Source: a virus (lineage: Duplodnaviria > Caudoviricetes). From it: DNA of 64,000 nt. Positions within the stretch are counted from its first letter, which is position 1; the number at the start of each line of letters is the position of its first letter. The notes beneath the pieces are model-generated. The model saw only the letters and a list, made by a program, of their open reading frames with translations, had not been told where the DNA came from and did no database searches. Shown here in pieces: positions 1-64,000 of the stretch. Where the stretch lies: the IMG/VR virus record IMGVR_UViG_3300013426_000014, positions 192,001 through 256,000 of that record; one strand, written 5' to 3'. Position numbers and translations under genes: made by a program.

Positions 1-15
1 AAGGCGGAGCGAACG

Positions 16-1149
16 ATGATCGAGCGGCACGGCGTCGCGAACGCGTTTCAGATGCCGGATCACCGCGCGTCCGCCGTAAGTTCGGTACGGAAGAATTCGG
101 TGGATATGTGGAAGGACCGTGGGCTCGATATTGAATATACGGATAACGATACCGTCATCATCAAGAACGGATGCCCGGTCCATGGTGATATTGAGCTCGA
201 CGTCAAGACGTTCAATAACAGGACAAAACCTGAGCGGATCAATGTGTCGTCGGTTTGCCCTGTGTGTAATCCGCTTGACAGTTATTCCGGTCCGGAAATA
301 GAGATAAAGAACAATCTTGATTTGTTCGGTATCGAATATGTCATGAACGACAGGTCCATAATAAAGCCGTATGAGCTTGATTTTTATATTCCCGACAAGA
401 AAATAGCGGTGGAGTTCAACGGTGTTTATTTTCATAGTGATAGATCCGGCAAGCCGATCGATTACCATAAGATGAAATCTGACATGTGTGCGGCGAAAGG
501 AATAGAGCTCATCCATATATGGGAAAACGAGTGGTCGTCGAAAAAATCATTGATTTTGTCGATGTTGAGATACAAGCTCGGTATACATACCGCCGTCGCG
601 TACGCGCGTAATTGTGTCGTCAGGAATATATCCGCTGCCGAATCGAGACGGTTCTTCGAGTGCAACCATCTGCAGGGTAATGTGGGCGCGTCGTATAGGT
701 ACGGCCTTTTTTATGACGGGAATCTCGTCGCCGCGATGACATTCGGCCCGACCCGTCGGATGCTTGGCGCCGACGGGAAGGATTGCGAGCTTTACCGGTT
801 CTGTGTTATGAACGGGGTATCTGTTCCGGGCGGGGCGTCGAAACTGTTCGTTGCCGCTCTGCCGGATTTGCGATCCGCCGGGTTCAGGAAAATCATCACA
901 TACGCGAGGAGAGACTGGTCATCGGGTAACTTGTATAAAAAATTAGGCTTTACTTTCATACAATATACAAGTCCCGGTTATTTTTGGGCGGACGGCAGGG
1001 GAACGACATTGAGCCGGTATTCGTGCAGGAAGAATCTTCTCGTCAAGGCTGGAGCGGACCCGAACATGACGGAGACGGAGATCATGACCGCCCGCGGGTT
1101 TTACAAGTGTCATGATTCCGGCAACATGAAATTTGAATATATTCTGTAA
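16..1149 (+). CDS. Homing-endonuclease-like protein (Vsr/PD-(D/E)xK-like domain plus C-terminal GNAT-like domain); probably 5'-truncated
   Basis: ELDFYIPDKKIAVEFNGVYFHS and LIHIWENEW motifs; C-terminal ELYRFC...GGASKL...G.LY..LGF. Confidence 0.65.
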   Translation: MIERHGVANAFQMPDHRASAVSSVRKNSVDMWKDRGLDIEYTDNDTVIIKNGCPVHGDIELDVKTFNNRTKPERINVSSVCPVCNPLDSYSGPEIEIKNNLDLFGIEYVMNDRSIIKPYELDFYIPDKKIAVEFNGVYFHSDRSGKPIDYHKMKSDMCAAKGIELIHIWENEWSSKKSLILSMLRYKLGIHTAVAYARNCVVRNISAAESRRFFECNHLQGNVGASYRYGLFYDGNLVAAMTFGPTRRMLGADGKDCELYRFCVMNGVSVPGGASKLFVAALPDLRSAGFRKIITYARRDWSSGNLYKKLGFTFIQYTSPGYFWADGRGTTLSRYSCRKNLLVKAGADPNMTETEIMTARGFYKCHDSGNMKFEYIL

Positions 1150-2000
1150 TGAAGTTTTTTAATAAGGACATAGATTTGCGCTCGCGTTTTTTCAGTTCGG
1201 TATACGCGTGCGGTGACATACACGGGTCGTTTGATACGTTCATATTTGATCTCAAACGGAAGAAAATCAAGAACGCCGTGGTTATAATATGCGGTGATAT
1301 ATCACTTGGCTTTAGCAAACCGGCATATTACGAGCAGGTGTTCAAGTCGATGCAGGCGAAACTATACGATCTGAATGTCACAGTTCTGATGTTCCGTGGC
1401 AATCATGACGATCCGGACTGGTTCAAGTTCAACGATTCCGGGTTTGATTATGACTATACGAACATTGTGGTGCTCGATGATTATTCGGTCGTCCGGTTGA
1501 AGGACGATCTGTCGGTTCTTGTCATCGGCGGCGCCGTGTCGATCGACCGGAAACTTCGCGAGTTGAACGGGTACAAGTATTGGACAGGTGAGGAGGTTTG
1601 TCTGCCGGAGAAGAACATGATAAAGAAATTCTGTTCGCTGCCCGGTCGGCATATCGTGTGTAGTCACACTGCCCCGGATTTTGTGAACGCGACCGCGGGT
1701 AATGCTCCGGCGGACGTGCTGGAGAATTTTATTTCATTGGGTGATAAGAATCTGCGTGACGACATAGACAAGGACCGGAAAACGTTGACCGAATGTCGGA
1801 AACTTATGGATCCGGCGCCGGAGTTGTGGCTATACGGTCATTTTCACGCGCACGCTGAAGAGACGACTGACGGGATCAAATATGTGATGCTTGATCGTCT
1901 CAGGGATAACATATCGCATACCCGTCATGACATGACAATTCCGGATTCGGATTTCTGGCTAAAGCGAGATGACATATGTGATTGGTATAAGGTATTATAA
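1149..2000 (+). CDS. Calcineurin-like metallophosphoesterase
   Basis: GDIHG, CGD, GNHD, SHT, GHFH motifs. Confidence 0.9.
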   Translation: MKFFNKDIDLRSRFFSSVYACGDIHGSFDTFIFDLKRKKIKNAVVIICGDISLGFSKPAYYEQVFKSMQAKLYDLNVTVLMFRGNHDDPDWFKFNDSGFDYDYTNIVVLDDYSVVRLKDDLSVLVIGGAVSIDRKLRELNGYKYWTGEEVCLPEKNMIKKFCSLPGRHIVCSHTAPDFVNATAGNAPADVLENFISLGDKNLRDDIDKDRKTLTECRKLMDPAPELWLYGHFHAHAEETTDGIKYVMLDRLRDNISHTRHDMTIPDSDFWLKRDDICDWYKVL

Positions 2001-2023
2001 GAGGTATTATAAATTTCAAAAAT

Positions 2024-2569
2024 ATGAGAGTCAGGATGAACGGGAACGACAGGTTCGATGAGTATTATTCAGAAGATAATTGGCGCGGGGGACGTCCCGG
2101 CCGGGATTTCGGCGGGAACAAGAACATGTATGGGAAATGGGATCACAAGACGCATTATTACGAGTTTTACACTACCGGCGGGAGGGGACTCAAAGAATGT
2201 ACGTTTGATTTCCTTAAGAAAAATTTCGACGTCAAGGCCGCGCCGAAGTTCGCGGACGGCGAGTTTTATTTCGTCGCGAACAGGGGGAATAGGGAGATGG
2301 TCATAATGTCGTTCCCGTCGGCCGGCGTCATATATAACCACATGACGAGCTCGTATACGTACATCACGCCGTATGGCGAGGTCCCGATGGATTCATGCTT
2401 CAAGACGGCGGATGACGCGATGAAGTGGATCAAGAAGAATGAGGACGCGTCACGAGGCGAGATCATCGCGATAAAGACAAAGGAGCAGGTCGCGGCGGAG
2501 GACGCGGCGAGACATGTCAATTTCGGTCCGGGAGGACCGGGAGGCCAGACTTTCAGTTTTACATTTTAA
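2024..2569 (+). CDS. Hypothetical protein
   Basis: 181-aa ORF in operon context. Confidence 0.7.
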   Translation: MRVRMNGNDRFDEYYSEDNWRGGRPGRDFGGNKNMYGKWDHKTHYYEFYTTGGRGLKECTFDFLKKNFDVKAAPKFADGEFYFVANRGNREMVIMSFPSAGVIYNHMTSSYTYITPYGEVPMDSCFKTADDAMKWIKKNEDASRGEIIAIKTKEQVAAEDAARHVNFGPGGPGGQTFSFTF

Positions 2570-2579
2570 TTAAATCTGT

Positions 2580-3419
2580 ATGGACGAGATATACCAGAAA
2601 ATAGTTGTGTACGCGAATAATAAGCTGTATAGGGTCGAGCCGATATCCGATCTTAGTAAGAAGCCTCCGCGGGTGACTGTAAGGTCACTCGCGCGGACGT
2701 ATTATCCAGTACACGGCTGGCTGAAGTGTCTGAACGCGCCGGTCGTGTATATTGGTGATTTGTTTATCGACATAGCAGCTGAGAACGACGCGCAGATGGA
2801 GGATCCGGATGTTCAAACCCCGTACGTGTATGACGAATGGCTTTGTAATGATGACAATTACAAAATGCTGGCGGGGAAGATAGGGATGATTTACCAGCCA
2901 TTGAATGGATCGGGAGGCGAGCTCAAGGAAAACCAGCTTTTGACAAACTTGTACAATATAGATCATTTTGCCGCTGATGATGTAGTTGTGTTTGTCGATC
3001 CGGAACAGATGCGGACGAGGAATATATGCGGGAAGGATGAGTATGACATGTTTTACAAACGTGTCGCTTATATATGCGGGTCATTGTCTAAGGTGTATTG
3101 GGAGCAGAAGCGGGCAGACAATCCGAAAGTTGTGCCGCCGGATCCGAACGAGACGGAGACGCGGAGTTATCCCGCGGAGGTTGAGTATGTGACGTCGCCG
3201 TCGACGTCATATACAATAAAGAATGGTGACGAGATTGTCGATGCTGTGGACGGTTTGTTGTATTCGGATGGTGATAACACCAACATCGCGGTTAAGACGA
3301 AAGACGGCGCATATATGGTCAGAACCGTCCCGGGCGCGTTCGTCGTGTATGATGAGAGTTCCGCCAGGATTTCGGTGTTCCCGTCCGATCCGTTGACAGC
3401 GAAAGGAAAATCAAGTTAG
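2580..3419 (+). CDS. Hypothetical protein
   Basis: 279-aa ORF, TAG stop. Confidence 0.75.
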   Translation: MDEIYQKIVVYANNKLYRVEPISDLSKKPPRVTVRSLARTYYPVHGWLKCLNAPVVYIGDLFIDIAAENDAQMEDPDVQTPYVYDEWLCNDDNYKMLAGKIGMIYQPLNGSGGELKENQLLTNLYNIDHFAADDVVVFVDPEQMRTRNICGKDEYDMFYKRVAYICGSLSKVYWEQKRADNPKVVPPDPNETETRSYPAEVEYVTSPSTSYTIKNGDEIVDAVDGLLYSDGDNTNIAVKTKDGAYMVRTVPGAFVVYDESSARISVFPSDPLTAKGKSS

Positions 3420-3429
3420 CCGTCAATAA

Positions 3430-4239
3430 ATGGAATCTAAGATATACAGCGAGACAGAACTTAAGGATTTATTATCCAATAAGTTAGGTGTAGATAAAGA
3501 AGAAGCGAGATCATGTGTCACCACAGTCAGCAAGACACTTGATTCTATGGCTTCGCCGTTTGATGCGGAGGCGACGGCACGCAAGTGTTACGAGAAGGCG
3601 CAGCGGATGGGTCCGGAATATAAGTATCACGGCATGTCAGTTCAGGATATTCTCGATTGCTGGGACAGGAAAAACAAAGACGCGTGCGAATGTGGTAGGC
3701 TGGTCGACGATTTCATCGGTTCGATGCTCGATAAATCGGCGATGACGCCGGATGATTTCACCGGACTGAATGACAGGCTGAACGCGGCGAAGACAGAATG
3801 GCGTCGGAAAGTGGAATGCGCGGGGAAGACATTGGATACGCTCGCCGCAGCCGGGTATGAGTTTATGTCAAGGGAGCGTGACCTGTGTGATCCATTGAAG
3901 CGGATCCGCGGCAGGTTCGACGCGATTTATTACAAGGACGGCGCGGTGTGGCTGTTCGACTGGAAGTCCAACGATGAAATCACGGTCGAGAACAAGTACG
4001 AGAATTTTCACGGGCCGATGATGGGTTTCCCTGAATGTAAGTATTATCGGTATTCGATGCAATTGTATATATATAAGTACATATTGCGGATGTATTACGG
4101 TATCGGTAATGACATCAAGACCGCGTTCATTCAGATGACAGAGAACGATCCGGTTATATATAATACGGCGAATCTTCCGTACAGTGACGAATTCGTCAAT
4201 TCGGTTATAGAGTATGGTGCTATGCGCGCCGCCCGATAA
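3430..4239 (+). CDS. PD-(D/E)xK (Cas4/RecB-like) exonuclease
   Basis: RGRFDAIY...LFDWKS...YSMQLYIY. Confidence 0.8.
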   Translation: MESKIYSETELKDLLSNKLGVDKEEARSCVTTVSKTLDSMASPFDAEATARKCYEKAQRMGPEYKYHGMSVQDILDCWDRKNKDACECGRLVDDFIGSMLDKSAMTPDDFTGLNDRLNAAKTEWRRKVECAGKTLDTLAAAGYEFMSRERDLCDPLKRIRGRFDAIYYKDGAVWLFDWKSNDEITVENKYENFHGPMMGFPECKYYRYSMQLYIYKYILRMYYGIGNDIKTAFIQMTENDPVIYNTANLPYSDEFVNSVIEYGAMRAAR

Positions 4240-4260
4240 ATATTCAAATAGAAATTCAGC

Positions 4261-4941
4261 GTGATGAGTGTTGTCATGTTAAGGAAACGGTCAGGCGTCA
4301 ATGAAGAAGAAATGGTTAATGTGCAGGTGTCTGATCCGAACATACAGAAACAGATAGCGCAGCTGAACGACGCGATTGCCAGGGCGGAGAAACAGTACAA
4401 CGACACGGTTACGCCGCTCAAGCAGAAGATAGCGGCGTTGCAGAAACAGGACGCGGCGAAGCAAGCGCAGTCAAGCGATCAACAGGGTCAAAGTCAACAG
4501 AACAATCAGCAGGACACGAACGAGTCATTGAAACGGGTTTACGCCGAATCGATCAGACGCTCGCGGAAACTGTACGAGTCTGTCAAATCGCGACGTGACG
4601 ACCTGACAGATTTGTTGATCGACATGTTCGCTGATATGGATCTGTCGTATTCTGTGTCTGATAAGGAATGTAAGAATATCGCGAGGAAGATGATCGGCGT
4701 GCTTGACGGTTTTGACGTCGAGGACGGTGATGTCTGGCCGGACGTCGAGGACGAGATACGGCTATATTTCAAGAATAATGGAATCAGCCTTTCCGGAAGG
4801 GAGAAAGACGACGTCATCGACAGCATACGCGAATGTATAAAGTCGATGCCGGAATACGAGTGGGTGTTCGGTGATAATAATGACGCGCTTGCGGATGACA
4901 TCGCGACGTTTTCAGACGGTGATGATATGGTCGTATTGTAG
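4261..4941 (+). CDS. Hypothetical protein, possibly virion-internal
   Basis: GATAAATA at 4235; VNE/TNES/LYES motifs; Q-rich linker. Confidence 0.55.
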   Translation: MMSVVMLRKRSGVNEEEMVNVQVSDPNIQKQIAQLNDAIARAEKQYNDTVTPLKQKIAALQKQDAAKQAQSSDQQGQSQQNNQQDTNESLKRVYAESIRRSRKLYESVKSRRDDLTDLLIDMFADMDLSYSVSDKECKNIARKMIGVLDGFDVEDGDVWPDVEDEIRLYFKNNGISLSGREKDDVIDSIRECIKSMPEYEWVFGDNNDALADDIATFSDGDDMVVL

Positions 4942-4980
4942 TCATGTATCCATACTACCGTAAAAAATCGATAATGACAT

Positions 4981-5148
4981 ATGGCGTTTTGGGATAATAT
5001 ATTCAAGGATGACGATTCGGACATAGACGGGTTGCTTCGTGACGATGAAGACGATTTCGATATCGGATCAGATGATGACGATATTGACGACGGCGTTGAT
5101 GATGAACCGGATGATGACTCCGGTATGGACGACGAATGGGATTATTAA
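4981..5148 (+). CDS. Small, extremely acidic protein
   Basis: MAFWDNIFKDDDSDIDGLLRDDEDDFD...EWDY, 55 aa; not in the ORF track. Confidence 0.6.
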   Translation: MAFWDNIFKDDDSDIDGLLRDDEDDFDIGSDDDDIDDGVDDEPDDDSGMDDEWDY

Positions 5149-5161
5149 TTTCTGACATTTT

Positions 5162-5422
5162 ATGAGTAAGTCATACAAAAAGGCCGTTTTTAAGGACAAC
5201 GGCATGGGCAAGGATATATTGCGCCGGCAGATCCGGAGCTCTCAGAAGAACTACATAAGATCTAATATTGACAAATTCCTTGATGACGGCGACGCGAACA
5301 TCCCGGACGGGAAGACGATAATGAATGATTACAACTGGTGCGACTACCGGTTTTATCATGAACACGCGAACAAGAAAAACCGTGACAATGATGAGTGGTA
5401 TAAGTTATTCAGACGGAAGTAA
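5162..5422 (+). CDS. Hypothetical protein
   Basis: 86-aa ORF. Confidence 0.7.
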   Translation: MSKSYKKAVFKDNGMGKDILRRQIRSSQKNYIRSNIDKFLDDGDANIPDGKTIMNDYNWCDYRFYHEHANKKNRDNDEWYKLFRRK

Positions 5423-5825
5423 AGCGGAGATATTGTCACGTGTGTATAAGATAAATGTTGTTGAGCCGGAGTCGCTTGATACAGACAAGCTCATCGAAGA
5501 CATTCTTCTCACCGACACCGCGCTGTATGACTATATCGAGTTTTCTGGCAGTCCGCGGAATTGCATCTGGGTCGGTCGGATATGTCGGAATATGATAAAC
5601 GTAATGCGTCCCGAAATCAGGCCGGTGTTCGTGATCCGGTTCCCGTATGTCACGGCGAAGGACAAGGCGGATGTCGCGCGCGTTCCGCGTTATGATCTAT
5701 GGCCGTGGGATTATATCATCATAGATGACGGGTCTGGGACGGATCAGATACACAAGGTGTCTGTTTACGGCGGCACGTTTGTCGATCATGTCATGACAGA
5801 GAAAACAGACAAGATTGAAGTATAA
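5388..5825 (+). CDS. Hypothetical protein
   Basis: ORF; start uncertain. Confidence 0.6.
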   Translation: MMSGISYSDGSKAEILSRVYKINVVEPESLDTDKLIEDILLTDTALYDYIEFSGSPRNCIWVGRICRNMINVMRPEIRPVFVIRFPYVTAKDKADVARVPRYDLWPWDYIIIDDGSGTDQIHKVSVYGGTFVDHVMTEKTDKIEV

Positions 5826-5919
5826 TTATTAAATATTTGTATTTCAGTTAGTTAAATATAAATATGAATTTCAGGTGAAAATTTTTCATCTGAAATTTTT
5901 TTATTTGAATAATTTGATA

Positions 5920-5927
5920 TATCTTTG
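5920..5927 (+). promoter_or_regulatory. Bacteroidota-type -7 promoter element TAnnTTTG (representative copy)
   Basis: TATCTTTG here. Also at 8242, 11196, 13153, 13714, 27162, 35716 (+) and 41205, 43755, 46672, 57531, 63299 (-), mostly in AT-rich gaps upstream of genes. Confidence 0.75.
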
Positions 5928-5978
5928 TGTTGTTAAAATTAACACAGTAAAGTTTAACATACAAAAACAACAGTTATT

Positions 5979-6611
5979 ATGGAAGCAAGAACATCAAGAA
6001 TCGAACTCACTAAAGCCGATGTTATCGGCATCACCGCGGCAATCATGACATGCAAGGTCAAGAGAATTGACGTCACGACACCGGTAAAGGCAAGGAAGTT
6101 TTTCAACCAGCTATTTACCGCCGCGCCGGCAATCAGTCCGTCTGTTCGCCCTTTGTGGAACAAGGCTGTCGCGAAGCACAGGTTAACGAACGAAACGACC
6201 GTCATGAACTTTTTCAAGGCGGCGGAGGTCAGGTCCGCGATACACGCCGACGCCGTCGGCCGTGGTTTAGAGTTCGTCGAGACGAAGGTTGAGAAGAATG
6301 AGAGAATCATCAAGAAAATCAAGGATGATCTTAAGGGACTGTACACGTTCGACGAGATAGAGATCACCAACCCGGATAATACGTTTGTCGTCCGCAACGC
6401 CGACGGTCTCGGCGATCCGATGTTTGTTGACGGCGGAGAGGAGTTTATTTCCGACCACATGCACGAGCTTAGCATGTTGTACAAGGCGATGACCGGCACG
6501 CCGTATTATGATGCTCGTCCGATCAGGTACACGACATGGCTTGCCAATCCGGAAAAACGCGATCGTACAAGAACCGTTGAGATTGATGTAAATGACATCG
6601 ACATCGATTAA
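5979..6611 (+). CDS. Hypothetical protein (host-type promoter, likely early)
   Basis: 210-aa ORF downstream of TATCTTTG. Confidence 0.75.
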   Translation: MEARTSRIELTKADVIGITAAIMTCKVKRIDVTTPVKARKFFNQLFTAAPAISPSVRPLWNKAVAKHRLTNETTVMNFFKAAEVRSAIHADAVGRGLEFVETKVEKNERIIKKIKDDLKGLYTFDEIEITNPDNTFVVRNADGLGDPMFVDGGEEFISDHMHELSMLYKAMTGTPYYDARPIRYTTWLANPEKRDRTRTVEIDVNDIDID

Positions 6612-6668
6612 AATTAAATGAAAATACGGGCAAGATTATTGATTGTTTTTACAAATATATAAAATCCA

Positions 6669-6908
6669 ATGAAAAAGTCTGAATTGTGTGATATGCTCAC
6701 GACCGATATCAAGAAGATCGGTGAGATGCATGAAAGATGGATGAACGTTCTGTATGAGGGGACGCCGGCGAAGGACCATATTGATGATCTTCCGAAAGCG
6801 GAACGGATTGCGATAGACCGCGCCTGCTTCTCGCTCAGTATTTTGTACACTTCATTTGATTATCTCGCGGATGTCATCGAGTTAAAACGTAGAAATTCAC
6901 TGCAATAG
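6669..6908 (+). CDS. Hypothetical protein
   Basis: 79-aa ORF. Confidence 0.65.
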   Translation: MKKSELCDMLTTDIKKIGEMHERWMNVLYEGTPAKDHIDDLPKAERIAIDRACFSLSILYTSFDYLADVIELKRRNSLQ

Positions 6909-6918
6909 AATTTTAGAT

Positions 6919-7327
6919 ATGACAGTATTGGTGTATATAATTGTGTATATGCTGACTGGCGTCATACTTGCGTCGGCGATTTATACGATAGAAAAGAGAT
7001 CTTAATTTCTGGCACAAAAAAATATTTGCTTTCGTTGATGATGAAAGATACCATCTGCAGAGTGAGGTCAATGATGCGGAGTCCGATGCGGAGTCCGTAA
7101 ACGTGATATTCACTGTGTTGTCTGCGTTCATATGGCCGCTGCCGATTTTCATCATCATCCTGTATGGATTGCTGATGCTAGTTAGAAAGATAACAGTATG
7201 TTGTGTCAACGGCATTATCGACATTTTTATCAAGGCTGACGGCAAAGATAACACGAAAGCAACGGTGAAAAAGAGCGTCGATTGTGAAAAAGAAGAAGAC
7301 ACAAAAGAAGAAGACACATGGTTTTAA
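6919..7327 (+). pseudogene. Membrane protein gene with +1 frameshift near 6992
   Basis: Hydrophobic N-terminus MTVLVYIIVYMLTGVILASAIY; removing one A from GAAAAGAG joins it to the 7103-7327 frame. Confidence 0.5.
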
Positions 7328-7527
7328 TGATTAATTCTACCGGGAATGATCAGTAAAGTTTATTATGTCAGGGTCGGCATATATTGTGGTACCGCCATGA
7401 CATTACGAGACGCGGAAGAGATGGAGAAGCATTTCACCCGCATGACGGACGAGCTTGATCACAGGTTTGATGTCAATACCGGATATGTAGTCGGTAAAAA
7501 ATCTGAATCGTGAACAGTATAATTTAT

Positions 7528-8043
7528 ATGGAGAACAAAAGTAACAATTTAGATAAGATCAGACAAGCGCGCCGCGCGGGTAACGGCGGGACGCAGGAGT
7601 ATTTTACACCGCGGCCGCTTGTCGACATGATGCTTGACAAGCTTCCCGACGATGTGTTCACTGATTTCGGCAAGACGATATTGGAGCCGTCCGCCGGTAA
7701 TGGTAATTTTGTTATCGCGATACTCGAACGGAGATTCGAGAATATCAATCATATAACGGAAATTACGATGGCGTTGTCCACCGTTTACGCGGTTGAGTTG
7801 ATGCCGGATAATGTCAACGAGATGAAAGATCGGATCAAGGACATTGTTTATAAAAAATGTAGGGAACTGTATGCCGCGCTGAACGCGCCGGATGACGTCG
7901 CCGTGAAAGAGATTGACGACATGTGGAGCAGCACGTTCAAACCGGTGATTGATCATAACATCGTTTGTCATGATTTCTTCACATGGGATTTTGAGAGGTG
8001 GGAACCCCTTTCTGTCGGGGAGAAGGCACCGGCGCTGTTCTAA
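7528..8043 (+). CDS. N6-adenine DNA methyltransferase SAM-binding half
   Basis: EYFTP and ILEPSAGNGNF (motifs X/I); no NPPY. Confidence 0.8.
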   Translation: MENKSNNLDKIRQARRAGNGGTQEYFTPRPLVDMMLDKLPDDVFTDFGKTILEPSAGNGNFVIAILERRFENINHITEITMALSTVYAVELMPDNVNEMKDRIKDIVYKKCRELYAALNAPDDVAVKEIDDMWSSTFKPVIDHNIVCHDFFTWDFERWEPLSVGEKAPALF

Positions 8044-8271
8044 CGTCGGATAAATACAAAGAACAAGATTGATTGGTTAATTTCATCATTTTTTGCTTTC
8101 ATACAATAATACAAGTTTTTAGGGATTAGAGATGCCGCGAGGCCGTCGCGAGACGGCGCGGACGGAAAGATTCCGGATCCGGTGTGAACCGCATCCGGAT
8201 ATTTTTTATATGAAATGTTTTCATATTTGAAATATTACTGCTATATTTGCTGTAACAAAAATACGTGCGAT

Positions 8272-10200
8272 ATGAAAATAATGAAATCATTTGATCTTGT
8301 AAATAACATTGTGACTGACATTGTTCCGTCTGATTGGGGTGAATACCGGCATGATCCGATGTGGATATACGTCTTGACGACAAATGAGCTTGAACGCGAG
8401 GGGATCGTCAAGATCGGGGAGTCTCATAACCCAGAAAGCCGTGTCGTTCAGCTGTGCAATGCGAATGCCGGCAAGCCCGCGCTGCTGCCAGACGAACGGT
8501 GGTTTACAAAATATAAAGTGCTGGTGCCGGAGTCATACACAGGGTACGTGAATGATAAAGGCAAGTACAAGACACGTATATCTGGGTTTGATCATGAAGT
8601 TCATTCGTATCTTGTCAAAAGGCATGGAATAATACGTGTAGAGAATCATCCGAAATATCCGGATAACACCGAACTTTTCCGGATAAGTCCGGAGACGGCG
8701 CATGACATGATCTGTGAATATTTCGGCGCGGAACCGGATAACCGCCGTGTTCGCAGGCCGAACGATGTCAAGATTGTTTACACACCGGCCGATTGCGTGA
8801 AGACGATGTTTGACCGGTATATGTTCAAGATGCGGCCGGGATGTGTGTCGCCTGATCATAAGATGGCCGATAATTTTGATTTGTCGCAAAGGAGCAGAAA
8901 GGAACCGTTTACCATCTGCACGATGATAGCGAAAAACGCGGTGTTCATCAACGCGGCCATCGACAGGTTTGTCAAATGCACAAAAGGAATGGGAAAGGCA
9001 GAGATAATAAAGCGGTGCCTGGCTGATAACATATACGCGTATTGTTATACAGAGAATTGTAAGAACGCGGTAAAAGAGCAGATCCGCAATCATATAATAT
9101 ATGAGCTTAATATAAAGATGGACGGCAGGATTATCGATGAGCTTGTCGACAACGGAAACATACGCGCGATTTATTCAATGGAAGACAGCAGAAAAGAAAT
9201 GGAAAGCAAAATCGCCGATTGCATCGGCGGCAGACGATTCGACGCGGTGGTGATGAATCCGCCGTATGACAGCGGGCTTCATTTGAAGTTTTTGAGAAAG
9301 GCGCTGGAGATATCGGATCAGTATGTGTTGACTATACAGCCGGCGGCATGGCTTGTCGGGTGTCAGACATCGAATGATGATACGAAGGCGATCGTGAAAG
9401 CAGCCGACATGTATCATACCGTTGTCGACAGCGTCCACGGGACGACGATGTTCAACAACGACGCGATGATCGCCGGCGAGATCACTATCGATTTCTTTGA
9501 CAAGAAAGATCCGGACAGATGCCTGATGTTCAACGGGAACAGGTATGACCGGTGCGCCGATGTTGATTTGTATAAACATTCGGACAAGTATGTGAATTTC
9601 ATAAAGTTTATAGATGAACTTGTACAAAAGAACGGTAGTGTAGAAAGTCATATATTGCGTAGTCCGAACGCGAAGTCAAAGATTTTCAGTAAGAACTGTA
9701 TTGATTATGATAATACCGACTCACCTGTTATACGAATGACTGGCTTCGCTGGTGATAAAAAAATAAGGTCTAAATCGAACGGTGATTTTTGGACACTTGG
9801 TTTGGGAAAAGGTGACGGTAAGAGCGCAAAATCTGTTATATGTCGGAATATATCGGAGTTTAATAAAACGGATAAAAATGAAGACCGACTTGATGTTTAT
9901 ATTCGTTTTTATGACAAATTAAATCGGGATAATTGCTATAATTATTTCAAGACGGACTTCGCCAGAATATGTGTCAAGCGCAAAAAACATAATGAACATT
10001 TGGATGCCGGTCCATTGCGTTATGTTCCGTTCTTTGACTTCTCCGATAAAAGGTTTTCCGGTTCCCCGACTGATATAGATAACGTGATATTCAGTATGTA
10101 CACAGATTGGTGTGTCCAGCATCTGATCGAGCCGGATACAGATATCGTTCGTTATTATATCGAAGACGAGCTTCCAGATTTCTATAAAATCAGAAAATAA
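8272..10200 (+). CDS. T5orf172/GIY-YIG-like nuclease fused to Eco57I-like methyltransferase catalytic region
   Basis: WIYV...VKIGES...ELFR at N-terminus; FDAVVMNPPY; motif I degenerate. Confidence 0.7.
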   Translation: MKIMKSFDLVNNIVTDIVPSDWGEYRHDPMWIYVLTTNELEREGIVKIGESHNPESRVVQLCNANAGKPALLPDERWFTKYKVLVPESYTGYVNDKGKYKTRISGFDHEVHSYLVKRHGIIRVENHPKYPDNTELFRISPETAHDMICEYFGAEPDNRRVRRPNDVKIVYTPADCVKTMFDRYMFKMRPGCVSPDHKMADNFDLSQRSRKEPFTICTMIAKNAVFINAAIDRFVKCTKGMGKAEIIKRCLADNIYAYCYTENCKNAVKEQIRNHIIYELNIKMDGRIIDELVDNGNIRAIYSMEDSRKEMESKIADCIGGRRFDAVVMNPPYDSGLHLKFLRKALEISDQYVLTIQPAAWLVGCQTSNDDTKAIVKAADMYHTVVDSVHGTTMFNNDAMIAGEITIDFFDKKDPDRCLMFNGNRYDRCADVDLYKHSDKYVNFIKFIDELVQKNGSVESHILRSPNAKSKIFSKNCIDYDNTDSPVIRMTGFAGDKKIRSKSNGDFWTLGLGKGDGKSAKSVICRNISEFNKTDKNEDRLDVYIRFYDKLNRDNCYNYFKTDFARICVKRKKHNEHLDAGPLRYVPFFDFSDKRFSGSPTDIDNVIFSMYTDWCVQHLIEPDTDIVRYYIEDELPDFYKIRK

Positions 10201-10466
10201 CGTTTTTTTTGATTTCTTGTGAATAAATAAAAAAATGAATGACCATTCATATATAATATATGTAGGTTGTTTTATTGGAATATGAGAAAATTTGAGAACA
10301 TATTTAATTCATGGCCGCTGAATAAACGGTTTGAATCATTGTATCTCGGTGTTTCCATTAAACGATATAATATGGATGACATAGAAGAATAAGGCTATTC
10401 TCATAATTGTATAATTTTTTGAGTTTCCGAATTCTTCGATAAGTTGAATCCGGAAATTTTTTATAA

Positions 10467-10540
10467 GCGTCCGTCGCCCAATCGGATAGAGCGCCGCACT
10501 ACGGATGCGGAGGTTCGGGGTTCGAATCCTCGCGGACGCG
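10467..10540 (+). tRNA. tRNA-Arg(ACG)
   Basis: Cloverleaf; CCGCA-CTACGGA-TGCGG. Confidence 0.9.
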
Positions 10541-10547
10541 CGAATAT

Positions 10548-10631
10548 GGCCCGGTGATGAAATGGAAGCCATAACTGATTTAAGTCCAGTCGGGCCGCAG
10601 GCCCATGCGGGTTCGAATCCCGCCCGGGCTA
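10548..10631 (+). tRNA. tRNA-Leu(TAA)
   Basis: Loop TTTAAGT, long variable arm. Confidence 0.85.
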
Positions 10632-10647
10632 CGAGAAAATAATGTAT

Positions 10648-10735
10648 GGGGAGGCTGCTCAGACGGCGGATGGGCGCCGGACTGTAAATCCGGTACAATG
10701 ACACGCAGCGGGTTCGAATCCCGCCTTCCCCACCA
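10648..10735 (+). tRNA. tRNA-Tyr(GTA)
   Basis: CCGGA-CTGTAAA-TCCGG, encoded CCA. Confidence 0.9.
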
Positions 10736-10743
10736 GATATAAT

Positions 10744-10829
10744 GGAAGGGTCGCATAGTTGGCTTAGTGCGCCGGTCTTGAAAACCGGAGGCCTTGATGG
10801 GTCCGCGGGTTCGAATCCCGCCCTTTCCG
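10744..10829 (+). tRNA. tRNA-Ser(TGA)
   Basis: CCGGT-CTTGAAA-ACCGG, long variable arm. Confidence 0.9.
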
Positions 10830-10835
10830 CGGTAC

Positions 10836-10906
10836 GCCCCTGTCGCTAATGGTGAAGCAGACAGTCTCCAAAACTGTTAATGCCTGTTCGAGTCGGGCCG
10901 GGGGTG
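10836..10906 (+). tRNA. tRNA-Trp(CCA)
   Basis: ACAGT-CTCCAAA-ACTGT, G73. Confidence 0.85.
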
Positions 10907-10913
10907 CGAAATA

Positions 10914-11150
10914 TTGGAAGTTATGGATTTGAGTTTTGATGATTTCAGGGCGGATGTCATGTCCGCGGCGGCGGAGCGTCCGTCATACATAAGGTTCGGA
11001 CAGGCGGTGTTCAACTACATAGACGAGATGTACGGTGTCGCGAGGGACGTACAGTTCGTCGACGGTATAGATTGCTTTTACAATGATAATGACGCCGACA
11101 TGTTCATGGTGGCGGCGTGGAGACGGGTTACCGCGACCGGCGGAAAATAA
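10914..11150 (+). CDS. Hypothetical protein
   Basis: RFGQAVFN...DCFYND. Confidence 0.65.
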   Translation: MEVMDLSFDDFRADVMSAAAERPSYIRFGQAVFNYIDEMYGVARDVQFVDGIDCFYNDNDADMFMVAAWRRVTATGGK

Positions 11151-11258
11151 AGTGAAAAAAGTTCGCGAAAAATTTTTTGTTTAGAAAATATTCGTTATCT
11201 TTGCATTGTTGATTGTAACGGCATAATAATTTACGGCCTCCGAAAGGGGGTCAATGAC

Positions 11259-11335
11259 AGGGAGCTGGCGCAACGGTCGAGCGCGCGTGCCTGATACGCA
11301 TGAGGTTCCGGGTTCGAATCCCGGGTTCCCTACCA
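11259..11335 (+). tRNA. tRNA-Ile(GAT)
   Basis: CGTGC-CTGATAC-GCATG, CCA. Confidence 0.9.
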
Positions 11336-11345
11336 GAAAATAAAA

Positions 11346-11417
11346 GGGCCTTTCGTATAACGGTCATTACGGCGGACTGTTAATCCGTTTATCCGGGTTC
11401 GAATCCCGGTTGGCCCG
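11346..11417 (+). tRNA. tRNA-Asn(GTT)
   Basis: GCGGA-CTGTTAA-TCCGT. Confidence 0.85.
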
Positions 11418-11426
11418 CGAAAGGAT

Positions 11427-11500
11427 GCGCTTGTAGCTCAGTTGGTAGAGCACGTGACTTTTAATCACGGGGTCGCAGGGTTCGAGTCCCGCCGGGCGTA
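11427..11500 (+). tRNA. tRNA-Lys(TTT)
   Basis: CGTGA-CTTTTAA-TCACG. Confidence 0.9.
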
Positions 11501-11516
11501 CGATGATCTTTGACAC

Positions 11517-11685
11517 AACAGCGGCCGGGTCGGGAAGAGCAAGGCACAGCCAAAAACTAAGTATGATGACGGGCGGCAGCATGCGGCCGTGGCCGCAATT
11601 AGAAAAGTTTGAGGTGATGCACGTAGGACCACGCTTCCGATCATGACGGATGCAGTTCTAACGTATGGTAATGACGGCCGCTGTT
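11517..11685 (+). ncRNA. Putative structured ncRNA (~170 nt)
   Basis: 11-bp closing stem AACAGCGGCCG/CGGCCGCTGTT; preceded by boxA-like TCTTTGACA. Confidence 0.5.
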
Positions 11686-11696
11686 CGCACAATGAT

Positions 11697-11770
11697 GCCT
11701 GGGTGACGGAACTGGTATACGTACGCCGCTCAAACCGGCGGTTCTGCAGGTTCGATTCCTGCCCTGGGCA
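11697..11770 (+). tRNA. tRNA-Leu(CAA), short variable arm
   Basis: CGCCG-CTCAAAC-CGGCG. Confidence 0.8.
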
Positions 11771-11934
11771 CGCATTAGTCAGTTGAAGTCGACGCTAAGA
11801 AACTGACAACCTGACGCGGCAAGTCGGCGTCGTCGGTCAGGGGGCGATGACACATGAGGACTGCCGTCTTTGACACGGCAGAATGTCATGAGGGGTGACG
11901 CCCGGGATTAACAACCATGAAGATCACCCAATAT

Positions 11935-12005
11935 ATCCATGTCGTTCAGCGGAAGGACCGGACGCTTCTAACGTCCAGACGGGGGTTCGAATCCTCCCTT
12001 GGGTA
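11935..12005 (+). tRNA. tRNA-Arg(TCT)
   Basis: GGACG-CTTCTAA-CGTCC. Confidence 0.8.
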
Positions 12006-12018
12006 CAGGATATACGTC

Positions 12019-12092
12019 GCCCCGGTGGTGAAATTGGCAGACACGTCTGACTTAGGATCAGAAGGTTCAGGGTTCGAGTCCCTGCTGGGGCA
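12019..12092 (+). tRNA. tRNA-Leu(TAG), short variable arm
   Basis: TCTGA-CTTAGGA-TCAGA. Confidence 0.85.
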
Positions 12093-12106
12093 CAAAATAT
12101 TGATAC

Positions 12107-12178
12107 GCCGCCGTCATCTAACGGTCAGGATTCCGGATTTTCATTCCGGCAACCCGGGTTCGAGTCCCGGCGGCGGTG
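12107..12178 (+). tRNA. tRNA-Glu(TTC)
   Basis: CCGGA-TTTTCAT-TCCGG. Confidence 0.9.
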
Positions 12179-12183
12179 CGAAT

Positions 12184-12256
12184 GGGGAGGTGGCAGATGA
12201 GGTCATTGCGCCGGTCTGAAAAACCGGAGGAGCCGGATCGTTACCGGCCCGCCCCA
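12184..12256 (+). tRNA. tRNA-Phe(GAA)
   Basis: CCGGT-CTGAAAA-ACCGG; atypical T loop ATCGTTA. Confidence 0.8.
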
Positions 12257-12340
12257 CGATACGTTATTAAGCAGCCGAAATTGCTGTCCCGTAACCACGT
12301 AAATCGGGCGCGACGAAAGGGCGGTTGAAACAGCCCGTAC

Positions 12341-12412
12341 GGTTCTATAGGTCAACGGTCAGACTAAGTGCCTCTTAAGCATTGGATCCGGGTTCGAGTC
12401 CCGGTGGAACCA
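12341..12412 (+). tRNA. tRNA-Lys(CTT)
   Basis: AGTGC-CTCTTAA-GCATT. Confidence 0.85.
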
Positions 12413-12504
12413 CAGGGCGGGATACAACTGAATCTGTCATAACAGCAGGGTTGGAATACCCTGTGTATGTGTGAAGGATATGAGTGGTTCCTGCCTGAAT
12501 GATA

Positions 12505-12632
12505 AGTCGGTTCGTTTAATCGGAAAAGGACAGCGCGTTGTTTGTTCAGGCTTCCCGATAAAGTCTGCAACCGGTTGGTATCGGGATCAACCGTTTGACG
12601 TGAAAATCATGGTTCGAGTCCATGCCCGGCTT
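12505..12632 (+). ncRNA. tRNA-like RNA with a ~60-nt pseudoknotted insert replacing the anticodon loop
   Basis: Acceptor AGTCGG/CCGGCT, D arm, T arm CATGG-TTCGAGT-CCATG; insert stem CAGGCTT/AAGTCTG whose loop CCCGATA pairs with TATCGGG. Confidence 0.65.
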
Positions 12633-12743
12633 CTGCATCTAAAAGTTAATACGTATTGTCAATTGTCATAGGACATGAGCCTGTGACGACCGACGGGGCA
12701 GCTTTCGCCGCGATGCCCGGCAACAGAAATTCGCGGCGGGTAT

Positions 12744-12816
12744 ATCCCTGTCGAATAGACGGCAAGTTCACCGCCCTCTCACGGCGGAAACCCGGGTTCG
12801 AGTCCCGGCGGGGATA
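12744..12816 (+). tRNA. tRNA-Glu(CTC)
   Basis: CCGCC-CTCTCAC-GGCGG. Confidence 0.9.
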
Positions 12817-12835
12817 CATTGAATGTTTATAGATT

Positions 12836-13039
12836 ATGACACCTGTTGTTATATTGATATTATTGCTCGCTGCCTGCTTCGCCACAGCTTTCGTCTCAAT
12901 CGCAAGGATGATACAGAGACAGTCCGATGCCAATATGTATGTTCATCCGGATATGATCCGCAAGTTGCGACTGTCTTTTGTTTTTATGGTTATATGCGCG
13001 GCGGTCGCGGCGACATTGATTTTGTTCTTTGGATCATAA
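12836..13039 (+). CDS. Small two-TM membrane protein
   Basis: Two hydrophobic segments. Confidence 0.7.
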   Translation: MTPVVILILLLAACFATAFVSIARMIQRQSDANMYVHPDMIRKLRLSFVFMVICAAVAATLILFFGS

Positions 13040-13182
13040 AGTTGCTTATTACTCATTTTTTTCATAATTTATAATTTTTTTATAATCGGATCCGTCGTGA
13101 GATGTGTCCGATTATTTTTTGTATAAAAATTCCATATGTCAAACATAATGCTTATATTTGTACTGTTAAAAACGTAATAAGT

Positions 13183-13671
13183 ATGAGAACAAAAATTAAC
13201 ATATTGATTGACAATATCAAAGATAGTTATGCACATATTCCGTATACGATCCGTCATCGACGTGTGTTCAGAATTGTTGAGCGGGAGTTCACCGGCAAGG
13301 TGACACACTGGTTCCATGATATGGACAAACTTGCTCTTTACACGTTCGCGCCGTGGCTTGGCACGCAAAGGATAAGCGATATCCATTGCCGCCGCACCGG
13401 CCATCATCCGAAATACAAAGATAATACCGGTAAGATCGTATATAAAGAAAATATCACTGATGACAATATCGCGGAGATGTTGATTGACTGGGAATCCGCG
13501 CGGTTTACTAAGCCGGATAAGCCGTTGGACATGTACGGCACGCTGATACGGTATTATCCGGAGCTCACTGCCCGGGCGTGTAAAGTCATAAGGGAACGGT
13601 TCCGTCCCGAAACACGGGTGCATGATCCCGCCGATATAATACAGGCGATGAGAATCGGGATGTTCTGGTGA
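13183..13671 (+). CDS. HD-like protein (DUF5662-like)
   Basis: WFHDMDK...H...HHP...EMLIDWESA; ends TGA-TAA. Confidence 0.6.
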   Translation: MRTKINILIDNIKDSYAHIPYTIRHRRVFRIVEREFTGKVTHWFHDMDKLALYTFAPWLGTQRISDIHCRRTGHHPKYKDNTGKIVYKENITDDNIAEMLIDWESARFTKPDKPLDMYGTLIRYYPELTARACKVIRERFRPETRVHDPADIIQAMRIGMFW

Positions 13672-13842
13672 TAATTTTTTATTTTGAAAATTTTTTATTT
13701 ACGAAATATTCACTATCTTTGCGATACAAAAAAAATGAAAGTTGTTTTGTTTTATTTGCCATGATTGTATAAACCCGTGTCCCGGCCGGGACGGTACCAG
13801 ACGCGGGTTCATTAAAAGATTATGAAAAATTTCGGTCCGTCT

Positions 13843-13855
13843 GATATATAATATA
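13843..13855 (+). promoter_or_regulatory. Phage promoter-like motif GATATATAATATA upstream of tRNA blocks
   Basis: Identical copies at 13843, 22860, 24752, 30228; variants at 10248, 14573, 23915. Confidence 0.65.
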
Positions 13856-13869
13856 TGAATGACGGAAAC

Positions 13870-13940
13870 GCGGTGTTAGTATAACGGTATTATACCGGCT
13901 TCCCAAGCCGGGGACGGGGGTTCGACTCCCCTACGCCGCT
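13870..13940 (+). tRNA. tRNA-Gly(CCC)
   Basis: CCGGC-TTCCCAA-GCCGG. Confidence 0.9.
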
Positions 13941-13969
13941 CAAAGAATGCTCATTGAAATACAGTTAAT

Positions 13970-14043
13970 TGAGGCGTGATGTAATGGTAGCATTACTGAT
14001 TTTGGTTCAGTCCGTTCGGGTTCGAATCCAGACGTCTCAACCA
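13970..14043 (+). tRNA. tRNA-Gln(TTG)
   Basis: ACTGA-TTTTGGT-TCAGT, CCA. Confidence 0.9.
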
Positions 14044-14236
14044 CAGATAAGCGGCCATTGCCAGGCCGCGGGATCCTGAAGGGTATATGTGTGGATCGGG
14101 CCGGGCAGGAAGGCAATACCACCGGTTATCGGATCGCTATACAGCTCTGCTTTCGGCGGCGGATGTCCGGATGATAAAAAGCGCCATTCGCGGAATAGCG
14201 GTTGCAAAGAAGAGATGACCCCTGCAGGATCAATTT

Positions 14237-14325
14237 GGAAAGGTGTGATAATTGGTAGTCGGCCGCTCTCGAAAAGCGGTGGTCGGGTAACCGGCTTGCG
14301 GGTTCGAGCCCCGCCCTTTCCGCCA
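14237..14325 (+). tRNA. tRNA-Ser(CGA)
   Basis: CCGCT-CTCGAAA-AGCGG, long variable arm, CCA. Confidence 0.9.
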
Positions 14326-14461
14326 GAATGATGTCCGGCCTTCCTCCGGGAAAACACGGAAATGAGTTACGGTCAAGACTCACGTTAATCAAAATTGTAT
14401 CGGGACGGTCGCGTCCTGTAGTTGGATGTCATTTGTTTTCATAACTGTGTTTTTGTTGGTT

Positions 14462-14533
14462 GCGGGTATAGCACAACGGTTAGTGTGTCAGCTTGCCATG
14501 CTGGAAATGCCGGTTCGATTCCGGCTACCCGCT
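14462..14533 (+). tRNA. tRNA-Gly(GCC)
   Basis: TCAGC-TTGCCAT-GCTGG. Confidence 0.9.
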
Positions 14534-14608
14534 CAAAATTTTGAAAAAAGTTTGAAAAAAGTTTGGCAGTTACATATATAATTTATGTTGATTGTCAATA
14601 AGATAAAT

Positions 14609-14680
14609 AGCGGGGTAGAGCAGAGGCAGCTCATCAGGCTCATAACCTGAAGGTCAGGGGTTCGAATCCCTTTCCCGCTA
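14609..14680 (+). tRNA. tRNA-Met(CAT), initiator-like body
   Basis: TCAGG-CTCATAA-CCTGA. Confidence 0.85.
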
Positions 14681-14688
14681 CGAGACAT

Positions 14689-14761
14689 GCGGATATGGTG
14701 TAATGGATAACATTCTTGATTCCGGTTCAAGCGATTTCAGGTTCGAGTCCTGATATCCGTA
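14689..14761 (+). tRNA. tRNA-Arg(CCG)
   Basis: CTTGA-TTCCGGT-TCAAG. Confidence 0.85.
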
Positions 14762-14774
14762 CAAGCAGAAATTT

Positions 14775-14849
14775 TGTGGGATAGAGCAGAGGTAGCTCAT
14801 CAGGCTCATAACCTGAAGGTCGGGGGTTCGAATCCCCCTCCCGCTACCA
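14775..14849 (+). tRNA. tRNA-fMet(CAT)
   Basis: 1:72 mismatch, TCAGG-CTCATAA-CCTGA, CCA. Confidence 0.85.
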
Positions 14850-14859
14850 AAACCGTGAT

Positions 14860-15224
14860 GCCTTCGTAGTTTAACGGTAGAACAATGGTCTTTGAGAATG
14901 TTGAATACAGTTTGTATATGATGTGTATGAATGCTAGCATTCATCCAGATCTTTATATAGAGTGTATTTGACACAATTGGAGCTTGCAAATCGAAAGGTT
15001 TGCAATGGACATGATGATAACGTTGAACCCGTAACAGGTCACGCTGACGGTAACGACGTCGGAACGGTAGATTTGCCGGCCGCGAGAGAGTAGATAATCA
15101 TGCACCTGTAGCGATTGATTTCGTATGGTGAATACGTACTCCAGACCACAACGATTTTTGTCGGCATGGTAACATGCGTGGTAAGCAAAACCATTAAGTG
15201 TGGGTTCGAATCCTACCGAAGGTG
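14860..15224 (+). tRNA. Intron-split opal suppressor tRNA-Trp(TCA); exons 14860-14892 and 15186-15224
   Basis: Spliced anticodon arm ATGGT-CTT|CAAA-ACCAT; acceptor GCCTTCG/CGAAGGT; G73; Trp-like GGTCTTCAAAACC. Confidence 0.85.
14893..15185 (+). mobile_element. Group I self-splicing intron (IC3-like, no ORF)
   Basis: Follows a U and ends in G; IGS TTG-GAG at 14977-14982; P2 TTGCAAATC-GAAA-GGTTTGCAA; P3 CATGAT/ATCATG; P7 GAGAGTA/GTACTC; P9 GCATG-GTAA-CATGC. Confidence 0.88.
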
Positions 15225-15258
15225 CGAATATTAACAGACAGAATTAGATTTATTGATT

Positions 15259-16053
15259 ATGACAGAAACAAAGATGAATACGCTGCTGGCCAGGACAGAT
15301 CATGCTGCGGCGAGTGTGAACAAGATGTTTGCCGATTACGGCGCTTTCTTCAAGACGAAGCAGGGCGCATTCAGAGGCGAGAAGAAGACTTTCGAGCCAA
15401 GGGCCGGATATTTTGAGGATCCGTCTAAAATTGGCAATACTAAGGTTGTCACCACGGTCGGAGAGAAACTCGATTGGTTCAATGATCGTCTTAAGAAATA
15501 TCTTAAGGACGTGTTCACAGTTGAGGAGACGAATTCCGCTGGCGCGAACAGAGTGGAGCTTGTCGTCAACGGCAGGTCATTCGGAAAGTTTACCGCGCTT
15601 GAGCTTATGCGTCTCAAGTCATTGCTGACCAACTCCTCGCTTTCCACCGTATATGAAAACATTCCTGTCCGATCAGATGCGGAGGTGTGGAGTCCTGTGA
15701 CTGATCCTGAGTACGCCGGACGTGAGGTGTTCCAGACGGAGCTCGTCAAGGGCGTTACCCGTACAACAGAGAATGAGGAGGTGATCCTTAAGGATCCGAA
15801 TCTCGATCCTGCTCATCTTCCTTCAAACTATTCGGCGAAAGTGACGGTTAAACGCAAGACCGTCGAGACTGGTGATTACACGCAACAGAAGTTTACCGGC
15901 GAGTGGACACAGCGTCAGCGCGCCGAACTGCTCAAGCGTAAGTCAGATCTTCTCGCCGCCGTTATTGCCGCGCTTAAGGAGGTCAATGACACCGATGTGC
16001 AGCTACCGGAGTTCGACGTTGATTCCATTGTTGACTATATTACCGAAGGGTAA
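15259..16053 (+). CDS. Conserved hypothetical protein (resembles the family recalled as DUF7873; unverified)
   Basis: MNTLLA...FRGEKKTFEP...TTVGEKLDW...LKEVND; followed by a permuted tRNA-like RNA. Confidence 0.6.
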   Translation: MTETKMNTLLARTDHAAASVNKMFADYGAFFKTKQGAFRGEKKTFEPRAGYFEDPSKIGNTKVVTTVGEKLDWFNDRLKKYLKDVFTVEETNSAGANRVELVVNGRSFGKFTALELMRLKSLLTNSSLSTVYENIPVRSDAEVWSPVTDPEYAGREVFQTELVKGVTRTTENEEVILKDPNLDPAHLPSNYSAKVTVKRKTVETGDYTQQKFTGEWTQRQRAELLKRKSDLLAAVIAALKEVNDTDVQLPEFDVDSIVDYITEG

Positions 16054-16174
16054 TTGACAATAAGAGACAGACGCCTTCTCTGATTGGCGTTCAGTAGCAC
16101 TGATCAAGGATCTGAGCGTGACGCGAAACACCTGGATTGATTTTTTCTTTGACATAATAATTTTTATATATTGA

Positions 16175-16440
16175 CAAAAGCTTCAGCTTAAGCATCAACG
16201 TTAACAAGATCCTGGACGATCAAGTTTTAGTGTTGTGTCAATAGCTTTGGCTTTACAGTCAATGTCTTGATGTCAGCGTTTTGATCTATACACTTCAAGA
16301 CCGCGGTTTCGCGGGTTCGATTCCCGCATCCCCCTCTACTTTTATTGAATATACGGGGGATTGCTGAAGTGGTTAACAGCGCGGTTTCAGATTTTCACAT
16401 GAATGAATATCGATAAAGCTTCAGTATAAATACGTTGAAC
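16175..16440 (+). ncRNA. Putative ncRNA containing a circularly permuted tRNA-like domain (3' half 16299-16335, 5' half 16355-16386)
   Basis: T arm GCGGG-TTCGATT-CCCGC plus ATCCCCC precede GGGGGAT, the D arm and GCGGT (pairs ACCGC); outer bounds approximate. Confidence 0.7.
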
Positions 16441-16492
16441 ACATCAGACAAAATTTGGGGCGGTTTTTTGAGGATATTTGGATTATCGCCCT

Positions 16493-16566
16493 GGCCGGAT
16501 AGCTCAGTTTGGCAGAGCGCAAGCCTTGTAAGCATGAAGTCTATAGTTCGAATCTATATCCGGCCG
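16493..16566 (+). tRNA. tRNA-Thr(TGT)
   Basis: Loop CTTGTAA; one stem mismatch. Confidence 0.75.
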
Positions 16567-16575
16567 CGAGAATAT

Positions 16576-16683
16576 AACGGGTTGGCGGAATGGTATACGC
16601 GCGCCGCGTGAATTATTTTGCGGTGTATTGTTTCCGGAAAATTCCAGGGTTCCGGATTGATGGTTCGAGTCCATCACCCGTTG
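16576..16683 (+). ncRNA. Non-canonical tRNA-like RNA (enlarged anticodon loop, long variable arm)
   Basis: Acceptor AACGGGT/ACCCGTT; T arm GATGG-TTCGAGT-CCATC; no 7-nt anticodon loop. Confidence 0.65.
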
Positions 16684-16690
16684 CAAGTTT

Positions 16691-16764
16691 GGTCCCTTAA
16701 CTCAGTTGGTCAGAGTAACTGACTCATAATCAGTAAGTCGGGGGTTCAAGGCCCTCAGGGACCA
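16691..16764 (+). tRNA. tRNA(CAT): Ile2 or elongator Met
   Basis: ACTGA-CTCATAA-TCAGT. Confidence 0.8.
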
Positions 16765-16771
16765 CAAAAAT

Positions 16772-16847
16772 CGGGATGTAGCGCAGTTGGCAGCGCGCCG
16801 CGTTCGGGACGCGGAGGTCGGAGGTTCGAGTCCTCTCATCCCGACCA
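16772..16847 (+). tRNA. tRNA-Pro(CGG)
   Basis: CCGCG-TTCGGGA-CGCGG, CCA. Confidence 0.9.
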
Positions 16848-16851
16848 GTTC

Positions 16852-16924
16852 GGGCTTTTGGTGATAACGGTCAGCACAGCGGCTTCGCATGCCGCAGGTA
16901 CGAGTTCGATTCTCGTAAAGTCCA
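16852..16924 (+). tRNA. tRNA-Ala(CGC)
   Basis: GCGGC-TTCGCAT-GCCGC. Confidence 0.85.
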
Positions 16925-16940
16925 CTTTATTTTTACGGAT

Positions 16941-17354
16941 ATGTCAAAAAACAGGAAAGATATTTCAGCGGTGGTTTCTATTGGTGATCATATCGAATAT
17001 GCGAATTCATCCGATGCGGTTGACGCGGTTCTGATGATATTGGAGAAGAATGGAGAGAAGATGACGTAGAAAGAGCTTTCCGACATCATTTTTGCCGCGG
17101 TGGAAAATATGCAGAAATCTCCGGTCGATGTTATATATTCGCTTATCCAGAATCTGGTGAATGACAAGGATCTTGTTATGGTGCAGTCTGCAATTACGTC
17201 ACATGATGTTGTCAATGATTCTGATATGGCATATAAGATTTGGTCTGCTGTCACTAAGATGTTCCAGTCTTGTTTCGCGCCGACCGATCTTCTGAACAAG
17301 ATGCTTAACCTGGTAAAGGCCATGTATAAAGAACTGTACAGGTCAAGTTGGTAA
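16941..17354 (+). CDS. Hypothetical protein with one in-frame TAG (17067)
   Basis: MSKNRKD...GEKMT*KELSDII continues in frame into the 17100-17354 ORF. Confidence 0.55.
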
Positions 17355-17450
17355 TATCTGTAATTTTGGATTTTACGAACTTTTTATAATGAATTTTTCA
17401 TAATTGTTTTTTGGTTTCTCCGCGGCAGTGACGTCCCGGAGTTTTTTTAT

Positions 17451-17458
17451 TATAAATA
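17451..17458 (+). promoter_or_regulatory. T4-type late promoter TATAAATA
   Basis: Perfect match after a terminator, just before the TGA-recoded cluster; GATAAATA variants at 4235, 8049 (+) and 42053, 48253 (-). Confidence 0.6.
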
Positions 17459-17463
17459 ATTAT

Positions 17464-17586
17464 ATGAAACGTTTTTATAAAGTACAAGAAGAGTTTGACA
17501 TGTCGGAGATATCCGACACGGACTGCACTGATACGGATATGTCCGTTTTTTGAAAGTATATTGAATTATTGGATTTTATAACTTAA
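17464..17586 (+). pseudogene. Truncated EDFD-family stub
   Basis: VQEEFDMSEISDTDCTDT; TGA at 17551, TAA at 17584. Confidence 0.55.
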
Positions 17587-17591
17587 ATACA

Positions 17592-18059
17592 ATGAACCAT
17601 ATTAACGAAGATTTTGATTTGTCTAATATGTCAGATATAGACTATATTGATATATTTGCTGACATTGATCAGGATGCAGAAATTGTTAATAATTTCACCA
17701 ATGCATTAAGGCGAGATTTGTATCTTACCAATACAGCAATTCCAGATAATTTTGATGTCGGCGGGGTTGATTTAATCAAAATAGATGACGATTGCATCGT
17801 TGGGAAGATTTTGACATGGGACGCGGAAAAAGTAATGCATCATTTTGGATTATACAGATTGTTTTGTTCGATTATATTATATCCTGGCAAAGACGGGCAG
17901 ATAGAGTTCAATAGGCGGATAGGTCTTCCATGACGGATTGTGTCAAAAACCGAAGCATGTAATGTCAGAATCGTTACAAGTAATTTTATGATGACAGACG
18001 GCGCGCCATTTTCCGTTGACGGCGAGGTGACAACCGTGGTCAGGTCGTGATGAAATTAA
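17592..18059 (+). CDS. EDFD-family protein, TGA=Trp (17931, 18048, 18051)
   Basis: INEDFDLSNMSDIDY; readthrough adds the family repeat GAPFSVDGE. Confidence 0.65.
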
Positions 18060-18119
18060 ATGATAATATATAGGTGTTGCATTGTATTATTAAAAGATAA
18101 GCAAATATATAGAAAGTCA

Positions 18120-19184
18120 ATGAGTAACCAGATTAAAATACAAAAAAATCAATACCTGAACGATTTTTTAGTAACAGAAGATTTTGATTTCAGCGACATG
18201 TCAGATGTCGACTACACTGACACTTTCAGTGATATGGATCAAGCAGCGGAGGAAATGTTTGATTTCACGGCATGCCTCCGGAAATCCATTCTTATACGCG
18301 CACAGACACAAGAGAAGAAAGGATTTATCCGTGGTTCAGATCCGGCATTTGACTCGCTTTTCGCCACTGCTGTATCTGGTTCTGCTGCAGACGGATGAAA
18401 TGTAGATATCAAATCCACATCAGAAGCAATTCTTCTTAATATATTTGGTGGAACATCTGTGGATAATAATGGTTTCCATACTATTTGTATTGTGCTAGAT
18501 TTAGCGTCCGCCACTGCATCGTGAGTGAAAACTGCGCGATGACGTCTATTATCCTCACCAGAATCCAATACACGATATATTTTGTATATCCGCCCTGCCG
18601 GACCGGGGACTGGAAAAAGAAACGGATCGATGATTGGATCACCGGAATATGTGTTCGGCGATGTCATTGCTGGTGATCCCGTTATTGAGCCGATGGTCGG
18701 GCTTAAACCGATAACATTGCGTACTTTAATCGGCTCGCCTGTGGAAGTGACCGGAGATTTTATCTGTACTATGGATCCCGCTGGTCCGTTTGTCCCGGGT
18801 TTTTTGAACGGAGCGCCGGAACGGATCGGTCAAAACTTCGCGGTCCATGTGACTGGAGAAGAACGCATGTCACGTTCCATGACATCATTTTTGTGGGACG
18901 GAAAAGGAAATATTATTCCGGCTTTCACTGATGGTATCAGACGGGTGGTGAAAGGTTTTTTTGTATACCCACCGCATCCTGGCGCCCGTTCTGTGGAACG
19001 GCGGAAATCTGAATGTGACCTTATTGTGATTGGAACCTCATCATCGCAGCGGAGACTGCCTCCGAGTCTTGTCGGCAAAACGCTTCCGGATATGGAAGTT
19101 TCGACCGGTAATGTGGTTGTATACGGTGATCCGGTGGTATGTGTCAAATGATTGGCAAAGGTCAACGGCGTGTACGTTGAATAA
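18120..19184 (+). CDS. EDFD-family GxPxxVxG-repeat protein, 354 aa, TGA=Trp (18396, 18522, 18540, 19149)
   Basis: Only TGA interrupts the frame; collinear with the 37226 paralog. Confidence 0.85.
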
Positions 19185-19199
19185 AATTAGACAGAAAGA

Positions 19200-20189
19200 A
19201 TAACGGTAGTTAAAAAATATTGTTTGACTGAAGAATTTGATCTGACTGGAATGTCCGAAGTCGACTACACCAACACGTTTTCTGATATTGACGAGAAAGA
19301 ACAAAAGAAATACACAGAGGAGTCCATATTGCGCTCGCATATATTGACATGATACGGCGAGTCGACCATACCGGATTTCATCTGGAATGATGAATGCACA
19401 CATGTCGATTTGAAATTTCCTTCGCATTGCGATTTCTCGCATGACAATATGAATTTGTATCTTTTTGCTGACGGTGTCGCACTCGCCGAAATTGTCCGAA
19501 ATAATATCAGTTATACGATTGATCCATTGTACCAGATAATCGTCAAATTGACCGCGGCCGGACATGGAGACGGCGGAAATATGATTTATACAGGGAACAT
19601 GGACATCGATTTGACTGGATGTCCTGATAAATGTGGAAGGCTTACCATTCAGTTAGATGAGCCGTTTAATACATTTTCTTTCACCGGCTCCCCGCGGGAG
19701 GTCGACGGAGATTTTATCGTCCGTGATATGTGGGCGGACGTCAATGACATGACTGGCGGTCCAGACAGGATCACCGGGTCGTTTTATTGGTATGCAAAGG
19801 CGAATATTCCAGGCAGGCTGAAGTCATTGTTGGGATGCCCGTTCGAAATTATGGGCAATATGTCGGTTGTGAATTCACCGTGCGCTCGATTTCCGTTGAA
19901 TGCAGGGCATAAAGTAAAAATCGGTGGATTACTAAATGCCGGCTATCTTTCTCAAGATACGATTCCGGATATGATCAAAAAACGGGGATACACTGTATTG
20001 TCAGACGGTGCGGTTTTGGAAATGACCACAGGAGGAAAATCTGCTTGATCACACGTAATTAAAGGTGACGACCGTGAACGAGCCGCGCCGGATTTCAAAG
20101 TTGATGGAGATATATATTCCGCCGTATACATCGCATGGAACGATGAGATCGGAGATAAGACTTATATATGGCAGCTGCCGAATTCATAA
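19200..20189 (+). CDS. EDFD-family repeat protein, TGA=Trp (19350, 20046); start uncertain
   Basis: LTEEFDLTGMSEVDYTNTF; GSPREVDGDF, GCPFEIMGN repeats. Confidence 0.75.
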
Positions 20190-20286
20190 GTAAAGACCGT
20201 TAAAATAACATAATATAAAAAAGTTCCGGAAATATTTTCATGTTTCCGGAACTTTCGCTATATTCGTGCTACAAAAATAACAGGTT

Positions 20287-22113
20287 ATGGAAAAGATAAA
20301 TGATAACGTGATGAAATCGACATATATCTATATAGCGACGACCGATCAGTTGCGTAAGCAGCGTAAGCAGAACGTGTTTAAGGTCGGATACGCAGATGAC
20401 GTCGAGCGAAGGATGAAAGAGCTGCGCGGATATGCGAGTTCCAGGAATGACAGGTGGTACGCCATGCATGTGTATGAGGTCGTCAAAAATCCCGGAAAGA
20501 ATCCGGATCACGAGTTTCATGTATGGTATGAGATAAAGCATGGTGTCAAACTTATGACCGATGACGAGATCCGCGCGGTCATTGGGTTGGGGCAAAACGA
20601 CAAGATAAGTGAGAAGGAATTATACCGCGGCATATCGACAGACAGTGACGTTTCTGTCACAGAACTTGACAGTAAGGTACGGGAATTCCTCCGCATCGGC
20701 AAAACAAGTAAGACCGTCAGGACGAACTGGTGCATCCCGGCGAGCAGGACCCCGCGTGAGATCGCGGACATGATGGTTGATAAACTGACGGCGATCAATC
20801 CGAGATTTTTTGATTTCGATTCCAATAAGAATCTGAAAGTTTGCGATTTCGCGTGCAAGGACACATCGTTCGTGAACGCGCTGTTGGACGCGATGTTCAC
20901 TTATAATAACGGAATGTCAATGTCGAAGTCTAAAGCGAAATCACTTATAGAAGATATCCTGTCTGAACATATTTTCGCGTATTGCCTTGATTCTGAACGT
21001 GAAAACATTATGAATGGAGTAAAACGACATATAACGAGTAATCCAGACATATATAAAAAGATGGACGGAAACAAACTGAACGATAAAATATTCCGAAATT
21101 TCACAGTAGAATATATGGAAGAATATAACAGAGATACGATGGACAGCAAACTGGATATGTTGAGTGGCGGTGGAAGAAGGTTCGACGCGGTTGTAATGAA
21201 CCCGCCGTACAGTACGACCGGCGGCGGCAATCTTCACCTTGATTTCACGAAAGCCGCGCTCGAGATAGCGGACAATGTCGTGTCACTGTTTCCGTTCAGC
21301 TTTATCAAAAGGACAAGCAAGCAGTATGAGAAATACAATGTCGCATTCGACGACAGATTGTTGTCAGTGGAGGAGATTTCATCGAAAATGTTCTCAGGGA
21401 CGAACATGCAGAACGTCGGCATATACAATTTCGTGCCGTATAACGACAGTGTGATAACTGTGACCGATTTGACAGGTTCGACGAAAACAGTAAGGTCTTT
21501 GTCAGAGTCGGATGTCGTCAAAGAAGAGTCTGAACTTTTCGACGCGATGAAATCGGTCGGTCATATAAATCATGTCGCGCTATTACGTGATGGCCGAAAC
21601 ATAAGGAAAATGAATCCAAATTTATCTGCCGCCGATGCGCAAATAATCAAATGTAATGAATTAGCAGCCAAACAATCCAGTAAATTCGACAATAAAAAGG
21701 TTTGTCTTGTCGCTTCCGCAATAAGCGGAACGAATACTAAATTTAACGGCAAAATAATATCACAAAGTTCTGGACAAATTTGTGATACAGTTGAATCGTT
21801 GAATGATGCGCTTGTACATATGACCGCGCATAATTATTGCGGGCTATTCGTTAATTCGGTAAAGGCTGCGAAACAGCTCAAACAGTCGTGTCAGGGAAAT
21901 CTTATTCGTTTTTTGATTTACCGGTCACAAAAAGATAGACGTATAACGGCAAGGACGCTTGATTCGATTCCCAACATCGACTGGTCAGATTCGAAGGCGA
22001 AGACAGATCAGGGAATACTTGAACTTTGCGGCATGACACCGGACCGCGCGAGATATTGGGCGGAATACTGCGCCGACAAGATTTATCAGGTTGATCACGG
22101 CAAACTGGTGTAA
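20287..22113 (+). CDS. T5orf172/GIY-YIG-like nuclease plus Eco57I-like methyltransferase region (paralog of 8272)
   Basis: YIYI...FKVGY...ELYR; GGRRFDAVVMNPPY; degenerate motif I (CDFACKDTSF). Confidence 0.7.
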   Translation: MEKINDNVMKSTYIYIATTDQLRKQRKQNVFKVGYADDVERRMKELRGYASSRNDRWYAMHVYEVVKNPGKNPDHEFHVWYEIKHGVKLMTDDEIRAVIGLGQNDKISEKELYRGISTDSDVSVTELDSKVREFLRIGKTSKTVRTNWCIPASRTPREIADMMVDKLTAINPRFFDFDSNKNLKVCDFACKDTSFVNALLDAMFTYNNGMSMSKSKAKSLIEDILSEHIFAYCLDSERENIMNGVKRHITSNPDIYKKMDGNKLNDKIFRNFTVEYMEEYNRDTMDSKLDMLSGGGRRFDAVVMNPPYSTTGGGNLHLDFTKAALEIADNVVSLFPFSFIKRTSKQYEKYNVAFDDRLLSVEEISSKMFSGTNMQNVGIYNFVPYNDSVITVTDLTGSTKTVRSLSESDVVKEESELFDAMKSVGHINHVALLRDGRNIRKMNPNLSAADAQIIKCNELAAKQSSKFDNKKVCLVASAISGTNTKFNGKIISQSSGQICDTVESLNDALVHMTAHNYCGLFVNSVKAAKQLKQSCQGNLIRFLIYRSQKDRRITARTLDSIPNIDWSDSKAKTDQGILELCGMTPDRARYWAEYCADKIYQVDHGKLV

Positions 22114-22115
22114 TT

Positions 22116-22589
22116 ATGGAATCCATGAAATCATACGGCAATTATTCTCGCGTCTCGAACATTTCGATCCCGCCATATTGCGCGGCCGCGCGGGAATATG
22201 ACACGGCGATATGCTATCATCTGAGATACATGAACTATATCGCGCATCCGAATTATTTTAACCGCGGAACCGGATCAAAGATATGCCGTGTCTGCCCGCA
22301 CTGTGTCGGCAGATATTCGGTTTACCCTAAAATTGTGCACGGTTTCTTGTGGAGTATAATGCGCCGGTCGGAATCATATTCTGTTCATGTAGAAGATCAG
22401 CTTGCCAATATTGACGATTACGTGTCGTATACCCGTTACGCGTCGTATCTTGCCGGGCTAACGGATGATACATATTATGACTGCAACAGTATCACATATT
22501 CATTCCATATTGTCAGACTGTATATAAACAAGTGGCACGCTGGCAGACATGCCGAATATGATGTAAATGACATAAACAGTACAGACTAA
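22116..22589 (+). CDS. Cys-rich PxWC-family-like protein
   Basis: IPPYC...CRVCPHC...KWH. Confidence 0.6.
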   Translation: MESMKSYGNYSRVSNISIPPYCAAAREYDTAICYHLRYMNYIAHPNYFNRGTGSKICRVCPHCVGRYSVYPKIVHGFLWSIMRRSESYSVHVEDQLANIDDYVSYTRYASYLAGLTDDTYYDCNSITYSFHIVRLYINKWHAGRHAEYDVNDINSTD

Positions 22590-22846
22590 TGACAGTTAAT
22601 TTACAAACGCCGATACGTGATTTCACACAAGGTCCGGCGCCGGGACAAAATATGCTTGATTTTAAGCGAGACCTGACACCGGCGCAAAAGTACATGCTTA
22701 CGAGAATAAATGTCATGTCGGCGGTCAAGATGTATATGATGTATCATCTTGATCTCAAACTACCAGTGAAGAGAATGACGCCTCCTGTCGATATTAATGA
22801 CACGTTCGATCCATTCCATCCGTTCCATATGATTTCTTTGAAATAA
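22589..22846 (+). CDS. Hypothetical protein
   Basis: TAATG stop-start overlap. Confidence 0.6.
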   Translation: MTVNLQTPIRDFTQGPAPGQNMLDFKRDLTPAQKYMLTRINVMSAVKMYMMYHLDLKLPVKRMTPPVDINDTFDPFHPFHMISLK

Positions 22847-22878
22847 TGCGTCAGTGAGCGATATATAATATATGAAAC

Positions 22879-22951
22879 GGTCGTATGGTTGAATGGTAAC
22901 AATGCCGGCTTGTCACGCCGCGCGGTCCGGGTTCGAATCCCGGTATGACCG
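22879..22951 (+). tRNA. tRNA-Asp(GTC)
   Basis: Loop TTGTCAC. Confidence 0.85.
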
Positions 22952-23116
22952 CAAATAAAATAATAACATGTCCAGGGATCAGTGGGACGGCAAGCGCGGG
23001 TCGGCGTGTCTGTAAGGTGCACACTTAGTAACGGCCTTATGGTGTGTGAAGTCCCGGGTTATAGATGTCCGGAAGATCAGATACCCTATGAAACCGTCCG
23101 GACATGTTTTTTGTAT

Positions 23117-23902
23117 ATGTCTTTTTCGGTCAATGAATATATCAGGTCCGGCGGACGTTCACTTGACGCGGGGATTCGCGCGGGCAGGCGGTATTCCGTG
23201 CTTGAGTCGTTTTACCCGCGGGGAATTGTGCCGGCGGATGTACGGAACAGGTTTGGCGCCGATCCACGGTTCGATTTTATCAATGAGAATCTGAACACGC
23301 ATGATTATAATATCATGATGAAGGCGGTGGAGCGGTATCTCGGTGATCATCTTGACGGATGAAATCCGCTGTTCGGAAAAGACAGGGAGCTTGACATGAT
23401 AGAGCTGCGGTTTCCGTCGTTCATCATGTCGGAAATATATGAGGACGACCCCGGGCTTAGGGATATACTTGACTTTTATGGGTATTACGTCACCCATATT
23501 GAGGATAATGTCATTCAGGTCGAGCCGAAATATTCCAGGAATATGAGTTCATACATATACGGCGAATGCCGTGGGATTGTGTTCCATATGACAGATGTCA
23601 ATAATATTCCATCAATAATGCGGAATGGGCTGAGAACGAAAACGGCGAGGTATCGTATTTTTCCGCGGCGTGTGTATGTGTTCGCCGATCCAGATATCAT
23701 GGATGTTAATGACGATATATTCGCTGAATACGCGCCGGAATTGATGGAGCGTCCAGAGAATTTGTCCGTCCTTAAGCTTGACGTCCGCGGGATGGGTGTC
23801 GATTTTTATCAAGATCTCGCGATGGACAGGGACGGTGTGTTCTTCACGTATACGAATTTGCCAGCGGCGTGTATTGTCGGATGCAGTCGCGTGTTGAAAT
23901 AA
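23117..23902 (+). CDS. Putative ADP-ribosyltransferase-fold protein, TGA=Trp at 23360
   Basis: The 22982 and 23396 ORFs share a frame and are separated only by TGA; FHMT...SIMRNGL...RVYV motif. Confidence 0.65.
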
Positions 23903-23930
23903 AATATATCAGAATCATATATAATTTAAT

Positions 23931-24125
23931 ATGGATAATAATCTTAGGAAATTCGGATGGATCGCGTTTGTAATGGTATCAGTCCTGCTGTTGGTGATCA
24001 CGTCTTCCGGCGTGTGGAACGCGGTTGCGCTTAAGTCAGTTGATCCTTTTTATGGATGGATTGCCGGAGCGAATTTCATTGTTTCTGCATTTTTTATCTG
24101 GAGATATTTCAAAGACAAACTGTAG
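23931..24125 (+). CDS. Small membrane protein
   Basis: Two TM segments. Confidence 0.7.
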   Translation: MDNNLRKFGWIAFVMVSVLLLVITSSGVWNAVALKSVDPFYGWIAGANFIVSAFFIWRYFKDKL

Positions 24126-24157
24126 TCAATACAGTAAAAAACAAAATATTGTGTGTT

Positions 24158-24319
24158 ATGAAGAAATTCATTTCATTCATTCTCGCCGCCGCGATGCTGG
24201 TTTGCGTCATGTCATGCGGTAATAACAAAAAGGCGGATGTCACGGATCAGGACAATGTGACTGTAATCGCGTCCTCTGCTGATTCGACCGCCACGGCGGA
24301 TTCGGTAGTAGTTGAATAA
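24158..24319 (+). CDS. Small lipoprotein
   Basis: MKKFISFILAAAMLVCVMSC lipobox-type signal. Confidence 0.75.
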   Translation: MKKFISFILAAAMLVCVMSCGNNKKADVTDQDNVTVIASSADSTATADSVVVE

Positions 24320-24357
24320 TTTTTACCGGCATAACGGGTGTTTACCCGTTTTTTTAA

Positions 24358-24428
24358 GGCTCTGTAGTTAAACGGTATAATCTCTGTTTTGTACTCAGAT
24401 GTTGTCGGTTCGATTCCGGCCGGAGCCT
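24358..24428 (+). tRNA. tRNA-Thr(TGT)
   Basis: Loop TTTGTAC. Confidence 0.8.
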
Positions 24429-24451
24429 CTAAATTTATTATTCAGACAGAA

Positions 24452-24724
24452 ATGAAACAACGTATTATCGCGATTCTGCTCGCTTTGTTCCTTGGCACAT
24501 TGGGCGTGCATGCGTTTTATCTTAACGATAAGAAACATGGTCAGACGCTGCTTATACTGACATTGGTCGGATGGTTCACGTCATTCCTTCTTATCGGGTT
24601 CATCCCGCTTGTTGTGACAGCGGTATGGGCATTTGTTGATTTCGTCAAACTGTGTCTTATGTCCGACCGGGAGTTTGAACGCAAGTATACCTGTCCGGAA
24701 GAAATTATCGACATATCAGAATAG
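24452..24724 (+). CDS. TM2-domain membrane protein
   Basis: AILLALFLGTLGVHAFYL. Confidence 0.85.
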   Translation: MKQRIIAILLALFLGTLGVHAFYLNDKKHGQTLLILTLVGWFTSFLLIGFIPLVVTAVWAFVDFVKLCLMSDREFERKYTCPEEIIDISE

Positions 24725-24789
24725 ACATATTAGAATAATTTCTTTCGTCTCGATATATAATATATGAAACGGGTTATAAGACCCGAAAT

Positions 24790-24862
24790 GCCACTTTAGC
24801 TCAGTCGGTAGAGCAGCGCATTCGTAACGCGCAGGTCGTCAGTTCGAACCTGATGAGTGGCT
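24790..24862 (+). tRNA. tRNA-Thr(CGT)
   Basis: Loop TTCGTAA. Confidence 0.9.
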
Positions 24863-24874
24863 CAGAGAGTTGAT

Positions 24875-24947
24875 GGGCGTGTGGGATGAGCGGTTTAGTC
24901 CACGGTCTGCAAAACCGTTTGACGCCGGTTCGAATCCGGCCTCGCCC
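24875..24947 (+). tRNA. tRNA-Cys(GCA)
   Basis: ACGGT-CTGCAAA-ACCGT, U73. Confidence 0.85.
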
Positions 24948-25077
24948 TCGGATTTGGATATTTAATGTGATATATACAATACACATAGATTTAATAGATT
25001 TAAGTTTTTGATTACACCTCTTTTTTGGTCCCGGATTTGTTGTGAAATAAGTTCGGGACATTTTATATATAATAATC

Positions 25078-25512
25078 ATGGATAACACACGGTTTGAACA
25101 TTATTATGAGAAAGTTGACGAGGAACGCGACATGCGACGTATCGGATTCGTTCTCACATTGTATTATGCCAGGCGGTTCGAGATAGTGACGTCGAACATC
25201 CGGACCGCGATGAAGGATTTCGACACGGTGTTCCGTCCGTCTGCAGAGCCGACAGTAAAGAAGTATAAGATGCTGTCAACATATTCAACGCGAAACGCGC
25301 ATAATGTCGATGAGAACGGAAAGTCAATATTGTGTAAAGGCATAAGAAATTCGCTGCTGAAAAATGATTATATAAACGTCATTGATCTTGACCGCCGTAT
25401 AACCGGAAAAAAATATGCTGTGGAACAGTTTTCTGTCGGTTATATACGTTTATTGTCGTCGATTTCAGAACAGCAAGGATGTATAATGAAGCATTGCAGG
25501 ATTATCAGGTAA
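25078..25512 (+). CDS. Hypothetical protein
   Basis: 144-aa ORF. Confidence 0.65.
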   Translation: MDNTRFEHYYEKVDEERDMRRIGFVLTLYYARRFEIVTSNIRTAMKDFDTVFRPSAEPTVKKYKMLSTYSTRNAHNVDENGKSILCKGIRNSLLKNDYINVIDLDRRITGKKYAVEQFSVGYIRLLSSISEQQGCIMKHCRIIR

Positions 25513-25609
25513 TAATTTTTTGAAAATATTTTTCTGTTACGGAAAAAACTCTTATATTCGCATTGTCATTCTTGATGACATATTGTTTAACCTTTTAATT
25601 TACAAAGTT

Positions 25610-26014
25610 ATGGCTAAATTGAAGAAGAATCAGTTCCAGAGCGATCTGATGCGTAATTACAAACAGCTGCGTGATTCCAAGGCGCAGGCCGTCGTCACGA
25701 ACTGTGAGAAGGTCTACCGCCGTAAGATCGAGGATCTCGTCGAGAGGTGCCGTCAGGTCGAGATGGACAGACAGGATATCATCAACGAGCTTGTTCCGTC
25801 CGGGTTGGGTCAAACCAATGTCGTGCCATCGGACTTTTCCGCTGAGTCACTCTACCAGAAGGACATTGAGATGGGCAAGGTTGAGCGACGCGCGAAAATC
25901 GAGCTCGAGGTCGCATGCGACCGTTATCAGAAGCTGTTCGGCCCGTTGAAGGAAGCTGAGTCGATCAAAGAGATCCTTCCTGATCTCACGGTTTACGAGT
26001 TCGAGGAGGAATAA
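25610..26014 (+). CDS. Coiled-coil hypothetical protein
   Basis: Coupled (TAATG) to the vWA gene. Confidence 0.75.
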   Translation: MAKLKKNQFQSDLMRNYKQLRDSKAQAVVTNCEKVYRRKIEDLVERCRQVEMDRQDIINELVPSGLGQTNVVPSDFSAESLYQKDIEMGKVERRAKIELEVACDRYQKLFGPLKEAESIKEILPDLTVYEFEEE

Positions 26015-26919
26015 TGGGTTGCGGCACATATAGCTCCGCCGCACGGGAGATCCGTGCGGCGGAGAATGGTTATCGCGACAAATCCGCACGTGAGATATTC
26101 ACGGAGCGGTCATTGAATTCAGAGATGTCGCCGTACGGGCTTGACGTCAGGGAGTCTCGCGATTCAGCGGAACATCCGGATTCGTTCCCGATCATCATCG
26201 CGCTTGACGTCACCGGATCGATGGGCTCAATCCCCACGTATCTTGTCAAGAGGGGATTGCCCGCCATCATGGACAAGATCATAAAGTCCGGCATTAAGGA
26301 TCCACAGGTTCTTTTCCTTGGCATCGGTGATCATGAGTGGGACGATGCGCCGCTGCAGGTCGGACAGTTCGAATCGTCTGACGAACTTCTCGATCACTGG
26401 CTCACGAAAGTATACATCGAAGGGGGCGGCGGCGGTAATGACGGTGAGTCATACCTGCTCGCGTGGGATGTCGCTGCGAGGCATACGTCGACCGACGCGT
26501 GGGAAAAACGCAAAAAGAAAGGATTGTGCGTCACAATTGGTGACGAGAAGACCCTTGAAACCGTACCGCTTTCCGATATGAAGAGATTATACGGTCCGGA
26601 TTGCGCCGGTCAGTCCGCGGGTGACGCGAACATGTTGTTTGTGGCGGCGTCTGAAAAATGGGAATGCTTTCATATCAACCTGACATCCACATATTCCGGA
26701 AAACGCCCTTCCGTTCAGTCGTTCTGGAAGCAGCTATGCGGTGATCATTGCGTTATCGTTGACGACAAGGAGAAAGTCGCGGATGTGATTGCGGATCTCG
26801 CCATAAAGACATACGGTGAAGTCAAGCCTGAAACTGTCGGGCTGGATGACGATGATAATTTCACGATCAAGCCGGCGGGCACAAAGCGGGCCGTTCCGGA
26901 TGACGACTGGGACGATTAA
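26014..26919 (+). CDS. vWA-domain protein
   Basis: MIDAS IIIALDVTGSMG; GGGGNDGESY; TIGDE. Confidence 0.85.
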   Translation: MGCGTYSSAAREIRAAENGYRDKSAREIFTERSLNSEMSPYGLDVRESRDSAEHPDSFPIIIALDVTGSMGSIPTYLVKRGLPAIMDKIIKSGIKDPQVLFLGIGDHEWDDAPLQVGQFESSDELLDHWLTKVYIEGGGGGNDGESYLLAWDVAARHTSTDAWEKRKKKGLCVTIGDEKTLETVPLSDMKRLYGPDCAGQSAGDANMLFVAASEKWECFHINLTSTYSGKRPSVQSFWKQLCGDHCVIVDDKEKVADVIADLAIKTYGEVKPETVGLDDDDNFTIKPAGTKRAVPDDDWDD

Positions 26920-26952
26920 AAATCAGCAACATCAAAATAATTACATAAAAAT

Positions 26953-27066
26953 ATGGGATGTATCAATTACGGGACAGCTCCGATTGAGGTCGAGAAGCAG
27001 GAACAGGTGAAGTCTGATACCGAAAACAAAGAGCATCAGAATAACGACGCGGCGGAAGAATCTTAG
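26953..27066 (+). CDS. 37-aa acidic peptide
   Basis: MGCINYGTAPIEVEKQEQ...; followed by a terminator. Confidence 0.5.
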   Translation: MGCINYGTAPIEVEKQEQVKSDTENKEHQNNDAAEES

Positions 27067-27190
27067 TTCGGCGCCGGAAGTGAATGATTCAGCGGATCCG
27101 TTTTTTACAGGCGGATCCGCGTTTTTTATTATAAAAATTTCCATATGTGAAAATAAAGCGTTATATTTGTGTTGTTAATTGAATTGGATT

Positions 27191-28690
27191 ATGGTAGAGA
27201 CAACACATGTAAAAACAAATATCGTTATCGGTATGGGATTCGGTGACGAGGGAAAAGGCAGAGTCACCGCATGGCTCGCCGATAAAATGGCGCGGACAAC
27301 GTCGGCGCCGTACAGAGACAAGGCGGCGTGTGTCGTCAGGTTTTCCGGCGGGCAGCAGGCGGGACATACCGTCGTGTCGAAACTTGACGGGATGATACCG
27401 TACACGTTCGAGTCAGACAAGTACAGTCATCAAATCCGTCATGTGTTCTCGACCCTCGGTTCCGGGACGCTTTCGGACTTTAATACGTATGTCTCGAAAT
27501 ACTGCGTGTTCGATCCGCAATGCGCTGTGAACGAGTTCCGTGCCATCGGGAATGAGATTGAGAACGAGCTGGTCGGAGTCCCGGTCAAGGGTTTTGATAT
27601 GATCATGCCAGATGACGCCGCTCATGACATGTGCGGAAAATATTGGATGTATCTTCCGAAATGCGTCATCGACCCCCGCGTCCCGTTGACCACACCGTAT
27701 GAGGTGTACGCAAACCAACATTCGGGTGACACCATTTCGGACGGCACGTGCGGGATGGGCGTGTGGGCGACGCGCGTCCGTGAGACGGCGGGTATCTCGA
27801 TCACCGCCGGCGATATGCGGTATCCCGTCGTCTTACGGACCAAACTGAAATCACTCGCCGGCTGGTACCGCAAATCCGGCGTCTTGCCGGCAGATATCGA
27901 TCTCGAGCTCGACAGATGGCTTTCCGCCGTCGATTTGATCATCAGGGACAGCAGACATTTTTCAATCGGTCCGCTTCCCGCATGTTCGGACGGATTGATA
28001 TTCGAAGGGTCACAGGGACTGTTGCTTGACCAGACGCATGGTTTCGCGCCGAACACGACGCCGTCCGATACCGGACTGTCCAACCTCACCGCGTTCGATA
28101 ACGATCTTGGTTTCGGTAAACGTCCGATTAACATGCTCAACGACATATTCTTACGAAACAACGGCGAAGACATGCGCGACATTGTGTTCTCTTCTGACAT
28201 ATATCTCGTCACCCGCGCGTATCAGACGCGGCACGGCGCCGGTTTCATGACGAACGAGACGCTGCCGCACAATATCGCGGATGATCCGGACGAGACAAAT
28301 GTGATGAACGAGTGGCAGAAAGATTTCAGAAAATCAATTCTTGACGTCGATCTGCTCAATTACGCGCTCGACCGCCACATGATATGCGAGACGGTGAACG
28401 GCACGAAGTCGAGACTTCATCTCGTTGTGACATGTGTCGATCATGTGCGTGACGCGTTGTGCTTCACTGAGAACGGGAAGATGCGGCAGTTTTCTGACAC
28501 AGACGAGTTCATCGCGGAAATCGGATCGGCGCTGTTTGACCACAGGACGATCACCAGTGAGGTAAAGCTGCATTATAGCGATTCGCCGTCCGGCCAGATA
28601 AAGGATGCGATGTCGAAACAGGAATATATGCGCCGTAACTACGTGAGATATGCGAGCACATATGATTCGAATTGCGTCGCGATAGGTTAA
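27191..28690 (+). CDS. purA: Adenylosuccinate synthetase-like protein
   Basis: GMGFGDEGKG, RFSGGQQAGHT, GTCGMG, FEGSQGLLLD, RAYQTRHGAG. Confidence 0.85.
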   Translation: MVETTHVKTNIVIGMGFGDEGKGRVTAWLADKMARTTSAPYRDKAACVVRFSGGQQAGHTVVSKLDGMIPYTFESDKYSHQIRHVFSTLGSGTLSDFNTYVSKYCVFDPQCAVNEFRAIGNEIENELVGVPVKGFDMIMPDDAAHDMCGKYWMYLPKCVIDPRVPLTTPYEVYANQHSGDTISDGTCGMGVWATRVRETAGISITAGDMRYPVVLRTKLKSLAGWYRKSGVLPADIDLELDRWLSAVDLIIRDSRHFSIGPLPACSDGLIFEGSQGLLLDQTHGFAPNTTPSDTGLSNLTAFDNDLGFGKRPINMLNDIFLRNNGEDMRDIVFSSDIYLVTRAYQTRHGAGFMTNETLPHNIADDPDETNVMNEWQKDFRKSILDVDLLNYALDRHMICETVNGTKSRLHLVVTCVDHVRDALCFTENGKMRQFSDTDEFIAEIGSALFDHRTITSEVKLHYSDSPSGQIKDAMSKQEYMRRNYVRYASTYDSNCVAIG

Positions 28691-28715
28691 ACAATCAAAA
28701 TAAAATCATAGGGTC

Positions 28716-29351
28716 ATGGAGATATTGACAGATTTTGATTATACATTCGAGAGCGGTGACAGACTGTTCTTTACTTCAGACACGCATTTCGGGCATGAAC
28801 GGATAATACAATACTGCAATCGTCCGTTCAGGGACGCGGTTGAAATGAACGAGGCGCTGATCCGGAACTGGAACGCCGTCGTGCCGTCGGACGGAATTGT
28901 GTTTCATCTTGGCGACTTCGCGATGGGGATGGATCAGGACAGAATCGCCGGGATCATATCACGGCTCAACGGGACGGTGTATCTTGTTGCCGGGAATCAT
29001 GACAGGCATTCACTTTCCCCATCGGTGCAGGACATGTTCAAGGATGTCATATATCAGACATTGATTAAGGTCGGCAGGAAAAAGCTGTTGCTCTCGCATT
29101 TTCCGCTGCTGTGCTACACGGGTCAGGACAAGGGAGTCGACGATACAGTCATCCAGCTGTACGGGCATGTTCACTCTGGCCCGTCGTCAGACGGCTCTGA
29201 TTCTGAACGGGTCAGGATGTGCTGTTTCCCGGGGCAGTATGACGTCGGCGTCGACAATAATAGTTACGCGCCGGTGTCTTACGCGGATGTTATCGGCAAA
29301 GTCATCCCGGCGCTGGAGAAACATGACAGACATAAAAGAAAGGATTTATAA
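28716..29351 (+). CDS. Metallophosphoesterase
   Basis: FTSDTHFGH, LGD, GNHD, GHVH. Confidence 0.9.
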   Translation: MEILTDFDYTFESGDRLFFTSDTHFGHERIIQYCNRPFRDAVEMNEALIRNWNAVVPSDGIVFHLGDFAMGMDQDRIAGIISRLNGTVYLVAGNHDRHSLSPSVQDMFKDVIYQTLIKVGRKKLLLSHFPLLCYTGQDKGVDDTVIQLYGHVHSGPSSDGSDSERVRMCCFPGQYDVGVDNNSYAPVSYADVIGKVIPALEKHDRHKRKDL

Positions 29352-29669
29352 ATGGAGAATAAGGAAAGAAAAATCATCCGGTACGAAGTGACATGGCCGG
29401 CAGGGATGAATCCGTCATACAGGATGACGTTCCCACCGGATCAGTTCAAGGACAGGCTCGCCGCCGGTTTTGTTGTCGATTTTCAGCGGACGCTTAACTC
29501 GATGCGGAAAGGCGGGAAGACTGTCACGATCAATCTCAGTGACTGTGATGTTTACCGGGTTGAACGCACAGTGACAGTGACTAAATCAAAGGTCGACATC
29601 CCCAATATGGAGGAAAGGTTTATTGACAGGGACATCAGAGACAACGACGACACATTGCTGACAGATTAA
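29352..29669 (+). CDS. Hypothetical protein
   Basis: 105-aa ORF. Confidence 0.65.
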   Translation: MENKERKIIRYEVTWPAGMNPSYRMTFPPDQFKDRLAAGFVVDFQRTLNSMRKGGKTVTINLSDCDVYRVERTVTVTKSKVDIPNMEERFIDRDIRDNDDTLLTD

Positions 29670-29686
29670 TTCAATTCAAAATTACA

Positions 29687-30139
29687 ATGGAAGAGATTCA
29701 TAATGAAATCAAAGACGCGAGACCGGTGAAGCAGGTCATCGTGTTCAGGAAGGATTTGCTCAAGGGGCAGGACGCGATAAGGAAAGGGAAGTTCGCCGGT
29801 CAGGTCGCGCACGCGTCGACGGCCGCGCTGCTGTCGTGTTTCCGTAAAAGGGAGGCCGGCGGCATGTGCTGTTATGACGTCGAGTTCAAGAAAGGAACGT
29901 ATCTTGACACATGGCTGAACGGTATATTCACGAAGGTTGTTGTATCTGTGCCGGACGACGACACGTTGAGGGACCTGTACAATCAGATCCAGATGGACGC
30001 ACCGGAGATTCCTGTGGCGCTTATAACGGATTGCGGTCGGACGGAGTTTCACGACATGCCGACGAATACCTGTATCGGGATTGGCCCGTATTACGCGGAT
30101 GAAATCGACAAGTTCACCGCTGGTCTGCCGTTGTTGTAA
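29687..30139 (+). CDS. pth2: Peptidyl-tRNA hydrolase, PTH2 family
   Basis: KQVIVFRKDL...KGKFAGQVAHA...KVVV...DCGRTEF...TCIGIGP...LPLL. Confidence 0.9.
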   Translation: MEEIHNEIKDARPVKQVIVFRKDLLKGQDAIRKGKFAGQVAHASTAALLSCFRKREAGGMCCYDVEFKKGTYLDTWLNGIFTKVVVSVPDDDTLRDLYNQIQMDAPEIPVALITDCGRTEFHDMPTNTCIGIGPYYADEIDKFTAGLPLL

Positions 30140-30255
30140 TATAGGATTCGTTTATTTGACCCGTGACGAACGTCTGGACAAAAGATGCAGTATTTATCGG
30201 TTTTATATGAATAATCGTCCAGGGGACGATATATAATATATAGAATTGATATTAA

Positions 30256-30343
30256 GGAAAGTTACCCAAGTCGGTGAAGGGGACGGTTTGCTAAACCGTT
30301 AGGTCGCGTCAAGCGGCGCGGGAGTTCGAGCCTCCCACTTTCC
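30256..30343 (+). tRNA. tRNA-Ser(GCT)
   Basis: ACGGT-TTGCTAA-ACCGT, long variable arm. Confidence 0.9.
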
Positions 30344-30352
30344 GCGCATTAT

Positions 30353-30424
30353 GTTCCTGTGGCGCAATGGAAGCGCATTTCGGTCCTAACGAAAGGGTTG
30401 CGTGTTCGAGTCACGCCAGGAATA
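30353..30424 (+). tRNA. tRNA-Arg(CCT)
   Basis: TTTCG-GTCCTAA-CGAAA. Confidence 0.85.
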
Positions 30425-30664
30425 CGGATCATCCCATGTCCTTCTTCGGTGCAAGGACCTTGCCAGCGGGAACGGCCTTGTAAATCGCGGTTAAAGCGTG
30501 CGCGTTTTGGATCTCGCTGTATTGAGCTTCGGGTAGGCTAGACCGGATATAATACATAAACCGGCGAATACGCGCGGCGTGACGGCGGGTGGATATAATC
30601 ACCCGCGTACGTGGAAAGACCGCGATGCAGCGGGATGATTTTTTTGATTATAATTTTAATAGAT

Positions 30665-31057
30665 ATGGTTGTATTGAAATCTATTTTGTTTGTGATCGGA
30701 GCAATTATTGCTCTGATTGCGATTGCCGGGACAGTGATGATGTTGTTTCACGTGCTATCGATGTGTGCGCATGACAAAGATTGTGATAATCTTGCGGCGG
30801 CAAATGATGTCGACATACCAGAATCGGCGGAGGAATACAGGATCGGGACGGAAGAGCCGTATGATGTTATCAATCCGGTGCTGGTAAACAAAACAGTCGG
30901 TAATGTCGTTACGAATCCGAATGATGACGGTCAGGATTCCGACGGCAATACGATGACAGTGTCGCCTGATGATAGCACAACAACAGTGGAGCCGGAGCCG
31001 CCTGTGAAAAAGAAAACCATGCGGAAGAAAAAGACAAGTGTCAATCCGGTCGAATAG
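30665..31057 (+). CDS. Membrane-anchored hypothetical protein
   Basis: N-terminal TM, acidic middle, basic tail. Confidence 0.7.
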   Translation: MVVLKSILFVIGAIIALIAIAGTVMMLFHVLSMCAHDKDCDNLAAANDVDIPESAEEYRIGTEEPYDVINPVLVNKTVGNVVTNPNDDGQDSDGNTMTVSPDDSTTTVEPEPPVKKKTMRKKKTSVNPVE

Positions 31058-31162
31058 CCGGTTTCACAATGCCATTTTGATCCGGGACCGTGTGTTCCGG
31101 ATTTTTATTAATATGCGGTCGGATAGATATTTTCATATAATATACAGCAGACTTTTAATTTT

Positions 31163-31621
31163 ATGTTCAGGACAGAGAAAGGCGGCAGGGTAGAGGATCC
31201 GGCCGCATATGTCAAGGAATACATCAAATCCCGTCGGGGAACACCGGTACAGGTCATAATAGGCAGTGATTCACAGAATTACGGTCCTGTAACTTCATAT
31301 GCTACCGTCATTGTGCTGTATGTTCCGGGTCATGGCGGTCATGTGCTGTATGAGCGCGACCGCAAGAAAAGAGAGATTTCCAACGCGGCTCGGCTGCTGA
31401 ACGAGGTGTCGAGAAGCATCACGACGGCGGATATGCTGAAGGCGGGCGGCGTCGGAAAGGTTGACTACATCGATATCGATATCAATCCGGATGACAGGTA
31501 CAAGTCGAACGGCGTGTACGCCGCGGCGGTCGGTATGGTCCGCGGCATGGGGTATGAGTGTAGGTGTAAGACGCTGGGCGCCGCGGCGACGTATTGCGCC
31601 GACCGGGCAGCGAGACGTTAA
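31163..31621 (+). CDS. RNase H-like YkuK (DUF458) protein
   Basis: IIGSDSQ, LLNEV, IDIDIN, YCAD. Confidence 0.8.
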   Translation: MFRTEKGGRVEDPAAYVKEYIKSRRGTPVQVIIGSDSQNYGPVTSYATVIVLYVPGHGGHVLYERDRKKREISNAARLLNEVSRSITTADMLKAGGVGKVDYIDIDINPDDRYKSNGVYAAAVGMVRGMGYECRCKTLGAAATYCADRAARR

Positions 31622-31635
31622 AATCGGATGACCGA

Positions 31636-32007
31636 ATGAACAGCAAACTATCTTCTGAATCTTTTGTTGTTTCCGGCCCGTCGTTTCGTTCGGGCGCGCG
31701 GCCGTCGTGGTGCCGAGTGAAATACCCGTTTAATTCGGCTCCGTATCTCGACAATCATTTCTTGCGGATCGATACGGACGGATCGTTTCCTGATACAAAT
31801 TGTCTGAAATGGCCGCAGTCGTTGCGTTTCGCCGCCAGCAGGTTTCATTATAACATGCGGACGGAGCATCATGCGCGGCTGACGGAAGACGTCCGGCTGT
31901 ATCAGAGCACATGCATGAACTGTGTCTATTATGTCAGTAAATTCAATTATTCGCCGAAAGCGGTGATGCATCGCGCGAATCATCTGCTGAACGAGCTTGA
32001 ATTTTAG
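31636..32007 (+). CDS. PxWC-family Cys-rich protein
   Basis: RPSWC...CMNC...NY. Confidence 0.7.
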   Translation: MNSKLSSESFVVSGPSFRSGARPSWCRVKYPFNSAPYLDNHFLRIDTDGSFPDTNCLKWPQSLRFAASRFHYNMRTEHHARLTEDVRLYQSTCMNCVYYVSKFNYSPKAVMHRANHLLNELEF

Positions 32008-32145
32008 GCATAAATTCATCGGGGCGTAAAAATATTTCAGGAATCGTTTTCACGGTTCCTGATTTTTTGTTATATTCGTGTTATAATTGATGAATCATAT
32101 GAAAGAAAGACATGACATACTATATACAAAAGAGCGCCAATACCG

Positions 32146-32538
32146 GTGGTGCAGACGCACGATGTTGGGATGCCGTCATGGTGTCCGTTTCAAGGTCAGT
32201 GTATGATGCTAAGAACGATATTCGGTGGTCCACAAAGACATATACCGCTTTTGACCGAAAACGGAGCGGCCGCGGCCGTTGACCTGAAAGTAAAGGATGT
32301 TCGGCCGGCGGGAAAGAATTTCTGCATGTTTTGCGACGATGGAATACTATTTCACAAATCATTGAATTCATGCAGGGACACGCGGAAGTATAATGTCGCG
32401 AACATGACTGTCATCGGTATGCAAAAACTGACTGGCGGACGTCCCGGTGTATATGATTTCGCGGCGGTAAGGTATACCGCATATATCGGCCATGGCGAGA
32501 ATCCAAAAGCGCTGTCACACAAAAGGAACGTTCATTGA
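32146..32538 (+). CDS. PxWC-family protein
   Basis: MPSWC...CMFC...KYN; start uncertain. Confidence 0.65.
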   Translation: MVQTHDVGMPSWCPFQGQCMMLRTIFGGPQRHIPLLTENGAAAAVDLKVKDVRPAGKNFCMFCDDGILFHKSLNSCRDTRKYNVANMTVIGMQKLTGGRPGVYDFAAVRYTAYIGHGENPKALSHKRNVH

Positions 32539-32999
32539 TATATGAAAATGCGTGGTCAATGAAGTCAAGAATGAAGTCAGGAAAAGATAGTCAATACAAG
32601 GAAAGCATGTTTATGATGAATAAAGGAAAAACAAGTAAGAATGGTTATGATATAAAATCATTGCCGACTTATATGTGGTGCGATCTCGCCGCCCGGGGAC
32701 TTATGTGCTGGAAACGTCTGAACGGCGAACGTAACGCGAAAGGACTGTATATGACGCAATGCATTCGGTGTAATCATATACGGAAGTCATCTGAACAGTA
32801 TGACCCGCGGATGGCGAGGTTGACATCCGGTTGGAATATGATGTATAATATTCGGCATTTCTGTATACAAGGCATGTCTGGCAGGTACACGGTACCGGAT
32901 ATCAATGTGTATGGATACAGTTCGCCGCATCCGGGATGGACGAGACTTGTTTCGGTCCCGCCGCGACATGGATGGCATAAGGGCAACATATCAGATTGA
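32535..32999 (+). CDS. PxWC-family protein
   Basis: YMWC...CIRC...GWHKGN. Confidence 0.65.
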   Translation: MIYENAWSMKSRMKSGKDSQYKESMFMMNKGKTSKNGYDIKSLPTYMWCDLAARGLMCWKRLNGERNAKGLYMTQCIRCNHIRKSSEQYDPRMARLTSGWNMMYNIRHFCIQGMSGRYTVPDINVYGYSSPHPGWTRLVSVPPRHGWHKGNISD

Positions 33000-33019
33000 A
33001 TAACAATTGAAATATATAA

Positions 33020-33343
33020 ATGAACAACCAAGGTAAACCGACATTTCCGATGTCGGTGAATCAGCCGAAATACTGCAGATTCGGCAAGTACTGCTGGGAC
33101 AAATCTAAGCAGTACAAATGTCTTGTTCCCACCGCGCGCTGCAGGTCGATGTGGGTGTCGTCATATGACGCGTGCATGAAATATTGCGGTCGGGAATTGG
33201 CCATCATTTTGCACGGCAGGCTGGATTATGACAATGTCGAGACGTCATTGCTCACCATGTCGCATTATGCCGAAATGGTTTATAATCCGTATCAGGTAAT
33301 CGGCAAATGCAAGATCCTGATGAAAAAGGATGTTCACACATAA
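33020..33343 (+). CDS. PxWC-family-like protein
   Basis: PKYC...CMKYC. Confidence 0.6.
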   Translation: MNNQGKPTFPMSVNQPKYCRFGKYCWDKSKQYKCLVPTARCRSMWVSSYDACMKYCGRELAIILHGRLDYDNVETSLLTMSHYAEMVYNPYQVIGKCKILMKKDVHT

Positions 33344-33824
33344 ACATATTATAAAGGTTAAAATAAAAGCGTATAAAGATATGGGAATTGTTGATTCCGG
33401 CTCACGGTTAAAAGTGAAAGGCAGGTCATCCGCGCCGACCAGATTCAGAAAAGTGCGAAACATATTGAACAATTTATTCTATATGCCTGCGTGGTGTGCC
33501 AAACCAGTGGAGAAGATTTATCCGTTCGTGATGTGTGCGCAAATGCAGAATGACAACGCGTTCGGCAGATGCATTGCGTTCGATGATGACATGTCGGGAC
33601 CCCGCTGCCGGCCGACGAGATATACCGAATGCATGTCGACCAGATGTATGTATGTGCGCGGGCTGTATCACGGTGTTGCGATGTCCCGTTATATCAGAAC
33701 ATTTATGAAAAATATATATAGACCAGACCTGAACACGGCGTATATAAAATTTAATCAAAGGTTGTTTGATTTATATGAGCTGCGTTCCGCGCAATGGCAT
33801 AAAGGAAACGGTGAAAATGAATAA
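33330..33824 (+). CDS. PxWC-family protein
   Basis: MPAWC...RPTRYTEC...WHKGN. Confidence 0.7.
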   Translation: MFTHKHIIKVKIKAYKDMGIVDSGSRLKVKGRSSAPTRFRKVRNILNNLFYMPAWCAKPVEKIYPFVMCAQMQNDNAFGRCIAFDDDMSGPRCRPTRYTECMSTRCMYVRGLYHGVAMSRYIRTFMKNIYRPDLNTAYIKFNQRLFDLYELRSAQWHKGNGENE

Positions 33825-34314
33825 TCCTATGTTCGACATGCATGAAATCACGTTCAAACCGCCGAAAGGACGAATCCGGAAGGGAATGCGTATCGTCCAG
33901 AGGTCACGGCATAATAATGATCCGATTTTCATGCCAGAATGGTGCGCGTACGCGTCCCACGGGATTTACAACAGGTTCACGCAATGCACACAGATAACAC
34001 ATGACACCATGTACGCGCTCGGCGGTGGATCTGAACATTCTTTCACGCGTCCGACGAGATACACACAATGCGTTTTTCAACGTATGAATGGAATTTTATA
34101 TACATGTCTGAATGTGAAAGGCGGCGTATATAAAGGTTACACGACCGCGAAAATCGTGAAAGACTGTATGACAAAGATTATGATAAACGAAGAAGATGAA
34201 ACTGGGATGAACGGAGTTATCTTGATGACAAATTATGCGCGATCATTAAATCATACCTTGGAATATTATAACTTATCCGGCGCGTCATGGAAAGCCGGAA
34301 CAAATAATGAATAG
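33817..34314 (+). CDS. PxWC-family protein
   Basis: MPEWC...RPTRYTQC...GGVYKG. Confidence 0.7.
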   Translation: MNNPMFDMHEITFKPPKGRIRKGMRIVQRSRHNNDPIFMPEWCAYASHGIYNRFTQCTQITHDTMYALGGGSEHSFTRPTRYTQCVFQRMNGILYTCLNVKGGVYKGYTTAKIVKDCMTKIMINEEDETGMNGVILMTNYARSLNHTLEYYNLSGASWKAGTNNE

Positions 34315-34440
34315 ATGGCGACAATACATAAAATCGGCAAAATGAAATGGTCGACCGAACGGCCGCGTTGGTGTGGCATGTCCGGGATTGTTCGGCATAA
34401 ATGCGAACTGACCGAATGTAGTGTATGCAAATATGATTGA
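34315..34440 (+). CDS. Short PxWC-family member
   Basis: RPRWC...ECSVC; not in the ORF track. Confidence 0.5.
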   Translation: MATIHKIGKMKWSTERPRWCGMSGIVRHKCELTECSVCKYD

Positions 34441-34603
34441 TCATAATATAATATCTGAAATGTGGCCGTCGGAGATTAATTTTTGTATGAAAATAAGATG
34501 TGTCAATTTCGCGTTTCCGTCGGTATTTCAGATACGGGATGATCTTGAACATATATTCCGCATATCAAAGTTACGGGATAATCTTTAGATAAGTACGAAA
34601 TAA

Positions 34604-34843
34604 ATGGTGACCAGTAGACCTGTATTTTGCAAGTGCCGCGACACTTATTGCAAGCGCATGAAACGTATCTTCATCGAGACGTATCCTTTCCGTATCACAG
34701 ACACGGATATATGGCCAAATAAAATCAGTTTCTGCATACATGAATGCTGCATGAATCTGAACCGTTTACCGTCGCCGTATATGGTCATGTACAGGGCAAG
34801 AAATTTATTAAATGCATATCCTATAAAAACAGGCAGGATTTAA
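34604..34843 (+). CDS. PxWC-family-like protein
   Basis: RPVFC...CCMN...MYRARNLLN (cf. MHRANHLLN in the 31636 gene). Confidence 0.55.
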   Translation: MVTSRPVFCKCRDTYCKRMKRIFIETYPFRITDTDIWPNKISFCIHECCMNLNRLPSPYMVMYRARNLLNAYPIKTGRI

Positions 34844-35103
34844 TCAGATAACAGTATCATATCCATAAGTAATGTCAAAGCAAAAGCAAGATAAATTCAA
34901 TGTGCCGATGGTCAGACAGCTGAATTTTTGCGTGCGGACCGACGGAAAAAATGTCGTTAGCTGATATACGCCAGATGGCATTTCCGTTATCATTGGAATC
35001 CGAATTGAACAGATTCTCGTTACGGCCCGGCGTCATGTGGTCATATCATTTGTCTTCGACATATGGTCTTTGACATATAGTGATATAGCATATATTAAAT
35101 GAA

Positions 35104-35397
35104 ATGAACGATAATATTCCAGACAATCAAATCTGTCAAGTCACAAGTTCAGTTAGTCGGCAAAAACCAAAATGGTGCGGATCGACACATTGTATCGCAT
35201 TGACACATTGTATCGCGATAATGGCAAAAGAGTGTCGTGACGGGTTTTTTAGATACAAAAATATATGTGACACTATATGTATGGGATGTATAAAAACATA
35301 TTCGGGCAAATTTATACAAAACAATATACGCAGGACAATATTTTGGTATATGAACAAGAGAACGACGAAAACGATGAGTGAGAACTTGTTGAAATAA
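35104..35397 (+). CDS. PxWC-family protein
   Basis: KPKWC...CMGC. Confidence 0.65.
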   Translation: MNDNIPDNQICQVTSSVSRQKPKWCGSTHCIALTHCIAIMAKECRDGFFRYKNICDTICMGCIKTYSGKFIQNNIRRTIFWYMNKRTTKTMSENLLK

Positions 35398-35504
35398 TAA
35401 TTTCGGAACTGTTCGTGTTAGATTTGCGATTCATGACAAAGCCGTATGATTGGATATATTTTTATAAAAAATGTATAAGTCAGTTTTTTCTGATTAATAA
35501 TTAT

Positions 35505-35680
35505 ATGAAACGCTTTCGTGAAGTACAAGAAGGATTCGGCATGACATGTCAGGAATGTCAGATATAAAAGCGAAAGATGCCATGCCAGTATTATTCATAA
35601 TCGGATGACGATTGATAGTTCAGATGATTAATATGACGACGTGTACACGTGTACACAACATAATAAAACCATCAAAATAA
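35505..35680 (+). pseudogene. Degenerate EDFD-family stub
   Basis: MKRFREVQEGF, then frameshifted DMSGMSDI; similar to the 17464 stub. Confidence 0.45.
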
Positions 35681-35727
35681 AAATTCAGGAATGTCAATGT
35701 TCCTGAAATTTTTATTATATTTGTATT

Positions 35728-36084
35728 ATGAATGATAATGATATTATAAGGCATGGAGCAAGTTCATTTGACGAGCTTGCTGGATGGTGCAGACTTTCTA
35801 TGATAAGTCGGAACAAGACGTATCCGTGCATCCCGATGATGAAAATCAGTAGGGGGCAGACCGTGTTCATGATGAACGCGGAATGCATCCGGTGCGCGCA
35901 CAGGATGCAATTTAAGCAAGATTTTTTGAGGGCCGGATGGACGCGGATATATGGCGTCAATAAGAATAATCTTTTTTTGAGAACATGCGTTCCTATTCCA
36001 GCCGTCAAATCTATGGAATCTATGGGACGGAATATTATAAACATAGACAAGTCAGGTGGATGGCATATCAGTATACATGATTAA
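35728..36084 (+). CDS. PxWC-family protein
   Basis: AGWC...CIRC...GWH. Confidence 0.65.
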   Translation: MNDNDIIRHGASSFDELAGWCRLSMISRNKTYPCIPMMKISRGQTVFMMNAECIRCAHRMQFKQDFLRAGWTRIYGVNKNNLFLRTCVPIPAVKSMESMGRNIINIDKSGGWHISIHD

Positions 36085-36090
36085 ATATGA

Positions 36091-37215
36091 ATGATGAACT
36101 GATATAATTCTTATAATATTCCATTGTCGGAAGGTTTTGACATGTCGAACATGTCGGATTCTGACTATACCGACACATTCGCCGACGCGGACAACAACGC
36201 TGTGCGTGACGCTGCGGTGAACGCATTTATCGCGGCCTGTGTCGAAGCGAATGACGAATCGGTCAAACTACAGTCCGGTAAATATTGTCTCGCTCAGATA
36301 CAATTTTGTTCAAACGCAGAAAAATGAAAGGGATTTGAATATCAAGGTATATTAAGATATCCGTCAGATGATAGGATCGTGAATATCGATGAGGACGGTT
36401 TACGTGCGATCACCAGGGCGGAATATGATACTGACGGTATTCAGATTATCATTGATCCGGAAAAAGTCGGGCAATTGCCTGGACGGATTTACAGTCTGAG
36501 CTTACGCATCGGATCCGGAATTAAATTTCCTATAGAGTGATCATCGATTTCATTATCCGGCCGTGATGTAGGCAGGAAGTACGCGCTTAAATTGTCTGTG
36601 ATTCCGTCTTCCGACAGAAAATTGTCATGTATGCCGAAACGGGTTGTCGGTAATTTCATACTTTTGGCGTCAGAAGGTCCGGTCGGACTGTATAGACATC
36701 CGATGAAATCATACGATGGATGCCCGGAATATGTTGCAGGTAATTGCACAATCGAATATGGGGCATGATGTAAGGATCCATTCCCACGTGATTTTACAGG
36801 ATGTCCAAAATATGTCGGCGGTAATTTTACGGTATTGCTGAATCCATATAATGGCGCGGACTCGTTTCATAAAACGTTCGAGTCCGGCACTGGACTGCCT
36901 ATTGAAATCGGAGGTCATGCAGATCTTCAATACATACGGGATCTTGTTAAAAGGTCAAAGAATGGCGGGCTGATATCTTTATGTCCAGATGGGATGCGAA
37001 GGAGTTGAAAGTCATGCACATTGTTCATACCGTATAATAATTATTATGAAGTCCGTACAAACGGAAAATACAAGGGCGTTCCTATTGACGATAAGGTCGC
37101 GGGTAAAAAGCTTAACATAGATGACGGCAAAATCAGTATATTGCTTGATGACATCAATATATCAGATAAAGCATGGATTGTTTATTTCACTCCCGGATTA
37201 TCAAGAAAGCGTTAA
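36091..37215 (+). CDS. EDFD-family repeat protein, 374 aa, TGA=Trp (36100, 36325, 36538, 36766, 37006)
   Basis: LSEGFDMSNMSDSDYTDTFAD; GCPEYVAGN, GCPKYVGGNF, GLPIEIGG; no TAA/TAG until 37213. Confidence 0.85.
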
Positions 37216-37225
37216 TAAATTGATT

Positions 37226-38602
37226 ATGAAACTATATAACATTAAATCTGGATTGAATTTATCAAATCAAAGGATAACTGAGGATTTTGATCTGTCCAGA
37301 GAAGATGACGCAGACTGAACCGACGCCATGTCGGACTCCGATGATGAAGCGATGGAGTTTTATACGTTTGTCACGACATTAAGATCTGCTGTACAACTAT
37401 ATGTACAGAACGAGGATGGTAAAGCTGTATATAAAAAAGGAACGGATCCGTCGCTCGATATATTGTTCAAAACATCTGTGACTGGAACAAACGCGGATGG
37501 ATATGACGTGCGGTTGTTTTCTTGTCCGGCTGCTAATCAACTACTTTCGAGTATACATGGCAGAGCCGCTGCCGAAAATATGTATAATACCCACAGTGAA
37601 CATACTTATATAGTAAGAGCACGGCAGGTGCTGATCTGTCTGGATCTTTCCGCCCTGCCGGCGAATTTTCCGGTATGACGTCTTCCTCGACAGAAGGTTG
37701 ATGGTTTCAATGTCATGCATATGTTATATGTAATACCGTCTGCAGACGGCTCTTTACGTGGGATGCCGGAATTTATTGCCGGTAATGTATATATAGGCAA
37801 AGAGGAAGAAGAGAAAGAGGAAGAAGTTGGACCATTGGAAAAAGAGATATTATGACCAATGGATGCATCAGTGCGTCCAGTTCGGTCGATGACAGGATCG
37901 CCGCAAATAGTTGAAGGCAATTTCCGGGCGGTTATTATATGTCCTGATTCCAGTATGGTATCGTCTGATATTCTGAACGGATCACCGAAATGGGTTACTG
38001 GAATTTTTAGAATTATAGGGTTAAACAGGATTGATTGACCGGCATATAACTCATTTCTGTGAGATTCGGACGGTGCCATCCGGCCGGCGTTCACAGATGG
38101 TGTAAGCCGGATGTACGGTCAAATTTACATAGACATACTGCATCCGGGTGTTGATTCATCAGCAATAGATTTATCAACAATAAAATCAGATGAGCGAACA
38201 AAGTGAACAGATTATATAGAGTTTGAACAATACAGTTATCGTTGTAGACTAACACATATAATGTTTCCTGATACTATTGTATTAGGTTGCATATGACATA
38301 TTAAAATATATGGAGATCCAGATGATACGGCACGATGATTGAAGAAAATCAATATTGATACACGAATTAACGAAGGTTTCGACATGTCGGATATGTCAGA
38401 TATCGACTATACTGAAACGTTCGCGGACGCGGATCATGAGGCGCAGATGGTCAATAACTTTCTTAACGCGTTGTCGCACGATATCATTGAACTCGCACCG
38501 TTTTCAATGATATATCACAATCCGGAGTACCGACAGTTTACAGCGAAATCTACCGGAAGGATCAAATCACGTGCCGCCGCGAAAAAGTCGTCAGTATGAT
38601 AG
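37226..38602 (+). CDS. EDFD-family protein with 8 sense TGAs (37316, 37676, 37853, 38036, 38060, 38204, 38294, 38336), fused in frame to the next EDFD unit
   Basis: SFL*DSDGAIRPAFTDG aligns with SFLWDGKGNIIPAFTDG (TGG at 18894); frame ends TGA-TAG at 38597-38602. Confidence 0.8.
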
Positions 38603-39231
38603 GGCATGCTCGCTACATAGACGGCGAGGTCATATATACCATGTCACCGTTACATAATTGAGAAGTGACGGTCGATTTGTCTCGGAACTGCTTGCGTGAT
38701 TTTGTTTTGAACGGCGGCAGATGACGGCGGGAAGCTCCCGATCCGGATCCCGAAGATCAATTTTACCACATGCATGTCATACCCGGACTGGCCGGTGATT
38801 TGACAGGATGCCCGGCTTATACAGACGCGTATTTCACTGTTGATGATAACGATGGTCGTCTGACATCGCTGTACGGCGCGCCGGAATGAGCGGACCGTGA
38901 TTTTGAGTACATATATCAAGGTGATGAGTGACTGGGTAAACATAATTACACCTACATGATGGGTCCTTTGCAGTCGCTTGAATGATCACCTGAATATGTT
39001 GGCGGCACATTCTGGATACAGGGAGCGAATCTGACAGATCTGACTGGCATGCCGGCGAAAGTTACCGGACAGGTGAGAATCAAAGATTCTATGATGCCGG
39101 AAATTTACGCGGGATTAAACTGTGGTGGTGACAGCGTGCCGCCGGAACTGCTGCCTACCGGGCGATGCGCGATAACAGTAAGGAATCCGTGCGACATGGG
39201 AGCACCGTTCAGGATATGGTCGTCAATTTAA
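38339..39231 (+). pseudogene. EDFD-family unit with a -1 frameshift near 38500 and 5 sense TGAs downstream
   Basis: INEGFDMSDMSDIDYTETFAD; the repeats (DLTGCP, LTSLYGAPE, DLTGMPAKVTG) lie in the 39049 frame. Confidence 0.65.
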
Positions 39232-39276
39232 TAGGATAAAACAATTTAATAGGATAAAACAAATAATAAAGACTAT

Positions 39277-40245
39277 ATGTTGTCATTAAACGAAGATTTT
39301 GACTTTACCGATATGTCGGATACCGATTACACAAATACATTCGCCGATATCGATGAATCCGCGGAAAAAGAAAAGGCTTTACAGGATGCGTTCTGAACAG
39401 ATTATGTGCCATGCTACCGTGATTATCCGTCTGTGACAGTGATATGTAAGAGCAAAAATGATATTCCGGAATTATCCGTCACAATAGTGGACAATCCGTA
39501 TTGAAATCCTGCTATTATTCTGGATTTGGCGCGTGGCGGATTTGCCGGTTTCATTAAAAAATATGGTGATTATATTATTCGCGGCGGCAAATCCGGATCT
39601 ATAGCAGGTACGGTATCACGTCTATTATTACAATTCATCCCGACATCAGACTTTAACCTTATCGGAGCACCGGTAGAGACAATCGGGTTGAATGTTTGTA
39701 TCGGCAAGAATGACCGTACTACTGGCCCGGCTCTCCAAAAATATGATCCCCGCGTCGCAATTCGTTCATATCAGCTGAACTCATTAGACGGATGCCCGCG
39801 CCGGATTACCCGCGGAAATTTCAATATCACCAATTGTCCAAATCTAAATTCGTTAAAAGGATCGCCGGAACACATCGATTATAATATGTCTGTTCGTAAA
39901 TGTGGAGGGGAACGCATAAAAAATTTAGACGGTATGCCAGAATATATCGGCGGAACATTTTATTCAATTAAATCTATACAGCCGGTCGGGCATGATCCAG
40001 ACACAGGTGAATGACGGCGGCTGCTGACAACTGGAACAGTGCAAGTCGGTGGTATCACCATATTGAATACCATACCGGCGGAGCCGAGCTACGACATCAC
40101 ATCTAATGACGCAAAAAATCCGAAAAGCAAAGCAGGTAAGGTATACAAAATGGTAACAGCTGGAATCACCAGTCATACCGGCGCGGATATTGTCAAAGGA
40201 TCTGTTGAAGTTGACACATCAATTCCGATCAATGAGATAAGATAA
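39277..40245 (+). CDS. EDFD-family repeat protein, 322 aa, TGA=Trp (39394, 39502, 40012)
   Basis: LNEDFDFTDMSDTDYTNTFAD; SLDGCP, SLKGSP, NLDGMPEYIGG. Confidence 0.85.
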
Positions 40246-40270
40246 TAGTATGACACATATACAGTCAATT

Positions 40271-40313
40271 AAAAAAATGTCATGTATGATATGATATCAA
40301 CATGACATTTTTT
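40271..40313. terminator. Bidirectional intrinsic terminator at the strand switch
   Basis: AAAAAAATGTCATGT...ACATGACATTTTTT between convergent gene blocks. Confidence 0.8.
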
Positions 40314-40333
40314 ATTACAGATTGAGGTGTTGA

Positions 40334-41185
40334 TTAATTTTTTAGATATGTAAACGGCTCAACCTTTCCTGTTTTTGTGTCATTCCACATATGTGTGACG
40401 AGGATCCAGTCACCGGCGGACCATCTCACTCCGGTCCTGCCTTTTCGTCCAAACCACCGCCGCCATACTTTGTACATGACATCATCGTCCTGCTTGACAT
40501 CTTGTGACTTATGCAGGATATTGAGCTCTTTTCCCGGTGATGATTTCCATCCGTCATTGTCTACTTTGTTTCTGTCTATAAATGTCGCGTGCGCGTGTTT
40601 TCCGTCAACAAGATTTATGATCCTGCATAAAAGTTTTCCCCATAATGTATTGACAGCATCTGTCATTTTTTCAGCCAATGGGCTGGATATTCTGTAGTAC
40701 CACCAGTGGTGGAATAACCAGCGCAACAGACTTTCTGACTTTCCGTCCCATACCTCATAATAGTATTTTGCAAGGGCAAATGACGGATTTCTTTTTATCA
40801 GCCAGACATGATTCTTGAACGACCGCGTGATAAAAAACAAATCATCTTTCCGTTTATCGGAATCCCAGTCTGACGTGAAGCCGGTGAACGCTTTCATCGT
40901 CTCGAGCACCGGTGATCTGTTCGGCTTGAACTTATCAATCAAGTCGTCATGCTGTCCGAACAGCTCTATCATATACGCGGGATCACCGGATTCTGTTTTC
41001 GTGTCGGTGATCCACATACCGAATGTCCACCTTTTTATCCCGCGGATTTTGAATATCGTCACAGCGTCCTCGCCCAGGTCGAATATGAAATACCCGTTTC
41101 CGGTACTGACATTCACCGGCGTCAACCCGTCATCCGTCAGTGACATGAATATTGTATCACGGATTTCTTTTTTTGTCGTTTTCAT
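40334..41185 (-). CDS. Hypothetical Trp-rich protein (all TGG)
   Basis: Start MKTTKK downstream of a host-type promoter. Confidence 0.75.
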   Translation of the reverse strand: MKTTKKEIRDTIFMSLTDDGLTPVNVSTGNGYFIFDLGEDAVTIFKIRGIKRWTFGMWITDTKTESGDPAYMIELFGQHDDLIDKFKPNRSPVLETMKAFTGFTSDWDSDKRKDDLFFITRSFKNHVWLIKRNPSFALAKYYYEVWDGKSESLLRWLFHHWWYYRISSPLAEKMTDAVNTLWGKLLCRIINLVDGKHAHATFIDRNKVDNDGWKSSPGKELNILHKSQDVKQDDDVMYKVWRRWFGRKGRTGVRWSAGDWILVTHMWNDTKTGKVEPFTYLKN

Positions 41186-41358
41186 GATATCGTATTTTAA
41201 TATGCAAATATAATAAAAAATATTAAAATAAAAAACTTTAACAGAAAAACAGATAACGTGATATGACAAAAAATGAACTATATAATGTTAGATAACGTCA
41301 TCAAATATAAAACCCACTGATATATATCAGTGGGTTTTTTAGAAGGAATGCTATATGA

Positions 41359-42021
41359 TTAACCCATCAAATTGTCCTCGATGGAGTCCATATATTCATT
41401 ATACTGATCATATGGCAGCGGTGACACATTCGACATTTGATCTACCAAATCAAAAAGCACGATGTTAAGGTTTTTGAAATCGTTCAATGATTCAAAATCC
41501 GAATTGTCCAGTCTGATGTTATGATTTTTTGCGGTAAGGCCATACCATATCGACATCGCCAAATCATCGAAATCTGATGATGAACCGACCGGATACATAC
41601 TGTCAACGCCCGCGGCGACAATAAGATCATACGGCACGCGGATCTTATCTCTGACACCATGACCTTGACGACCTGTATAATTCGGGAAGTCAGCCGCGAT
41701 AACAAATTGACGTGAATTGGTACAGCCACTGGCGGCAATCAATGAGTTCAGTAGGTTGACACCAATCAGATTGATACCAGCGTATTCGAGATCATTCTCA
41801 TAATTCGCGGCATAATCACTATCTGGATCTGCATCACTGTCAAAATTGTAATCACATGCTCGCTCCGCGTCAACTTTCGCGTTTTGGAACGCGTCACGCA
41901 TCAAATCATCAAGTACTGACTGACGAATGCCACAAGCGGAACGACTGCCTGCCCTACCGACAGGTTGTTCCGACTCGTTAAGGAAGTACGTCCTTCCATT
42001 ATATCTTACCAATCTTTTCAT
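41359..42021 (-). CDS. Hypothetical protein, possibly virion-internal
   Basis: GATAAATA upstream; N-terminal FLNES. Confidence 0.6.
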   Translation of the reverse strand: MKRLVRYNGRTYFLNESEQPVGRAGSRSACGIRQSVLDDLMRDAFQNAKVDAERACDYNFDSDADPDSDYAANYENDLEYAGINLIGVNLLNSLIAASGCTNSRQFVIAADFPNYTGRQGHGVRDKIRVPYDLIVAAGVDSMYPVGSSSDFDDLAMSIWYGLTAKNHNIRLDNSDFESLNDFKNLNIVLFDLVDQMSNVSPLPYDQYNEYMDSIEDNLMG

Positions 42022-42072
42022 TTGTAAAGATCTTTTTTTTCACTTGATATATTATTTATCAGTGTGATATGA

Positions 42073-42630
42073 CTAAAAAAGCGGAACCGACACATCCGCG
42101 GCGCGGCAAATTTTTTCCAGTCCATTTTCAGATCGTCTGAATTCTTTGAAAGATGACAACTGTCCCCATTCGATTCGTACGCCATTGCCATTAAATCTGC
42201 CGTTTATACTATTGGGTTTATATGTAACATGTGTCTGCGTTCCATCTCCATTGGTGAATGTATCAGACACCGCGTTATTGCCGTCTGGATGACGTTTCTT
42301 ATATTGCCGACGCCAATTTTCTATAACTGATTTAGGGATGACATACACACCATTGACATATCCGGACTTATTGATTTCCCTCAAAACAAGATCACTGTCA
42401 CCGGCGAATAGATCTGCTTTGCCCGCGGGCGGAAAAATACTTTCCTCCGGTATTAGAATGGCGAGCGGGTGAACCTCACTGTTGCCGTACGGGATATGGT
42501 TCCTACCTGATGCAGAAGGAACAAGATCATCGACGATTTTTTTCACGCCATTGTTATTATACGGATTATATACCGTGCCATTGATAATTGTTTTATGTTC
42601 CACTTTTTGTGTCGCCGTAATTGTTGTCAT
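42073..42630 (-). CDS. Hypothetical protein
   Basis: 185-aa ORF. Confidence 0.7.
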   Translation of the reverse strand: MTTITATQKVEHKTIINGTVYNPYNNNGVKKIVDDLVPSASGRNHIPYGNSEVHPLAILIPEESIFPPAGKADLFAGDSDLVLREINKSGYVNGVYVIPKSVIENWRRQYKKRHPDGNNAVSDTFTNGDGTQTHVTYKPNSINGRFNGNGVRIEWGQLSSFKEFRRSENGLEKICRAADVSVPLF

Positions 42631-42772
42631 AATTTTATGAGATTAAAAGATAAATAACATGTCTAATCAAAAATCAGAATGCCGTGAAATCACGGCGTCC
42701 GAAAACGGTCGTTTTTCATTTCTGTCTGTACTGGAACGCCCGTTTCGGACCAGGGGGATATAACAATCCCCC

Positions 42773-43282
42773 TTATTCTGTTATATCAGACGTCACGCTA
42801 TTATTTGTAATCGCACCCCCGTTTTCAAGATTTGCTGTATCTATATCCGCGGCTGGGCCGATTTTCACGATGTCATTCACCTGCCGGATAATATCGGATA
42901 AAAGATACGCGTAACATTCTTCTGACGCGGGTTCCAGTCTCGCTCCAATCCGGCGCATTATCCTCGCGACGGCATGAAATGCCTCATGCGCAATATTGAT
43001 ATGATCATTTGGATCAGCAACCCATAATACCATATCCTGTTCTGATATGGAAGAGTCAAGAAAACCCACACATCTACCGGAATCATGCCGCCCGGCGTTT
43101 CCCCGGATCATCTCGTCTACCATGCTGTCCGCGATATCACGGTCGACTTCGTTTTCAGTCTCACGCATAAAACGCATAATAGATCTGACCGTTTCCCGCT
43201 CGACATCACCGTTCGAAGGCACGCCCGCTATGAACAATATTGAAGTCCTGTAACTGGACAGGCAGATTACCCCGCTTTTCAT
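42773..43282 (-). CDS. HExxH metallopeptidase-like protein
   Basis: IAHEAFH...EECYAYL. Confidence 0.65.
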   Translation of the reverse strand: MKSGVICLSSYRTSILFIAGVPSNGDVERETVRSIMRFMRETENEVDRDIADSMVDEMIRGNAGRHDSGRCVGFLDSSISEQDMVLWVADPNDHINIAHEAFHAVARIMRRIGARLEPASEECYAYLLSDIIRQVNDIVKIGPAADIDTANLENGGAITNNSVTSDITE

Positions 43283-43491
43283 AATATATGCGATGTTTTT
43301 GATTCATCTTTGACGGATTCATCCTCTGTGGTTTCATCATCTATCGCCTGGATTCGCATCGCTTGTACAAGAAGTACAACAAAAAACGCGACGATGATAA
43401 TCGTCATGAAATCAATAATAATAAAAATCCAGTTCATATCCAAAAAATTATAATATTCTATAAATAAATTCTTTGACAAGACGACGTCCAT
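43279..43491 (-). CDS. Small membrane protein
   Basis: TM segment; ATGA overlap with the next gene. Confidence 0.6.
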   Translation of the reverse strand: MDVVLSKNLFIEYYNFLDMNWIFIIIDFMTIIIVAFFVVLLVQAMRIQAIDDETTEDESVKDESKTSHIL

Positions 43492-43806
43492 CCACGAATA
43501 TTGTTCTCACCAGTAAAACTTATATAATCAAAAATAGACAATTACATACATCCATACATTGAATATTAAATACATATATCCAAATGATGCATGCTGTCTT
43601 AAATGGTGTACCCGCTTCCGACACGGATGTAATCTGCCCTGTGAACTATATATCCTCACATCGGCCATCCGCTATATTGTATCCGGGGTCTGCTTTATAG
43701 CGCTGTTAAGACTTACGCTCCGGAAATCCGTCATCTTGTCAAAGAACTGTATTGCAAATATAGATATAATTTTTGAAATAGAAAACTGTTTTCTTATATT
43801 TTTGTG

Positions 43807-44715
43807 TTATTCTTTAATCCATTTGATGAACACGTTCTTTGCCTTACGAAATACAATACATATACGGCATATAATCGAATCCGAATCACCGATTTTACAT
43901 CCTCCCTTTACAGTCTCTGCACTTACCACCTCATGATTGCTTTTTGATGTCAGCTCGCCGTTCCGTTCAAACACGCGGTTAAGCCGCCTATTGACTGTGT
44001 CGTATAGCATCCTTTCTATTGTAATGCCTGTACGGAAAAAGAGATGATCCGCGGTCCCGTATGGATCCGTCAGTTTCTTCTCGTTCATCCGCATCATCGC
44101 GTCGTCGAATCTCAAAGCGAAAAGACTGTTCTTACTGTCTTCGTCTTCCGACACGCCGCATAATACAGCGGTCACATCATATGACCAATTTTTTATGTCA
44201 TATATTTTATTGTCAACGCCGACCATACATCCAATCATATCACCGATTTTACTGAACATATGACGAACAGGATTTCTTTTGAACATAAGTGTCATGCACA
44301 TAACATCCGTACCGCGTACCGGCCGCAATAACGATACAGTCGAAAGAACTGGATATAATCCGTCATTTAATTTTTTCGCCTGCCGCAAAAGTTTGTCGAA
44401 ATCAATATGCAGCAGAAAATCAGCGGTGATGACGCTTCCGTCAATATAATCCGGATCATCCACACGGACATCGGCAGATTTCAATCTTGTTATCACGCCC
44501 GGCTGGAATAAAGACAGCAACACTGCCATTTTTACCTGTTCCGATGCTTTACCGTATACAGAATGATCATCTCTCACTGCATCATGCAAAAAATCAAAAA
44601 TCTCACGTATTGTCTTTGTCTGCATCGTACATCGTTTCACGGGTGGCTTGTTATTCACCGATGTGCCACGCTGATTTTCCATGTTCTGACGTCGTTTTGT
44701 ATTAGGTGATGTCAT
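43807..44715 (-). CDS. Hypothetical protein
   Basis: 302-aa ORF. Confidence 0.7.
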   Translation of the reverse strand: MTSPNTKRRQNMENQRGTSVNNKPPVKRCTMQTKTIREIFDFLHDAVRDDHSVYGKASEQVKMAVLLSLFQPGVITRLKSADVRVDDPDYIDGSVITADFLLHIDFDKLLRQAKKLNDGLYPVLSTVSLLRPVRGTDVMCMTLMFKRNPVRHMFSKIGDMIGCMVGVDNKIYDIKNWSYDVTAVLCGVSEDEDSKNSLFALRFDDAMMRMNEKKLTDPYGTADHLFFRTGITIERMLYDTVNRRLNRVFERNGELTSKSNHEVVSAETVKGGCKIGDSDSIICRICIVFRKAKNVFIKWIKE

Positions 44716-44834
44716 AATAAAATCTTGTAAATCAACTAAAAATTATATATGTGGTATTCGTTAATTTTTATGATTTATAATAAAAAAGACGGAATATGTT
44801 ATCCCGTCTTTTTAATAAAAGCGATTACCGTCGA

Positions 44835-45158
44835 TTACGCTTCCGCTTCGATTTCCCGCATGATTATCGCACGGATATCCCGCATCTCCGGCGGCGTGAT
44901 TCTGCGGATAATCTTGCCGGATTTATAAACCAGCGCGGCCGGGATGTTCCTTATGCCGCACACCGCCGTGATCTCGTCCGCGCCATTTGAATCGACATCG
45001 ATTTTAATGACGGATACCTTCCCAGCAATGAATGGATCCGCCGCGAGCTTGTCGATCTCTGGTCCCGCGACCTTACATGGTCCGCACCATCCCGCGTAAA
45101 AATCGACAAGAGTCATACGATCGGTTGACACCGCGTCATTGAATTCGGTGATGTTCAT
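44835..45158 (-). CDS. trxA: Thioredoxin
   Basis: VDFYAGWCGPCK. Confidence 0.92.
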   Translation of the reverse strand: MNITEFNDAVSTDRMTLVDFYAGWCGPCKVAGPEIDKLAADPFIAGKVSVIKIDVDSNGADEITAVCGIRNIPAALVYKSGKIIRRITPPEMRDIRAIIMREIEAEA

Positions 45159-45160
45159 CG

Positions 45161-45742
45161 TTACTGCTCGTCTTTTTCAGAATCCGTGTCGATGACCTCG
45201 TAAGGAATGTCACCGAAATCATCCTGCTCCTCGTCATCCACACCGATGTACTTTTTGAAATCAAACTTGTCACCGGTAAGTTTTTCGAGATACGCGCCGT
45301 TCGCCTTGATGACATTGATCGTCCTTTCCGCGAAAATACCGATAAGTTTGGTGTAAACAGATGCGATTTCTGTCACAGCGGCGTCGACGATACACAATGT
45401 GTCGGCATATGCCTTATTCTCCGCTTTCGTCAACGCGATCTTCTTGCCGATCTCCTCGTTGAACTCGTCATCGGGCGAGCACACGGCACGGCCGATGACC
45501 TTCAGATTCTTGCCGTCGTAAAGCGAGCGGCTGTACACACGCATCAGCGATCCGGTGTACGGATGCACATGGGCGGACGGTTTCTGCCATTGTGTCGCTG
45601 GATCGACACCAGTGTTGTCCTCGAGCGACGGGATGGATATCTTGTACTGCAGCACACACGTCACCATGCGTTTCTCTTTGTTGACTGAATAAATTGGCTC
45701 GCCCTGATAGACGACTTTGATTTTCGTTGAGCTTAAATCCAT
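45161..45742 (-). CDS. Hypothetical protein
   Basis: GRAVCSPDDEFNEEIGKKIA motif; start MDLSS. Confidence 0.7.
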   Translation of the reverse strand: MDLSSTKIKVVYQGEPIYSVNKEKRMVTCVLQYKISIPSLEDNTGVDPATQWQKPSAHVHPYTGSLMRVYSRSLYDGKNLKVIGRAVCSPDDEFNEEIGKKIALTKAENKAYADTLCIVDAAVTEIASVYTKLIGIFAERTINVIKANGAYLEKLTGDKFDFKKYIGVDDEEQDDFGDIPYEVIDTDSEKDEQ

Positions 45743-45768
45743 AATGATATAAGATTTGATTGTTTGAC

Positions 45769-46641
45769 TTATTGATTGTCCGATTCCTTGCAGTCGATGA
45801 CATACCCGGCGGCGTATCTGAACAGTTTCCTGTTCATGTCGAGATCTTTCGCGACGGCGGTGATTGCCCTGACCTTGCGCGGCTTCTTCGCCGGATCCGC
45901 CGACGCCTTGAACCCGCCGCGGGTCATCTTCTCCTGAAGGATATTGTATACCGTCCACAGGTCGTCACCGTGATCTTCTTGCCTCACCGGCTCGATAATT
46001 TCTTCAGCGACGTCGAACGGCAACGTGAACGGAACTTCCGGCTTAATGCCGCGGCGGATTTTGAACGCAGCAGAAGCAAAGTCAATCTTCTGCTTTTTCG
46101 TCAGCATGACGCGTTTCATTCCGTTGATGATCTCTATCTGCTTCGGCAGCTGCGCGATAACGCCGGCGGTCAGGTCACGAAGTTCCTGGAATGTGTATGC
46201 TACATGACGGATTGACAGATCCGCGAACTGGTCGGACGCGATGACCAGACCGTTGCTGCACACCACCCTGTACAGGCCGACCATGAACTTGAACGAATGC
46301 ATCCCGTCATGCGAGTTGGTCAGGATGATGCGCGGCCAGCAGTCGACACCGCCATCGAGATTGCGGACGACCACGTCCGGATTCTGGAATGCGACCATAT
46401 GGAACGAATACTTCCTGTCGCCACGCTGACGCTGCTGCTTCGCGTCGACCGGATACCACCCGAGCTTCGCCATATCGTCGATGACGGTCTTCGTGTTCGC
46501 CGGAACATACAGCGTCGACACGTCGGGGTTAGACGGCTCCGTCATGAAGGCGCATGGGCATTTCTTTCTGAGTTCGTTTTCTGTAAGAAACTCAGTGGCG
46601 AGACCATTGTCTCTGAAATTCATCATAATGTCTTCTTTCAT
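45769..46641 (-). CDS. DUF932/DUF945-family protein
   Basis: LTNSHDG...GLYRVVCSNGLV...LWTVYN. Confidence 0.85.
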   Translation of the reverse strand: MKEDIMMNFRDNGLATEFLTENELRKKCPCAFMTEPSNPDVSTLYVPANTKTVIDDMAKLGWYPVDAKQQRQRGDRKYSFHMVAFQNPDVVVRNLDGGVDCWPRIILTNSHDGMHSFKFMVGLYRVVCSNGLVIASDQFADLSIRHVAYTFQELRDLTAGVIAQLPKQIEIINGMKRVMLTKKQKIDFASAAFKIRRGIKPEVPFTLPFDVAEEIIEPVRQEDHGDDLWTVYNILQEKMTRGGFKASADPAKKPRKVRAITAVAKDLDMNRKLFRYAAGYVIDCKESDNQ

Positions 46642-46714
46642 AATTGTATGTTTTTTTATTGATTAACGATGCAAATATAATAGTTATATTCGAAAAGAAA
46701 AAATTTATTTCAAA

Positions 46715-47251
46715 TTATTTTCGCCATGCAGATTTCGACATCATCTTCGACATGTTCCTGATATTGTCTTTGCCGTTGTCATATGATAATATATCATCGT
46801 CCATCTTCATATCAGGGGACCACCACCAACTATCATATTTCCCGGTTCCCGTTTCGATATGCCTTGTCATACGGGCAAACTCTTTTGACACCTCCCATTC
46901 GGTACTGTTCCCGAATTTGTAATTGACGTAATCCCATGATCTACCCTGTATCTGCCGCATCGAGATTTTTTCGTACTTCATATCCATTGACTGCTTTTTG
47001 GACGTCAGTATGAAATTCGGATGTTTCTGCATGAACCACATGAAATCAAATTCGTCGCCGAGTATCAGCGCCTCCGCGGTGGTGATACAGTGAGTCCGCC
47101 GTTTGTTGAAATGCCGCCTGTGCCTTTTCACTGGATCGACAAAATGCCAGTAACTCAATGGAAGCATGCCGATGTTAGCGGTAATGGCGACAGTCCGCGA
47201 TGATGTCATTTTGCCGGCTTCGGCATAAGTTATTATATCCGGATTGTTCAT
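46715..47251 (-). CDS. Hypothetical protein
   Basis: ORF. Confidence 0.6.
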   Translation of the reverse strand: MNNPDIITYAEAGKMTSSRTVAITANIGMLPLSYWHFVDPVKRHRRHFNKRRTHCITTAEALILGDEFDFMWFMQKHPNFILTSKKQSMDMKYEKISMRQIQGRSWDYVNYKFGNSTEWEVSKEFARMTRHIETGTGKYDSWWWSPDMKMDDDILSYDNGKDNIRNMSKMMSKSAWRK

Positions 47252-47252
47252 A

Positions 47253-47450
47253 TTACAGGACGCACGCGAGCAAGATGACAATACCAATCACGACAAAAAT
47301 AAGGCATCCACATCCGAATTCGGAACATCCGAAATCCGCGTCGAATATGGTGTTGAATATCTCGCCGCCTGTGGCGAGCAGCGATATCAGAAGTATCGCG
47401 ATAATTATTATCAAGAAAACCATAACCATTGATATTTTAATATGACACAA
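47253..47450 (-). CDS. Small membrane protein
   Basis: Two TM segments. Confidence 0.6.
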   Translation of the reverse strand: MCHIKISMVMVFLIIIIAILLISLLATGGEIFNTIFDADFGCSEFGCGCLIFVVIGIVILLACVL

Positions 47451-47525
47451 ATATAGACATTATTTTTGAAAATAAAAAATCCGGGCTGAAAAATTTCAGT
47501 CCGGGACAAATTATATGGTTATCCG

Positions 47526-47798
47526 TTATTTCTTTCTTTTTCCGTCGGCGGCAATCATATCCGCGAGACATTCATCTATATAGTTGTATTCCATACCATT
47601 AATTGTCCGCCGTTTATAAAATTTTCCATCCTTTTTTGTATCGCCGAACAGTATATCGTCGCCGTTAAGGATCACCGTTGTGACGCATATGTCTTTCGCA
47701 CATACCGGATACGTATTCCATGTGCCGCCGGCGTCCTGTAAATACAGCTTTAACTTTTCCGCGGACTTCGCCGCTTTCTGTTCCTTTGTCTGACCCAT
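47526..47798 (-). CDS. Hypothetical protein
   Basis: 90-aa ORF. Confidence 0.65.
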   Translation of the reverse strand: MGQTKEQKAAKSAEKLKLYLQDAGGTWNTYPVCAKDICVTTVILNGDDILFGDTKKDGKFYKRRTINGMEYNYIDECLADMIAADGKRKK

Positions 47799-47845
47799 TG
47801 CGAATATGTAATTATCGGGTTAAGCGTCTGCTCTCATTATTGATG

Positions 47846-48226
47846 CTACTTGCTTTTGCGGTATGACGTAAACATATAATTAAGTCACGCATACGGTTTC
47901 CTTGTATCGAGATATGACAAGTCCCATTGGTGATTATACGCCTCCTGCTCGAATGAGATGTCGATATATGCGGTCTTCACAGGCGGTGTCAGCAGCCTTA
48001 TCAGCCATGCGATGAAATACCAGACATAAAATAAAATATATGCCATCTCTTTCATCTGTGCTGTGTGTATCTGCTCATGGTTCAATGATTTTAACACTCG
48101 TGTGTTTCCGTTACGTATTCCGTCCCTAATTGTCTTTTCATATTTTTTACGGATAAACAAAACACCGAATATGTTCATCATAGAGAACCTGCCGAACGGG
48201 ATGATATCATTGAAAACCATTTTCAT
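47846..48226 (-). CDS. Conserved HExxH membrane protein, TGA=Trp at 47885-47887
   Basis: NHEQIHTAQ...ISFEQEAY...RKPYA*LNY; GATAAATA upstream. Confidence 0.7.
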
Positions 48227-48262
48227 AGAGCGGATATTTATCTTTACCGCTTTATTTATCAG

Positions 48263-48613
48263 CTACACATAAGAATCGAGCTCTTTTGCAATATTGTCAA
48301 GTTCATTTGCATATTTATCAAATTCATTATGCGTGAAATACCGCGCGGCATTAGTTCTGAGCAGTTTGGACAAAATTTTTGATATCGTCGACACCCGGAT
48401 GCATATATCATTGATTCTGTCGGAAGTAACAGTCGAGTTTAATCCGTGATCAATAACGCTGATTACAGATGGATTACTTGTGATTGTCTGTGACTGATCA
48501 ACATATCCAACCGATCCGATCGATCCGTTCTGTTCAGTGACAGACAAATCAATATCAACCGTCTTATATGTCCCGTCCAATTGCGCTATATTTACAAATT
48601 GACTCATGTTCAT
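48263..48613 (-). CDS. Hypothetical protein
   Basis: ORF. Confidence 0.65.
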   Translation of the reverse strand: MNMSQFVNIAQLDGTYKTVDIDLSVTEQNGSIGSVGYVDQSQTITSNPSVISVIDHGLNSTVTSDRINDICIRVSTISKILSKLLRTNAARYFTHNEFDKYANELDNIAKELDSYV

Positions 48614-48618
48614 AATGA

Positions 48619-48990
48619 TTATGAAAGATATGATGTCGGCGCTGACAAATCGGCGTTATTATTCTTGTCGCGCGCCTGTGCTTTCACTTTCTCACTCGCC
48701 TGTGAAAGCATCGCCTTGTAATACTCCTTCCGTGCGATCTCGCGAAGTCTCTTATTCGTCTTTACCTCTTTCTCATACGCGAGATATGTCTCAGATGACA
48801 CATACGGAACGCTCTGCCGTATCTGTTTGAACTTCCAGAAAAGAAACCGACGCTCGATAATATATGTCACTATCATCGCCGTATATTTGTCTCTTACTGC
48901 ATCGGCGCAGTTGTCGACCGTCACCTCGTTGTAATACACCATCTTTTCTGGGCGAACGATATTCGCAGTATGCTTTCTGTAATCTTCCAT
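48619..48990 (-). CDS. Hypothetical protein
   Basis: ORF. Confidence 0.65.
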   Translation of the reverse strand: MEDYRKHTANIVRPEKMVYYNEVTVDNCADAVRDKYTAMIVTYIIERRFLFWKFKQIRQSVPYVSSETYLAYEKEVKTNKRLREIARKEYYKAMLSQASEKVKAQARDKNNNADLSAPTSYLS

Positions 48991-49008
48991 TGAATCTAAA
49001 ATTAAATG

Positions 49009-49635
49009 TTACAAATAATCAACGTCCTGTAATGCAGGATCCTCGCTATATGGACGATCCGGACAATGCTCGCTGCAATACGGAGACAGCCATCCTGTCG
49101 TCCACCGTCTCGCCGGCCTACCACATATTATACAGGTATGCCATGAAAGTTTTTCATATTCGTCGATTATTTCCGGTATTCTTGACCCGGCCGGATATCC
49201 GGCGTCATACCAGCGGAGCGTCCCATACTTCTCTTTTATATCCATGATCCGGTATTTCCGCGTGAAACGGAAACGTCTAAGTTCACTTCTGATATCCTTA
49301 CACATCTTGATACCGAACGCGTCACGCCAACCGGCCGGCATCATGTCAAGCTCCGTGTATGTCGGCACGCAATGAATAATCTGCAGCGGCCACTTGTTCA
49401 TCCAGTCAAGAAATTTGATCTTGATGTATAACCACCGGTTTTTGATCACCGGTCTGTAATGATCGTCATATGTAACAGCATCTGCCCAATGATCACGGTG
49501 ATACTCGACAATCTTCCAGTTATTATAATGAAGCCCGGTGAACCTGTTCCGCGGATAAAGGAACGGGAACCGTATGCACAGCGCGGTCGATTTTGCCGCG
49601 GCCTTAATATTATCCCATATAATGCTGAAACTCAT
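49009..49635 (-). CDS. Phage protein with C-terminal zinc-ribbon-like motif
   Basis: IKEKYGTLRWY...CIICG...YCSEHC. Confidence 0.7.
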   Translation of the reverse strand: MSFSIIWDNIKAAAKSTALCIRFPFLYPRNRFTGLHYNNWKIVEYHRDHWADAVTYDDHYRPVIKNRWLYIKIKFLDWMNKWPLQIIHCVPTYTELDMMPAGWRDAFGIKMCKDIRSELRRFRFTRKYRIMDIKEKYGTLRWYDAGYPAGSRIPEIIDEYEKLSWHTCIICGRPARRWTTGWLSPYCSEHCPDRPYSEDPALQDVDYL

Positions 49636-49647
49636 ATCTGAATTGAT

Positions 49648-50223
49648 TTATAACCTGTTTATAGAAAATTCCATTATTGTTGCGTTTATCGCGTTGCCTC
49701 CGCCAGAATCAGAGCCGACCCACACTGTTATATCGTCTCTCGTAAGATTCAATGATGTGGTTTTTACTGTTGACCCATTATTGGTGATGGTCAAGGTCCC
49801 GTTCTTGTATGTAAACGTCATGTCAACAATGTTGTCCGAATCAAGTGTCAGGTTTGTTTTACTTGAGCCAATGACAAGCCGGAGCCGGTCGGATCCTCAA
49901 TATTTCTCGTACCTGACGATAAATCCCTCATATGATGATGTCGAACCCTCCGCGTAATCAAGCGCGTGAAGCAGTGTCGGAAACTTGCTGCTGTAATCGG
50001 CGGAGTTTGACCCCATTTTCGCCTTTATGTGAAGAACAAAACCGGATCCACTTTTGAACGGAATAAATTCTGTGTCCGTGCCCGTATCAGTCACATCATA
50101 TTCCTCAGATACAACGTAATCTGTTATGTTCCCGTTTGGATCGGTCTTCACGCTCGGTTTTCCCGGTCCGACATATACGGTCGACGTCGACATCAGCATC
50201 CGTCTCCGATTGTGAAAAGACAT
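49648..50223 (-). CDS. Beta-rich putative structural/adhesion protein, TGA=Trp at 49897-49899
   Basis: Readthrough adds 83 aa and ends 12 nt before the next gene; MSFHNRRRMLM start. Confidence 0.7.
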
Positions 50224-50341
50224 AAAATTGTTTTTTTTTTGCCTTTCATCACCCCGTGCCCAGGGCAAAATCAAAACAAGCGTCATCGCTTGTTTTTGAA
50301 CAAAACAAGTAATATGCCTTATATTTACCTAAATTAATAGA

Positions 50342-50653
50342 TTATCGCGGTCCCGCATCCGGTCCCGCGTCATCTATGTCTGTCAGATAAATCGATTTTA
50401 CTCTGACGTCGTTTGTATCGAATCTTGAACAAAAATTCAACCCGGCTGGAAACCCGGCTGTGAACTGTTTGATATGGTCACAGCATGTGTTTATGCCATA
50501 GCATCCACCGTACGTCCGTTTATCAGATATCGCGGCGTATGGATAATTCTGTGGATATGACGTCGTGTAGTTGAAGAAACAATATTCACATGACGCCGGT
50601 CCGGCATTCGTCTTTCGTTCCGGAATTTCCAATATGACATGCATTTTTTTCAT
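50342..50653 (-). CDS. Cys-rich hypothetical protein
   Basis: CEYC, CC. Confidence 0.6.
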   Translation of the reverse strand: MKKMHVILEIPERKTNAGPASCEYCFFNYTTSYPQNYPYAAISDKRTYGGCYGINTCCDHIKQFTAGFPAGLNFCSRFDTNDVRVKSIYLTDIDDAGPDAGPR

Positions 50654-50668
50654 ATTAAACTATCAGAT

Positions 50669-51229
50669 TTATCTGTCAAAAATCGGATAATCATTTTTCC
50701 ACTCGCCACATCTCTTTCCTATATGCCGAACAGGAATTTTATGATTATATGCAGCTGTCAACGCCGTACGCAAAGTCGGTATGATGAATACATTATCCGG
50801 AATATCTGAATTTGATAAGCTTCCCTGACCGTCAGCGATCATCAACGACATTGAATATATATTATTTGTTACGGCCGAATTTTTGATGGCTTTCATCTTT
50901 TCTGGTCGCGGACGATAAAAATAATTAGTCTTGAATTTATCACACGGCGGCAGGTTTCTGACTAATCTCGCGAATTCAGGCGGCACGCACGCGAATGCGG
51001 TATAAATAGAGTCTTTATACGTATACATATCAATATACGGCCTGTCATCGACAGGTGGAATGCCGACCGTATTTCTTGCAGTCAGCGGACCGGATCCAAT
51101 GCGGAAATCATTGTGGAAATCATCCGATCCGGTTTCAGCGATAATGTTTTTCACATTATTCATAATCGCGTTAATGTTCCTCACATTATTCATAATGGTG
51201 TCAACGCTCTGTCTCATCCCAAAACTCAT
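50669..51229 (-). CDS. Hypothetical protein
   Basis: Short IMNNV repeat at N-terminus. Confidence 0.65.
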   Translation of the reverse strand: MSFGMRQSVDTIMNNVRNINAIMNNVKNIIAETGSDDFHNDFRIGSGPLTARNTVGIPPVDDRPYIDMYTYKDSIYTAFACVPPEFARLVRNLPPCDKFKTNYFYRPRPEKMKAIKNSAVTNNIYSMSLMIADGQGSLSNSDIPDNVFIIPTLRTALTAAYNHKIPVRHIGKRCGEWKNDYPIFDR

Positions 51230-51440
51230 TGCATTCGCCTTTCGCGTTTGTCCGGTCCATCATATAGACATATTCATCCCCGTCGACAAGCGACCGCACA
51301 TACATGAGATATCGATGACACAATTTGGTCTTTTGACATCCCATTCCCGCGCACAATGTTATATCGCGACAACCATTCGGCAATTCTTCTATATGCCGTC
51401 CGGTCATCGCGAAAACCTTATCGTCTGATATACGTTCCAT
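51201..51440 (-). CDS. Small Cys-rich protein
   Basis: DITLC...C...CHRY...C.EFW. Confidence 0.6.
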   Translation of the reverse strand: MERISDDKVFAMTGRHIEELPNGCRDITLCAGMGCQKTKLCHRYLMYVRSLVDGDEYVYMMDRTNAKGECNEFWDETER

Positions 51441-51447
51441 ATTGAAT

Positions 51448-51987
51448 TTATAAAGAATCCTTTATAAATTTATATGTGATATCAATCCATTTATTTTTAT
51501 CCGGTGTCAAAAAAATCTCATGATTGGTGGGATGAAAATCGTTACCGTGCAATTTCATATACATACGTTGGTTTCCGCCCGGCGATCCCAATGGACCGCG
51601 CTCTTTGATCCACGGACCGATTTTTAGGTAGTCGAGCGAATCATATGACAATACAGACCCGTCTGATCCCGCAGTGGGCGGCGCGACGGATCCGCTGTAC
51701 CAACATGTTTTTACCGTGTTGAAATTATCGTGGACGAATCTCGCTTTCGCCAGCACGTCATCAGGCTCCGCGTCGCCGCCCATGAACGCGATACACGACA
51801 CACCCGGTGTATTGTGTATCATCCGGTCAAGGATATTAAATGTCAACATCTCACCAGCGTTCCTGTCCCGCATCCATGGACTGTGACAGCCGGGACATGT
51901 ATAAGGACAACCGGTGAGATTCACGCACAGCGTTATCTCATCCGGCACCTCCTCGAATGTTACACGTGTCTCCGCGTATCTAATCAT
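51448..51987 (-). CDS. nrdG: Anaerobic ribonucleotide reductase activase
   Basis: CPYTCPGCHS radical-SAM motif; adjacent to nrdD. Confidence 0.92.
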   Translation of the reverse strand: MIRYAETRVTFEEVPDEITLCVNLTGCPYTCPGCHSPWMRDRNAGEMLTFNILDRMIHNTPGVSCIAFMGGDAEPDDVLAKARFVHDNFNTVKTCWYSGSVAPPTAGSDGSVLSYDSLDYLKIGPWIKERGPLGSPGGNQRMYMKLHGNDFHPTNHEIFLTPDKNKWIDITYKFIKDSL

Positions 51988-54190
51988 CGGATTTTCCTCC
52001 GTCTTTTACCGCGTTCGCCTTGTCCGAATAGACACGGCGTTCGGCTTCTTTATACCGTTCAGAATCAAATGATTTTATCGGTCGTAGAAAACCAATCACC
52101 CGTGTCCACCATGACACATGTTCACTTCCACACTTAGGACAGACCGTGAACTTTGATTTCGATATATAGCCACAATCATCACAGCTCGAGTTGATGACGT
52201 TGAACGTATAATAACTCGTGCCATTCTTGATCGCGAAATCCATCAATTTCGTGTATTGCGCTTCCGAAAGGTGATCAGCGAGATTGCAGTGCAGGCCGAC
52301 ACCGCCGTCGAGCAGTCCGGTGAACTCCCTGCCGTGCAGACGGAACCTGTCAAGTACGCTCGTCTCAGGATCATCCGCGAGATAAAAATACGAGTTGTAC
52401 AGGTTGCGGTTATCCGGGACCCAATATCCGTCTGCCTTATCCCACTTGTAGTTTTTGCTTGAAAGTCCTTCCGCCGGAACGAATTCAGTATTGAACAGAT
52501 AATCTTTCTTTCCGTGTATCTTGTTCTGCTCGCTGATCACGCCTGTAATCAGCTGGCAAAGATGCTTGTAATCGTCATTGTACGAGCATTTGAGTCCGAG
52601 AAATTCCGCCGCCTCGTTGATGCCGTTAAGCCCGATGGTCGAATACAGCTTGTTCATTTTGATGTAACCGGCGGTCGACGCGTTGAGCATGCCGGCGTTC
52701 TCGACGTCATAAAGCAACGACTTATACGCGATCTGGTATTTGTAAACACGTTCCAAAATCGAAATCAGATAATCAGCGAATGACTTGTCGAACGCGGACC
52801 AGTCGATTTTTCCCGCCGGCCTGCCTCCATCTTTCTTGTGATACCCGGTCATATCCGCCCAATTCTGGACGATGCGAGAAAGATTGAGCGTCATGACGTT
52901 CGCCGATCCCGTCTGCACGCCGGTCAGGCCATTGGTGAAGCTGAATGTGTTCTCGTTGATTTTGTTCTGCAGTCGGCAGCATGATGACAACGAATTTGGG
53001 TTATCTGATATATATGTGAAGAAACTGTGACCCTTCGCGTACATCTTGTTCGTGAACGCCTTATAATCCTTGTCGATTATATCATTCCCGTCGGAAAGCA
53101 ACGCCATCGTCTCAACCGGGAACGTGAGCATCGTCTTTGTCCGTTCCTTGTTGAACCACTCCATGAAATCACGCTGCAGGAAATCGACGCGTTCCCATAC
53201 AGGTTTCGAACCGTCAGGAAACAGGAAATCGTCGAACAACGCGTGCCAGTAATTACTGTCATAATATGATATGTTTGTGAACGGGCTCTGATATGACCTG
53301 TTCCCCGCCGGCTGGTTCCACCCGTACACTATCTGCTGATACGCCTGGTGGATCATCTGAATGACTGTCTTTTTCGGACGGACAGACACGACATCAGAAC
53401 CGCGGAGGTGATAATCATCGCCGAAATCGTGCGCACAGAAATAATCAAGGAAATTGAAGAACTCGCCGAATGCGACAGCGCCTTTACACTGTGACGACAG
53501 CAGGAACGTCAGGTTAACAAGCTGACCACAGAAAGAGTTGAGATTTTTCGGCGCTGTCGTGCCGAGACCGTCCATCCCCTTGGTGCCGTCAACGAGCAAT
53601 GGATAAAGCGTGACGGCCTCGCAGTAATTCTTACACGCAGGAGTTGAACTCTCATCATGTTCATACACAATATGTTGCGCCAAATCTTGTTCATATTGCC
53701 GCGCGACTTCTGGAAAATCCTGTTCCAATCTTTTTCGCATGCGGTAACGCTGAATTTTCCTGTTCATTGTCTTGTACACCTCGCCGTCGAGATTCGCGAC
53801 ATTCTTGATCTGCATGTTCGCATTCGGATCCGTCTCCGACGCGGTTGACGCGTTCGTCGACGAGTCGGCGTACTGATCCATATAGTCGATCCGATCCTTG
53901 ATAAATCTCATCTCCTTGTGTGACTCCCTATATATGATATACGCCTTCGCTACCTCATACGGGGCGGCGTCGACAAGTATCCGCTCGACCGCGTCCTGTA
54001 CGTCTTCGACACCGACCGTCTCTGGACCGCCGTCCCCGCCGAATTTATCCCGGACCGACGACATTATGTCGTCCTTCCATGAATCGAACTCAATACCCTG
54101 CTCGTCGAACGCGGCCTTCACCGCGGTGATGATTTTGTCGAAATCAAACGGCTCGACCTTGCCGTTTCTTTTCTTTACATGTAACGTCAT
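51980..54190 (-). CDS. nrdD: Anaerobic ribonucleoside-triphosphate reductase with ATP cone
   Basis: VKKRNG ATP cone; SSCCRL; CDDCG...CPKCG; TRVIGFL. Confidence 0.95.
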   Translation of the reverse strand: MTLHVKKRNGKVEPFDFDKIITAVKAAFDEQGIEFDSWKDDIMSSVRDKFGGDGGPETVGVEDVQDAVERILVDAAPYEVAKAYIIYRESHKEMRFIKDRIDYMDQYADSSTNASTASETDPNANMQIKNVANLDGEVYKTMNRKIQRYRMRKRLEQDFPEVARQYEQDLAQHIVYEHDESSTPACKNYCEAVTLYPLLVDGTKGMDGLGTTAPKNLNSFCGQLVNLTFLLSSQCKGAVAFGEFFNFLDYFCAHDFGDDYHLRGSDVVSVRPKKTVIQMIHQAYQQIVYGWNQPAGNRSYQSPFTNISYYDSNYWHALFDDFLFPDGSKPVWERVDFLQRDFMEWFNKERTKTMLTFPVETMALLSDGNDIIDKDYKAFTNKMYAKGHSFFTYISDNPNSLSSCCRLQNKINENTFSFTNGLTGVQTGSANVMTLNLSRIVQNWADMTGYHKKDGGRPAGKIDWSAFDKSFADYLISILERVYKYQIAYKSLLYDVENAGMLNASTAGYIKMNKLYSTIGLNGINEAAEFLGLKCSYNDDYKHLCQLITGVISEQNKIHGKKDYLFNTEFVPAEGLSSKNYKWDKADGYWVPDNRNLYNSYFYLADDPETSVLDRFRLHGREFTGLLDGGVGLHCNLADHLSEAQYTKLMDFAIKNGTSYYTFNVINSSCDDCGYISKSKFTVCPKCGSEHVSWWTRVIGFLRPIKSFDSERYKEAERRVYSDKANAVKDGGKSDD

Positions 54191-54263
54191 ATGCTACCGC
54201 AAATCTGTTTATATTATTATGCACCGGTGATGAACCGGCGCTGATTATTTACCATATTTGATT

Positions 54264-55094
54264 CTAATGCAAACCGAACCACCGGTTGATCTTTCTTTTC
54301 ACCCCGTTAAACTCATACGCGTTGAACATCGCGCACGACCATATATTCGAGCAGAACACAAAAGCTTTACTGAAAAAACCCGGATGCGTTCTCATTACCT
54401 TATAGCAGAATTCCGTGTCATGTACAAGTTCAAGCGGCAAAGTCGTTTCCCCGATGACGACCTTATATTCTATCGATCCGTCCTGCGATTTTTTATGAAT
54501 GTTCAACCGCGGAATGTAACTAAACAGATTCTTGACAATCTTCTTGTTCCTGTACATCATTTTTACCAAATCAAATTCATACATCGGCGCCGCCTCGAAT
54601 TTTGTTCGACCAGTACGCGCATAATCGCGCAACTCTGACCATGTTGAATTGATTTTCGGATTGACTATCGGCAGCGTCAGCCGATTGACACCATGGCCGA
54701 TACGTCCGCGCCTGTACATCAGATCCAGACGAGCGATCTCGTTCGCGTAAAAGACATAATCATACCGGATTGTTTCTTTGCCGATCCCGTCATGATAAAG
54801 CATCATATACGGAAAATGATGCAGTATCCGCATCCGCCTCATGAATTTCGGACCATACCCCACATCGCCGTCAAATCCGAATATTGGTCCGAACCTTGAC
54901 ATCGGCTCGCCGGGATTATTCAAGAAATTCAGCTCCGATATCCTGAACGCCGGCGGGACGACGCCCAAAAGAGCCTGTATCATCGCGCCCCGCTCGCAGC
55001 ACTCCCTTAACATACGACGATGACGGAAAACCGCGACGAGATTGTCATGAATTTTCCGCCATATCCGCCTGCATATGAATTTCGGATTCATCAT
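54264..55094 (-). CDS. Hypothetical protein
   Basis: 276-aa ORF. Confidence 0.65.
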   Translation of the reverse strand: MMNPKFICRRIWRKIHDNLVAVFRHRRMLRECCERGAMIQALLGVVPPAFRISELNFLNNPGEPMSRFGPIFGFDGDVGYGPKFMRRMRILHHFPYMMLYHDGIGKETIRYDYVFYANEIARLDLMYRRGRIGHGVNRLTLPIVNPKINSTWSELRDYARTGRTKFEAAPMYEFDLVKMMYRNKKIVKNLFSYIPRLNIHKKSQDGSIEYKVVIGETTLPLELVHDTEFCYKVMRTHPGFFSKAFVFCSNIWSCAMFNAYEFNGVKRKINRWFGLH

Positions 55095-55097
55095 ATG

Positions 55098-55328
55098 TTA
55101 CGCGTCGTCGTTCTCCTCCGCCTTGCGCAACTCAGATCGGAACTGTTCCGTCTCACATATTATTTCCGACCGTATTTTCCTGGCGTCTTTCAAACTGGCC
55201 TCCGCCGCGGCGATTTCGGATTCGAAACGCGTAATGCACATGTCGAGCATTTTCAGATACTGCTCATTCCGCCGTATACCGCGTCTGAGCTTGCGAATAC
55301 GTCTTTTGTTCATGTCAAATAAATTCAT
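55098..55328 (-). CDS. Coiled-coil protein
   Basis: ORF. Confidence 0.6.
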   Translation of the reverse strand: MNLFDMNKRRIRKLRRGIRRNEQYLKMLDMCITRFESEIAAAEASLKDARKIRSEIICETEQFRSELRKAEENDDA

Positions 55329-55357
55329 ATAATTAACGATTATATTGCTGTTAACGA

Positions 55358-55921
55358 TTATATTGTCGTACGGATATAAAGATCGTATTCCCTGTACAGA
55401 ATACGTTCTATCGTTGCCTGTCTGTTTTTCAGCAGCCGGAGTTTTTCCTTCACGTCTTCGATATATTGTTCGTTACCGGATTTGGAATTCTCCGCTTCGC
55501 GCTTCATTTTGGAAAGGTCCTTTATGATCCTTTCATTTTTGTTATATTCGGAAATAAGATCATTTTTTGACGGCAATATATTGCCGCGCGAATCCTTTAT
55601 CGTATGAGACTTGTTGTAATAATCCTCGATTTTAATAACATAAACGCTGTCGATCTGAATAATCCTGCCGGCAATGAATCTGCGTTCACCAGAACGATCA
55701 TTAAAAAATAAACCGTTACCTGTAAAAAATTTAGATTCTATATATGAATAGAGATTATAATCATAATTTTGCGTCGCGATCACACTCTCCGGATACGTAT
55801 TCATCAGCTCGCCTGACTCGTTTCTGTGCGTCACGTTCCCGACGACATAATAAGGCGCGCACGCGATCATGAATGACGACATGATGATAATTGTCAAAAT
55901 AATATACCAATACTTTCCCAT
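55358..55921 (-). CDS. Putative lipoprotein
   Basis: MGKYWYIILTIIIMSSFMIAC. Confidence 0.6.
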   Translation of the reverse strand: MGKYWYIILTIIIMSSFMIACAPYYVVGNVTHRNESGELMNTYPESVIATQNYDYNLYSYIESKFFTGNGLFFNDRSGERRFIAGRIIQIDSVYVIKIEDYYNKSHTIKDSRGNILPSKNDLISEYNKNERIIKDLSKMKREAENSKSGNEQYIEDVKEKLRLLKNRQATIERILYREYDLYIRTTI

Positions 55922-55931
55922 AACCTTTATT

Positions 55932-56594
55932 TTACATGTTTCTAAAACTTGTCTTCTTATCAAACCCCGCGTCGGCGATCTTTTGGAGATCATCTCTTTT
56001 GTCCGTCGTGTCCGGCTCGTTCTTCTTGAGCAGATAATCATATATGTCCGTCCATATTTCCTCCGCGGGCAGCAGGCCGGCCAGCGGCGATCCAGACAGT
56101 ATCGGATTCTCGACGACGCTCCTGTCTTTCGATCCCGGCGTCACCGTGTAATACGGATACGCGCTGAATCGCAAAGCGAGCGGCGCGTCAGAAAATCGCT
56201 TGCAATCGCCGTTCATCCGCTCGATGATCCTGTTCAGACCATAAACATATTTCCCGCGGGACTTCACGATATCCGATTTCAGATCCTCCGGACTGTACGC
56301 CGAATATTTCAGATCCATCGACATGTTGTCACCGTCATAAACGGGGGTCCTGTTGACCTTTATCGCCGTGACGTTAAATCCGTGCTGCACATATATGTAC
56401 AGCGGCGACGGTTTGCCATCTTTCTTGTCATAGATCCCGACATAATTGGAATAGAAATAGTATGGAAAACTGTCCATCCATTTCTTCGCCGGCACAGAGT
56501 TCCTCCGGTCGTATACGACTGCCGGATCCGTCCCGTATTCAGGAAGTCCCGAATAGAAATCGTAATAATCTTTCTTTGAATCAATTATTTTCAT
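55932..56594 (-). CDS. Conserved phage hypothetical protein
   Basis: MKIIDSKKDYYD...GFDKKTSFR. Confidence 0.7.
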   Translation of the reverse strand: MKIIDSKKDYYDFYSGLPEYGTDPAVVYDRRNSVPAKKWMDSFPYYFYSNYVGIYDKKDGKPSPLYIYVQHGFNVTAIKVNRTPVYDGDNMSMDLKYSAYSPEDLKSDIVKSRGKYVYGLNRIIERMNGDCKRFSDAPLALRFSAYPYYTVTPGSKDRSVVENPILSGSPLAGLLPAEEIWTDIYDYLLKKNEPDTTDKRDDLQKIADAGFDKKTSFRNM

Positions 56595-56599
56595 GACTG

Positions 56600-56971
56600 T
56601 TACTCCTCCCACCCGTCTTCCGGGTCGAAATATATGTTGCCCATCGTTTTCGTCTTTTCTAACGCGCATTTCCCGCACACATCAGACAAGCCGCGCCGCG
56701 AGCATATGCCGCACACATCGGGCGCGTTCATCGCCGCGATGAAATCACTGATCACGTCGACCGACCTGATGAACCCGACGTTCGAATCAACAAACTTCTT
56801 CGTGCCGGATCTCCCGTCCTGATCATCATTGTCAGACACGGTAATGACACCGGCCTTGACCAGATCCGCATAACGTGCCTGCATGACCTCATACGCCGCG
56901 TCACATTTCGTGACAAGTGCGGCCAGCGCCGCCGGCAGTCCGGCCGGACCTTTGTCTTTTTTCTTTTTCAT
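56600..56971 (-). CDS. Hypothetical protein with CxxC pairs
   Basis: CGIC...CGKC. Confidence 0.6.
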   Translation of the reverse strand: MKKKKDKGPAGLPAALAALVTKCDAAYEVMQARYADLVKAGVITVSDNDDQDGRSGTKKFVDSNVGFIRSVDVISDFIAAMNAPDVCGICSRRGLSDVCGKCALEKTKTMGNIYFDPEDGWEE

Positions 56972-56974
56972 CTC

Positions 56975-57517
56975 CTATATATTGTTTGCTCTCATCTTGA
57001 TGATTTCGGCGCGTGCCGTTTCCATCCTTTTGATGAACTCGATATTGTCCCTGATTTTCTTCGGATATCCGACCGATTCGCCGCCGGGATTATGACCGCT
57101 CACGGCGCGGGCCATGTCATTGCGCGGATTCTTCTTCGACTGCATGATATTGAACATCTCGATCGATTTCGACACAGAGAACGCATCGTCGTGCGTGTAT
57201 CGGTCCTCGCCAAGCAGCCTGTTTACCTCCCTCACATAGATCGGCGTGATCTGCAGCACGCCGCGGTCGTTCGACGTCCCGACAGCGGCCGGATCGAATC
57301 CGGACTCGGTCTTCATCATCGCCATCTGAAGGATCTCCCAGTCATCCAGGATATCTGGATCGGCGCCGCCGTCGTGATTCGTTTCAGTGATTATGCAGTC
57401 AGCCGCCGATTCGGCGGGTCGCGCCGAAGCAAGACGGAAACCAGATAAACAGCACGCCGCGGCGAACAGCACGCCGCACATAAAAATCATAATGTCGTTT
57501 CTCTTTTTCATACCCAT
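56975..57517 (-). CDS. Lysozyme-like/lytic transglycosylase with N-terminal signal
   Basis: MMKTESG...RGVLQITPIYV...HN. Confidence 0.75.
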   Translation of the reverse strand: MGMKKRNDIMIFMCGVLFAAACCLSGFRLASARPAESAADCIITETNHDGGADPDILDDWEILQMAMMKTESGFDPAAVGTSNDRGVLQITPIYVREVNRLLGEDRYTHDDAFSVSKSIEMFNIMQSKKNPRNDMARAVSGHNPGGESVGYPKKIRDNIEFIKRMETARAEIIKMRANNI

Positions 57518-57590
57518 TATTTTAACAACACAAAGATAATGAAATTTTTTGAAATAGAAAACAAAACGGCAAAAAATATTTCACAATGGT

Positions 57591-57917
57591 CTATTCTGGT
57601 TTTTTATAGCCGCTCAAATTGCATATCCATGACGTAATCAATGCCGGGTTGTATCCTTTGCACATGCTACATCCGTTGCACGTCGTACGATGCAAAGCGA
57701 CATCCGCCGACGTCTTGATGATCATCCCGTCAAGGATCCTGTCGATTTTCATGCACGTCTGTCTGTACCCGCTTGACGATACGATGAAATTGTCGTAGCA
57801 ACACCACGGCGGCGCCGGCATTTTTATAAGCTGATAATCGCCGTTGGCGCCGAGAATCCGTTCATGCATGACCGTTATCATGTCGTTCTTATAATGAATC
57901 GAATCGCAGTTTTTCAT
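57591..57917 (-). CDS. PxWC-family protein
   Basis: PPWC...CNGCSMC.GYN. Confidence 0.7.
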   Translation of the reverse strand: MKNCDSIHYKNDMITVMHERILGANGDYQLIKMPAPPWCCYDNFIVSSSGYRQTCMKIDRILDGMIIKTSADVALHRTTCNGCSMCKGYNPALITSWICNLSGYKKPE

Positions 57918-57930
57918 ATCAATTTTCGGT

Positions 57931-58356
57931 TTATATGAACATCATCCCGCCATGCTGTATTATAGTTTGCCGCATCTTGTCGTTGTCTTTCACGATGAAC
58001 AGATTGTTGGCTTTGACGGCCGGACTTATGTTATATCCGGTTTTACACATGCACCGGACGCACATTCCAGGATACATCACTGACTTGCACATGCCGATGA
58101 TCCGCCGGCCGCGGCCAACCGCCGCGGCGATTATCCCGCGGGGCGCCGGCCGCTCCGCGGAGCAGTACGGATATGAGTTATGCATCCAGCCAGTGTCACA
58201 CCACACCGGAAAACAGTAGTCGACGCCATTGCATCGGTCAAACAATATATAATGTTTGCGATCATCCGATTTCATGACGTCATAAATTACTTTGAGATCA
58301 TGATCTGTCGGTATCTCTTTTGTCTTCTTCACCATGATATCACCATTAAATTTCAC
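57931..58356 (-). CDS. PxWC-family protein
   Basis: PVWC...CVRCMC..GYN. Confidence 0.7.
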   Translation of the reverse strand: MKFNGDIMVKKTKEIPTDHDLKVIYDVMKSDDRKHYILFDRCNGVDYCFPVWCDTGWMHNSYPYCSAERPAPRGIIAAAVGRGRRIIGMCKSVMYPGMCVRCMCKTGYNISPAVKANNLFIVKDNDKMRQTIIQHGGMMFI

Positions 58357-58816
58357 CGCTCCGCATCCTTCTCCACGGGAAAACGGTCATGTTGAAATGA
58401 TCGCTCCATGGTTTCGTCCGCCGCATGTATTCGACAAGCCCGCACAAAGTGATAGATCCTTCGCGGACCATCGTCCTGTTCCATTTACACATGTCGTGCA
58501 GCATGTCGGCGGCGTGCATACTGTGCCGCGACCTGTACCACCTACAGAACCTGCACCGGCCGGTCCGTCTCGCCGAGCCGGGCGTCATGTTCTCCATCTT
58601 GAACGGCGAACATTTCGAGTCACCGTACTCGTCCGACTCCGCGCGCGGCGCGCACCATTCCGGACGCAGGACCATTGCGTCCGTGTACGGATCGGTGTCA
58701 ACCACGACCCGCGCGCCGGCGGCGTTCCTGCCTTTTATCCCGGTCATGACGATGTCACCGGGTTTCGGATCAGACCGACGGATGGCCTCCGCGGTTTTCG
58801 CGTATATAATTTTCAT
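58346..58816 (-). CDS. PxWC-family protein
   Basis: PEWC...CRFC. Confidence 0.7.
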   Translation of the reverse strand: MKIIYAKTAEAIRRSDPKPGDIVMTGIKGRNAAGARVVVDTDPYTDAMVLRPEWCAPRAESDEYGDSKCSPFKMENMTPGSARRTGRCRFCRWYRSRHSMHAADMLHDMCKWNRTMVREGSITLCGLVEYMRRTKPWSDHFNMTVFPWRRMRSGEI

Positions 58817-59412
58817 TACTTTTCTTTATATGTACACTTCCAAAAACACGCGTTTGGATTCATTTTGCTTTCGGTTTTGCCCATTGTGCACAAGAATTCG
58901 TAATCAGCGTTAATCATGTCGCGCATCCGGTTTATGCCGAGCAAATTTCCCTTTGAACCCCTTGACAGTTTATGCGCGTGCCGTATGATGTTCAGCATAT
59001 ACGCGCCCTTGTATACGCCGCCGACACACATGACGCAATCCACACATTCCGCGTATCTCGCGTTGTCGTTTATCTTGCAGACATCCGTCCGGCCCATGTC
59101 GACCGCCGTGTCGAACGGGGCGGGCATCGTGTCGCTGAATATCTGCCGGCACCAGCCGTCGGGCGGAACCGCCCCGGAATCGTGAAACCTGTGCGCGCAC
59201 CATTCAGGGACGTTCCTGTACGGAGCGAACGACAGCGTATCGTCCCACGCGCATCGCGTGACCGTGCCCATGCCGAGACGCCGCCTCCCCCGTGTGTTTA
59301 TGTTCACGACGGCCGCTTTCCGCTCGATCTCGTTCACCGGCAACATGAACAGCGCGTCATCTGATCCCTTCGTCATACCGCATGGTTTTTGTAAAGTCTC
59401 TGTGGTCTCCAC
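58816..59412 (-). CDS. PxWC-family protein
   Basis: VPEWC...RYAECVDC...GGVYKG. Confidence 0.7.
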   Translation of the reverse strand: METTETLQKPCGMTKGSDDALFMLPVNEIERKAAVVNINTRGRRRLGMGTVTRCAWDDTLSFAPYRNVPEWCAHRFHDSGAVPPDGWCRQIFSDTMPAPFDTAVDMGRTDVCKINDNARYAECVDCVMCVGGVYKGAYMLNIIRHAHKLSRGSKGNLLGINRMRDMINADYEFLCTMGKTESKMNPNACFWKCTYKEK

Positions 59413-59990
59413 GCGTCCCGGGATCCGGTCAACGTCTCGTAAAGCACCGTCGGTATGAGTCTCGTGTCACACATATCGCGCCACTTCATACGCTCAAGCG
59501 CCGGGCGCGGGATATTCATGTAAACGTTTATGGCATGAAACATCGACTGGACTATAAGGTTATAGTTTCTTCTGTTGTTCAACGGACAGCGCATGCAGCG
59601 CGTGTACCGCACCGGCGCGCGGTCCTCCAGACATCCGTCGAGATATGAGTAAAGATGCGCCGCCGTCTTTTCCTGACTTCCGGCGCCGGAATTTCCATGC
59701 GCCTCCGCCTTGTGATCCGATATGAATCTCGACTCGCCCTTAATCGCGCGGCAGACTTGCGGCGCGGAACGCGGCCGTACGGCGTCGCACCATTCCGGGA
59801 CGGAACGGACCGGCACCATATCCGAGCTGAACGCAGTGTACCTGTCCAACACGTACGGATTCGTTATCGATCTCGACCTGAATCCGGCGCGGCGCCGTCC
59901 GCGGACCGCCGACACGACCGGGTCGTAACCGTTATACTCGACCCGCTCCGTCATCTGATCCACCGGGCCGTATGTTGTATTATCAATCAT
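59373..59990 (-). CDS. PxWC-family protein
   Basis: VPEWC...RYTRCMRC...NYN. Confidence 0.7.
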   Translation of the reverse strand: MIDNTTYGPVDQMTERVEYNGYDPVVSAVRGRRRAGFRSRSITNPYVLDRYTAFSSDMVPVRSVPEWCDAVRPRSAPQVCRAIKGESRFISDHKAEAHGNSGAGSQEKTAAHLYSYLDGCLEDRAPVRYTRCMRCPLNNRRNYNLIVQSMFHAINVYMNIPRPALERMKWRDMCDTRLIPTVLYETLTGSRDAWRPQRLYKNHAV

Positions 59991-60049
59991 GCAGCGAATA
60001 TAGCGATAAAAAACGTAAATTAAAAGCGGAACGTGAAATTTTTTCGTTC

Positions 60050-60619
60050 CTATATTTTCCTGCCGCGCCGCCACATGGCCGACGAAATAAAATCGACGAC
60101 ATACTCCGGCCACGACACGTCGCCGTACTTATCACCGGGATCGCGCTCTACACGATACATGTCATATAATGAGCTGTAATGTGACAGCAAATCCCGGACG
60201 GACAGGTTGTAGTTCCTGTTCAGCCCGCATCGCATGCATTTCTCCGATATCCGGGCGGGGATAATCCCGCTGCGGAAAACCGGTTTGAACCCGTCCGCGT
60301 ACGCGGCGTCGAACGCCATCATGCTGCACACGTGCCGCCCGTCGAACGCCGCGTGCAGATGTCCGTAATCCCGGGAGTCGAGCCCGTCCAGCGCCTTGCA
60401 CCACTCCGGCACCCACGCGCACAAACATTTCTCGGCCGGACCCATTATGACCGGAACGGATCCGTAACCCGGCCGGCGCCGTCCCCTGACCCGCCGGATT
60501 CTTTCCGCGGCGGCGTCAGGGTCGGGACATCCGGTCCACATCACGGACCGGACGAACGGGACAGCCGACGCCGCCGTGTCGTTCATGTTCGCGGTGGTGA
60601 TCCTTTTCAATACTATCAT
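60050..60619 (-). CDS. PxWC-family protein
   Basis: GRRRPGYGS...VPEWC...CMRC...NYN. Confidence 0.7.
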   Translation of the reverse strand: MIVLKRITTANMNDTAASAVPFVRSVMWTGCPDPDAAAERIRRVRGRRRPGYGSVPVIMGPAEKCLCAWVPEWCKALDGLDSRDYGHLHAAFDGRHVCSMMAFDAAYADGFKPVFRSGIIPARISEKCMRCGLNRNYNLSVRDLLSHYSSLYDMYRVERDPGDKYGDVSWPEYVVDFISSAMWRRGRKI

Positions 60620-61044
60620 TGCCCCGTCCTTTTGTTGTTTATTATGTCCATCGCCGTCCTTCTGACCCTGTGGACTTCAATTTCCGCCGCGGCGCGCCTG
60701 GCCTTCGCCATCACCGCCGTGTTATAACCGGATTTCATCGCGCATCCGCAGCAGAACGCAGCATGCAGCCGGACGCTCTCGCACATGTTCGAATTCATGA
60801 CGAACTTCTGCTCGACGCCGGCCGGCGGCTCGTGGTGCATGGCATAACCGCCCGCGCCGAGCGCGCGCCATACGTGAATGATCCTGTCGCACCGCCGGCC
60901 GGGCGGAGTGAGCGTGTCTTTCGACGTCAGCTTGCACCAGACAGGCGGCGGGACCGACCCCGGACCATACAGCGCGCCGAAACGGAAACGGACGGCGTCG
61001 TCCGTCGTGTATACAGCTGTCGTATGTTTCTTATTATATCTCAT
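60616..61044 (-). CDS. PxWC-family protein
   Basis: PVWC...CCGC...GYN; ends TGA-TAG with ATGA overlap. Confidence 0.7.
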   Translation of the reverse strand: MRYNKKHTTAVYTTDDAVRFRFGALYGPGSVPPPVWCKLTSKDTLTPPGRRCDRIIHVWRALGAGGYAMHHEPPAGVEQKFVMNSNMCESVRLHAAFCCGCAMKSGYNTAVMAKARRAAAEIEVHRVRRTAMDIINNKRTGQ

Positions 61045-61056
61045 ATCAAATCAATA

Positions 61057-61446
61057 TCATCGCACAGGCATACCGCGGCGTCCGCGCCGTGCCGCGGCGC
61101 GTTCCAAATCCCGCCTTCTGAAGAACGACATCAGTCCGATGTTATACCCGCGCTTGTACCTGCATACCACGCATGACGACGGGTAAAGCACCATGTCATG
61201 CATGCCGCGCATATCCGCCGCGGCCGCGATTTCGTCCGGGATCCGCCGGTAGGCGGCCGCCGGACAGAACGGATAAGGCGCCGGTGATCCCGCGATGATC
61301 CGTCCGCCGTCGCACCACGCCGGAACCGACGCCGAACCGTTCCACATGTCACACATGTCAGCGCAGACAAAATGCCGCCTCGCGGTGTTTTCCGGCAGGG
61401 AACCGTCGAGAAACCCGGCGGTGATGCTCGTGAACCCGTCAATCAT
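61057..61446 (-). CDS. PxWC-family protein
   Basis: VPAWC...CVVC...GYN. Confidence 0.7.
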   Translation of the reverse strand: MIDGFTSITAGFLDGSLPENTARRHFVCADMCDMWNGSASVPAWCDGGRIIAGSPAPYPFCPAAAYRRIPDEIAAAADMRGMHDMVLYPSSCVVCRYKRGYNIGLMSFFRRRDLERAAARRGRRGMPVR

Positions 61447-61963
61447 CTGCCGTCAAGTTTTTCGAGATCCTCCACCCGTCGAACAGGAACGGCTCTATCT
61501 GCCGCGGCCAATCCGGCACGCCGTCCGTGAACTTGTCGGCATGCTGGGACCAAAAACGCTCCACTTGCCGGAACCGTCCCCGAAGCTCCATATACCCGCC
61601 GACGTTCTTGTACGCGCCGCGGCAAAAGTCGCAGCCCTTCCGTATACAGTCGGTGTATCTGCATCCGCAGGACGAAGGGTCCAGAGCGGACTCCTTCATA
61701 ATACAGTCACATGACAAGGCGGTCCTGCTCCCCATTATCCGGTCCGGGACCGGATCCTGACGGAAGAATAAGCACCATTCTGGAAAATTTCTGTACACGA
61801 TATCGCCGTCCGCGTCCTGGACCGCCCTTGTGCCGGAGCCGTAACCGGGGCGGCGTCTTCCTTTCCGCGCGGTGATCACGCTGATCTTCTTCTCCTTGAG
61901 CTGCCGGCGGGCGCGCTCAACAAGTTCCTCCGCCGGTATCTTGTATTGTGATGTTCCCTCCAT
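61439..61963 (-). CDS. PxWC-family protein
   Basis: GRRRPGYGS...PEWC...RYTDC...CDFC. Confidence 0.7.
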   Translation of the reverse strand: MEGTSQYKIPAEELVERARRQLKEKKISVITARKGRRRPGYGSGTRAVQDADGDIVYRNFPEWCLFFRQDPVPDRIMGSRTALSCDCIMKESALDPSSCGCRYTDCIRKGCDFCRGAYKNVGGYMELRGRFRQVERFWSQHADKFTDGVPDWPRQIEPFLFDGWRISKNLTADD

Positions 61964-61982
61964 TCTGAAAGTAAATTTACGA

Positions 61983-62489
61983 TTATACAGGTTCCGCGGA
62001 ACGGACGTGCCGTCTGATGTTATACATCCGTCCCACCATATCTCGCACGGAGTCTGTCCCGCCGAAATAATATTTCATATCGGACGCGGTCTTCAGGTTA
62101 TACAGCCGGCTCGCCTTGCACCGGAGACAGCCCCTGACAGGGGACGCGCCGGAATTCGGCCGGCCGTCCCCTGACATGCTGTACATATCGTTCTCCGCGG
62201 CGATCTCCGGACAGGTGTATATGACGGCGCCGTTGTATTCGCGGAGCAGCTGGTCGTCCTTCAACCGGCACCATTCCGGCGTCAGTATCGTCTTGACCCG
62301 GACGTACATCCCGCATGGCAGCGCGGCATTCCGGTCCATCTCGTCATAGCTGAAATACACCGCGTCCGTGATCGCCGTCCGTCTGCCCGGCGCGGTCCTG
62401 CCTTTCATCATGGTCAGCTCCGAGAGCCGTGAGAGCCGCCTGACCGCCTCGCGTTCGGCGTCCCGATTTGTTTCGCATACCGTCGTCAT
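61983..62489 (-). CDS. PxWC-family protein
   Basis: PEWC...CLRC...LYN. Confidence 0.7.
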   Translation of the reverse strand: MTTVCETNRDAEREAVRRLSRLSELTMMKGRTAPGRRTAITDAVYFSYDEMDRNAALPCGMYVRVKTILTPEWCRLKDDQLLREYNGAVIYTCPEIAAENDMYSMSGDGRPNSGASPVRGCLRCKASRLYNLKTASDMKYYFGGTDSVRDMVGRMYNIRRHVRSAEPV

Positions 62490-62501
62490 ATAATCCGCAT
62501 C

Positions 62502-62867
62502 CTAACCCCCGAACTCGACCGGGTATTTCGCGAACAGCCGCGCCGCGCGCCACCGGACCGACGTGTTGTACCCGTTCCTTTTCTCGCACGACATGCAGCG
62601 GATGTACGATCCTTCCGTCGCCCGCCCGCCCTGCCGCGCGGATGATGTGGTGCCGGCGATCATACGGACGAGCATGTCGCAGTGGAAGCGGACAGGCCAG
62701 CCGCCGTCAATGTCGTCAAAGAATCGGTCATGACACCACACGGGAAGCCGGCCGTACCGGCACCATCTCTCCTGCAAGCCGACCTTGACCGCCGGGTCGT
62801 GATATGTCCGCGTCCTTATGACGCGGCCTTCGAATTCATTCATTTCCTTCATGATCATTTTATGCAA
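62502..62867 (-). CDS. PxWC-family protein
   Basis: PVWC...CMSC...GYN. Confidence 0.7.
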   Translation of the reverse strand: MHKMIMKEMNEFEGRVIRTRTYHDPAVKVGLQERWCRYGRLPVWCHDRFFDDIDGGWPVRFHCDMLVRMIAGTTSSARQGGRATEGSYIRCMSCEKRNGYNTSVRWRAARLFAKYPVEFGG

Positions 62868-63294
62868 GCCGGCCCGCGGGGATTCCCCGCCGCCATTTCC
62901 TTCCGAACATCACCATATCCGCGCCCGCGGGTTTGAACACGCCCGGCGGCAGGGGTCTGATGAACGCCGAACCCGACGAGCCGAACCCCCTGCCGTAGAA
63001 ATCCATATCCCACATCCGCCGGCACGCGACCATGTTATAGACGCTGTAGAACCGGCAGAACTTACACCTGACGCACTGGCGGGGCGTCACGTAACAGAAC
63101 GCGTCCGTTCCGTTCTCGTCGTACAGGGCCATGCAGTCATACACGGGGGCGGAAACACGGTCCGCCGTCACCGGCCGCCCGTTCGAACACCATTCCGGGA
63201 CCGTGATCGTATTCCCGGCGCCGGTTCTCATCCGTATGAGTCTCCTTCCCGCCGCCGACCGTCCCGGCTCTCGTATGATCTCAATTATATTCAT
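62860..63294 (-). CDS. PxWC-family protein
   Basis: VPEWC...CVRCKFC...VYN. Confidence 0.7.
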   Translation of the reverse strand: MNIIEIIREPGRSAAGRRLIRMRTGAGNTITVPEWCSNGRPVTADRVSAPVYDCMALYDENGTDAFCYVTPRQCVRCKFCRFYSVYNMVACRRMWDMDFYGRGFGSSGSAFIRPLPPGVFKPAGADMVMFGRKWRRGIPAGRLA

Positions 63295-63375
63295 GACGCA
63301 AATATAATAAAATTCCGGGAAACATGGAAACGTTTCCCGGGATTTTTTTAGCGTTTGTTTTGCTTCCCCGCCGGT

Positions 63376-63999
63376 TTACCTTACCGTGTTCGCGACTGTC
63401 ACGGCGCGGAGGACCGCGGCCTTGTTATACGACATCATCTCGATGATAATCCCCTCCCCGCACGAGCAGTCGTCAGCTATCAATTCGGCCAGCCCGTTAT
63501 ATTTTCCGGACCCCGGCGCGCCGATGTTCACCATCTCCGTCTGCCGATTCGCGCCACTCGCTCTGTCCTTCGCCACGTCCGGCGACATAAGCGCAATCTG
63601 CCCGCCGATCTCGCGCCGGACGCCGTCGCCGAACAGCGGGACGCATCTGCCGTCGTCATCCCACGGCAGAACACGCGTCCCGCACAGTAACAGGGAATTG
63701 CCGATCCGCCGCGGCGCGCCCTTCGCCGACGTCAATGAGCTGCAACATGAGAAATCGGCGAAGTCGCGGACGACATCCGGCGATCCCGTCAGGTCGTTGA
63801 CCTCTGTCCGCCATGCGGCGCCGCCGGCTGACGTATGTGACACGAACCTCGCGACACCGAAGTCGTCACACTCCCGCGGCGCGCCCTCAAACGACCGCAG
63901 TGGACGGAATCCGGATTCCGGGCCGGCCGGATCATAGTAGAATATATAATACGGCTTCTCGCGCGGCGGCGCCGGAACGATCATATAACTCCCGTCCAC
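63376..63999 (-). CDS. GxPxxVxG-repeat protein (EDFD-family-like C-terminus), 5'-truncated
   Basis: SFEGAPREC, DLTGSPDVV, SLTSAKGAPRRIG. Confidence 0.65.
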   Translation of the reverse strand: MDGSYMIVPAPPREKPYYIFYYDPAGPESGFRPLRSFEGAPRECDDFGVARFVSHTSAGGAAWRTEVNDLTGSPDVVRDFADFSCCSSLTSAKGAPRRIGNSLLLCGTRVLPWDDDGRCVPLFGDGVRREIGGQIALMSPDVAKDRASGANRQTEMVNIGAPGSGKYNGLAELIADDCSCGEGIIIEMMSYNKAAVLRAVTVANTVR

Positions 64000-64000
64000 G

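Follow-up and report, generated by a model that had tools for sequence, protein, structure and literature searches.

An opal-suppressor tRNA(UCA) gene of a gut phage is probably split by a group I intron of the tRNA-Leu(UAA) kind

We analyzed a 64,000-nt stretch of a viral record (hereafter, the window) and found a tRNA gene with anticodon UCA whose two halves are separated by a 293-nt insert. The reading that we consider probable is that an ORF-less, IC3-like group I intron, inserted between nucleotides 34 and 35, splits an opal-suppressor tRNA(UCA) gene of Trp type, and that this intron is a selfish element, not a required regulator.

The split tRNA gene and its exon junction

The two halves of the tRNA gene lie at positions 14860-14892 and 15186-15224 of the window, with the insert at 14893-15185; all features described here are on the + strand. 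The 5' half ends in ATGGT-CTT at 14892, the 3' half begins with CAAA-ACCAT, and the last base of the insert is G. The 5' exon provides the 5' strand of the acceptor stem, the D arm, the 5' strand of the anticodon stem, and C32, U33, and U34, and the 3' exon provides C35, A36, the rest of the anticodon arm, the T arm, the 3' strand of the acceptor stem, and the discriminator base G73; CCA is not encoded. Joined in silico, the exons gave a 73-nt cloverleaf that ARAGORN called as tRNA(tca), and the same program drew a canonical cloverleaf with anticodon UCA from this spliced form and from natural intron-less alleles. With introns allowed, ARAGORN recovered an identical CUU/CAA junction (slash, exon boundary); this mode also returns chimeric false "introns" between adjacent tRNAs, and its call was not counted alone as evidence.

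Natural alleles that lack the insert fix the junction. Uninterrupted tRNA genes with exons 100% identical to those of the window occur in seven pig-gut contigs of very close relatives (L091, L093, L095, L096, L098, L099, and L100) and at L003:3890-3962, and a second lineage gave the same outcome, in that L024 is intron-less and L007 bears the intron. Sources of the contigs include PRJEB11755 and ERR10930206. Because the flanking bases differ in the intron-less alleles, the boundary is unambiguous, and we conclude from this comparison of alleles that the exon junction is CUU/CAA. Two other junctions, CU/GCAAA, which would make a Cys tRNA, and CUUU/AAA, which would make an ochre anticodon, are excluded by the intron-less alleles together with the terminal-G rule.

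Because a group I intron interrupts the gene, standard tRNA finders miss the suppressor. In default mode, ARAGORN reports an artefactual tRNA-Cys(gca) at 15154-15225, which consists of the 3' end of the intron and the 3' exon, and the Rfam tRNA model scored 17.4 bits at the locus, under its threshold. Separate genes for tRNA-Trp(CCA) and tRNA-Cys(GCA) were found at 10836-10907 and 24875-24949. A sequence-only reading of this DNA had described the two halves, the insert, the CUU/CAA junction with its UCA anticodon, and the separate Trp and Cys genes, and had warned that tRNA callers might miss or miscall the split gene; on all of these points it was borne out.

TGA codons and the identity of the suppressor tRNA

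Protein alignments show that the phage reads TGA as Trp, as the sequence-only reading had proposed. Both TGA codons of the portal gene (W176 and W288) fall at columns that hold Trp in 120/120 homologs. The phage has ≈250 in-frame TGA codons, internal TGA codons interrupt the head-closure, baseplate-wedge, and ATPase genes, and the stops of the called genes are all TAA or TAG. The main in-window genes that need the suppressor form a paralogous block at 36091-40245 with 22 in-frame TGA codons, across which the paralog alignments continue. The in-window genes around the tRNA array are almost without TGA, and the structural genes are TGA-rich. Two TGA codons of a helicase ORF lie upstream of its likely start and were not counted as recoding.

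The phage is a pig-gut jumbo phage. Searches of its record found no tRNA(UCA) or other UGA-reading tRNA gene besides the split one, and no RF-1 or TrpRS domain; with the record at 87% completeness, an additional suppressor tRNA could be in the missing part.

The features of the tRNA suggest an opal suppressor of Trp type, with a Trp identity that rests on few elements. G73, C35, and A36 are present, and the G1-U72 pair also occurs in the tRNA-Trp(CCA) of this phage. Within the array, that tRNA is the best match of the tRNA(UCA), by the narrow margin of 68% versus 66%. The exon-2 pattern belongs to Trp(CCA) or Sup(UCA) genes in 7/8 viral and metagenome matches, L022 being the remaining one. The Trp-like character claimed for the tRNA at the outset is compatible with these elements. 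ARAGORN attaches the label "SeC" to this tRNA, and we rejected a tRNA-Sec: such a tRNA would be expected to have ≈90 nt, a long variable arm, and acceptor and D stems that are extended, and the spliced tRNA folds as a class I cloverleaf of 73 nt whose variable loop has 5 nt, in a phage whose TGA columns correspond to Trp.

The tRNA resembles the opal suppressors known from TGA-recoded gut phages (Borges et al. 2021/2022, 10.1101/2021.08.26.457843; Yutin et al. 2021, PMC7886860), with which this phage shares a tRNA(UCA), TGA as Trp in structural genes, and placement of the tRNA in a region compatible with the standard code. By contrast, the suppressor described here is predicted to be split by a ribozyme and is invisible to ARAGORN and to the Rfam tRNA model.

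Architecture and family of the intron

Homology and covariation identify the insert as a group I intron of the tRNA-Leu(UAA) (IC3-like) kind, and we infer that it is self-splicing. Covariance model R1, built from the window intron, scores it at 268 bits and found 62 further copies in relatives and in IMG/VR phages; the same suppressor-type intron occurs in at least 12 IMG/VR contigs. Across six sequences, 93.9% of cells were paired compared to 76.5% in shuffled alignments, and 32/62 pairs were changed on both sides compared to 14.7 in shuffled alignments (0/500 shuffles) and 5-10 in slid controls. Across 58 distinct sequences, 91.9% of cells were paired compared to 66.6% (shuffled) and ≈30-46% (slid controls), and there were 774 double-change cells compared to 231 (shuffled) and 85-116 (slid controls). 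The group I elements that had been picked out by eye in the letters of the window (P2 with a GAAA loop, P3, P7, P9 with a GUAA loop, and a terminal G) are present, with covariation well beyond chance.

The 5' strand of P1 (14890-14895), as read from the sequence, combines exon CUU with intron UGA, and the U-G wobble that marks the 5' splice site takes its U from U14892. In the suppressor, Leu, and Arg hosts of the intron family, the bases before this site are always YUU or CUC. Within the internal guide sequence UUG-GAG (14977-14982), GAG pairs with exon CUU, and the G before GAG pairs with intron U1 (P1) or with the C of exon 2 (P10). The exon pairing of P1 is only 3 bp, and the P1 loop holds an extended L1 hairpin of ≈75 nt in the minimum-free-energy fold (14899-14973), which the sequence-only reading had put at ≈70 nt. 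This hairpin has no second copy in the genome, and L1 is variable in the family: the hairpin is absent in L007, L1 reaches 115 nt in L001, and endonuclease ORFs take the place of the hairpin in L059, L044, L042, L072, and L020.

Family covariation supports the remaining helices. P2 (14984-15005) is a hairpin with a GAAA tetraloop in which 9/9 pairs were changed on both sides (92.6% of cells paired), and in P3 (15010-15015 with 15097-15102) 6/6 pairs covary (97.6% of cells paired). P4 (15020-15025/15054-15059; 99% paired), P5 (15029-15050), and P6/P6a (15060-15082) together span 15020-15082; we set their register from homology to two introns, that of L020, which Rfam annotates, and that of L024, and three other pairings for this region (129-132/171-174, a 152-157/165-170 hairpin, and 129-133/159-163) were rejected after alignment with those two introns. 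P7, which makes the pseudoknot with P3, is formed by GAGAGUA (15086-15092), with a bulged A15087, and UACUCC (15137-15142), and 97.1% of its cells are paired though it lies outside the model; at its pair 198/247, 34 sequences have CG, 10 GC, 5 GU, and 1 AU. The core helices P3-P9 follow the canonical order. Next to the bulged A, G15088-C15141 occupies the position of the guanosine-binding pair and is GC in 50/51 sequences; that a P7 G-C pair forms the guanosine-binding site is established knowledge (PMC10020454). P8 (15103-15130), whose outer stem is 100% paired, contains a CCUGUAG / UAUGG motif that resembles the 11-nt GAAA-tetraloop receptor, which is present in canonical form (CCUAAG / UAUGG) in relatives (L020). 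P9 (15145-15182) is a three-way element with a GUAA tetraloop on its second hairpin; its closing stem is 97.9% paired, and one closing-stem pair is UA in 28 sequences versus CG in 25. The intron ends in a terminal guanosine (omega-G) at 15185, which is G in 61/63 aligned copies.

J8/7 (AAUACG; 15131-15136) sets the window copy apart, since position 15133 is U in this copy only, and the 60 other family members compared all have G. Aligned to the Rfam consensus, 15133 corresponds to Tetrahymena G303, a base in contact with P1 (PMC10020454), and U15133 might weaken P1 docking. The gene could on this account be inactivated, with an intron that no longer splices (e.g., because of J8/7) and with UGA read instead by a tRNA of the host, by a co-infecting relative, or through a gene in the 13% of the genome that is not assembled. 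The change from an otherwise invariant G at a position known to help P1 docking (PMC10020454), the 87% completeness, and the failure of Rfam to recognize the window copy would fit such a loss, which we nevertheless regard as quite unlikely. All helices of the window copy pair perfectly (62/62 proposed pairs form), the copy matches 59/64 columns conserved at ≥90%, and at least 3 of the 5 differences are in compensated pairs (two make up one P4 pair and one is in a P6 pair). Moreover, the exons are 100% identical to those of intact alleles, and the phage has its ≈250 in-frame TGA codons, those of the portal gene included, with no other decoder found.

Rfam model RF00028 gave no match to the window copy in searches of the window, at the gathering threshold and even at E ≤ 10, and a search of the whole genome gave no group I match either. 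Among the copies found with R1, a single one, the homolog at L020:1899-2089, was reported above the RF00028 threshold (51.8 bits; threshold, 50), and the Rfam seed is reported to have contained no bacterial introns (Williams 2020, bioRxiv 10.1101/2020.01.27.920355). Other searches for the locus were likewise negative: blastn against INPHARED phages gave short tRNA-like matches only, an IMG/VR search with three neighboring proteins found no relatives, and an IMG/VR scan with a first core motif gave 0 matches. The absence of an Rfam match could be taken to mean that the insert is not a ribozyme, but a protein-spliced intron (bulge-helix-bulge type) or an unrelated disrupting insertion, and the unclassified "enigmatic" introns described in Lak phage tRNAs (Devoto et al. 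2019, PMC6784885) would provide a precedent. This possibility is extremely improbable given that the insertion is at 34/35 and not at 37/38, that the P1-P9 architecture is complete and covaries strongly, that the insert is homologous to an intron that Rfam does recognize, and that it obeys the rule of a U at -1 and a terminal G.

The closest known intron is that of cyanobacterial and plastid tRNA-Leu(UAA) genes ("Leu.3Ug", IC3; Williams 2020, 10.1101/2020.01.27.920355). Shared features are insertion after U34, the exon end CUU, the GAG guide, the U-G wobble, a compact core, GNRA loops on P2 and P9, a receptor-like motif in P8, and the terminal G, and Leu(UAA) introns of relatives could be aligned with the window intron by model R1 (L024, 87 bits; L020, 58 bits). 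In contrast to the tRNA-Leu(UAA) intron, the host gene here is a phage stop-codon suppressor tRNA(UCA), the base before GAG is G instead of U and matches exon C35, P1 contains the 75-nt hairpin, and the window copy receives no Rfam score.

Across suppressor, Arg, and Leu hosts, the guide base just before GAG covaries with the first bases of both the intron and exon 2. It is G in 16/16 introns with a CAAA 3' exon (the window, L001, L002, L007, and 12 IMG/VR contigs) and in most Arg(UCU) introns, and it is mostly U and sometimes A in Leu(UAA) introns, including L078, which has a suppressor-type core. The pairing of guide GAG with exon CUU, its U-G wobble, and the P10 contact had been proposed for the window intron, and the covariation of the guide base with the first 3'-exon base agrees with that proposal. 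A one-base change in the guide tracks the change of 3' exon, which would be how a tRNA-Leu-type intron is retargeted to new anticodon loops; in L078, the guide base is changed within an otherwise suppressor-type intron core.

Distribution of the intron and its role in the phage

The distribution of the intron shows that it is optional. The tRNA is without the intron in 7/10 near-identical contigs that bear an identical neighboring protein, in L024, the sister of intron-bearing L007, and likewise in L025. Three metagenome contigs (L017, L018, and L020) also have Sup(UCA) genes that are uninterrupted and share the exon-2 motif. Beside more distant homologs of the DUF7873 gene (L005, L009-L015, and L026-L028), no suppressor tRNA was found. 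The intron-less relatives and the uninterrupted Sup(UCA) genes imply that the recoding lifestyle is independent of the intron, and homing-endonuclease-type ORFs in L1 of other suppressor introns of the clade give the pattern of a mobile selfish element. From these comparisons, the intron has the appearance of a mobile element that is tolerated, not of a switch. The introns described in tRNAs of Lak megaphages (Devoto et al. 2019, PMC6784885) are similar in that they too are found in large gut phages, are identical across cohorts, and are present or absent between strains; they differ in that they were left unclassified and that at least two of the tRNAs concerned are ordinary ones (Tyr and Thr), whereas the intron described here is assigned to group I and lies in a code-changing tRNA.

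The sequence-only reading had proposed a splicing-gated code switch, in which splicing, dependent on GTP/Mg2+ and with an extra hairpin in L1, would time translation of TGA-containing late genes; a weakened J8/7 might likewise set the rate. Several features are consistent with such gating: no UGA decoder is possible in this genome before splicing, the contrast between TGA-poor genes around the tRNA array and TGA-rich structural genes agrees with the early/late model that Borges et al. put forward (10.1101/2021.08.26.457843), and either the unique G-to-U change in J8/7 or the large L1 hairpin could slow splicing. But a regulatory ribozyme is expected to be conserved wherever the regulated system exists, and the absence of the intron from most near-identical relatives and from L024 and L025, together with the uninterrupted Sup(UCA) genes, runs against this expectation. 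The L1 insert is variable and corresponds to a slot for endonuclease ORFs in relatives, and the same intron family inhabits ordinary Leu and Arg tRNAs. The split tRNA lies 10 nt behind a tRNA-Met gene, inside the tRNA array; no promoter or terminator dedicated to it was found, the scan giving no excess over shuffles, and no ligand-sensing element was found. We therefore consider the proposed switch unlikely. A narrower version, in which the intron was co-opted as a timer in some strains because the J8/7 change and the long L1 slow docking of the 5' splice site, so that the UGA decoder becomes available only some time after transcription and translation of TGA-containing structural genes is delayed, is similarly doubtful.

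The tolerated selfish intron that we favor would act as follows. The split gene would be transcribed together with the tRNA array, and the intron would fold so that guide GAG pairs with exon CUU, with a U-G wobble where the 5' splice site lies. Attack by free guanosine at this site would be followed by alignment of the 3' splice site through the terminal G and P10 (exon C35 with the G of the guide), and ligation of the exons would give an anticodon loop of sequence CUUCAAA. Once ligated, the tRNA would decode the ≈250 in-frame TGA codons as Trp, presumably after charging by the TrpRS of the host. The intron most likely spread as a selfish element among anticodon loops ending in CUU (Leu-UAA, Arg-UCU, and Sup-UCA) in phage tRNA arrays, and it may be tolerated because splicing is efficient, with constitutive kinetics.

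Suppressor tRNAs have been found in only 35-40% of recoded phage genomes, in reports that do not mention introns in them (Borges 10.1101/2021.08.26.457843; Yutin PMC7886860). An intron-split suppressor gives one concrete reason for this low fraction, and a covariance-model screen combined with the rule of a U at -1 and a terminal G could recover hidden genes for code change. With the whole late proteome of the phage dependent on a ribozyme, this locus would also provide a natural system in which to test splicing as a timer of translation.

The split gene and its intron-less alleles

The suppressor tRNA gene lies on the plus strand in two halves. The 5' half (14860-14892) consists of the acceptor strand GCCTTCG, the D arm, the anticodon-stem strand ATGGT and CTT, and the 3' half (15186-15224) consists of CAAA, ACCAT, the T arm, CGAAGGT and the discriminator G; the insert between them is 293 nt long and ends in G. 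Joined in silico, the halves give a 73-nt cloverleaf with anticodon UCA, and ARAGORN with introns allowed reported the identical split, i(34,293), in agreement with the halves, insert and anticodon proposed in the sequence-only reading. The warning there that standard callers may miss or miscall the gene also held: default ARAGORN returned a false tRNA-Cys(gca) at 15154-15225, made of the intron 3' end plus the 3' exon, and the Rfam tRNA model scored this segment at 17.4 bits, under threshold. The 269-kb virus record yields 33 tRNA calls; every one falls inside the window, and none of them is a second suppressor. A tRNA-Met (14775-14849) ends 10 nt before the split gene, inside the array, and the window's own tRNA-Leu(UAA) (10548-10632) is uninterrupted. 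The DUF7873 gene (15253-16053), which starts 28 nt downstream, has conserved counterparts in hundreds of contigs from large gut phages; the suppressor tRNA beside it is kept by the closest relatives only.

Relatives were obtained through this DUF7873 gene (540 homologs) by fetching the contigs that encode its closest homologs. One identical protein, 97% identical to that of the window, is encoded in 10 contigs, mostly from pig-gut metagenomes. The tRNA is uninterrupted in seven of these contigs (loci L091, L093, L095, L096, L098, L099 and L100), and in L003 as well; both exons of these alleles are 100% identical to those of the window (...GGTCTTCAAAACC...). In the other three contigs (L092, L094 and L097, identical to the records of L001/L002), the gene is interrupted at this point by 333 nt. 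CUU|CAA is the sole junction that fits, since the bases on either side of the insert differ. A second, more distant lineage (L007/L008) comes from a 318-kb contig, with 71% identity in the neighbouring protein. Its diverged tRNA(UCA) is split at this site by 212 nt, and the sister of this lineage (L024/L025) has the diverged tRNA without the insert. Thus, natural intron-less alleles in two lineages bear out the junction that had been proposed. Two other candidate junctions, CU|GCAAA (Cys) and CUUU|AAA, were excluded by the sequence of the intron-less alleles.

Group I architecture, guide and host tRNAs

The Rfam group I model (RF00028) did not match the window copy, even at E ≤ 10; Williams (bioRxiv 10.1101/2020.01.27.920355) states that the Rfam seed contained no bacterial introns. 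A P1-P9 model was derived by hand and refined by comparison of the window, L001 and L007 introns, and a covariance model (R1) was built from the same three copies, with P7 omitted because it forms a pseudoknot. R1 matched the Sup(UCA) introns of the window, L001 and L007 with 268, 267 and 208 bits and the Leu(UAA) introns of L024 and L020 with 87 and 58 bits, respectively. The L020 copy is above Rfam's own threshold (51.8 bits versus 50; E 1.7e-10), and the classical R and S elements are visible in its Rfam alignment, as is a CCUAAG/UAUGG receptor of canonical form in P8. An IMG/VR scan with the shared J8/7-P7-P9 motif added 56 further contigs, and 63 copies in total were aligned by R1.

Pairs were counted in 58 distinct sequences, with P7 added by hand and with 500 shuffled and several slid controls. 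In this alignment, which is fitted to the R1 structure except at P7, 91.9% of cells were paired, compared to 66.6% in shuffled and 30-46% in slid controls, and 774 cells were changed on both sides, compared to 231 and 85-116, respectively; none of the 500 shuffles attained the observed pairing values. P3 was 97.6% paired, with covariation in all six pairs, and P7, which lies outside R1, was 97.1% paired, including one pair that occurs as CG (34 times), GC (10), GU (5) and AU (1). Pair counts from a six-sequence set gave a matching picture. Every proposed pair forms in the window copy. Among the 64 columns with conservation of 90% or more in the other sequences, it matches 59, and at least three of its five differences lie in compensated pairs (two making up one P4 pair, one in a P6 pair). 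The pairing and covariation of the helices, P7 included, bear out the group I elements of the earlier reading, and the assignment of the insert as a group I intron is well supported.

The guide UUG-GAG (14977-14982) lies ≈85 nt from the 5' splice site, and this placement is supported by L007, where the L1 insert is absent and the same GGAG stands 10 nt from the splice site. The base 5' of GAG is G in 16 of 16 introns with a CAAA 3' exon (suppressors) and in most Arg(UCU) introns (3' exon CUAA); in Leu(UAA) introns (3' exon AAAA), U predominates and A occurs in some. Such covariation is expected if the base is paired in P1 to the first base of the intron and in P10, as had been suggested, to the first base of exon 2. 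The most telling case is the intron at L078:1664-1876(-): with 139 bits its core resembles the suppressor clade, but the host gene is Leu(UAA) and the base before GAG is U, a natural instance of retargeting through a single guide base.

Hosts of the IMG/VR copies, assigned after the U(-1)/terminal-G rule, were Leu(UAA) (22), Arg(UCU) (11), Sup(UCA) (7 fully resolved) and a few others, and the 5' exon ended in CUU in almost all resolved hosts; counted by 3' exon, the suppressor type was present in 12 IMG/VR contigs. The split Arg(UCU) genes (CUU|CUAA; IMG/VR phage contigs L046, L049, L050, L051, L070, L073, L079, L081, L084, L089 and L090) are often labelled Ser(gct) by ARAGORN with introns allowed, because its junction is one base off. 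The tRNA arrays of relatives contain the classical tRNA-Leu(UAA) group I intron (L020:1876-2599(-), L024:~104-359, L007:~620-1236 and L037:10893-11769), and the P1 loop of some of these introns encodes an HNH endonuclease. At L086:~1640-1730(-), the suppressor 3' exon that follows the intron has a long extra arm with the loop CUCCAAC, close to a tRNA-Trp anticodon loop.

Reading of TGA as tryptophan

In a crude gene call, all 210 genes of the phage stop at TAA or TAG, and in-frame TGA (251, in 90 of the 210 genes) occurs beside 809 TGG codons. The TGA-containing genes are concentrated at 16-160 kb of the record; genes of the window are almost without TGA, except for a plus-strand block of at least four tandem paralogs (36091-40245) with 22 in-frame TGAs. 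In the portal, head-closure, baseplate-wedge and ATPase genes, internal TGAs fall inside the regions covered by the matches. At both portal TGA codons (W176 and W288), 120 of 120 aligned homologs have Trp, and the columns of the portal's six TGG codons behave exactly as the TGA columns do. Therefore, TGA is read as Trp in this phage, in line with the proposed opal suppressor. Neither an RF-1 domain nor a class Ib synthetase domain was found in the record.

G73 and a G1-U72 pair are common to the tRNA spliced in silico and the phage tRNA-Trp(CCA), which is also its nearest relative in the array, by a narrow margin only. Seven of eight viral and metagenome matches to a 30-nt exon-2 pattern (all but L022) could be placed in genes for Trp(CCA) or Sup(UCA). 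The prediction that the spliced product is an opal suppressor of the Trp type is well supported.

Within the paralog block, TGA makes up five of the six Trp codons of the first gene, and the paralogs have in common an N-terminal acidic motif (FDMS.MSD.DYT.TFAD) and G.P.Y..G.F repeats; ORF 37121-38602 seems to contain two gene starts, and the following gene runs on in another frame. In 8 of the 210 called genes (≈2 expected), TGA stands among the final three codons, immediately ahead of TAA or TAG, for example at 26277-28049(-) of the whole record and at 13183-13674 and 38339-38602 of the window; these may be tandem stops, which would terminate the protein whichever way TGA is read.

A code switch or a mobile passenger

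The position of the intron has precedent. tRNA-Leu(UAA) is the classical host of group I introns at this exact position, and Williams (10.1101/2020.01.27.920355) lists 21 bacterial tRNA settings. Suppressor tRNAs of recoded phages are well described, without introns, in two reports, which detected them in only 35-40% of recoded genomes (10.1101/2021.08.26.457843; PMC7886860). Devoto et al. (PMC6784885) describe unclassified 'enigmatic' introns in Lak phage tRNAs, and a 2026 survey mentions 'intronic sequences' in jumbo-phage tRNAs (PMC13037316). A full-text literature search found no publication that places a group I intron within a suppressor tRNA of a phage.

The earlier reading held that splicing gates the genetic code, so that intron removal times the translation of TGA-containing late genes. 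Its logical core holds, in that no UGA decoder can exist in this genome before the intron is spliced. One observation leaves some room for regulation, namely U15133 in J8/7 of the window copy, where 60 of 60 other members compared, the 333-nt sister allele included, have G. This position aligns via the Rfam consensus with Tetrahymena G303, which, according to PMC10020454, contacts a P1 base pair and so positions the helix. U15133 may attenuate the intron, but may as well be neutral or an error of assembly.

The L1 hairpin (14899-14973, plus strand) inserts 75 nt into the P1 loop. L007 lacks it, its L001 counterpart measures 115 nt, and no other copy of the hairpin was found in the phage genome. 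The same slot holds HNH endonucleases in L020 and L037, a 226-aa HNH-like ORF in the L072 intron, and a conserved 157-160-aa ORF in three suppressor introns (L042:11255-11845(-), L044:9862-10464 and L059:4478-5081(-)). We read the hairpin as variable filler in a slot used by mobile ORFs rather than as a demonstrated regulator. The 157-160-aa ORF is interrupted by one TGA in two of the three introns, and the stretch coding for its C terminus overlaps the region of the guide and P2.

The population evidence makes a regulatory switch unlikely and leaves that part of the earlier reading unsupported. Of the 10 near-identical relatives, 7 lack the intron, as does the sister of the second lineage, and three metagenome contigs contain intron-less suppressors with the same exon-2 motif. 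Moreover, introns related to it encode homing endonucleases and interrupt ordinary tRNAs for Leu and Arg, and no dedicated promoter or terminator was found for the split tRNA, which follows closely on tRNA-Met within the array. Because the intron is optional, has endonuclease-bearing kin and Leu and Arg hosts, and sits in a locus of this kind, the comparison points to a tolerated mobile element in the only tRNA gene found in the record that is predicted to decode UGA.

Follow-up and report, generated by a model that had tools for sequence, protein, structure and literature searches.

TGA as a probable tryptophan codon in a tandem cluster of tagged repeat genes of a 269-kb T4-like jumbo phage

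The window analysed here, a stretch of 64,000 nucleotides of a phage record of 269 kb (IMG/VR IMGVR_UViG_3300013426_000014, positions 192,001 to 256,000), contains at 36091–40245 a region that looks broken in the standard code: under translation table 11 the longest ORF within it was 162 aa. The question raised by this locus is whether its genes are decayed, or intact with TGA as a sense codon. Treating TGA as sense gave ORFs of 374, 493, 211 and 322 aa, and the genes end in TAA or TAG. The cluster consists of the following parts:

36091–37215, plus strand: gene 1, 374 aa, with five TGA and one TGG codons, ending in TAA
37226–38602, plus strand: gene 2 (module 2) and the N-terminal tag of module 3, with nine TGA codons, ending at TAG 38600–38602
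38596–39231, plus strand: the rest of module 3, 211 aa, with five TGA and two TGG codons
39277–40245, plus strand: gene 4, 322 aa, with three TGA and no TGG codons, ending in TAA

These frames contained 22 in-frame TGA and four TGG codons and not one TAA or TAG in 1,364 codons (P about 5e-19; the other two frames showed 3.0% TAA plus TAG per codon). The TGA codons of gene 1 are at positions 36100, 36325, 36538, 36766 and 37006. The preliminary description of this DNA had counted five TGA codons in 36091–37215, eight in 37226–38338, five plus a frameshift in the unit beginning at 38339 and three in 39277–40245; all these counts and coordinates held on recount, the codons cited at 37316, 38060, 38887 and 38983 were found to be TGA in the peptide contexts given for them, and codon 18894 is TGG in SFLWDG. 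Its argument that random decay gives mostly TAA and TAG was overstated, since in the off-frames of the cluster TGA outnumbers the two other stop triplets together (96 TGA against 83 TAA plus TAG), but the absence of TAA and TAG in frame is still decisive. It is very probable that the cluster frames are intact genes, their apparent breakage being due to the way in which TGA is read.

The boundary between genes 2 and 3 had to be revised. Gene 2 had been described as ending at 38338; the eighth TGA of the range 37226–38338 is its final codon (38336–38338), with no TAA or TAG after it. In the related contigs L015 and L016 codon 38336 is Tyr (TAT), and it is aligned with the conserved Trp of the paralogs (KWL column), so that it represents a sense position and not a gene end; gene 2, having no stop of its own, runs into the tag of module 3. 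In both relatives the gene 2–3 stretch belongs to one continuous ORF of 662 aa, and the two genes described as separate are thus one two-module ORF, split here by a 1-nt deletion at the following site:

38581–38586, plus strand: AAAAAG run, directly after which 1 nt is absent relative to L015 and L016

This absence, in the record as assembled, represents either a mutation or an assembly error, and it shifts what follows of module 3 into the −1 frame: L015 continues in frame as KK-LVR-MIGHARY, and the window reads KK-SSV-TGA-TAG. The unit beginning at 38339 keeps a single frame up to TGA-TAG at 38597–38602 and resumes in the −1 frame as 38596–39231, the start ATG of which overlaps the upstream stop (ATGATAG). 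The stop at TAG 38600–38602 is owed solely to the frameshift. A scan of JGI metagenomes for the frameshift site gave no match. Restoration of module 3 by programmed −1 frameshifting at G-AAA-AAG (38580–38586) was considered and is unlikely, since the relatives are in frame and the heptamer is imperfect.

Selection was estimated against L015, a syntenic relative with 70–85% nucleotide identity and a dS of about 0.6–0.9. Gene 1, the ortholog of which lies at 8865–9983 in L015 (77% protein identity), gave a dN/dS of 0.15 (95% bootstrap 0.11–0.23), gene 2 of 0.44, the tag part of module 3 of 0.22 and the remainder of module 3 of 0.21 (0.12–0.32). Shifted-frame controls gave 0.8–1.5, against 0.15–0.44 for the real cluster frames, and the flanking genes 0.05–0.13. 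Purifying selection was seen in every segment between TGA codons; the possibility of neutral evolution downstream of them, which had been put forward as a point to be checked, is therefore not borne out. All three TGA codons of gene 4 are kept as TGA in eight near-identical relatives (L020–L027), the differences being substitutions and in-frame indels only. As judged from these comparisons, the cluster genes are under purifying selection past many TGA codons.

The amino acid was assigned from alignments of paralogs in which each TGA was masked as X and the residues opposite X were counted. Tryptophan made up 8.2% of the residues opposite masked positions, compared with a background of 0.68%, a 12-fold enrichment in agreement with the expectation of the preliminary description for homologs aligned at TGA columns; column W279 of gene 2 is Trp in five of five paralogs. 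Three conserved columns were compared in 10 DNA-backed paralogs or homologs from this phage and at least four independent metagenomes. The ARWRL column showed TGA five times and TGG four times, the FLWD column TGA and TGG five times each, and the KWL column TGA twice, TGG three times and TAT twice, and no GGN (Gly) codon was present at these columns in the 10 sequences. The independent contigs L017, L018 and L019 have TGA at these columns, and genes called in them under table 11 terminate at precisely these points. In the comparison with the L015 ortholog, eight of 18 window TGA codons were conserved as TGA, and TGA/TGG swaps occurred at five sites (four with TGA in the window and TGG in L015, one the reverse). 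At three of the 18 sites (38036, 38294 and 38983) L015 has GGA. The codon 38983 occupies the conserved Gly of an LxGxP repeat, where Trp would be a radical change, and the GGA in L015 bears out the earlier guess of a GGA>TGA mutation at this position. The W enrichment, the alternation at three columns and the five swaps all favour the earlier identification of TGA as Trp, and TGA in this phage behaves as a synonym of TGG.

Use of TGA was found to be genome-wide, with the cluster as its densest island. The share of the genome covered by ORFs of 200 aa or more rises from 57% under table 11 to 88% when TGA is made sense, compared with 61% for TAG and 71% for TAA, and the comparison of tables 4 and 11 that had been proposed thus gave a higher coding density with TGA as sense. 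In a crude gene set the in-frame TGA:TGG ratio was 252:771 (TGA being 24% of the Trp codons), and about 46% of the called genes contained TGA. The ratio is 22:4 in the cluster, and 0:22 and 0:24 in the two flanks:

23931–34314, plus strand: left flank, 13 called genes including an adenylosuccinate-synthetase-like gene, with 22 TGG and no TGA codons
40334–46641, minus strand: right flank, six genes, with 24 TGG and no TGA codons

Both flanks differ from the cluster (Fisher, 5.7e-10 for the left and 1.7e-10 for the right), and 14 of the 15 flanking ORFs have TAA or TAG as their stop. Gene 1 lies directly downstream of a TGA-free gene. Part of the TGA excess of the cluster tracks a general preference for A-ending codons: the A-ending fraction for K, E and Q is 0.68 in the cluster, against a TGA fraction of 0.85 (Fisher p = 0.11). 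Codon bias as the full cause was rejected, since flanks of similar A-ending bias contain no TGA; the right flank is rich in A-ending codons (K/E/Q fraction 0.58) and has no TGA (P about 1e-5), and TGA-free blocks hold 19–29 Trp codons each even where A-ending codons are frequent (P about 1e-2 to 1e-5). TGA-rich genes elsewhere in the genome matched terminase, endolysin, head-closure and peptidase families, and TGA-free genes of the window matched NrdD, exonuclease, phosphoesterase and adenylosuccinate-synthetase-like families. Recoding is biased to late genes genome-wide, and among the classifiable genes the TGA-free ones belong to nucleotide metabolism. The cluster itself may belong to the late class, its codon use being the basis of this assignment. 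The T4-type late promoter motif TATAAATA was not found ahead of the cluster, and the window holds five copies of it against 3.3 expected, which is no enrichment.

A candidate decoder of these codons was found upstream in the window, together with a Trp tRNA of the phage:

14860–15225, plus strand: tRNA(UCA), found by ARAGORN with introns allowed (aragorn -i)
10836–10907, plus strand: phage tRNA-Trp(CCA), identical to tRNA(UCA) in the end of the acceptor stem and in the discriminator base

In an ARAGORN search of the whole 269-kb record with introns allowed, tRNA(UCA) was the only UGA-reading tRNA found. The gene is split by a 293-nt insert (14893–15185) after the first anticodon base (position 34/35), and the joined exons form a cloverleaf with G1–U72, C2–G71, C3–G70 and G73, all common to it and the phage tRNA-Trp(CCA). 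The insert is strongly structured (fold z = −5.2), its last base is G, and a TTGGAG stretch in it could pair with both exon ends. A group I intron is found in the anticodon loop of tRNA-Leu(UAA) in cyanobacteria and plastids, which the present insert resembles in its location between anticodon positions 34 and 35, its terminal G and the pairing capacity of TTGGAG. It differs in being located in a suppressor tRNA, in having a long hairpin ahead of its putative guide, which lies some 85 nt inside the insert, and in giving no match to the Rfam group I intron model even at E ≤ 10. The tRNA searched as DNA in 50,697 phage records gave no match, and exact-pattern scans of viral contigs found neither an intronless nor an intron-bearing copy. 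The cluster genes had been called clients of an intron-split suppressor, a proposal to which the presence of a single split tRNA(tca) with a tRNA-Trp(CCA)-like acceptor end lends support: the phage tRNA(UCA), with its insert removed, would be charged with Trp and would decode the TGA codons of the cluster.

Four other explanations were weighed against this reading. If the cluster were a decaying array of pseudogenes of a multi-copy family, with the TGA codons as nonsense mutations, the frameshift in module 3, the TGA in place of a conserved Gly, the fast evolution of gene 2 (dN/dS 0.44) and the gain and loss of modules in the family arrays would all be accounted for. Against it stand the lack of TAA and TAG in 1,364 codons, a Trp content at the normal level of 1.9% with 85% of the Trp codons being TGA, the persistence of eight of 18 TGA codons in a relative at a dS of about 0.6–0.9, dN/dS values far under those of the shifted-frame controls, and the close relatives with in-frame indels only. 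Mixed stops, frameshifts and neutral evolution, the marks of such decay, were not what was found, the sole disruption in the cluster being the single frameshift at 38586, and the pseudogene reading is extremely improbable and close to refuted. Almost as improbable is the view that TGA encodes glycine, the assignment of code 25, or is ambiguous between Trp and Gly. The three TGA codons that pair with GGA in the ortholog, among them 38983 at the conserved Gly, would agree with it, but GGA is one base from TGA, so that a few Gly/TGA changes are expected. The three conserved columns alternate TGA with TGG (and TAT/TAC) and never with GGN, and the five swaps between orthologs are of TGA and TGG. 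Bacterial Gly tRNAs carry U73 and G1–C72, whereas tRNA(UCA) has G73 and G1–U72, like the phage tRNA-Trp.

A host itself using code 4, in which case no phage suppressor would be needed and TGA would have no timing role, was judged quite unlikely. The choice between TGA and TGG broadly follows the preference for A or G in third positions within each gene class, which is what a fully neutral synonym would show, and the RF1 and TrpRS of a code-change module were not found in the record; set against this are the long TGA-free blocks of 19–29 Trp codons even where A-ending codons are frequent, the separation of classifiable genes into TGA-free ones for nucleotide metabolism and TGA-rich ones for head, packaging and lysis, the phage's own tRNA(UCA) next to tRNA-Trp(CCA), and a GC content of 42–60%, unlike that of known code-4 cells. 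Somewhat less improbable, and still unlikely, is that TGA acts as a leaky stop giving mostly truncated products, with 38336 normally ending gene 2 and occasional readthrough into module 3. The boundary originally drawn, at a TGA directly before TTG, would fit this, host RF2 is presumably present, and in 18 of 96 TGA-containing genes (crude set) the last TGA is ≤15 codons from the stop, slightly above a uniform spread. However, 38336 is TAT in L015 and L016, where the modules form one uninterrupted ORF, and it falls in the KWL column, where Trp is conserved; purifying selection extends to every inter-TGA segment, and two- and three-module ORFs elsewhere in the genome are joined without a TGA at the junction. 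The reading of TGA as a sense codon for Trp in one gene class of this 269-kb T4-like jumbo phage is held with high confidence.

Gut phages with TGA recoding, suppressor tRNAs and recoded late genes are known as the Jade, Sapphire and Agate clades (Borges et al., bioRxiv 10.1101/2021.08.26.457843). The present phage resembles them in having a large genome with TGA in frame at Trp positions, in a concentration of recoding on genes for structure and lysis, in several modules across the genome, in keeping DNA-metabolism genes in the standard code, and in having a phage tRNA(UCA) and certain gene families favouring TGA over TGG. It differs from them in that its suppressor tRNA gene is interrupted by the 293-nt insert and in that the genes recoded most strongly belong to a multi-copy tagged repeat family. 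The Jade phages have a code-change module of tRNA, TrpRS and RF1, whereas RF1 (PF03462) and TrpRS (PF00579) gave no match in this 269-kb record, which is 87% complete and the missing part of which could hold them. In the cellular code 4 of Mycoplasma and Spiroplasma, UGA is read by a tRNA-Trp(UCA) alongside a CCA isoacceptor. The same UCA and CCA pair is present in this phage; the differences are that this is a virus with 42–60% GC, that about 46% of its called genes contain TGA, and that whole blocks avoid TGA. Since TGA-to-Trp recoding of late phage genes has been published since 2021–2022, the value of the present locus is in confirmation and detail.

The cluster modules are members of a family that counts about 22 modules across the genome. 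Each has an N-terminal tag that is short and acidic (consensus E-[DG]-F-D-[FM]-S-D-M-S-D-x-D-Y-T-D-T-F-[AS]-D), followed by a variable body in which degenerate LxGxPxxVxGxF solenoid repeats occur, and this architecture is seen in gene 1. The elements relevant to turnover of the arrays are:

36130–36195, plus strand: acidic tag of gene 1 (EGFDMSNMSDSDYTDTFADAD), one recombination partner
39292–39354, plus strand: acidic tag of gene 4, the other recombination partner
17571–20180, plus strand: second array of three paralogous modules, including the closest paralog of gene 2 (18141–19181)

In relatives with a single gene at the locus, gene-1 sequence switches to gene-4 sequence inside ATGTCGGAT, which shows that recombination within the tag-coding repeat adds modules to the array and removes them from strain to strain. 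The tagged-family loci also differ between related phages. The tag may be a shared address or docking peptide. On T-even phage internal proteins, a conserved N-terminal capsid-targeting sequence is carried by very diverse proteins (PMC3012670). The likeness is that of a short conserved N-terminal peptide on otherwise diverse proteins; the tag of the present family exceeds the capsid-targeting sequence in length (about 20 residues), is acidic and has an unrelated sequence, and the resemblance concerns a possible way of working, not family membership.

A profile of gene 2 and its paralogs gave more than 1,000 protein matches, mostly through an LTSLEGAPxxVGGxFxC repeat, e.g., in P0020 and P0029. 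These leucine-rich-repeat-like phage and giant-virus proteins share that repeat with the gene 2 family; they differ in that the repeats of the cluster are few and degenerate, that no Pfam LRR model matches the cluster proteins and that the sampled P0020 and P0029 lack the acidic tag. Distant repeat relatives match LRR_4 weakly. An AlphaFold model (pLDDT 74) gave weak matches only (Z 4–6), to beta-helix adhesins, LRR receptors and tailspikes (VIA-align), and Foldseek against PDB and BFVD gave nothing at E ≤ 0.001. Pfam and PHROGs gave no match for the four cluster proteins and no informative family for ten neighbours and ten other family modules. The cluster DNA had no match in 50,697 phage records. 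A word-indexed protein search gave nothing near full length with gene 2 as the query and only a paralog from the same genome with the tag alone, and a search of viral contigs for related loci with genes 1 and 4 found nothing.

The preferred reading, TGA as a Trp codon, suggests a way in which the cluster may be expressed. The host presumably reads TGA as stop. Removal of the insert from tRNA(UCA), followed by charging with Trp, would allow the cluster TGA codons to be decoded, so that full-length products would be made only when tRNA(UCA) is active, i.e., late in infection; host RF2 would need to be outcompeted at up to nine TGA codons per gene. On a more far-reaching reading, of low probability, the cluster would belong to an arsenal that varies between strains and consists of solenoid proteins with an address tag, serving as effectors delivered by the virion or as host-binding modules open to exchange. 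The synthesis of these proteins would be translationally locked until the split tRNA(UCA) is spliced. If so, the phage would time the expression of an entire class of rapidly evolving genes through the splicing of a single tRNA, and the set of cassettes that a strain carries would be redrawn by recombination in the repeat coding for the tag.

The cluster shows a sharp division into TGA-free and TGA-dependent genes, even between immediate neighbours, and it connects recoding with a family of genes undergoing turnover among strains. With its conserved TGA codons, its TGA/TGG swaps and one Gly-to-TGA change, it constitutes a natural proteomics test set for recoding. Standard-code gene callers shatter the cluster genes, and the public protein collection contains them only as fragments that end exactly at Trp columns; recognition of the code rescues the family of about 22 modules.

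The cluster is one more case of the published recoding of TGA to tryptophan in late phage genes (Borges et al., bioRxiv 10.1101/2021.08.26.457843), to which it adds a TGA-rich island beside TGA-free genes, a family of tagged cassettes and a suppressor tRNA gene bearing an insert. It lies in a virus record of 269,322 bp that was rated 87% complete and carries 33 tRNA genes; the window comprises bases 192001–256000 of this record. The cluster consists of four units:

36091–37215, plus strand, gene 1
37226 onward, plus strand, gene 2
38339 onward, plus strand, module 3
39277–40245, plus strand, gene 4

Under translation table 11 the span 36091–40245 yielded nothing but fragments, none longer than 162 aa, whereas with TGA taken as sense it opened into plus-strand frames of 374, 493, 211 and 322 aa. 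The 1,364 in-frame codons include 22 TGA, four TGG and no TAA or TAG; since TAA and TAG together account for 3.0% of codons in the remaining two plus-strand frames, the probability of finding none in frame is about 5e-19. Tryptophan codons (TGA plus TGG) make up 1.9% of the cluster, a normal share. The preliminary description had listed the TGA positions and proposed that these genes are readable only with TGA as tryptophan; all the positions were correct on re-reading, the observation is real and its interpretation is correct in substance.

All four genes are members of a family that numbers about 22 modules, dispersed over the genome. Each module begins with an acidic tag of about 20 residues (modelled as disordered), followed by a helix and then by a beta-rich body bearing a small number of LxGxPxxVxGxF repeats, the classic form of which is LTSLEGAPxxVGGxFxC. 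In an alignment of all modules TGA was masked as X and hence was unable to attract tryptophan. Opposite the masked sites tryptophan reached 8.2% against a background of 0.68%, an enrichment that had been named beforehand as a test, and glycine 10.3% against 6.7%. In the well-aligned gene-2 subfamily, the column of TGA 38060 is tryptophan in all five paralogs. Codons were also read at three conserved tryptophan columns (ARWRL, FLWD and KWL) in ten sequences, from this phage and from three groups of contigs (L015/L016, L017 and L018/L019) of other samples. The ARWRL column holds five TGA and four TGG, the FLWD column five of each, and the KWL column two TGA, three TGG and two TAT; no glycine codon was present at any of the three in this set. 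The table 11 gene calls of the public collection end immediately before these columns.

Contig L015 (29.5 kb, from a different sample) is syntenic with window 27.3–48.9 kb at 70–85% nucleotide identity and contains orthologs of genes 1, 2 and 3, with whose codons the 18 window TGAs of these genes were paired.

Ortholog codons opposite the window TGAs of genes 1–3
TGA: 8 of 18 sites
TGG: 37006, 37316, 37676, 38659
GGA: 38036, 38294, 38983
TCA: 36325
AAA: 38204
TAT: 38336

A single reverse case, TGG in the window and TGA in the relative, was found at 39217. The three TGA/GGA sites represent Trp/Gly exchanges above the expectation for so radical a change. One of them, 38983, had been guessed to derive from GGA, which is supported by the GGA of the ortholog and by its position at the conserved glycine of the repeat.

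dN/dS between window and ortholog (Nei–Gojobori, code 4)
Gene 1 (first TGA at codon 4): 0.15
Gene 2: 0.44
Module 3, tag part: 0.22
Module 3, remainder: 0.21

Shifted-frame controls on the same alignments gave 0.8–1.5, and the flanking genes 0.05–0.13. Neutral evolution past the first TGA, named in the preliminary description as a refutation, was thus not seen (0.15–0.44 in frame), and together with the enrichment of tryptophan at TGA columns this leaves the tryptophan reading unrefuted. In gene 4 all three TGAs are retained in eight near-identical relatives, with in-frame indels only.

Exactly one tRNA with the anticodon UCA was detected in the whole record (ARAGORN, introns allowed), at window 14860–15225. 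A 293-nt sequence interrupts it behind the first anticodon base, and the exons, joined at 14892|15186 into a predicted tRNA of 73 nt, give a normal cloverleaf, which has G1-U72, C2-G71, C3-G70 and the discriminator G73 in common with the phage tRNA-Trp(CCA). Bacterial TrpRS has known identity rules for tRNA-Trp, and judged by these the acceptor end of the candidate decoder fits tryptophan, not glycine or selenocysteine. The 293-nt sequence is strongly structured (z = −5.2) and its final base is G; the Rfam group I model gave no match to it at a threshold as loose as E ≤ 10, and it is referred to here as an insert, its class being unconfirmed. Searches of the 87% complete record returned neither an RF1 nor a TrpRS gene.

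Across the genome, a crude set of 208 genes contained 252 TGA against 771 TGG, with at least one TGA in 96 genes. ORFs of 200 aa or longer covered 57% of the genome under table 11 and 88% once TGA was read as sense, a gain exceeding that of either other stop. The TGA share of tryptophan codons peaks in the cluster (85% against 24% elsewhere; Fisher 2e-10). This excess is due in part to a general preference for A-ending codons, the A-ending fraction of the Lys, Glu and Gln codons being 0.68 in the cluster against 0.37. Composition is not the whole cause, because the genes flanking it on the two sides are free of TGA (0 of 22 and 0 of 24 tryptophan codons) despite A-ending shares of 0.46 and 0.58. 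Window genes without TGA include NrdD, an exonuclease, a phosphoesterase and an adenylosuccinate-synthetase-like enzyme; TGA-rich genes outside the cluster include a terminase piece, an endolysin, a head-closure protein and a peptidase. The division corresponds to the early/late split known from recoded gut phages (bioRxiv 10.1101/2021.08.26.457843), and the coding of the cluster, taken alone, places it in the TGA-dependent class. No T4-type late promoter was found upstream of it.

Of the 96 TGA-containing genes in the crude set, 18 have their final TGA no more than 15 codons from the TAA or TAG stop (about 10 for a uniform spread, by rough estimate), and some TGAs close to gene ends may still be stops early in infection. 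Among the few flanking ORFs ending in TGA under table 11 is window 32535–32999 (L015:4831–5301), in which the frame is open past the TGA, for 32 further codons in L015, with a difference between the two phages in this part. The gene directly 5′ of gene 1 (window 35728–36084; L015:8369–8881) has no TGA and is rich in Cys and Trp; 6 nt separate it from gene 1, and the two are in the same frame. A single transcript may therefore carry both TGA-free and TGA-rich genes.

A gene split had been placed at 38338/38339. The TGA position holds, the boundary does not: no TAA or TAG occurs between gene 2 and the 38339 unit, TGA 38336 is aligned with the conserved tryptophan of the KWL column (Tyr in L015 and L016), and modules 2 and 3 form a single 662-aa ORF in both contigs. 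Multi-module ORFs are usual in the family, as exemplified by the three modules at genome 256999–260022. Compared with L015 and L016, 1 nt is missing immediately 3′ of AAAAAG (38581–38586), which puts the rest of module 3 in the −1 frame, and the ATG of this remainder overlaps the new stop (ATGATAG). The deletion after 38586 may be genuine or may have arisen in assembly. The frameshift (window 38580–38602) is located at G-AAA-AAG, similar to a dnaX-type −1 slippery site, and a −1 shift there would give back the full module 3.

In the contigs of the eight near-identical phages (93–98% identity; genomes of about 263 kb) the cluster locus holds one gene (L020–L027:4944–5933), the first 58 or so bases of which correspond to gene 1 and the remainder to gene 4. 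The switch falls within the tag-coding ATGTCGGAT, and window 36185–39285 is missing. An indel of 3.1 kb, whose breakpoint falls in the tag-coding repeat, therefore separates the four-gene array from these relatives. In the ENA assemblies from which L021 and L023 come, coverage exceeds 1,400x. L015 is without gene 4 and has upstream an extra family member (L015:7264–8346; 360 aa, five TGG, no TGA) that is absent from this record, and TGA dependence is thus not common to the whole family. Module gain and loss with a breakpoint in the tag shows the tag-coding repeat to be a recombination site adding and removing cassettes.

The gene-2 subfamily profile matched more than 1,000 proteins, mostly via the repeat. 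The AlphaFold model (pLDDT 74, pTM 0.75) has no clear structural neighbours, only weak matches (Z 4–6) to beta-helix adhesins, LRR receptors and tailspikes. The conserved tag on diverse bodies recalls, as an analogy only, the capsid-targeting sequence carried by T-even internal proteins (PMC3012670). At genome 255–269 kb (window 63376 onward; L008, L009) the GC content is 59–69% against about 45% elsewhere, and the family modules there keep the same acidic tag and use nearly all TGG (8 TGA to 31 TGG); horizontal transfer or chimeric assembly is a possible source of the GC jump.

A TGA-free gene at window 16–1149, with a strong match to homing/HNH endonuclease PHROGs (E ~1e-98), begins a TGA-free block. 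The 503-aa gene at 27179–28690 matches a PHROG annotated as "2-aminooxy adenylosuccinate synthetase" and is PurZ-like; the same gene is present in L015 (Pfam Adenylsucc_synt), and the match hints at a modified adenine pathway.
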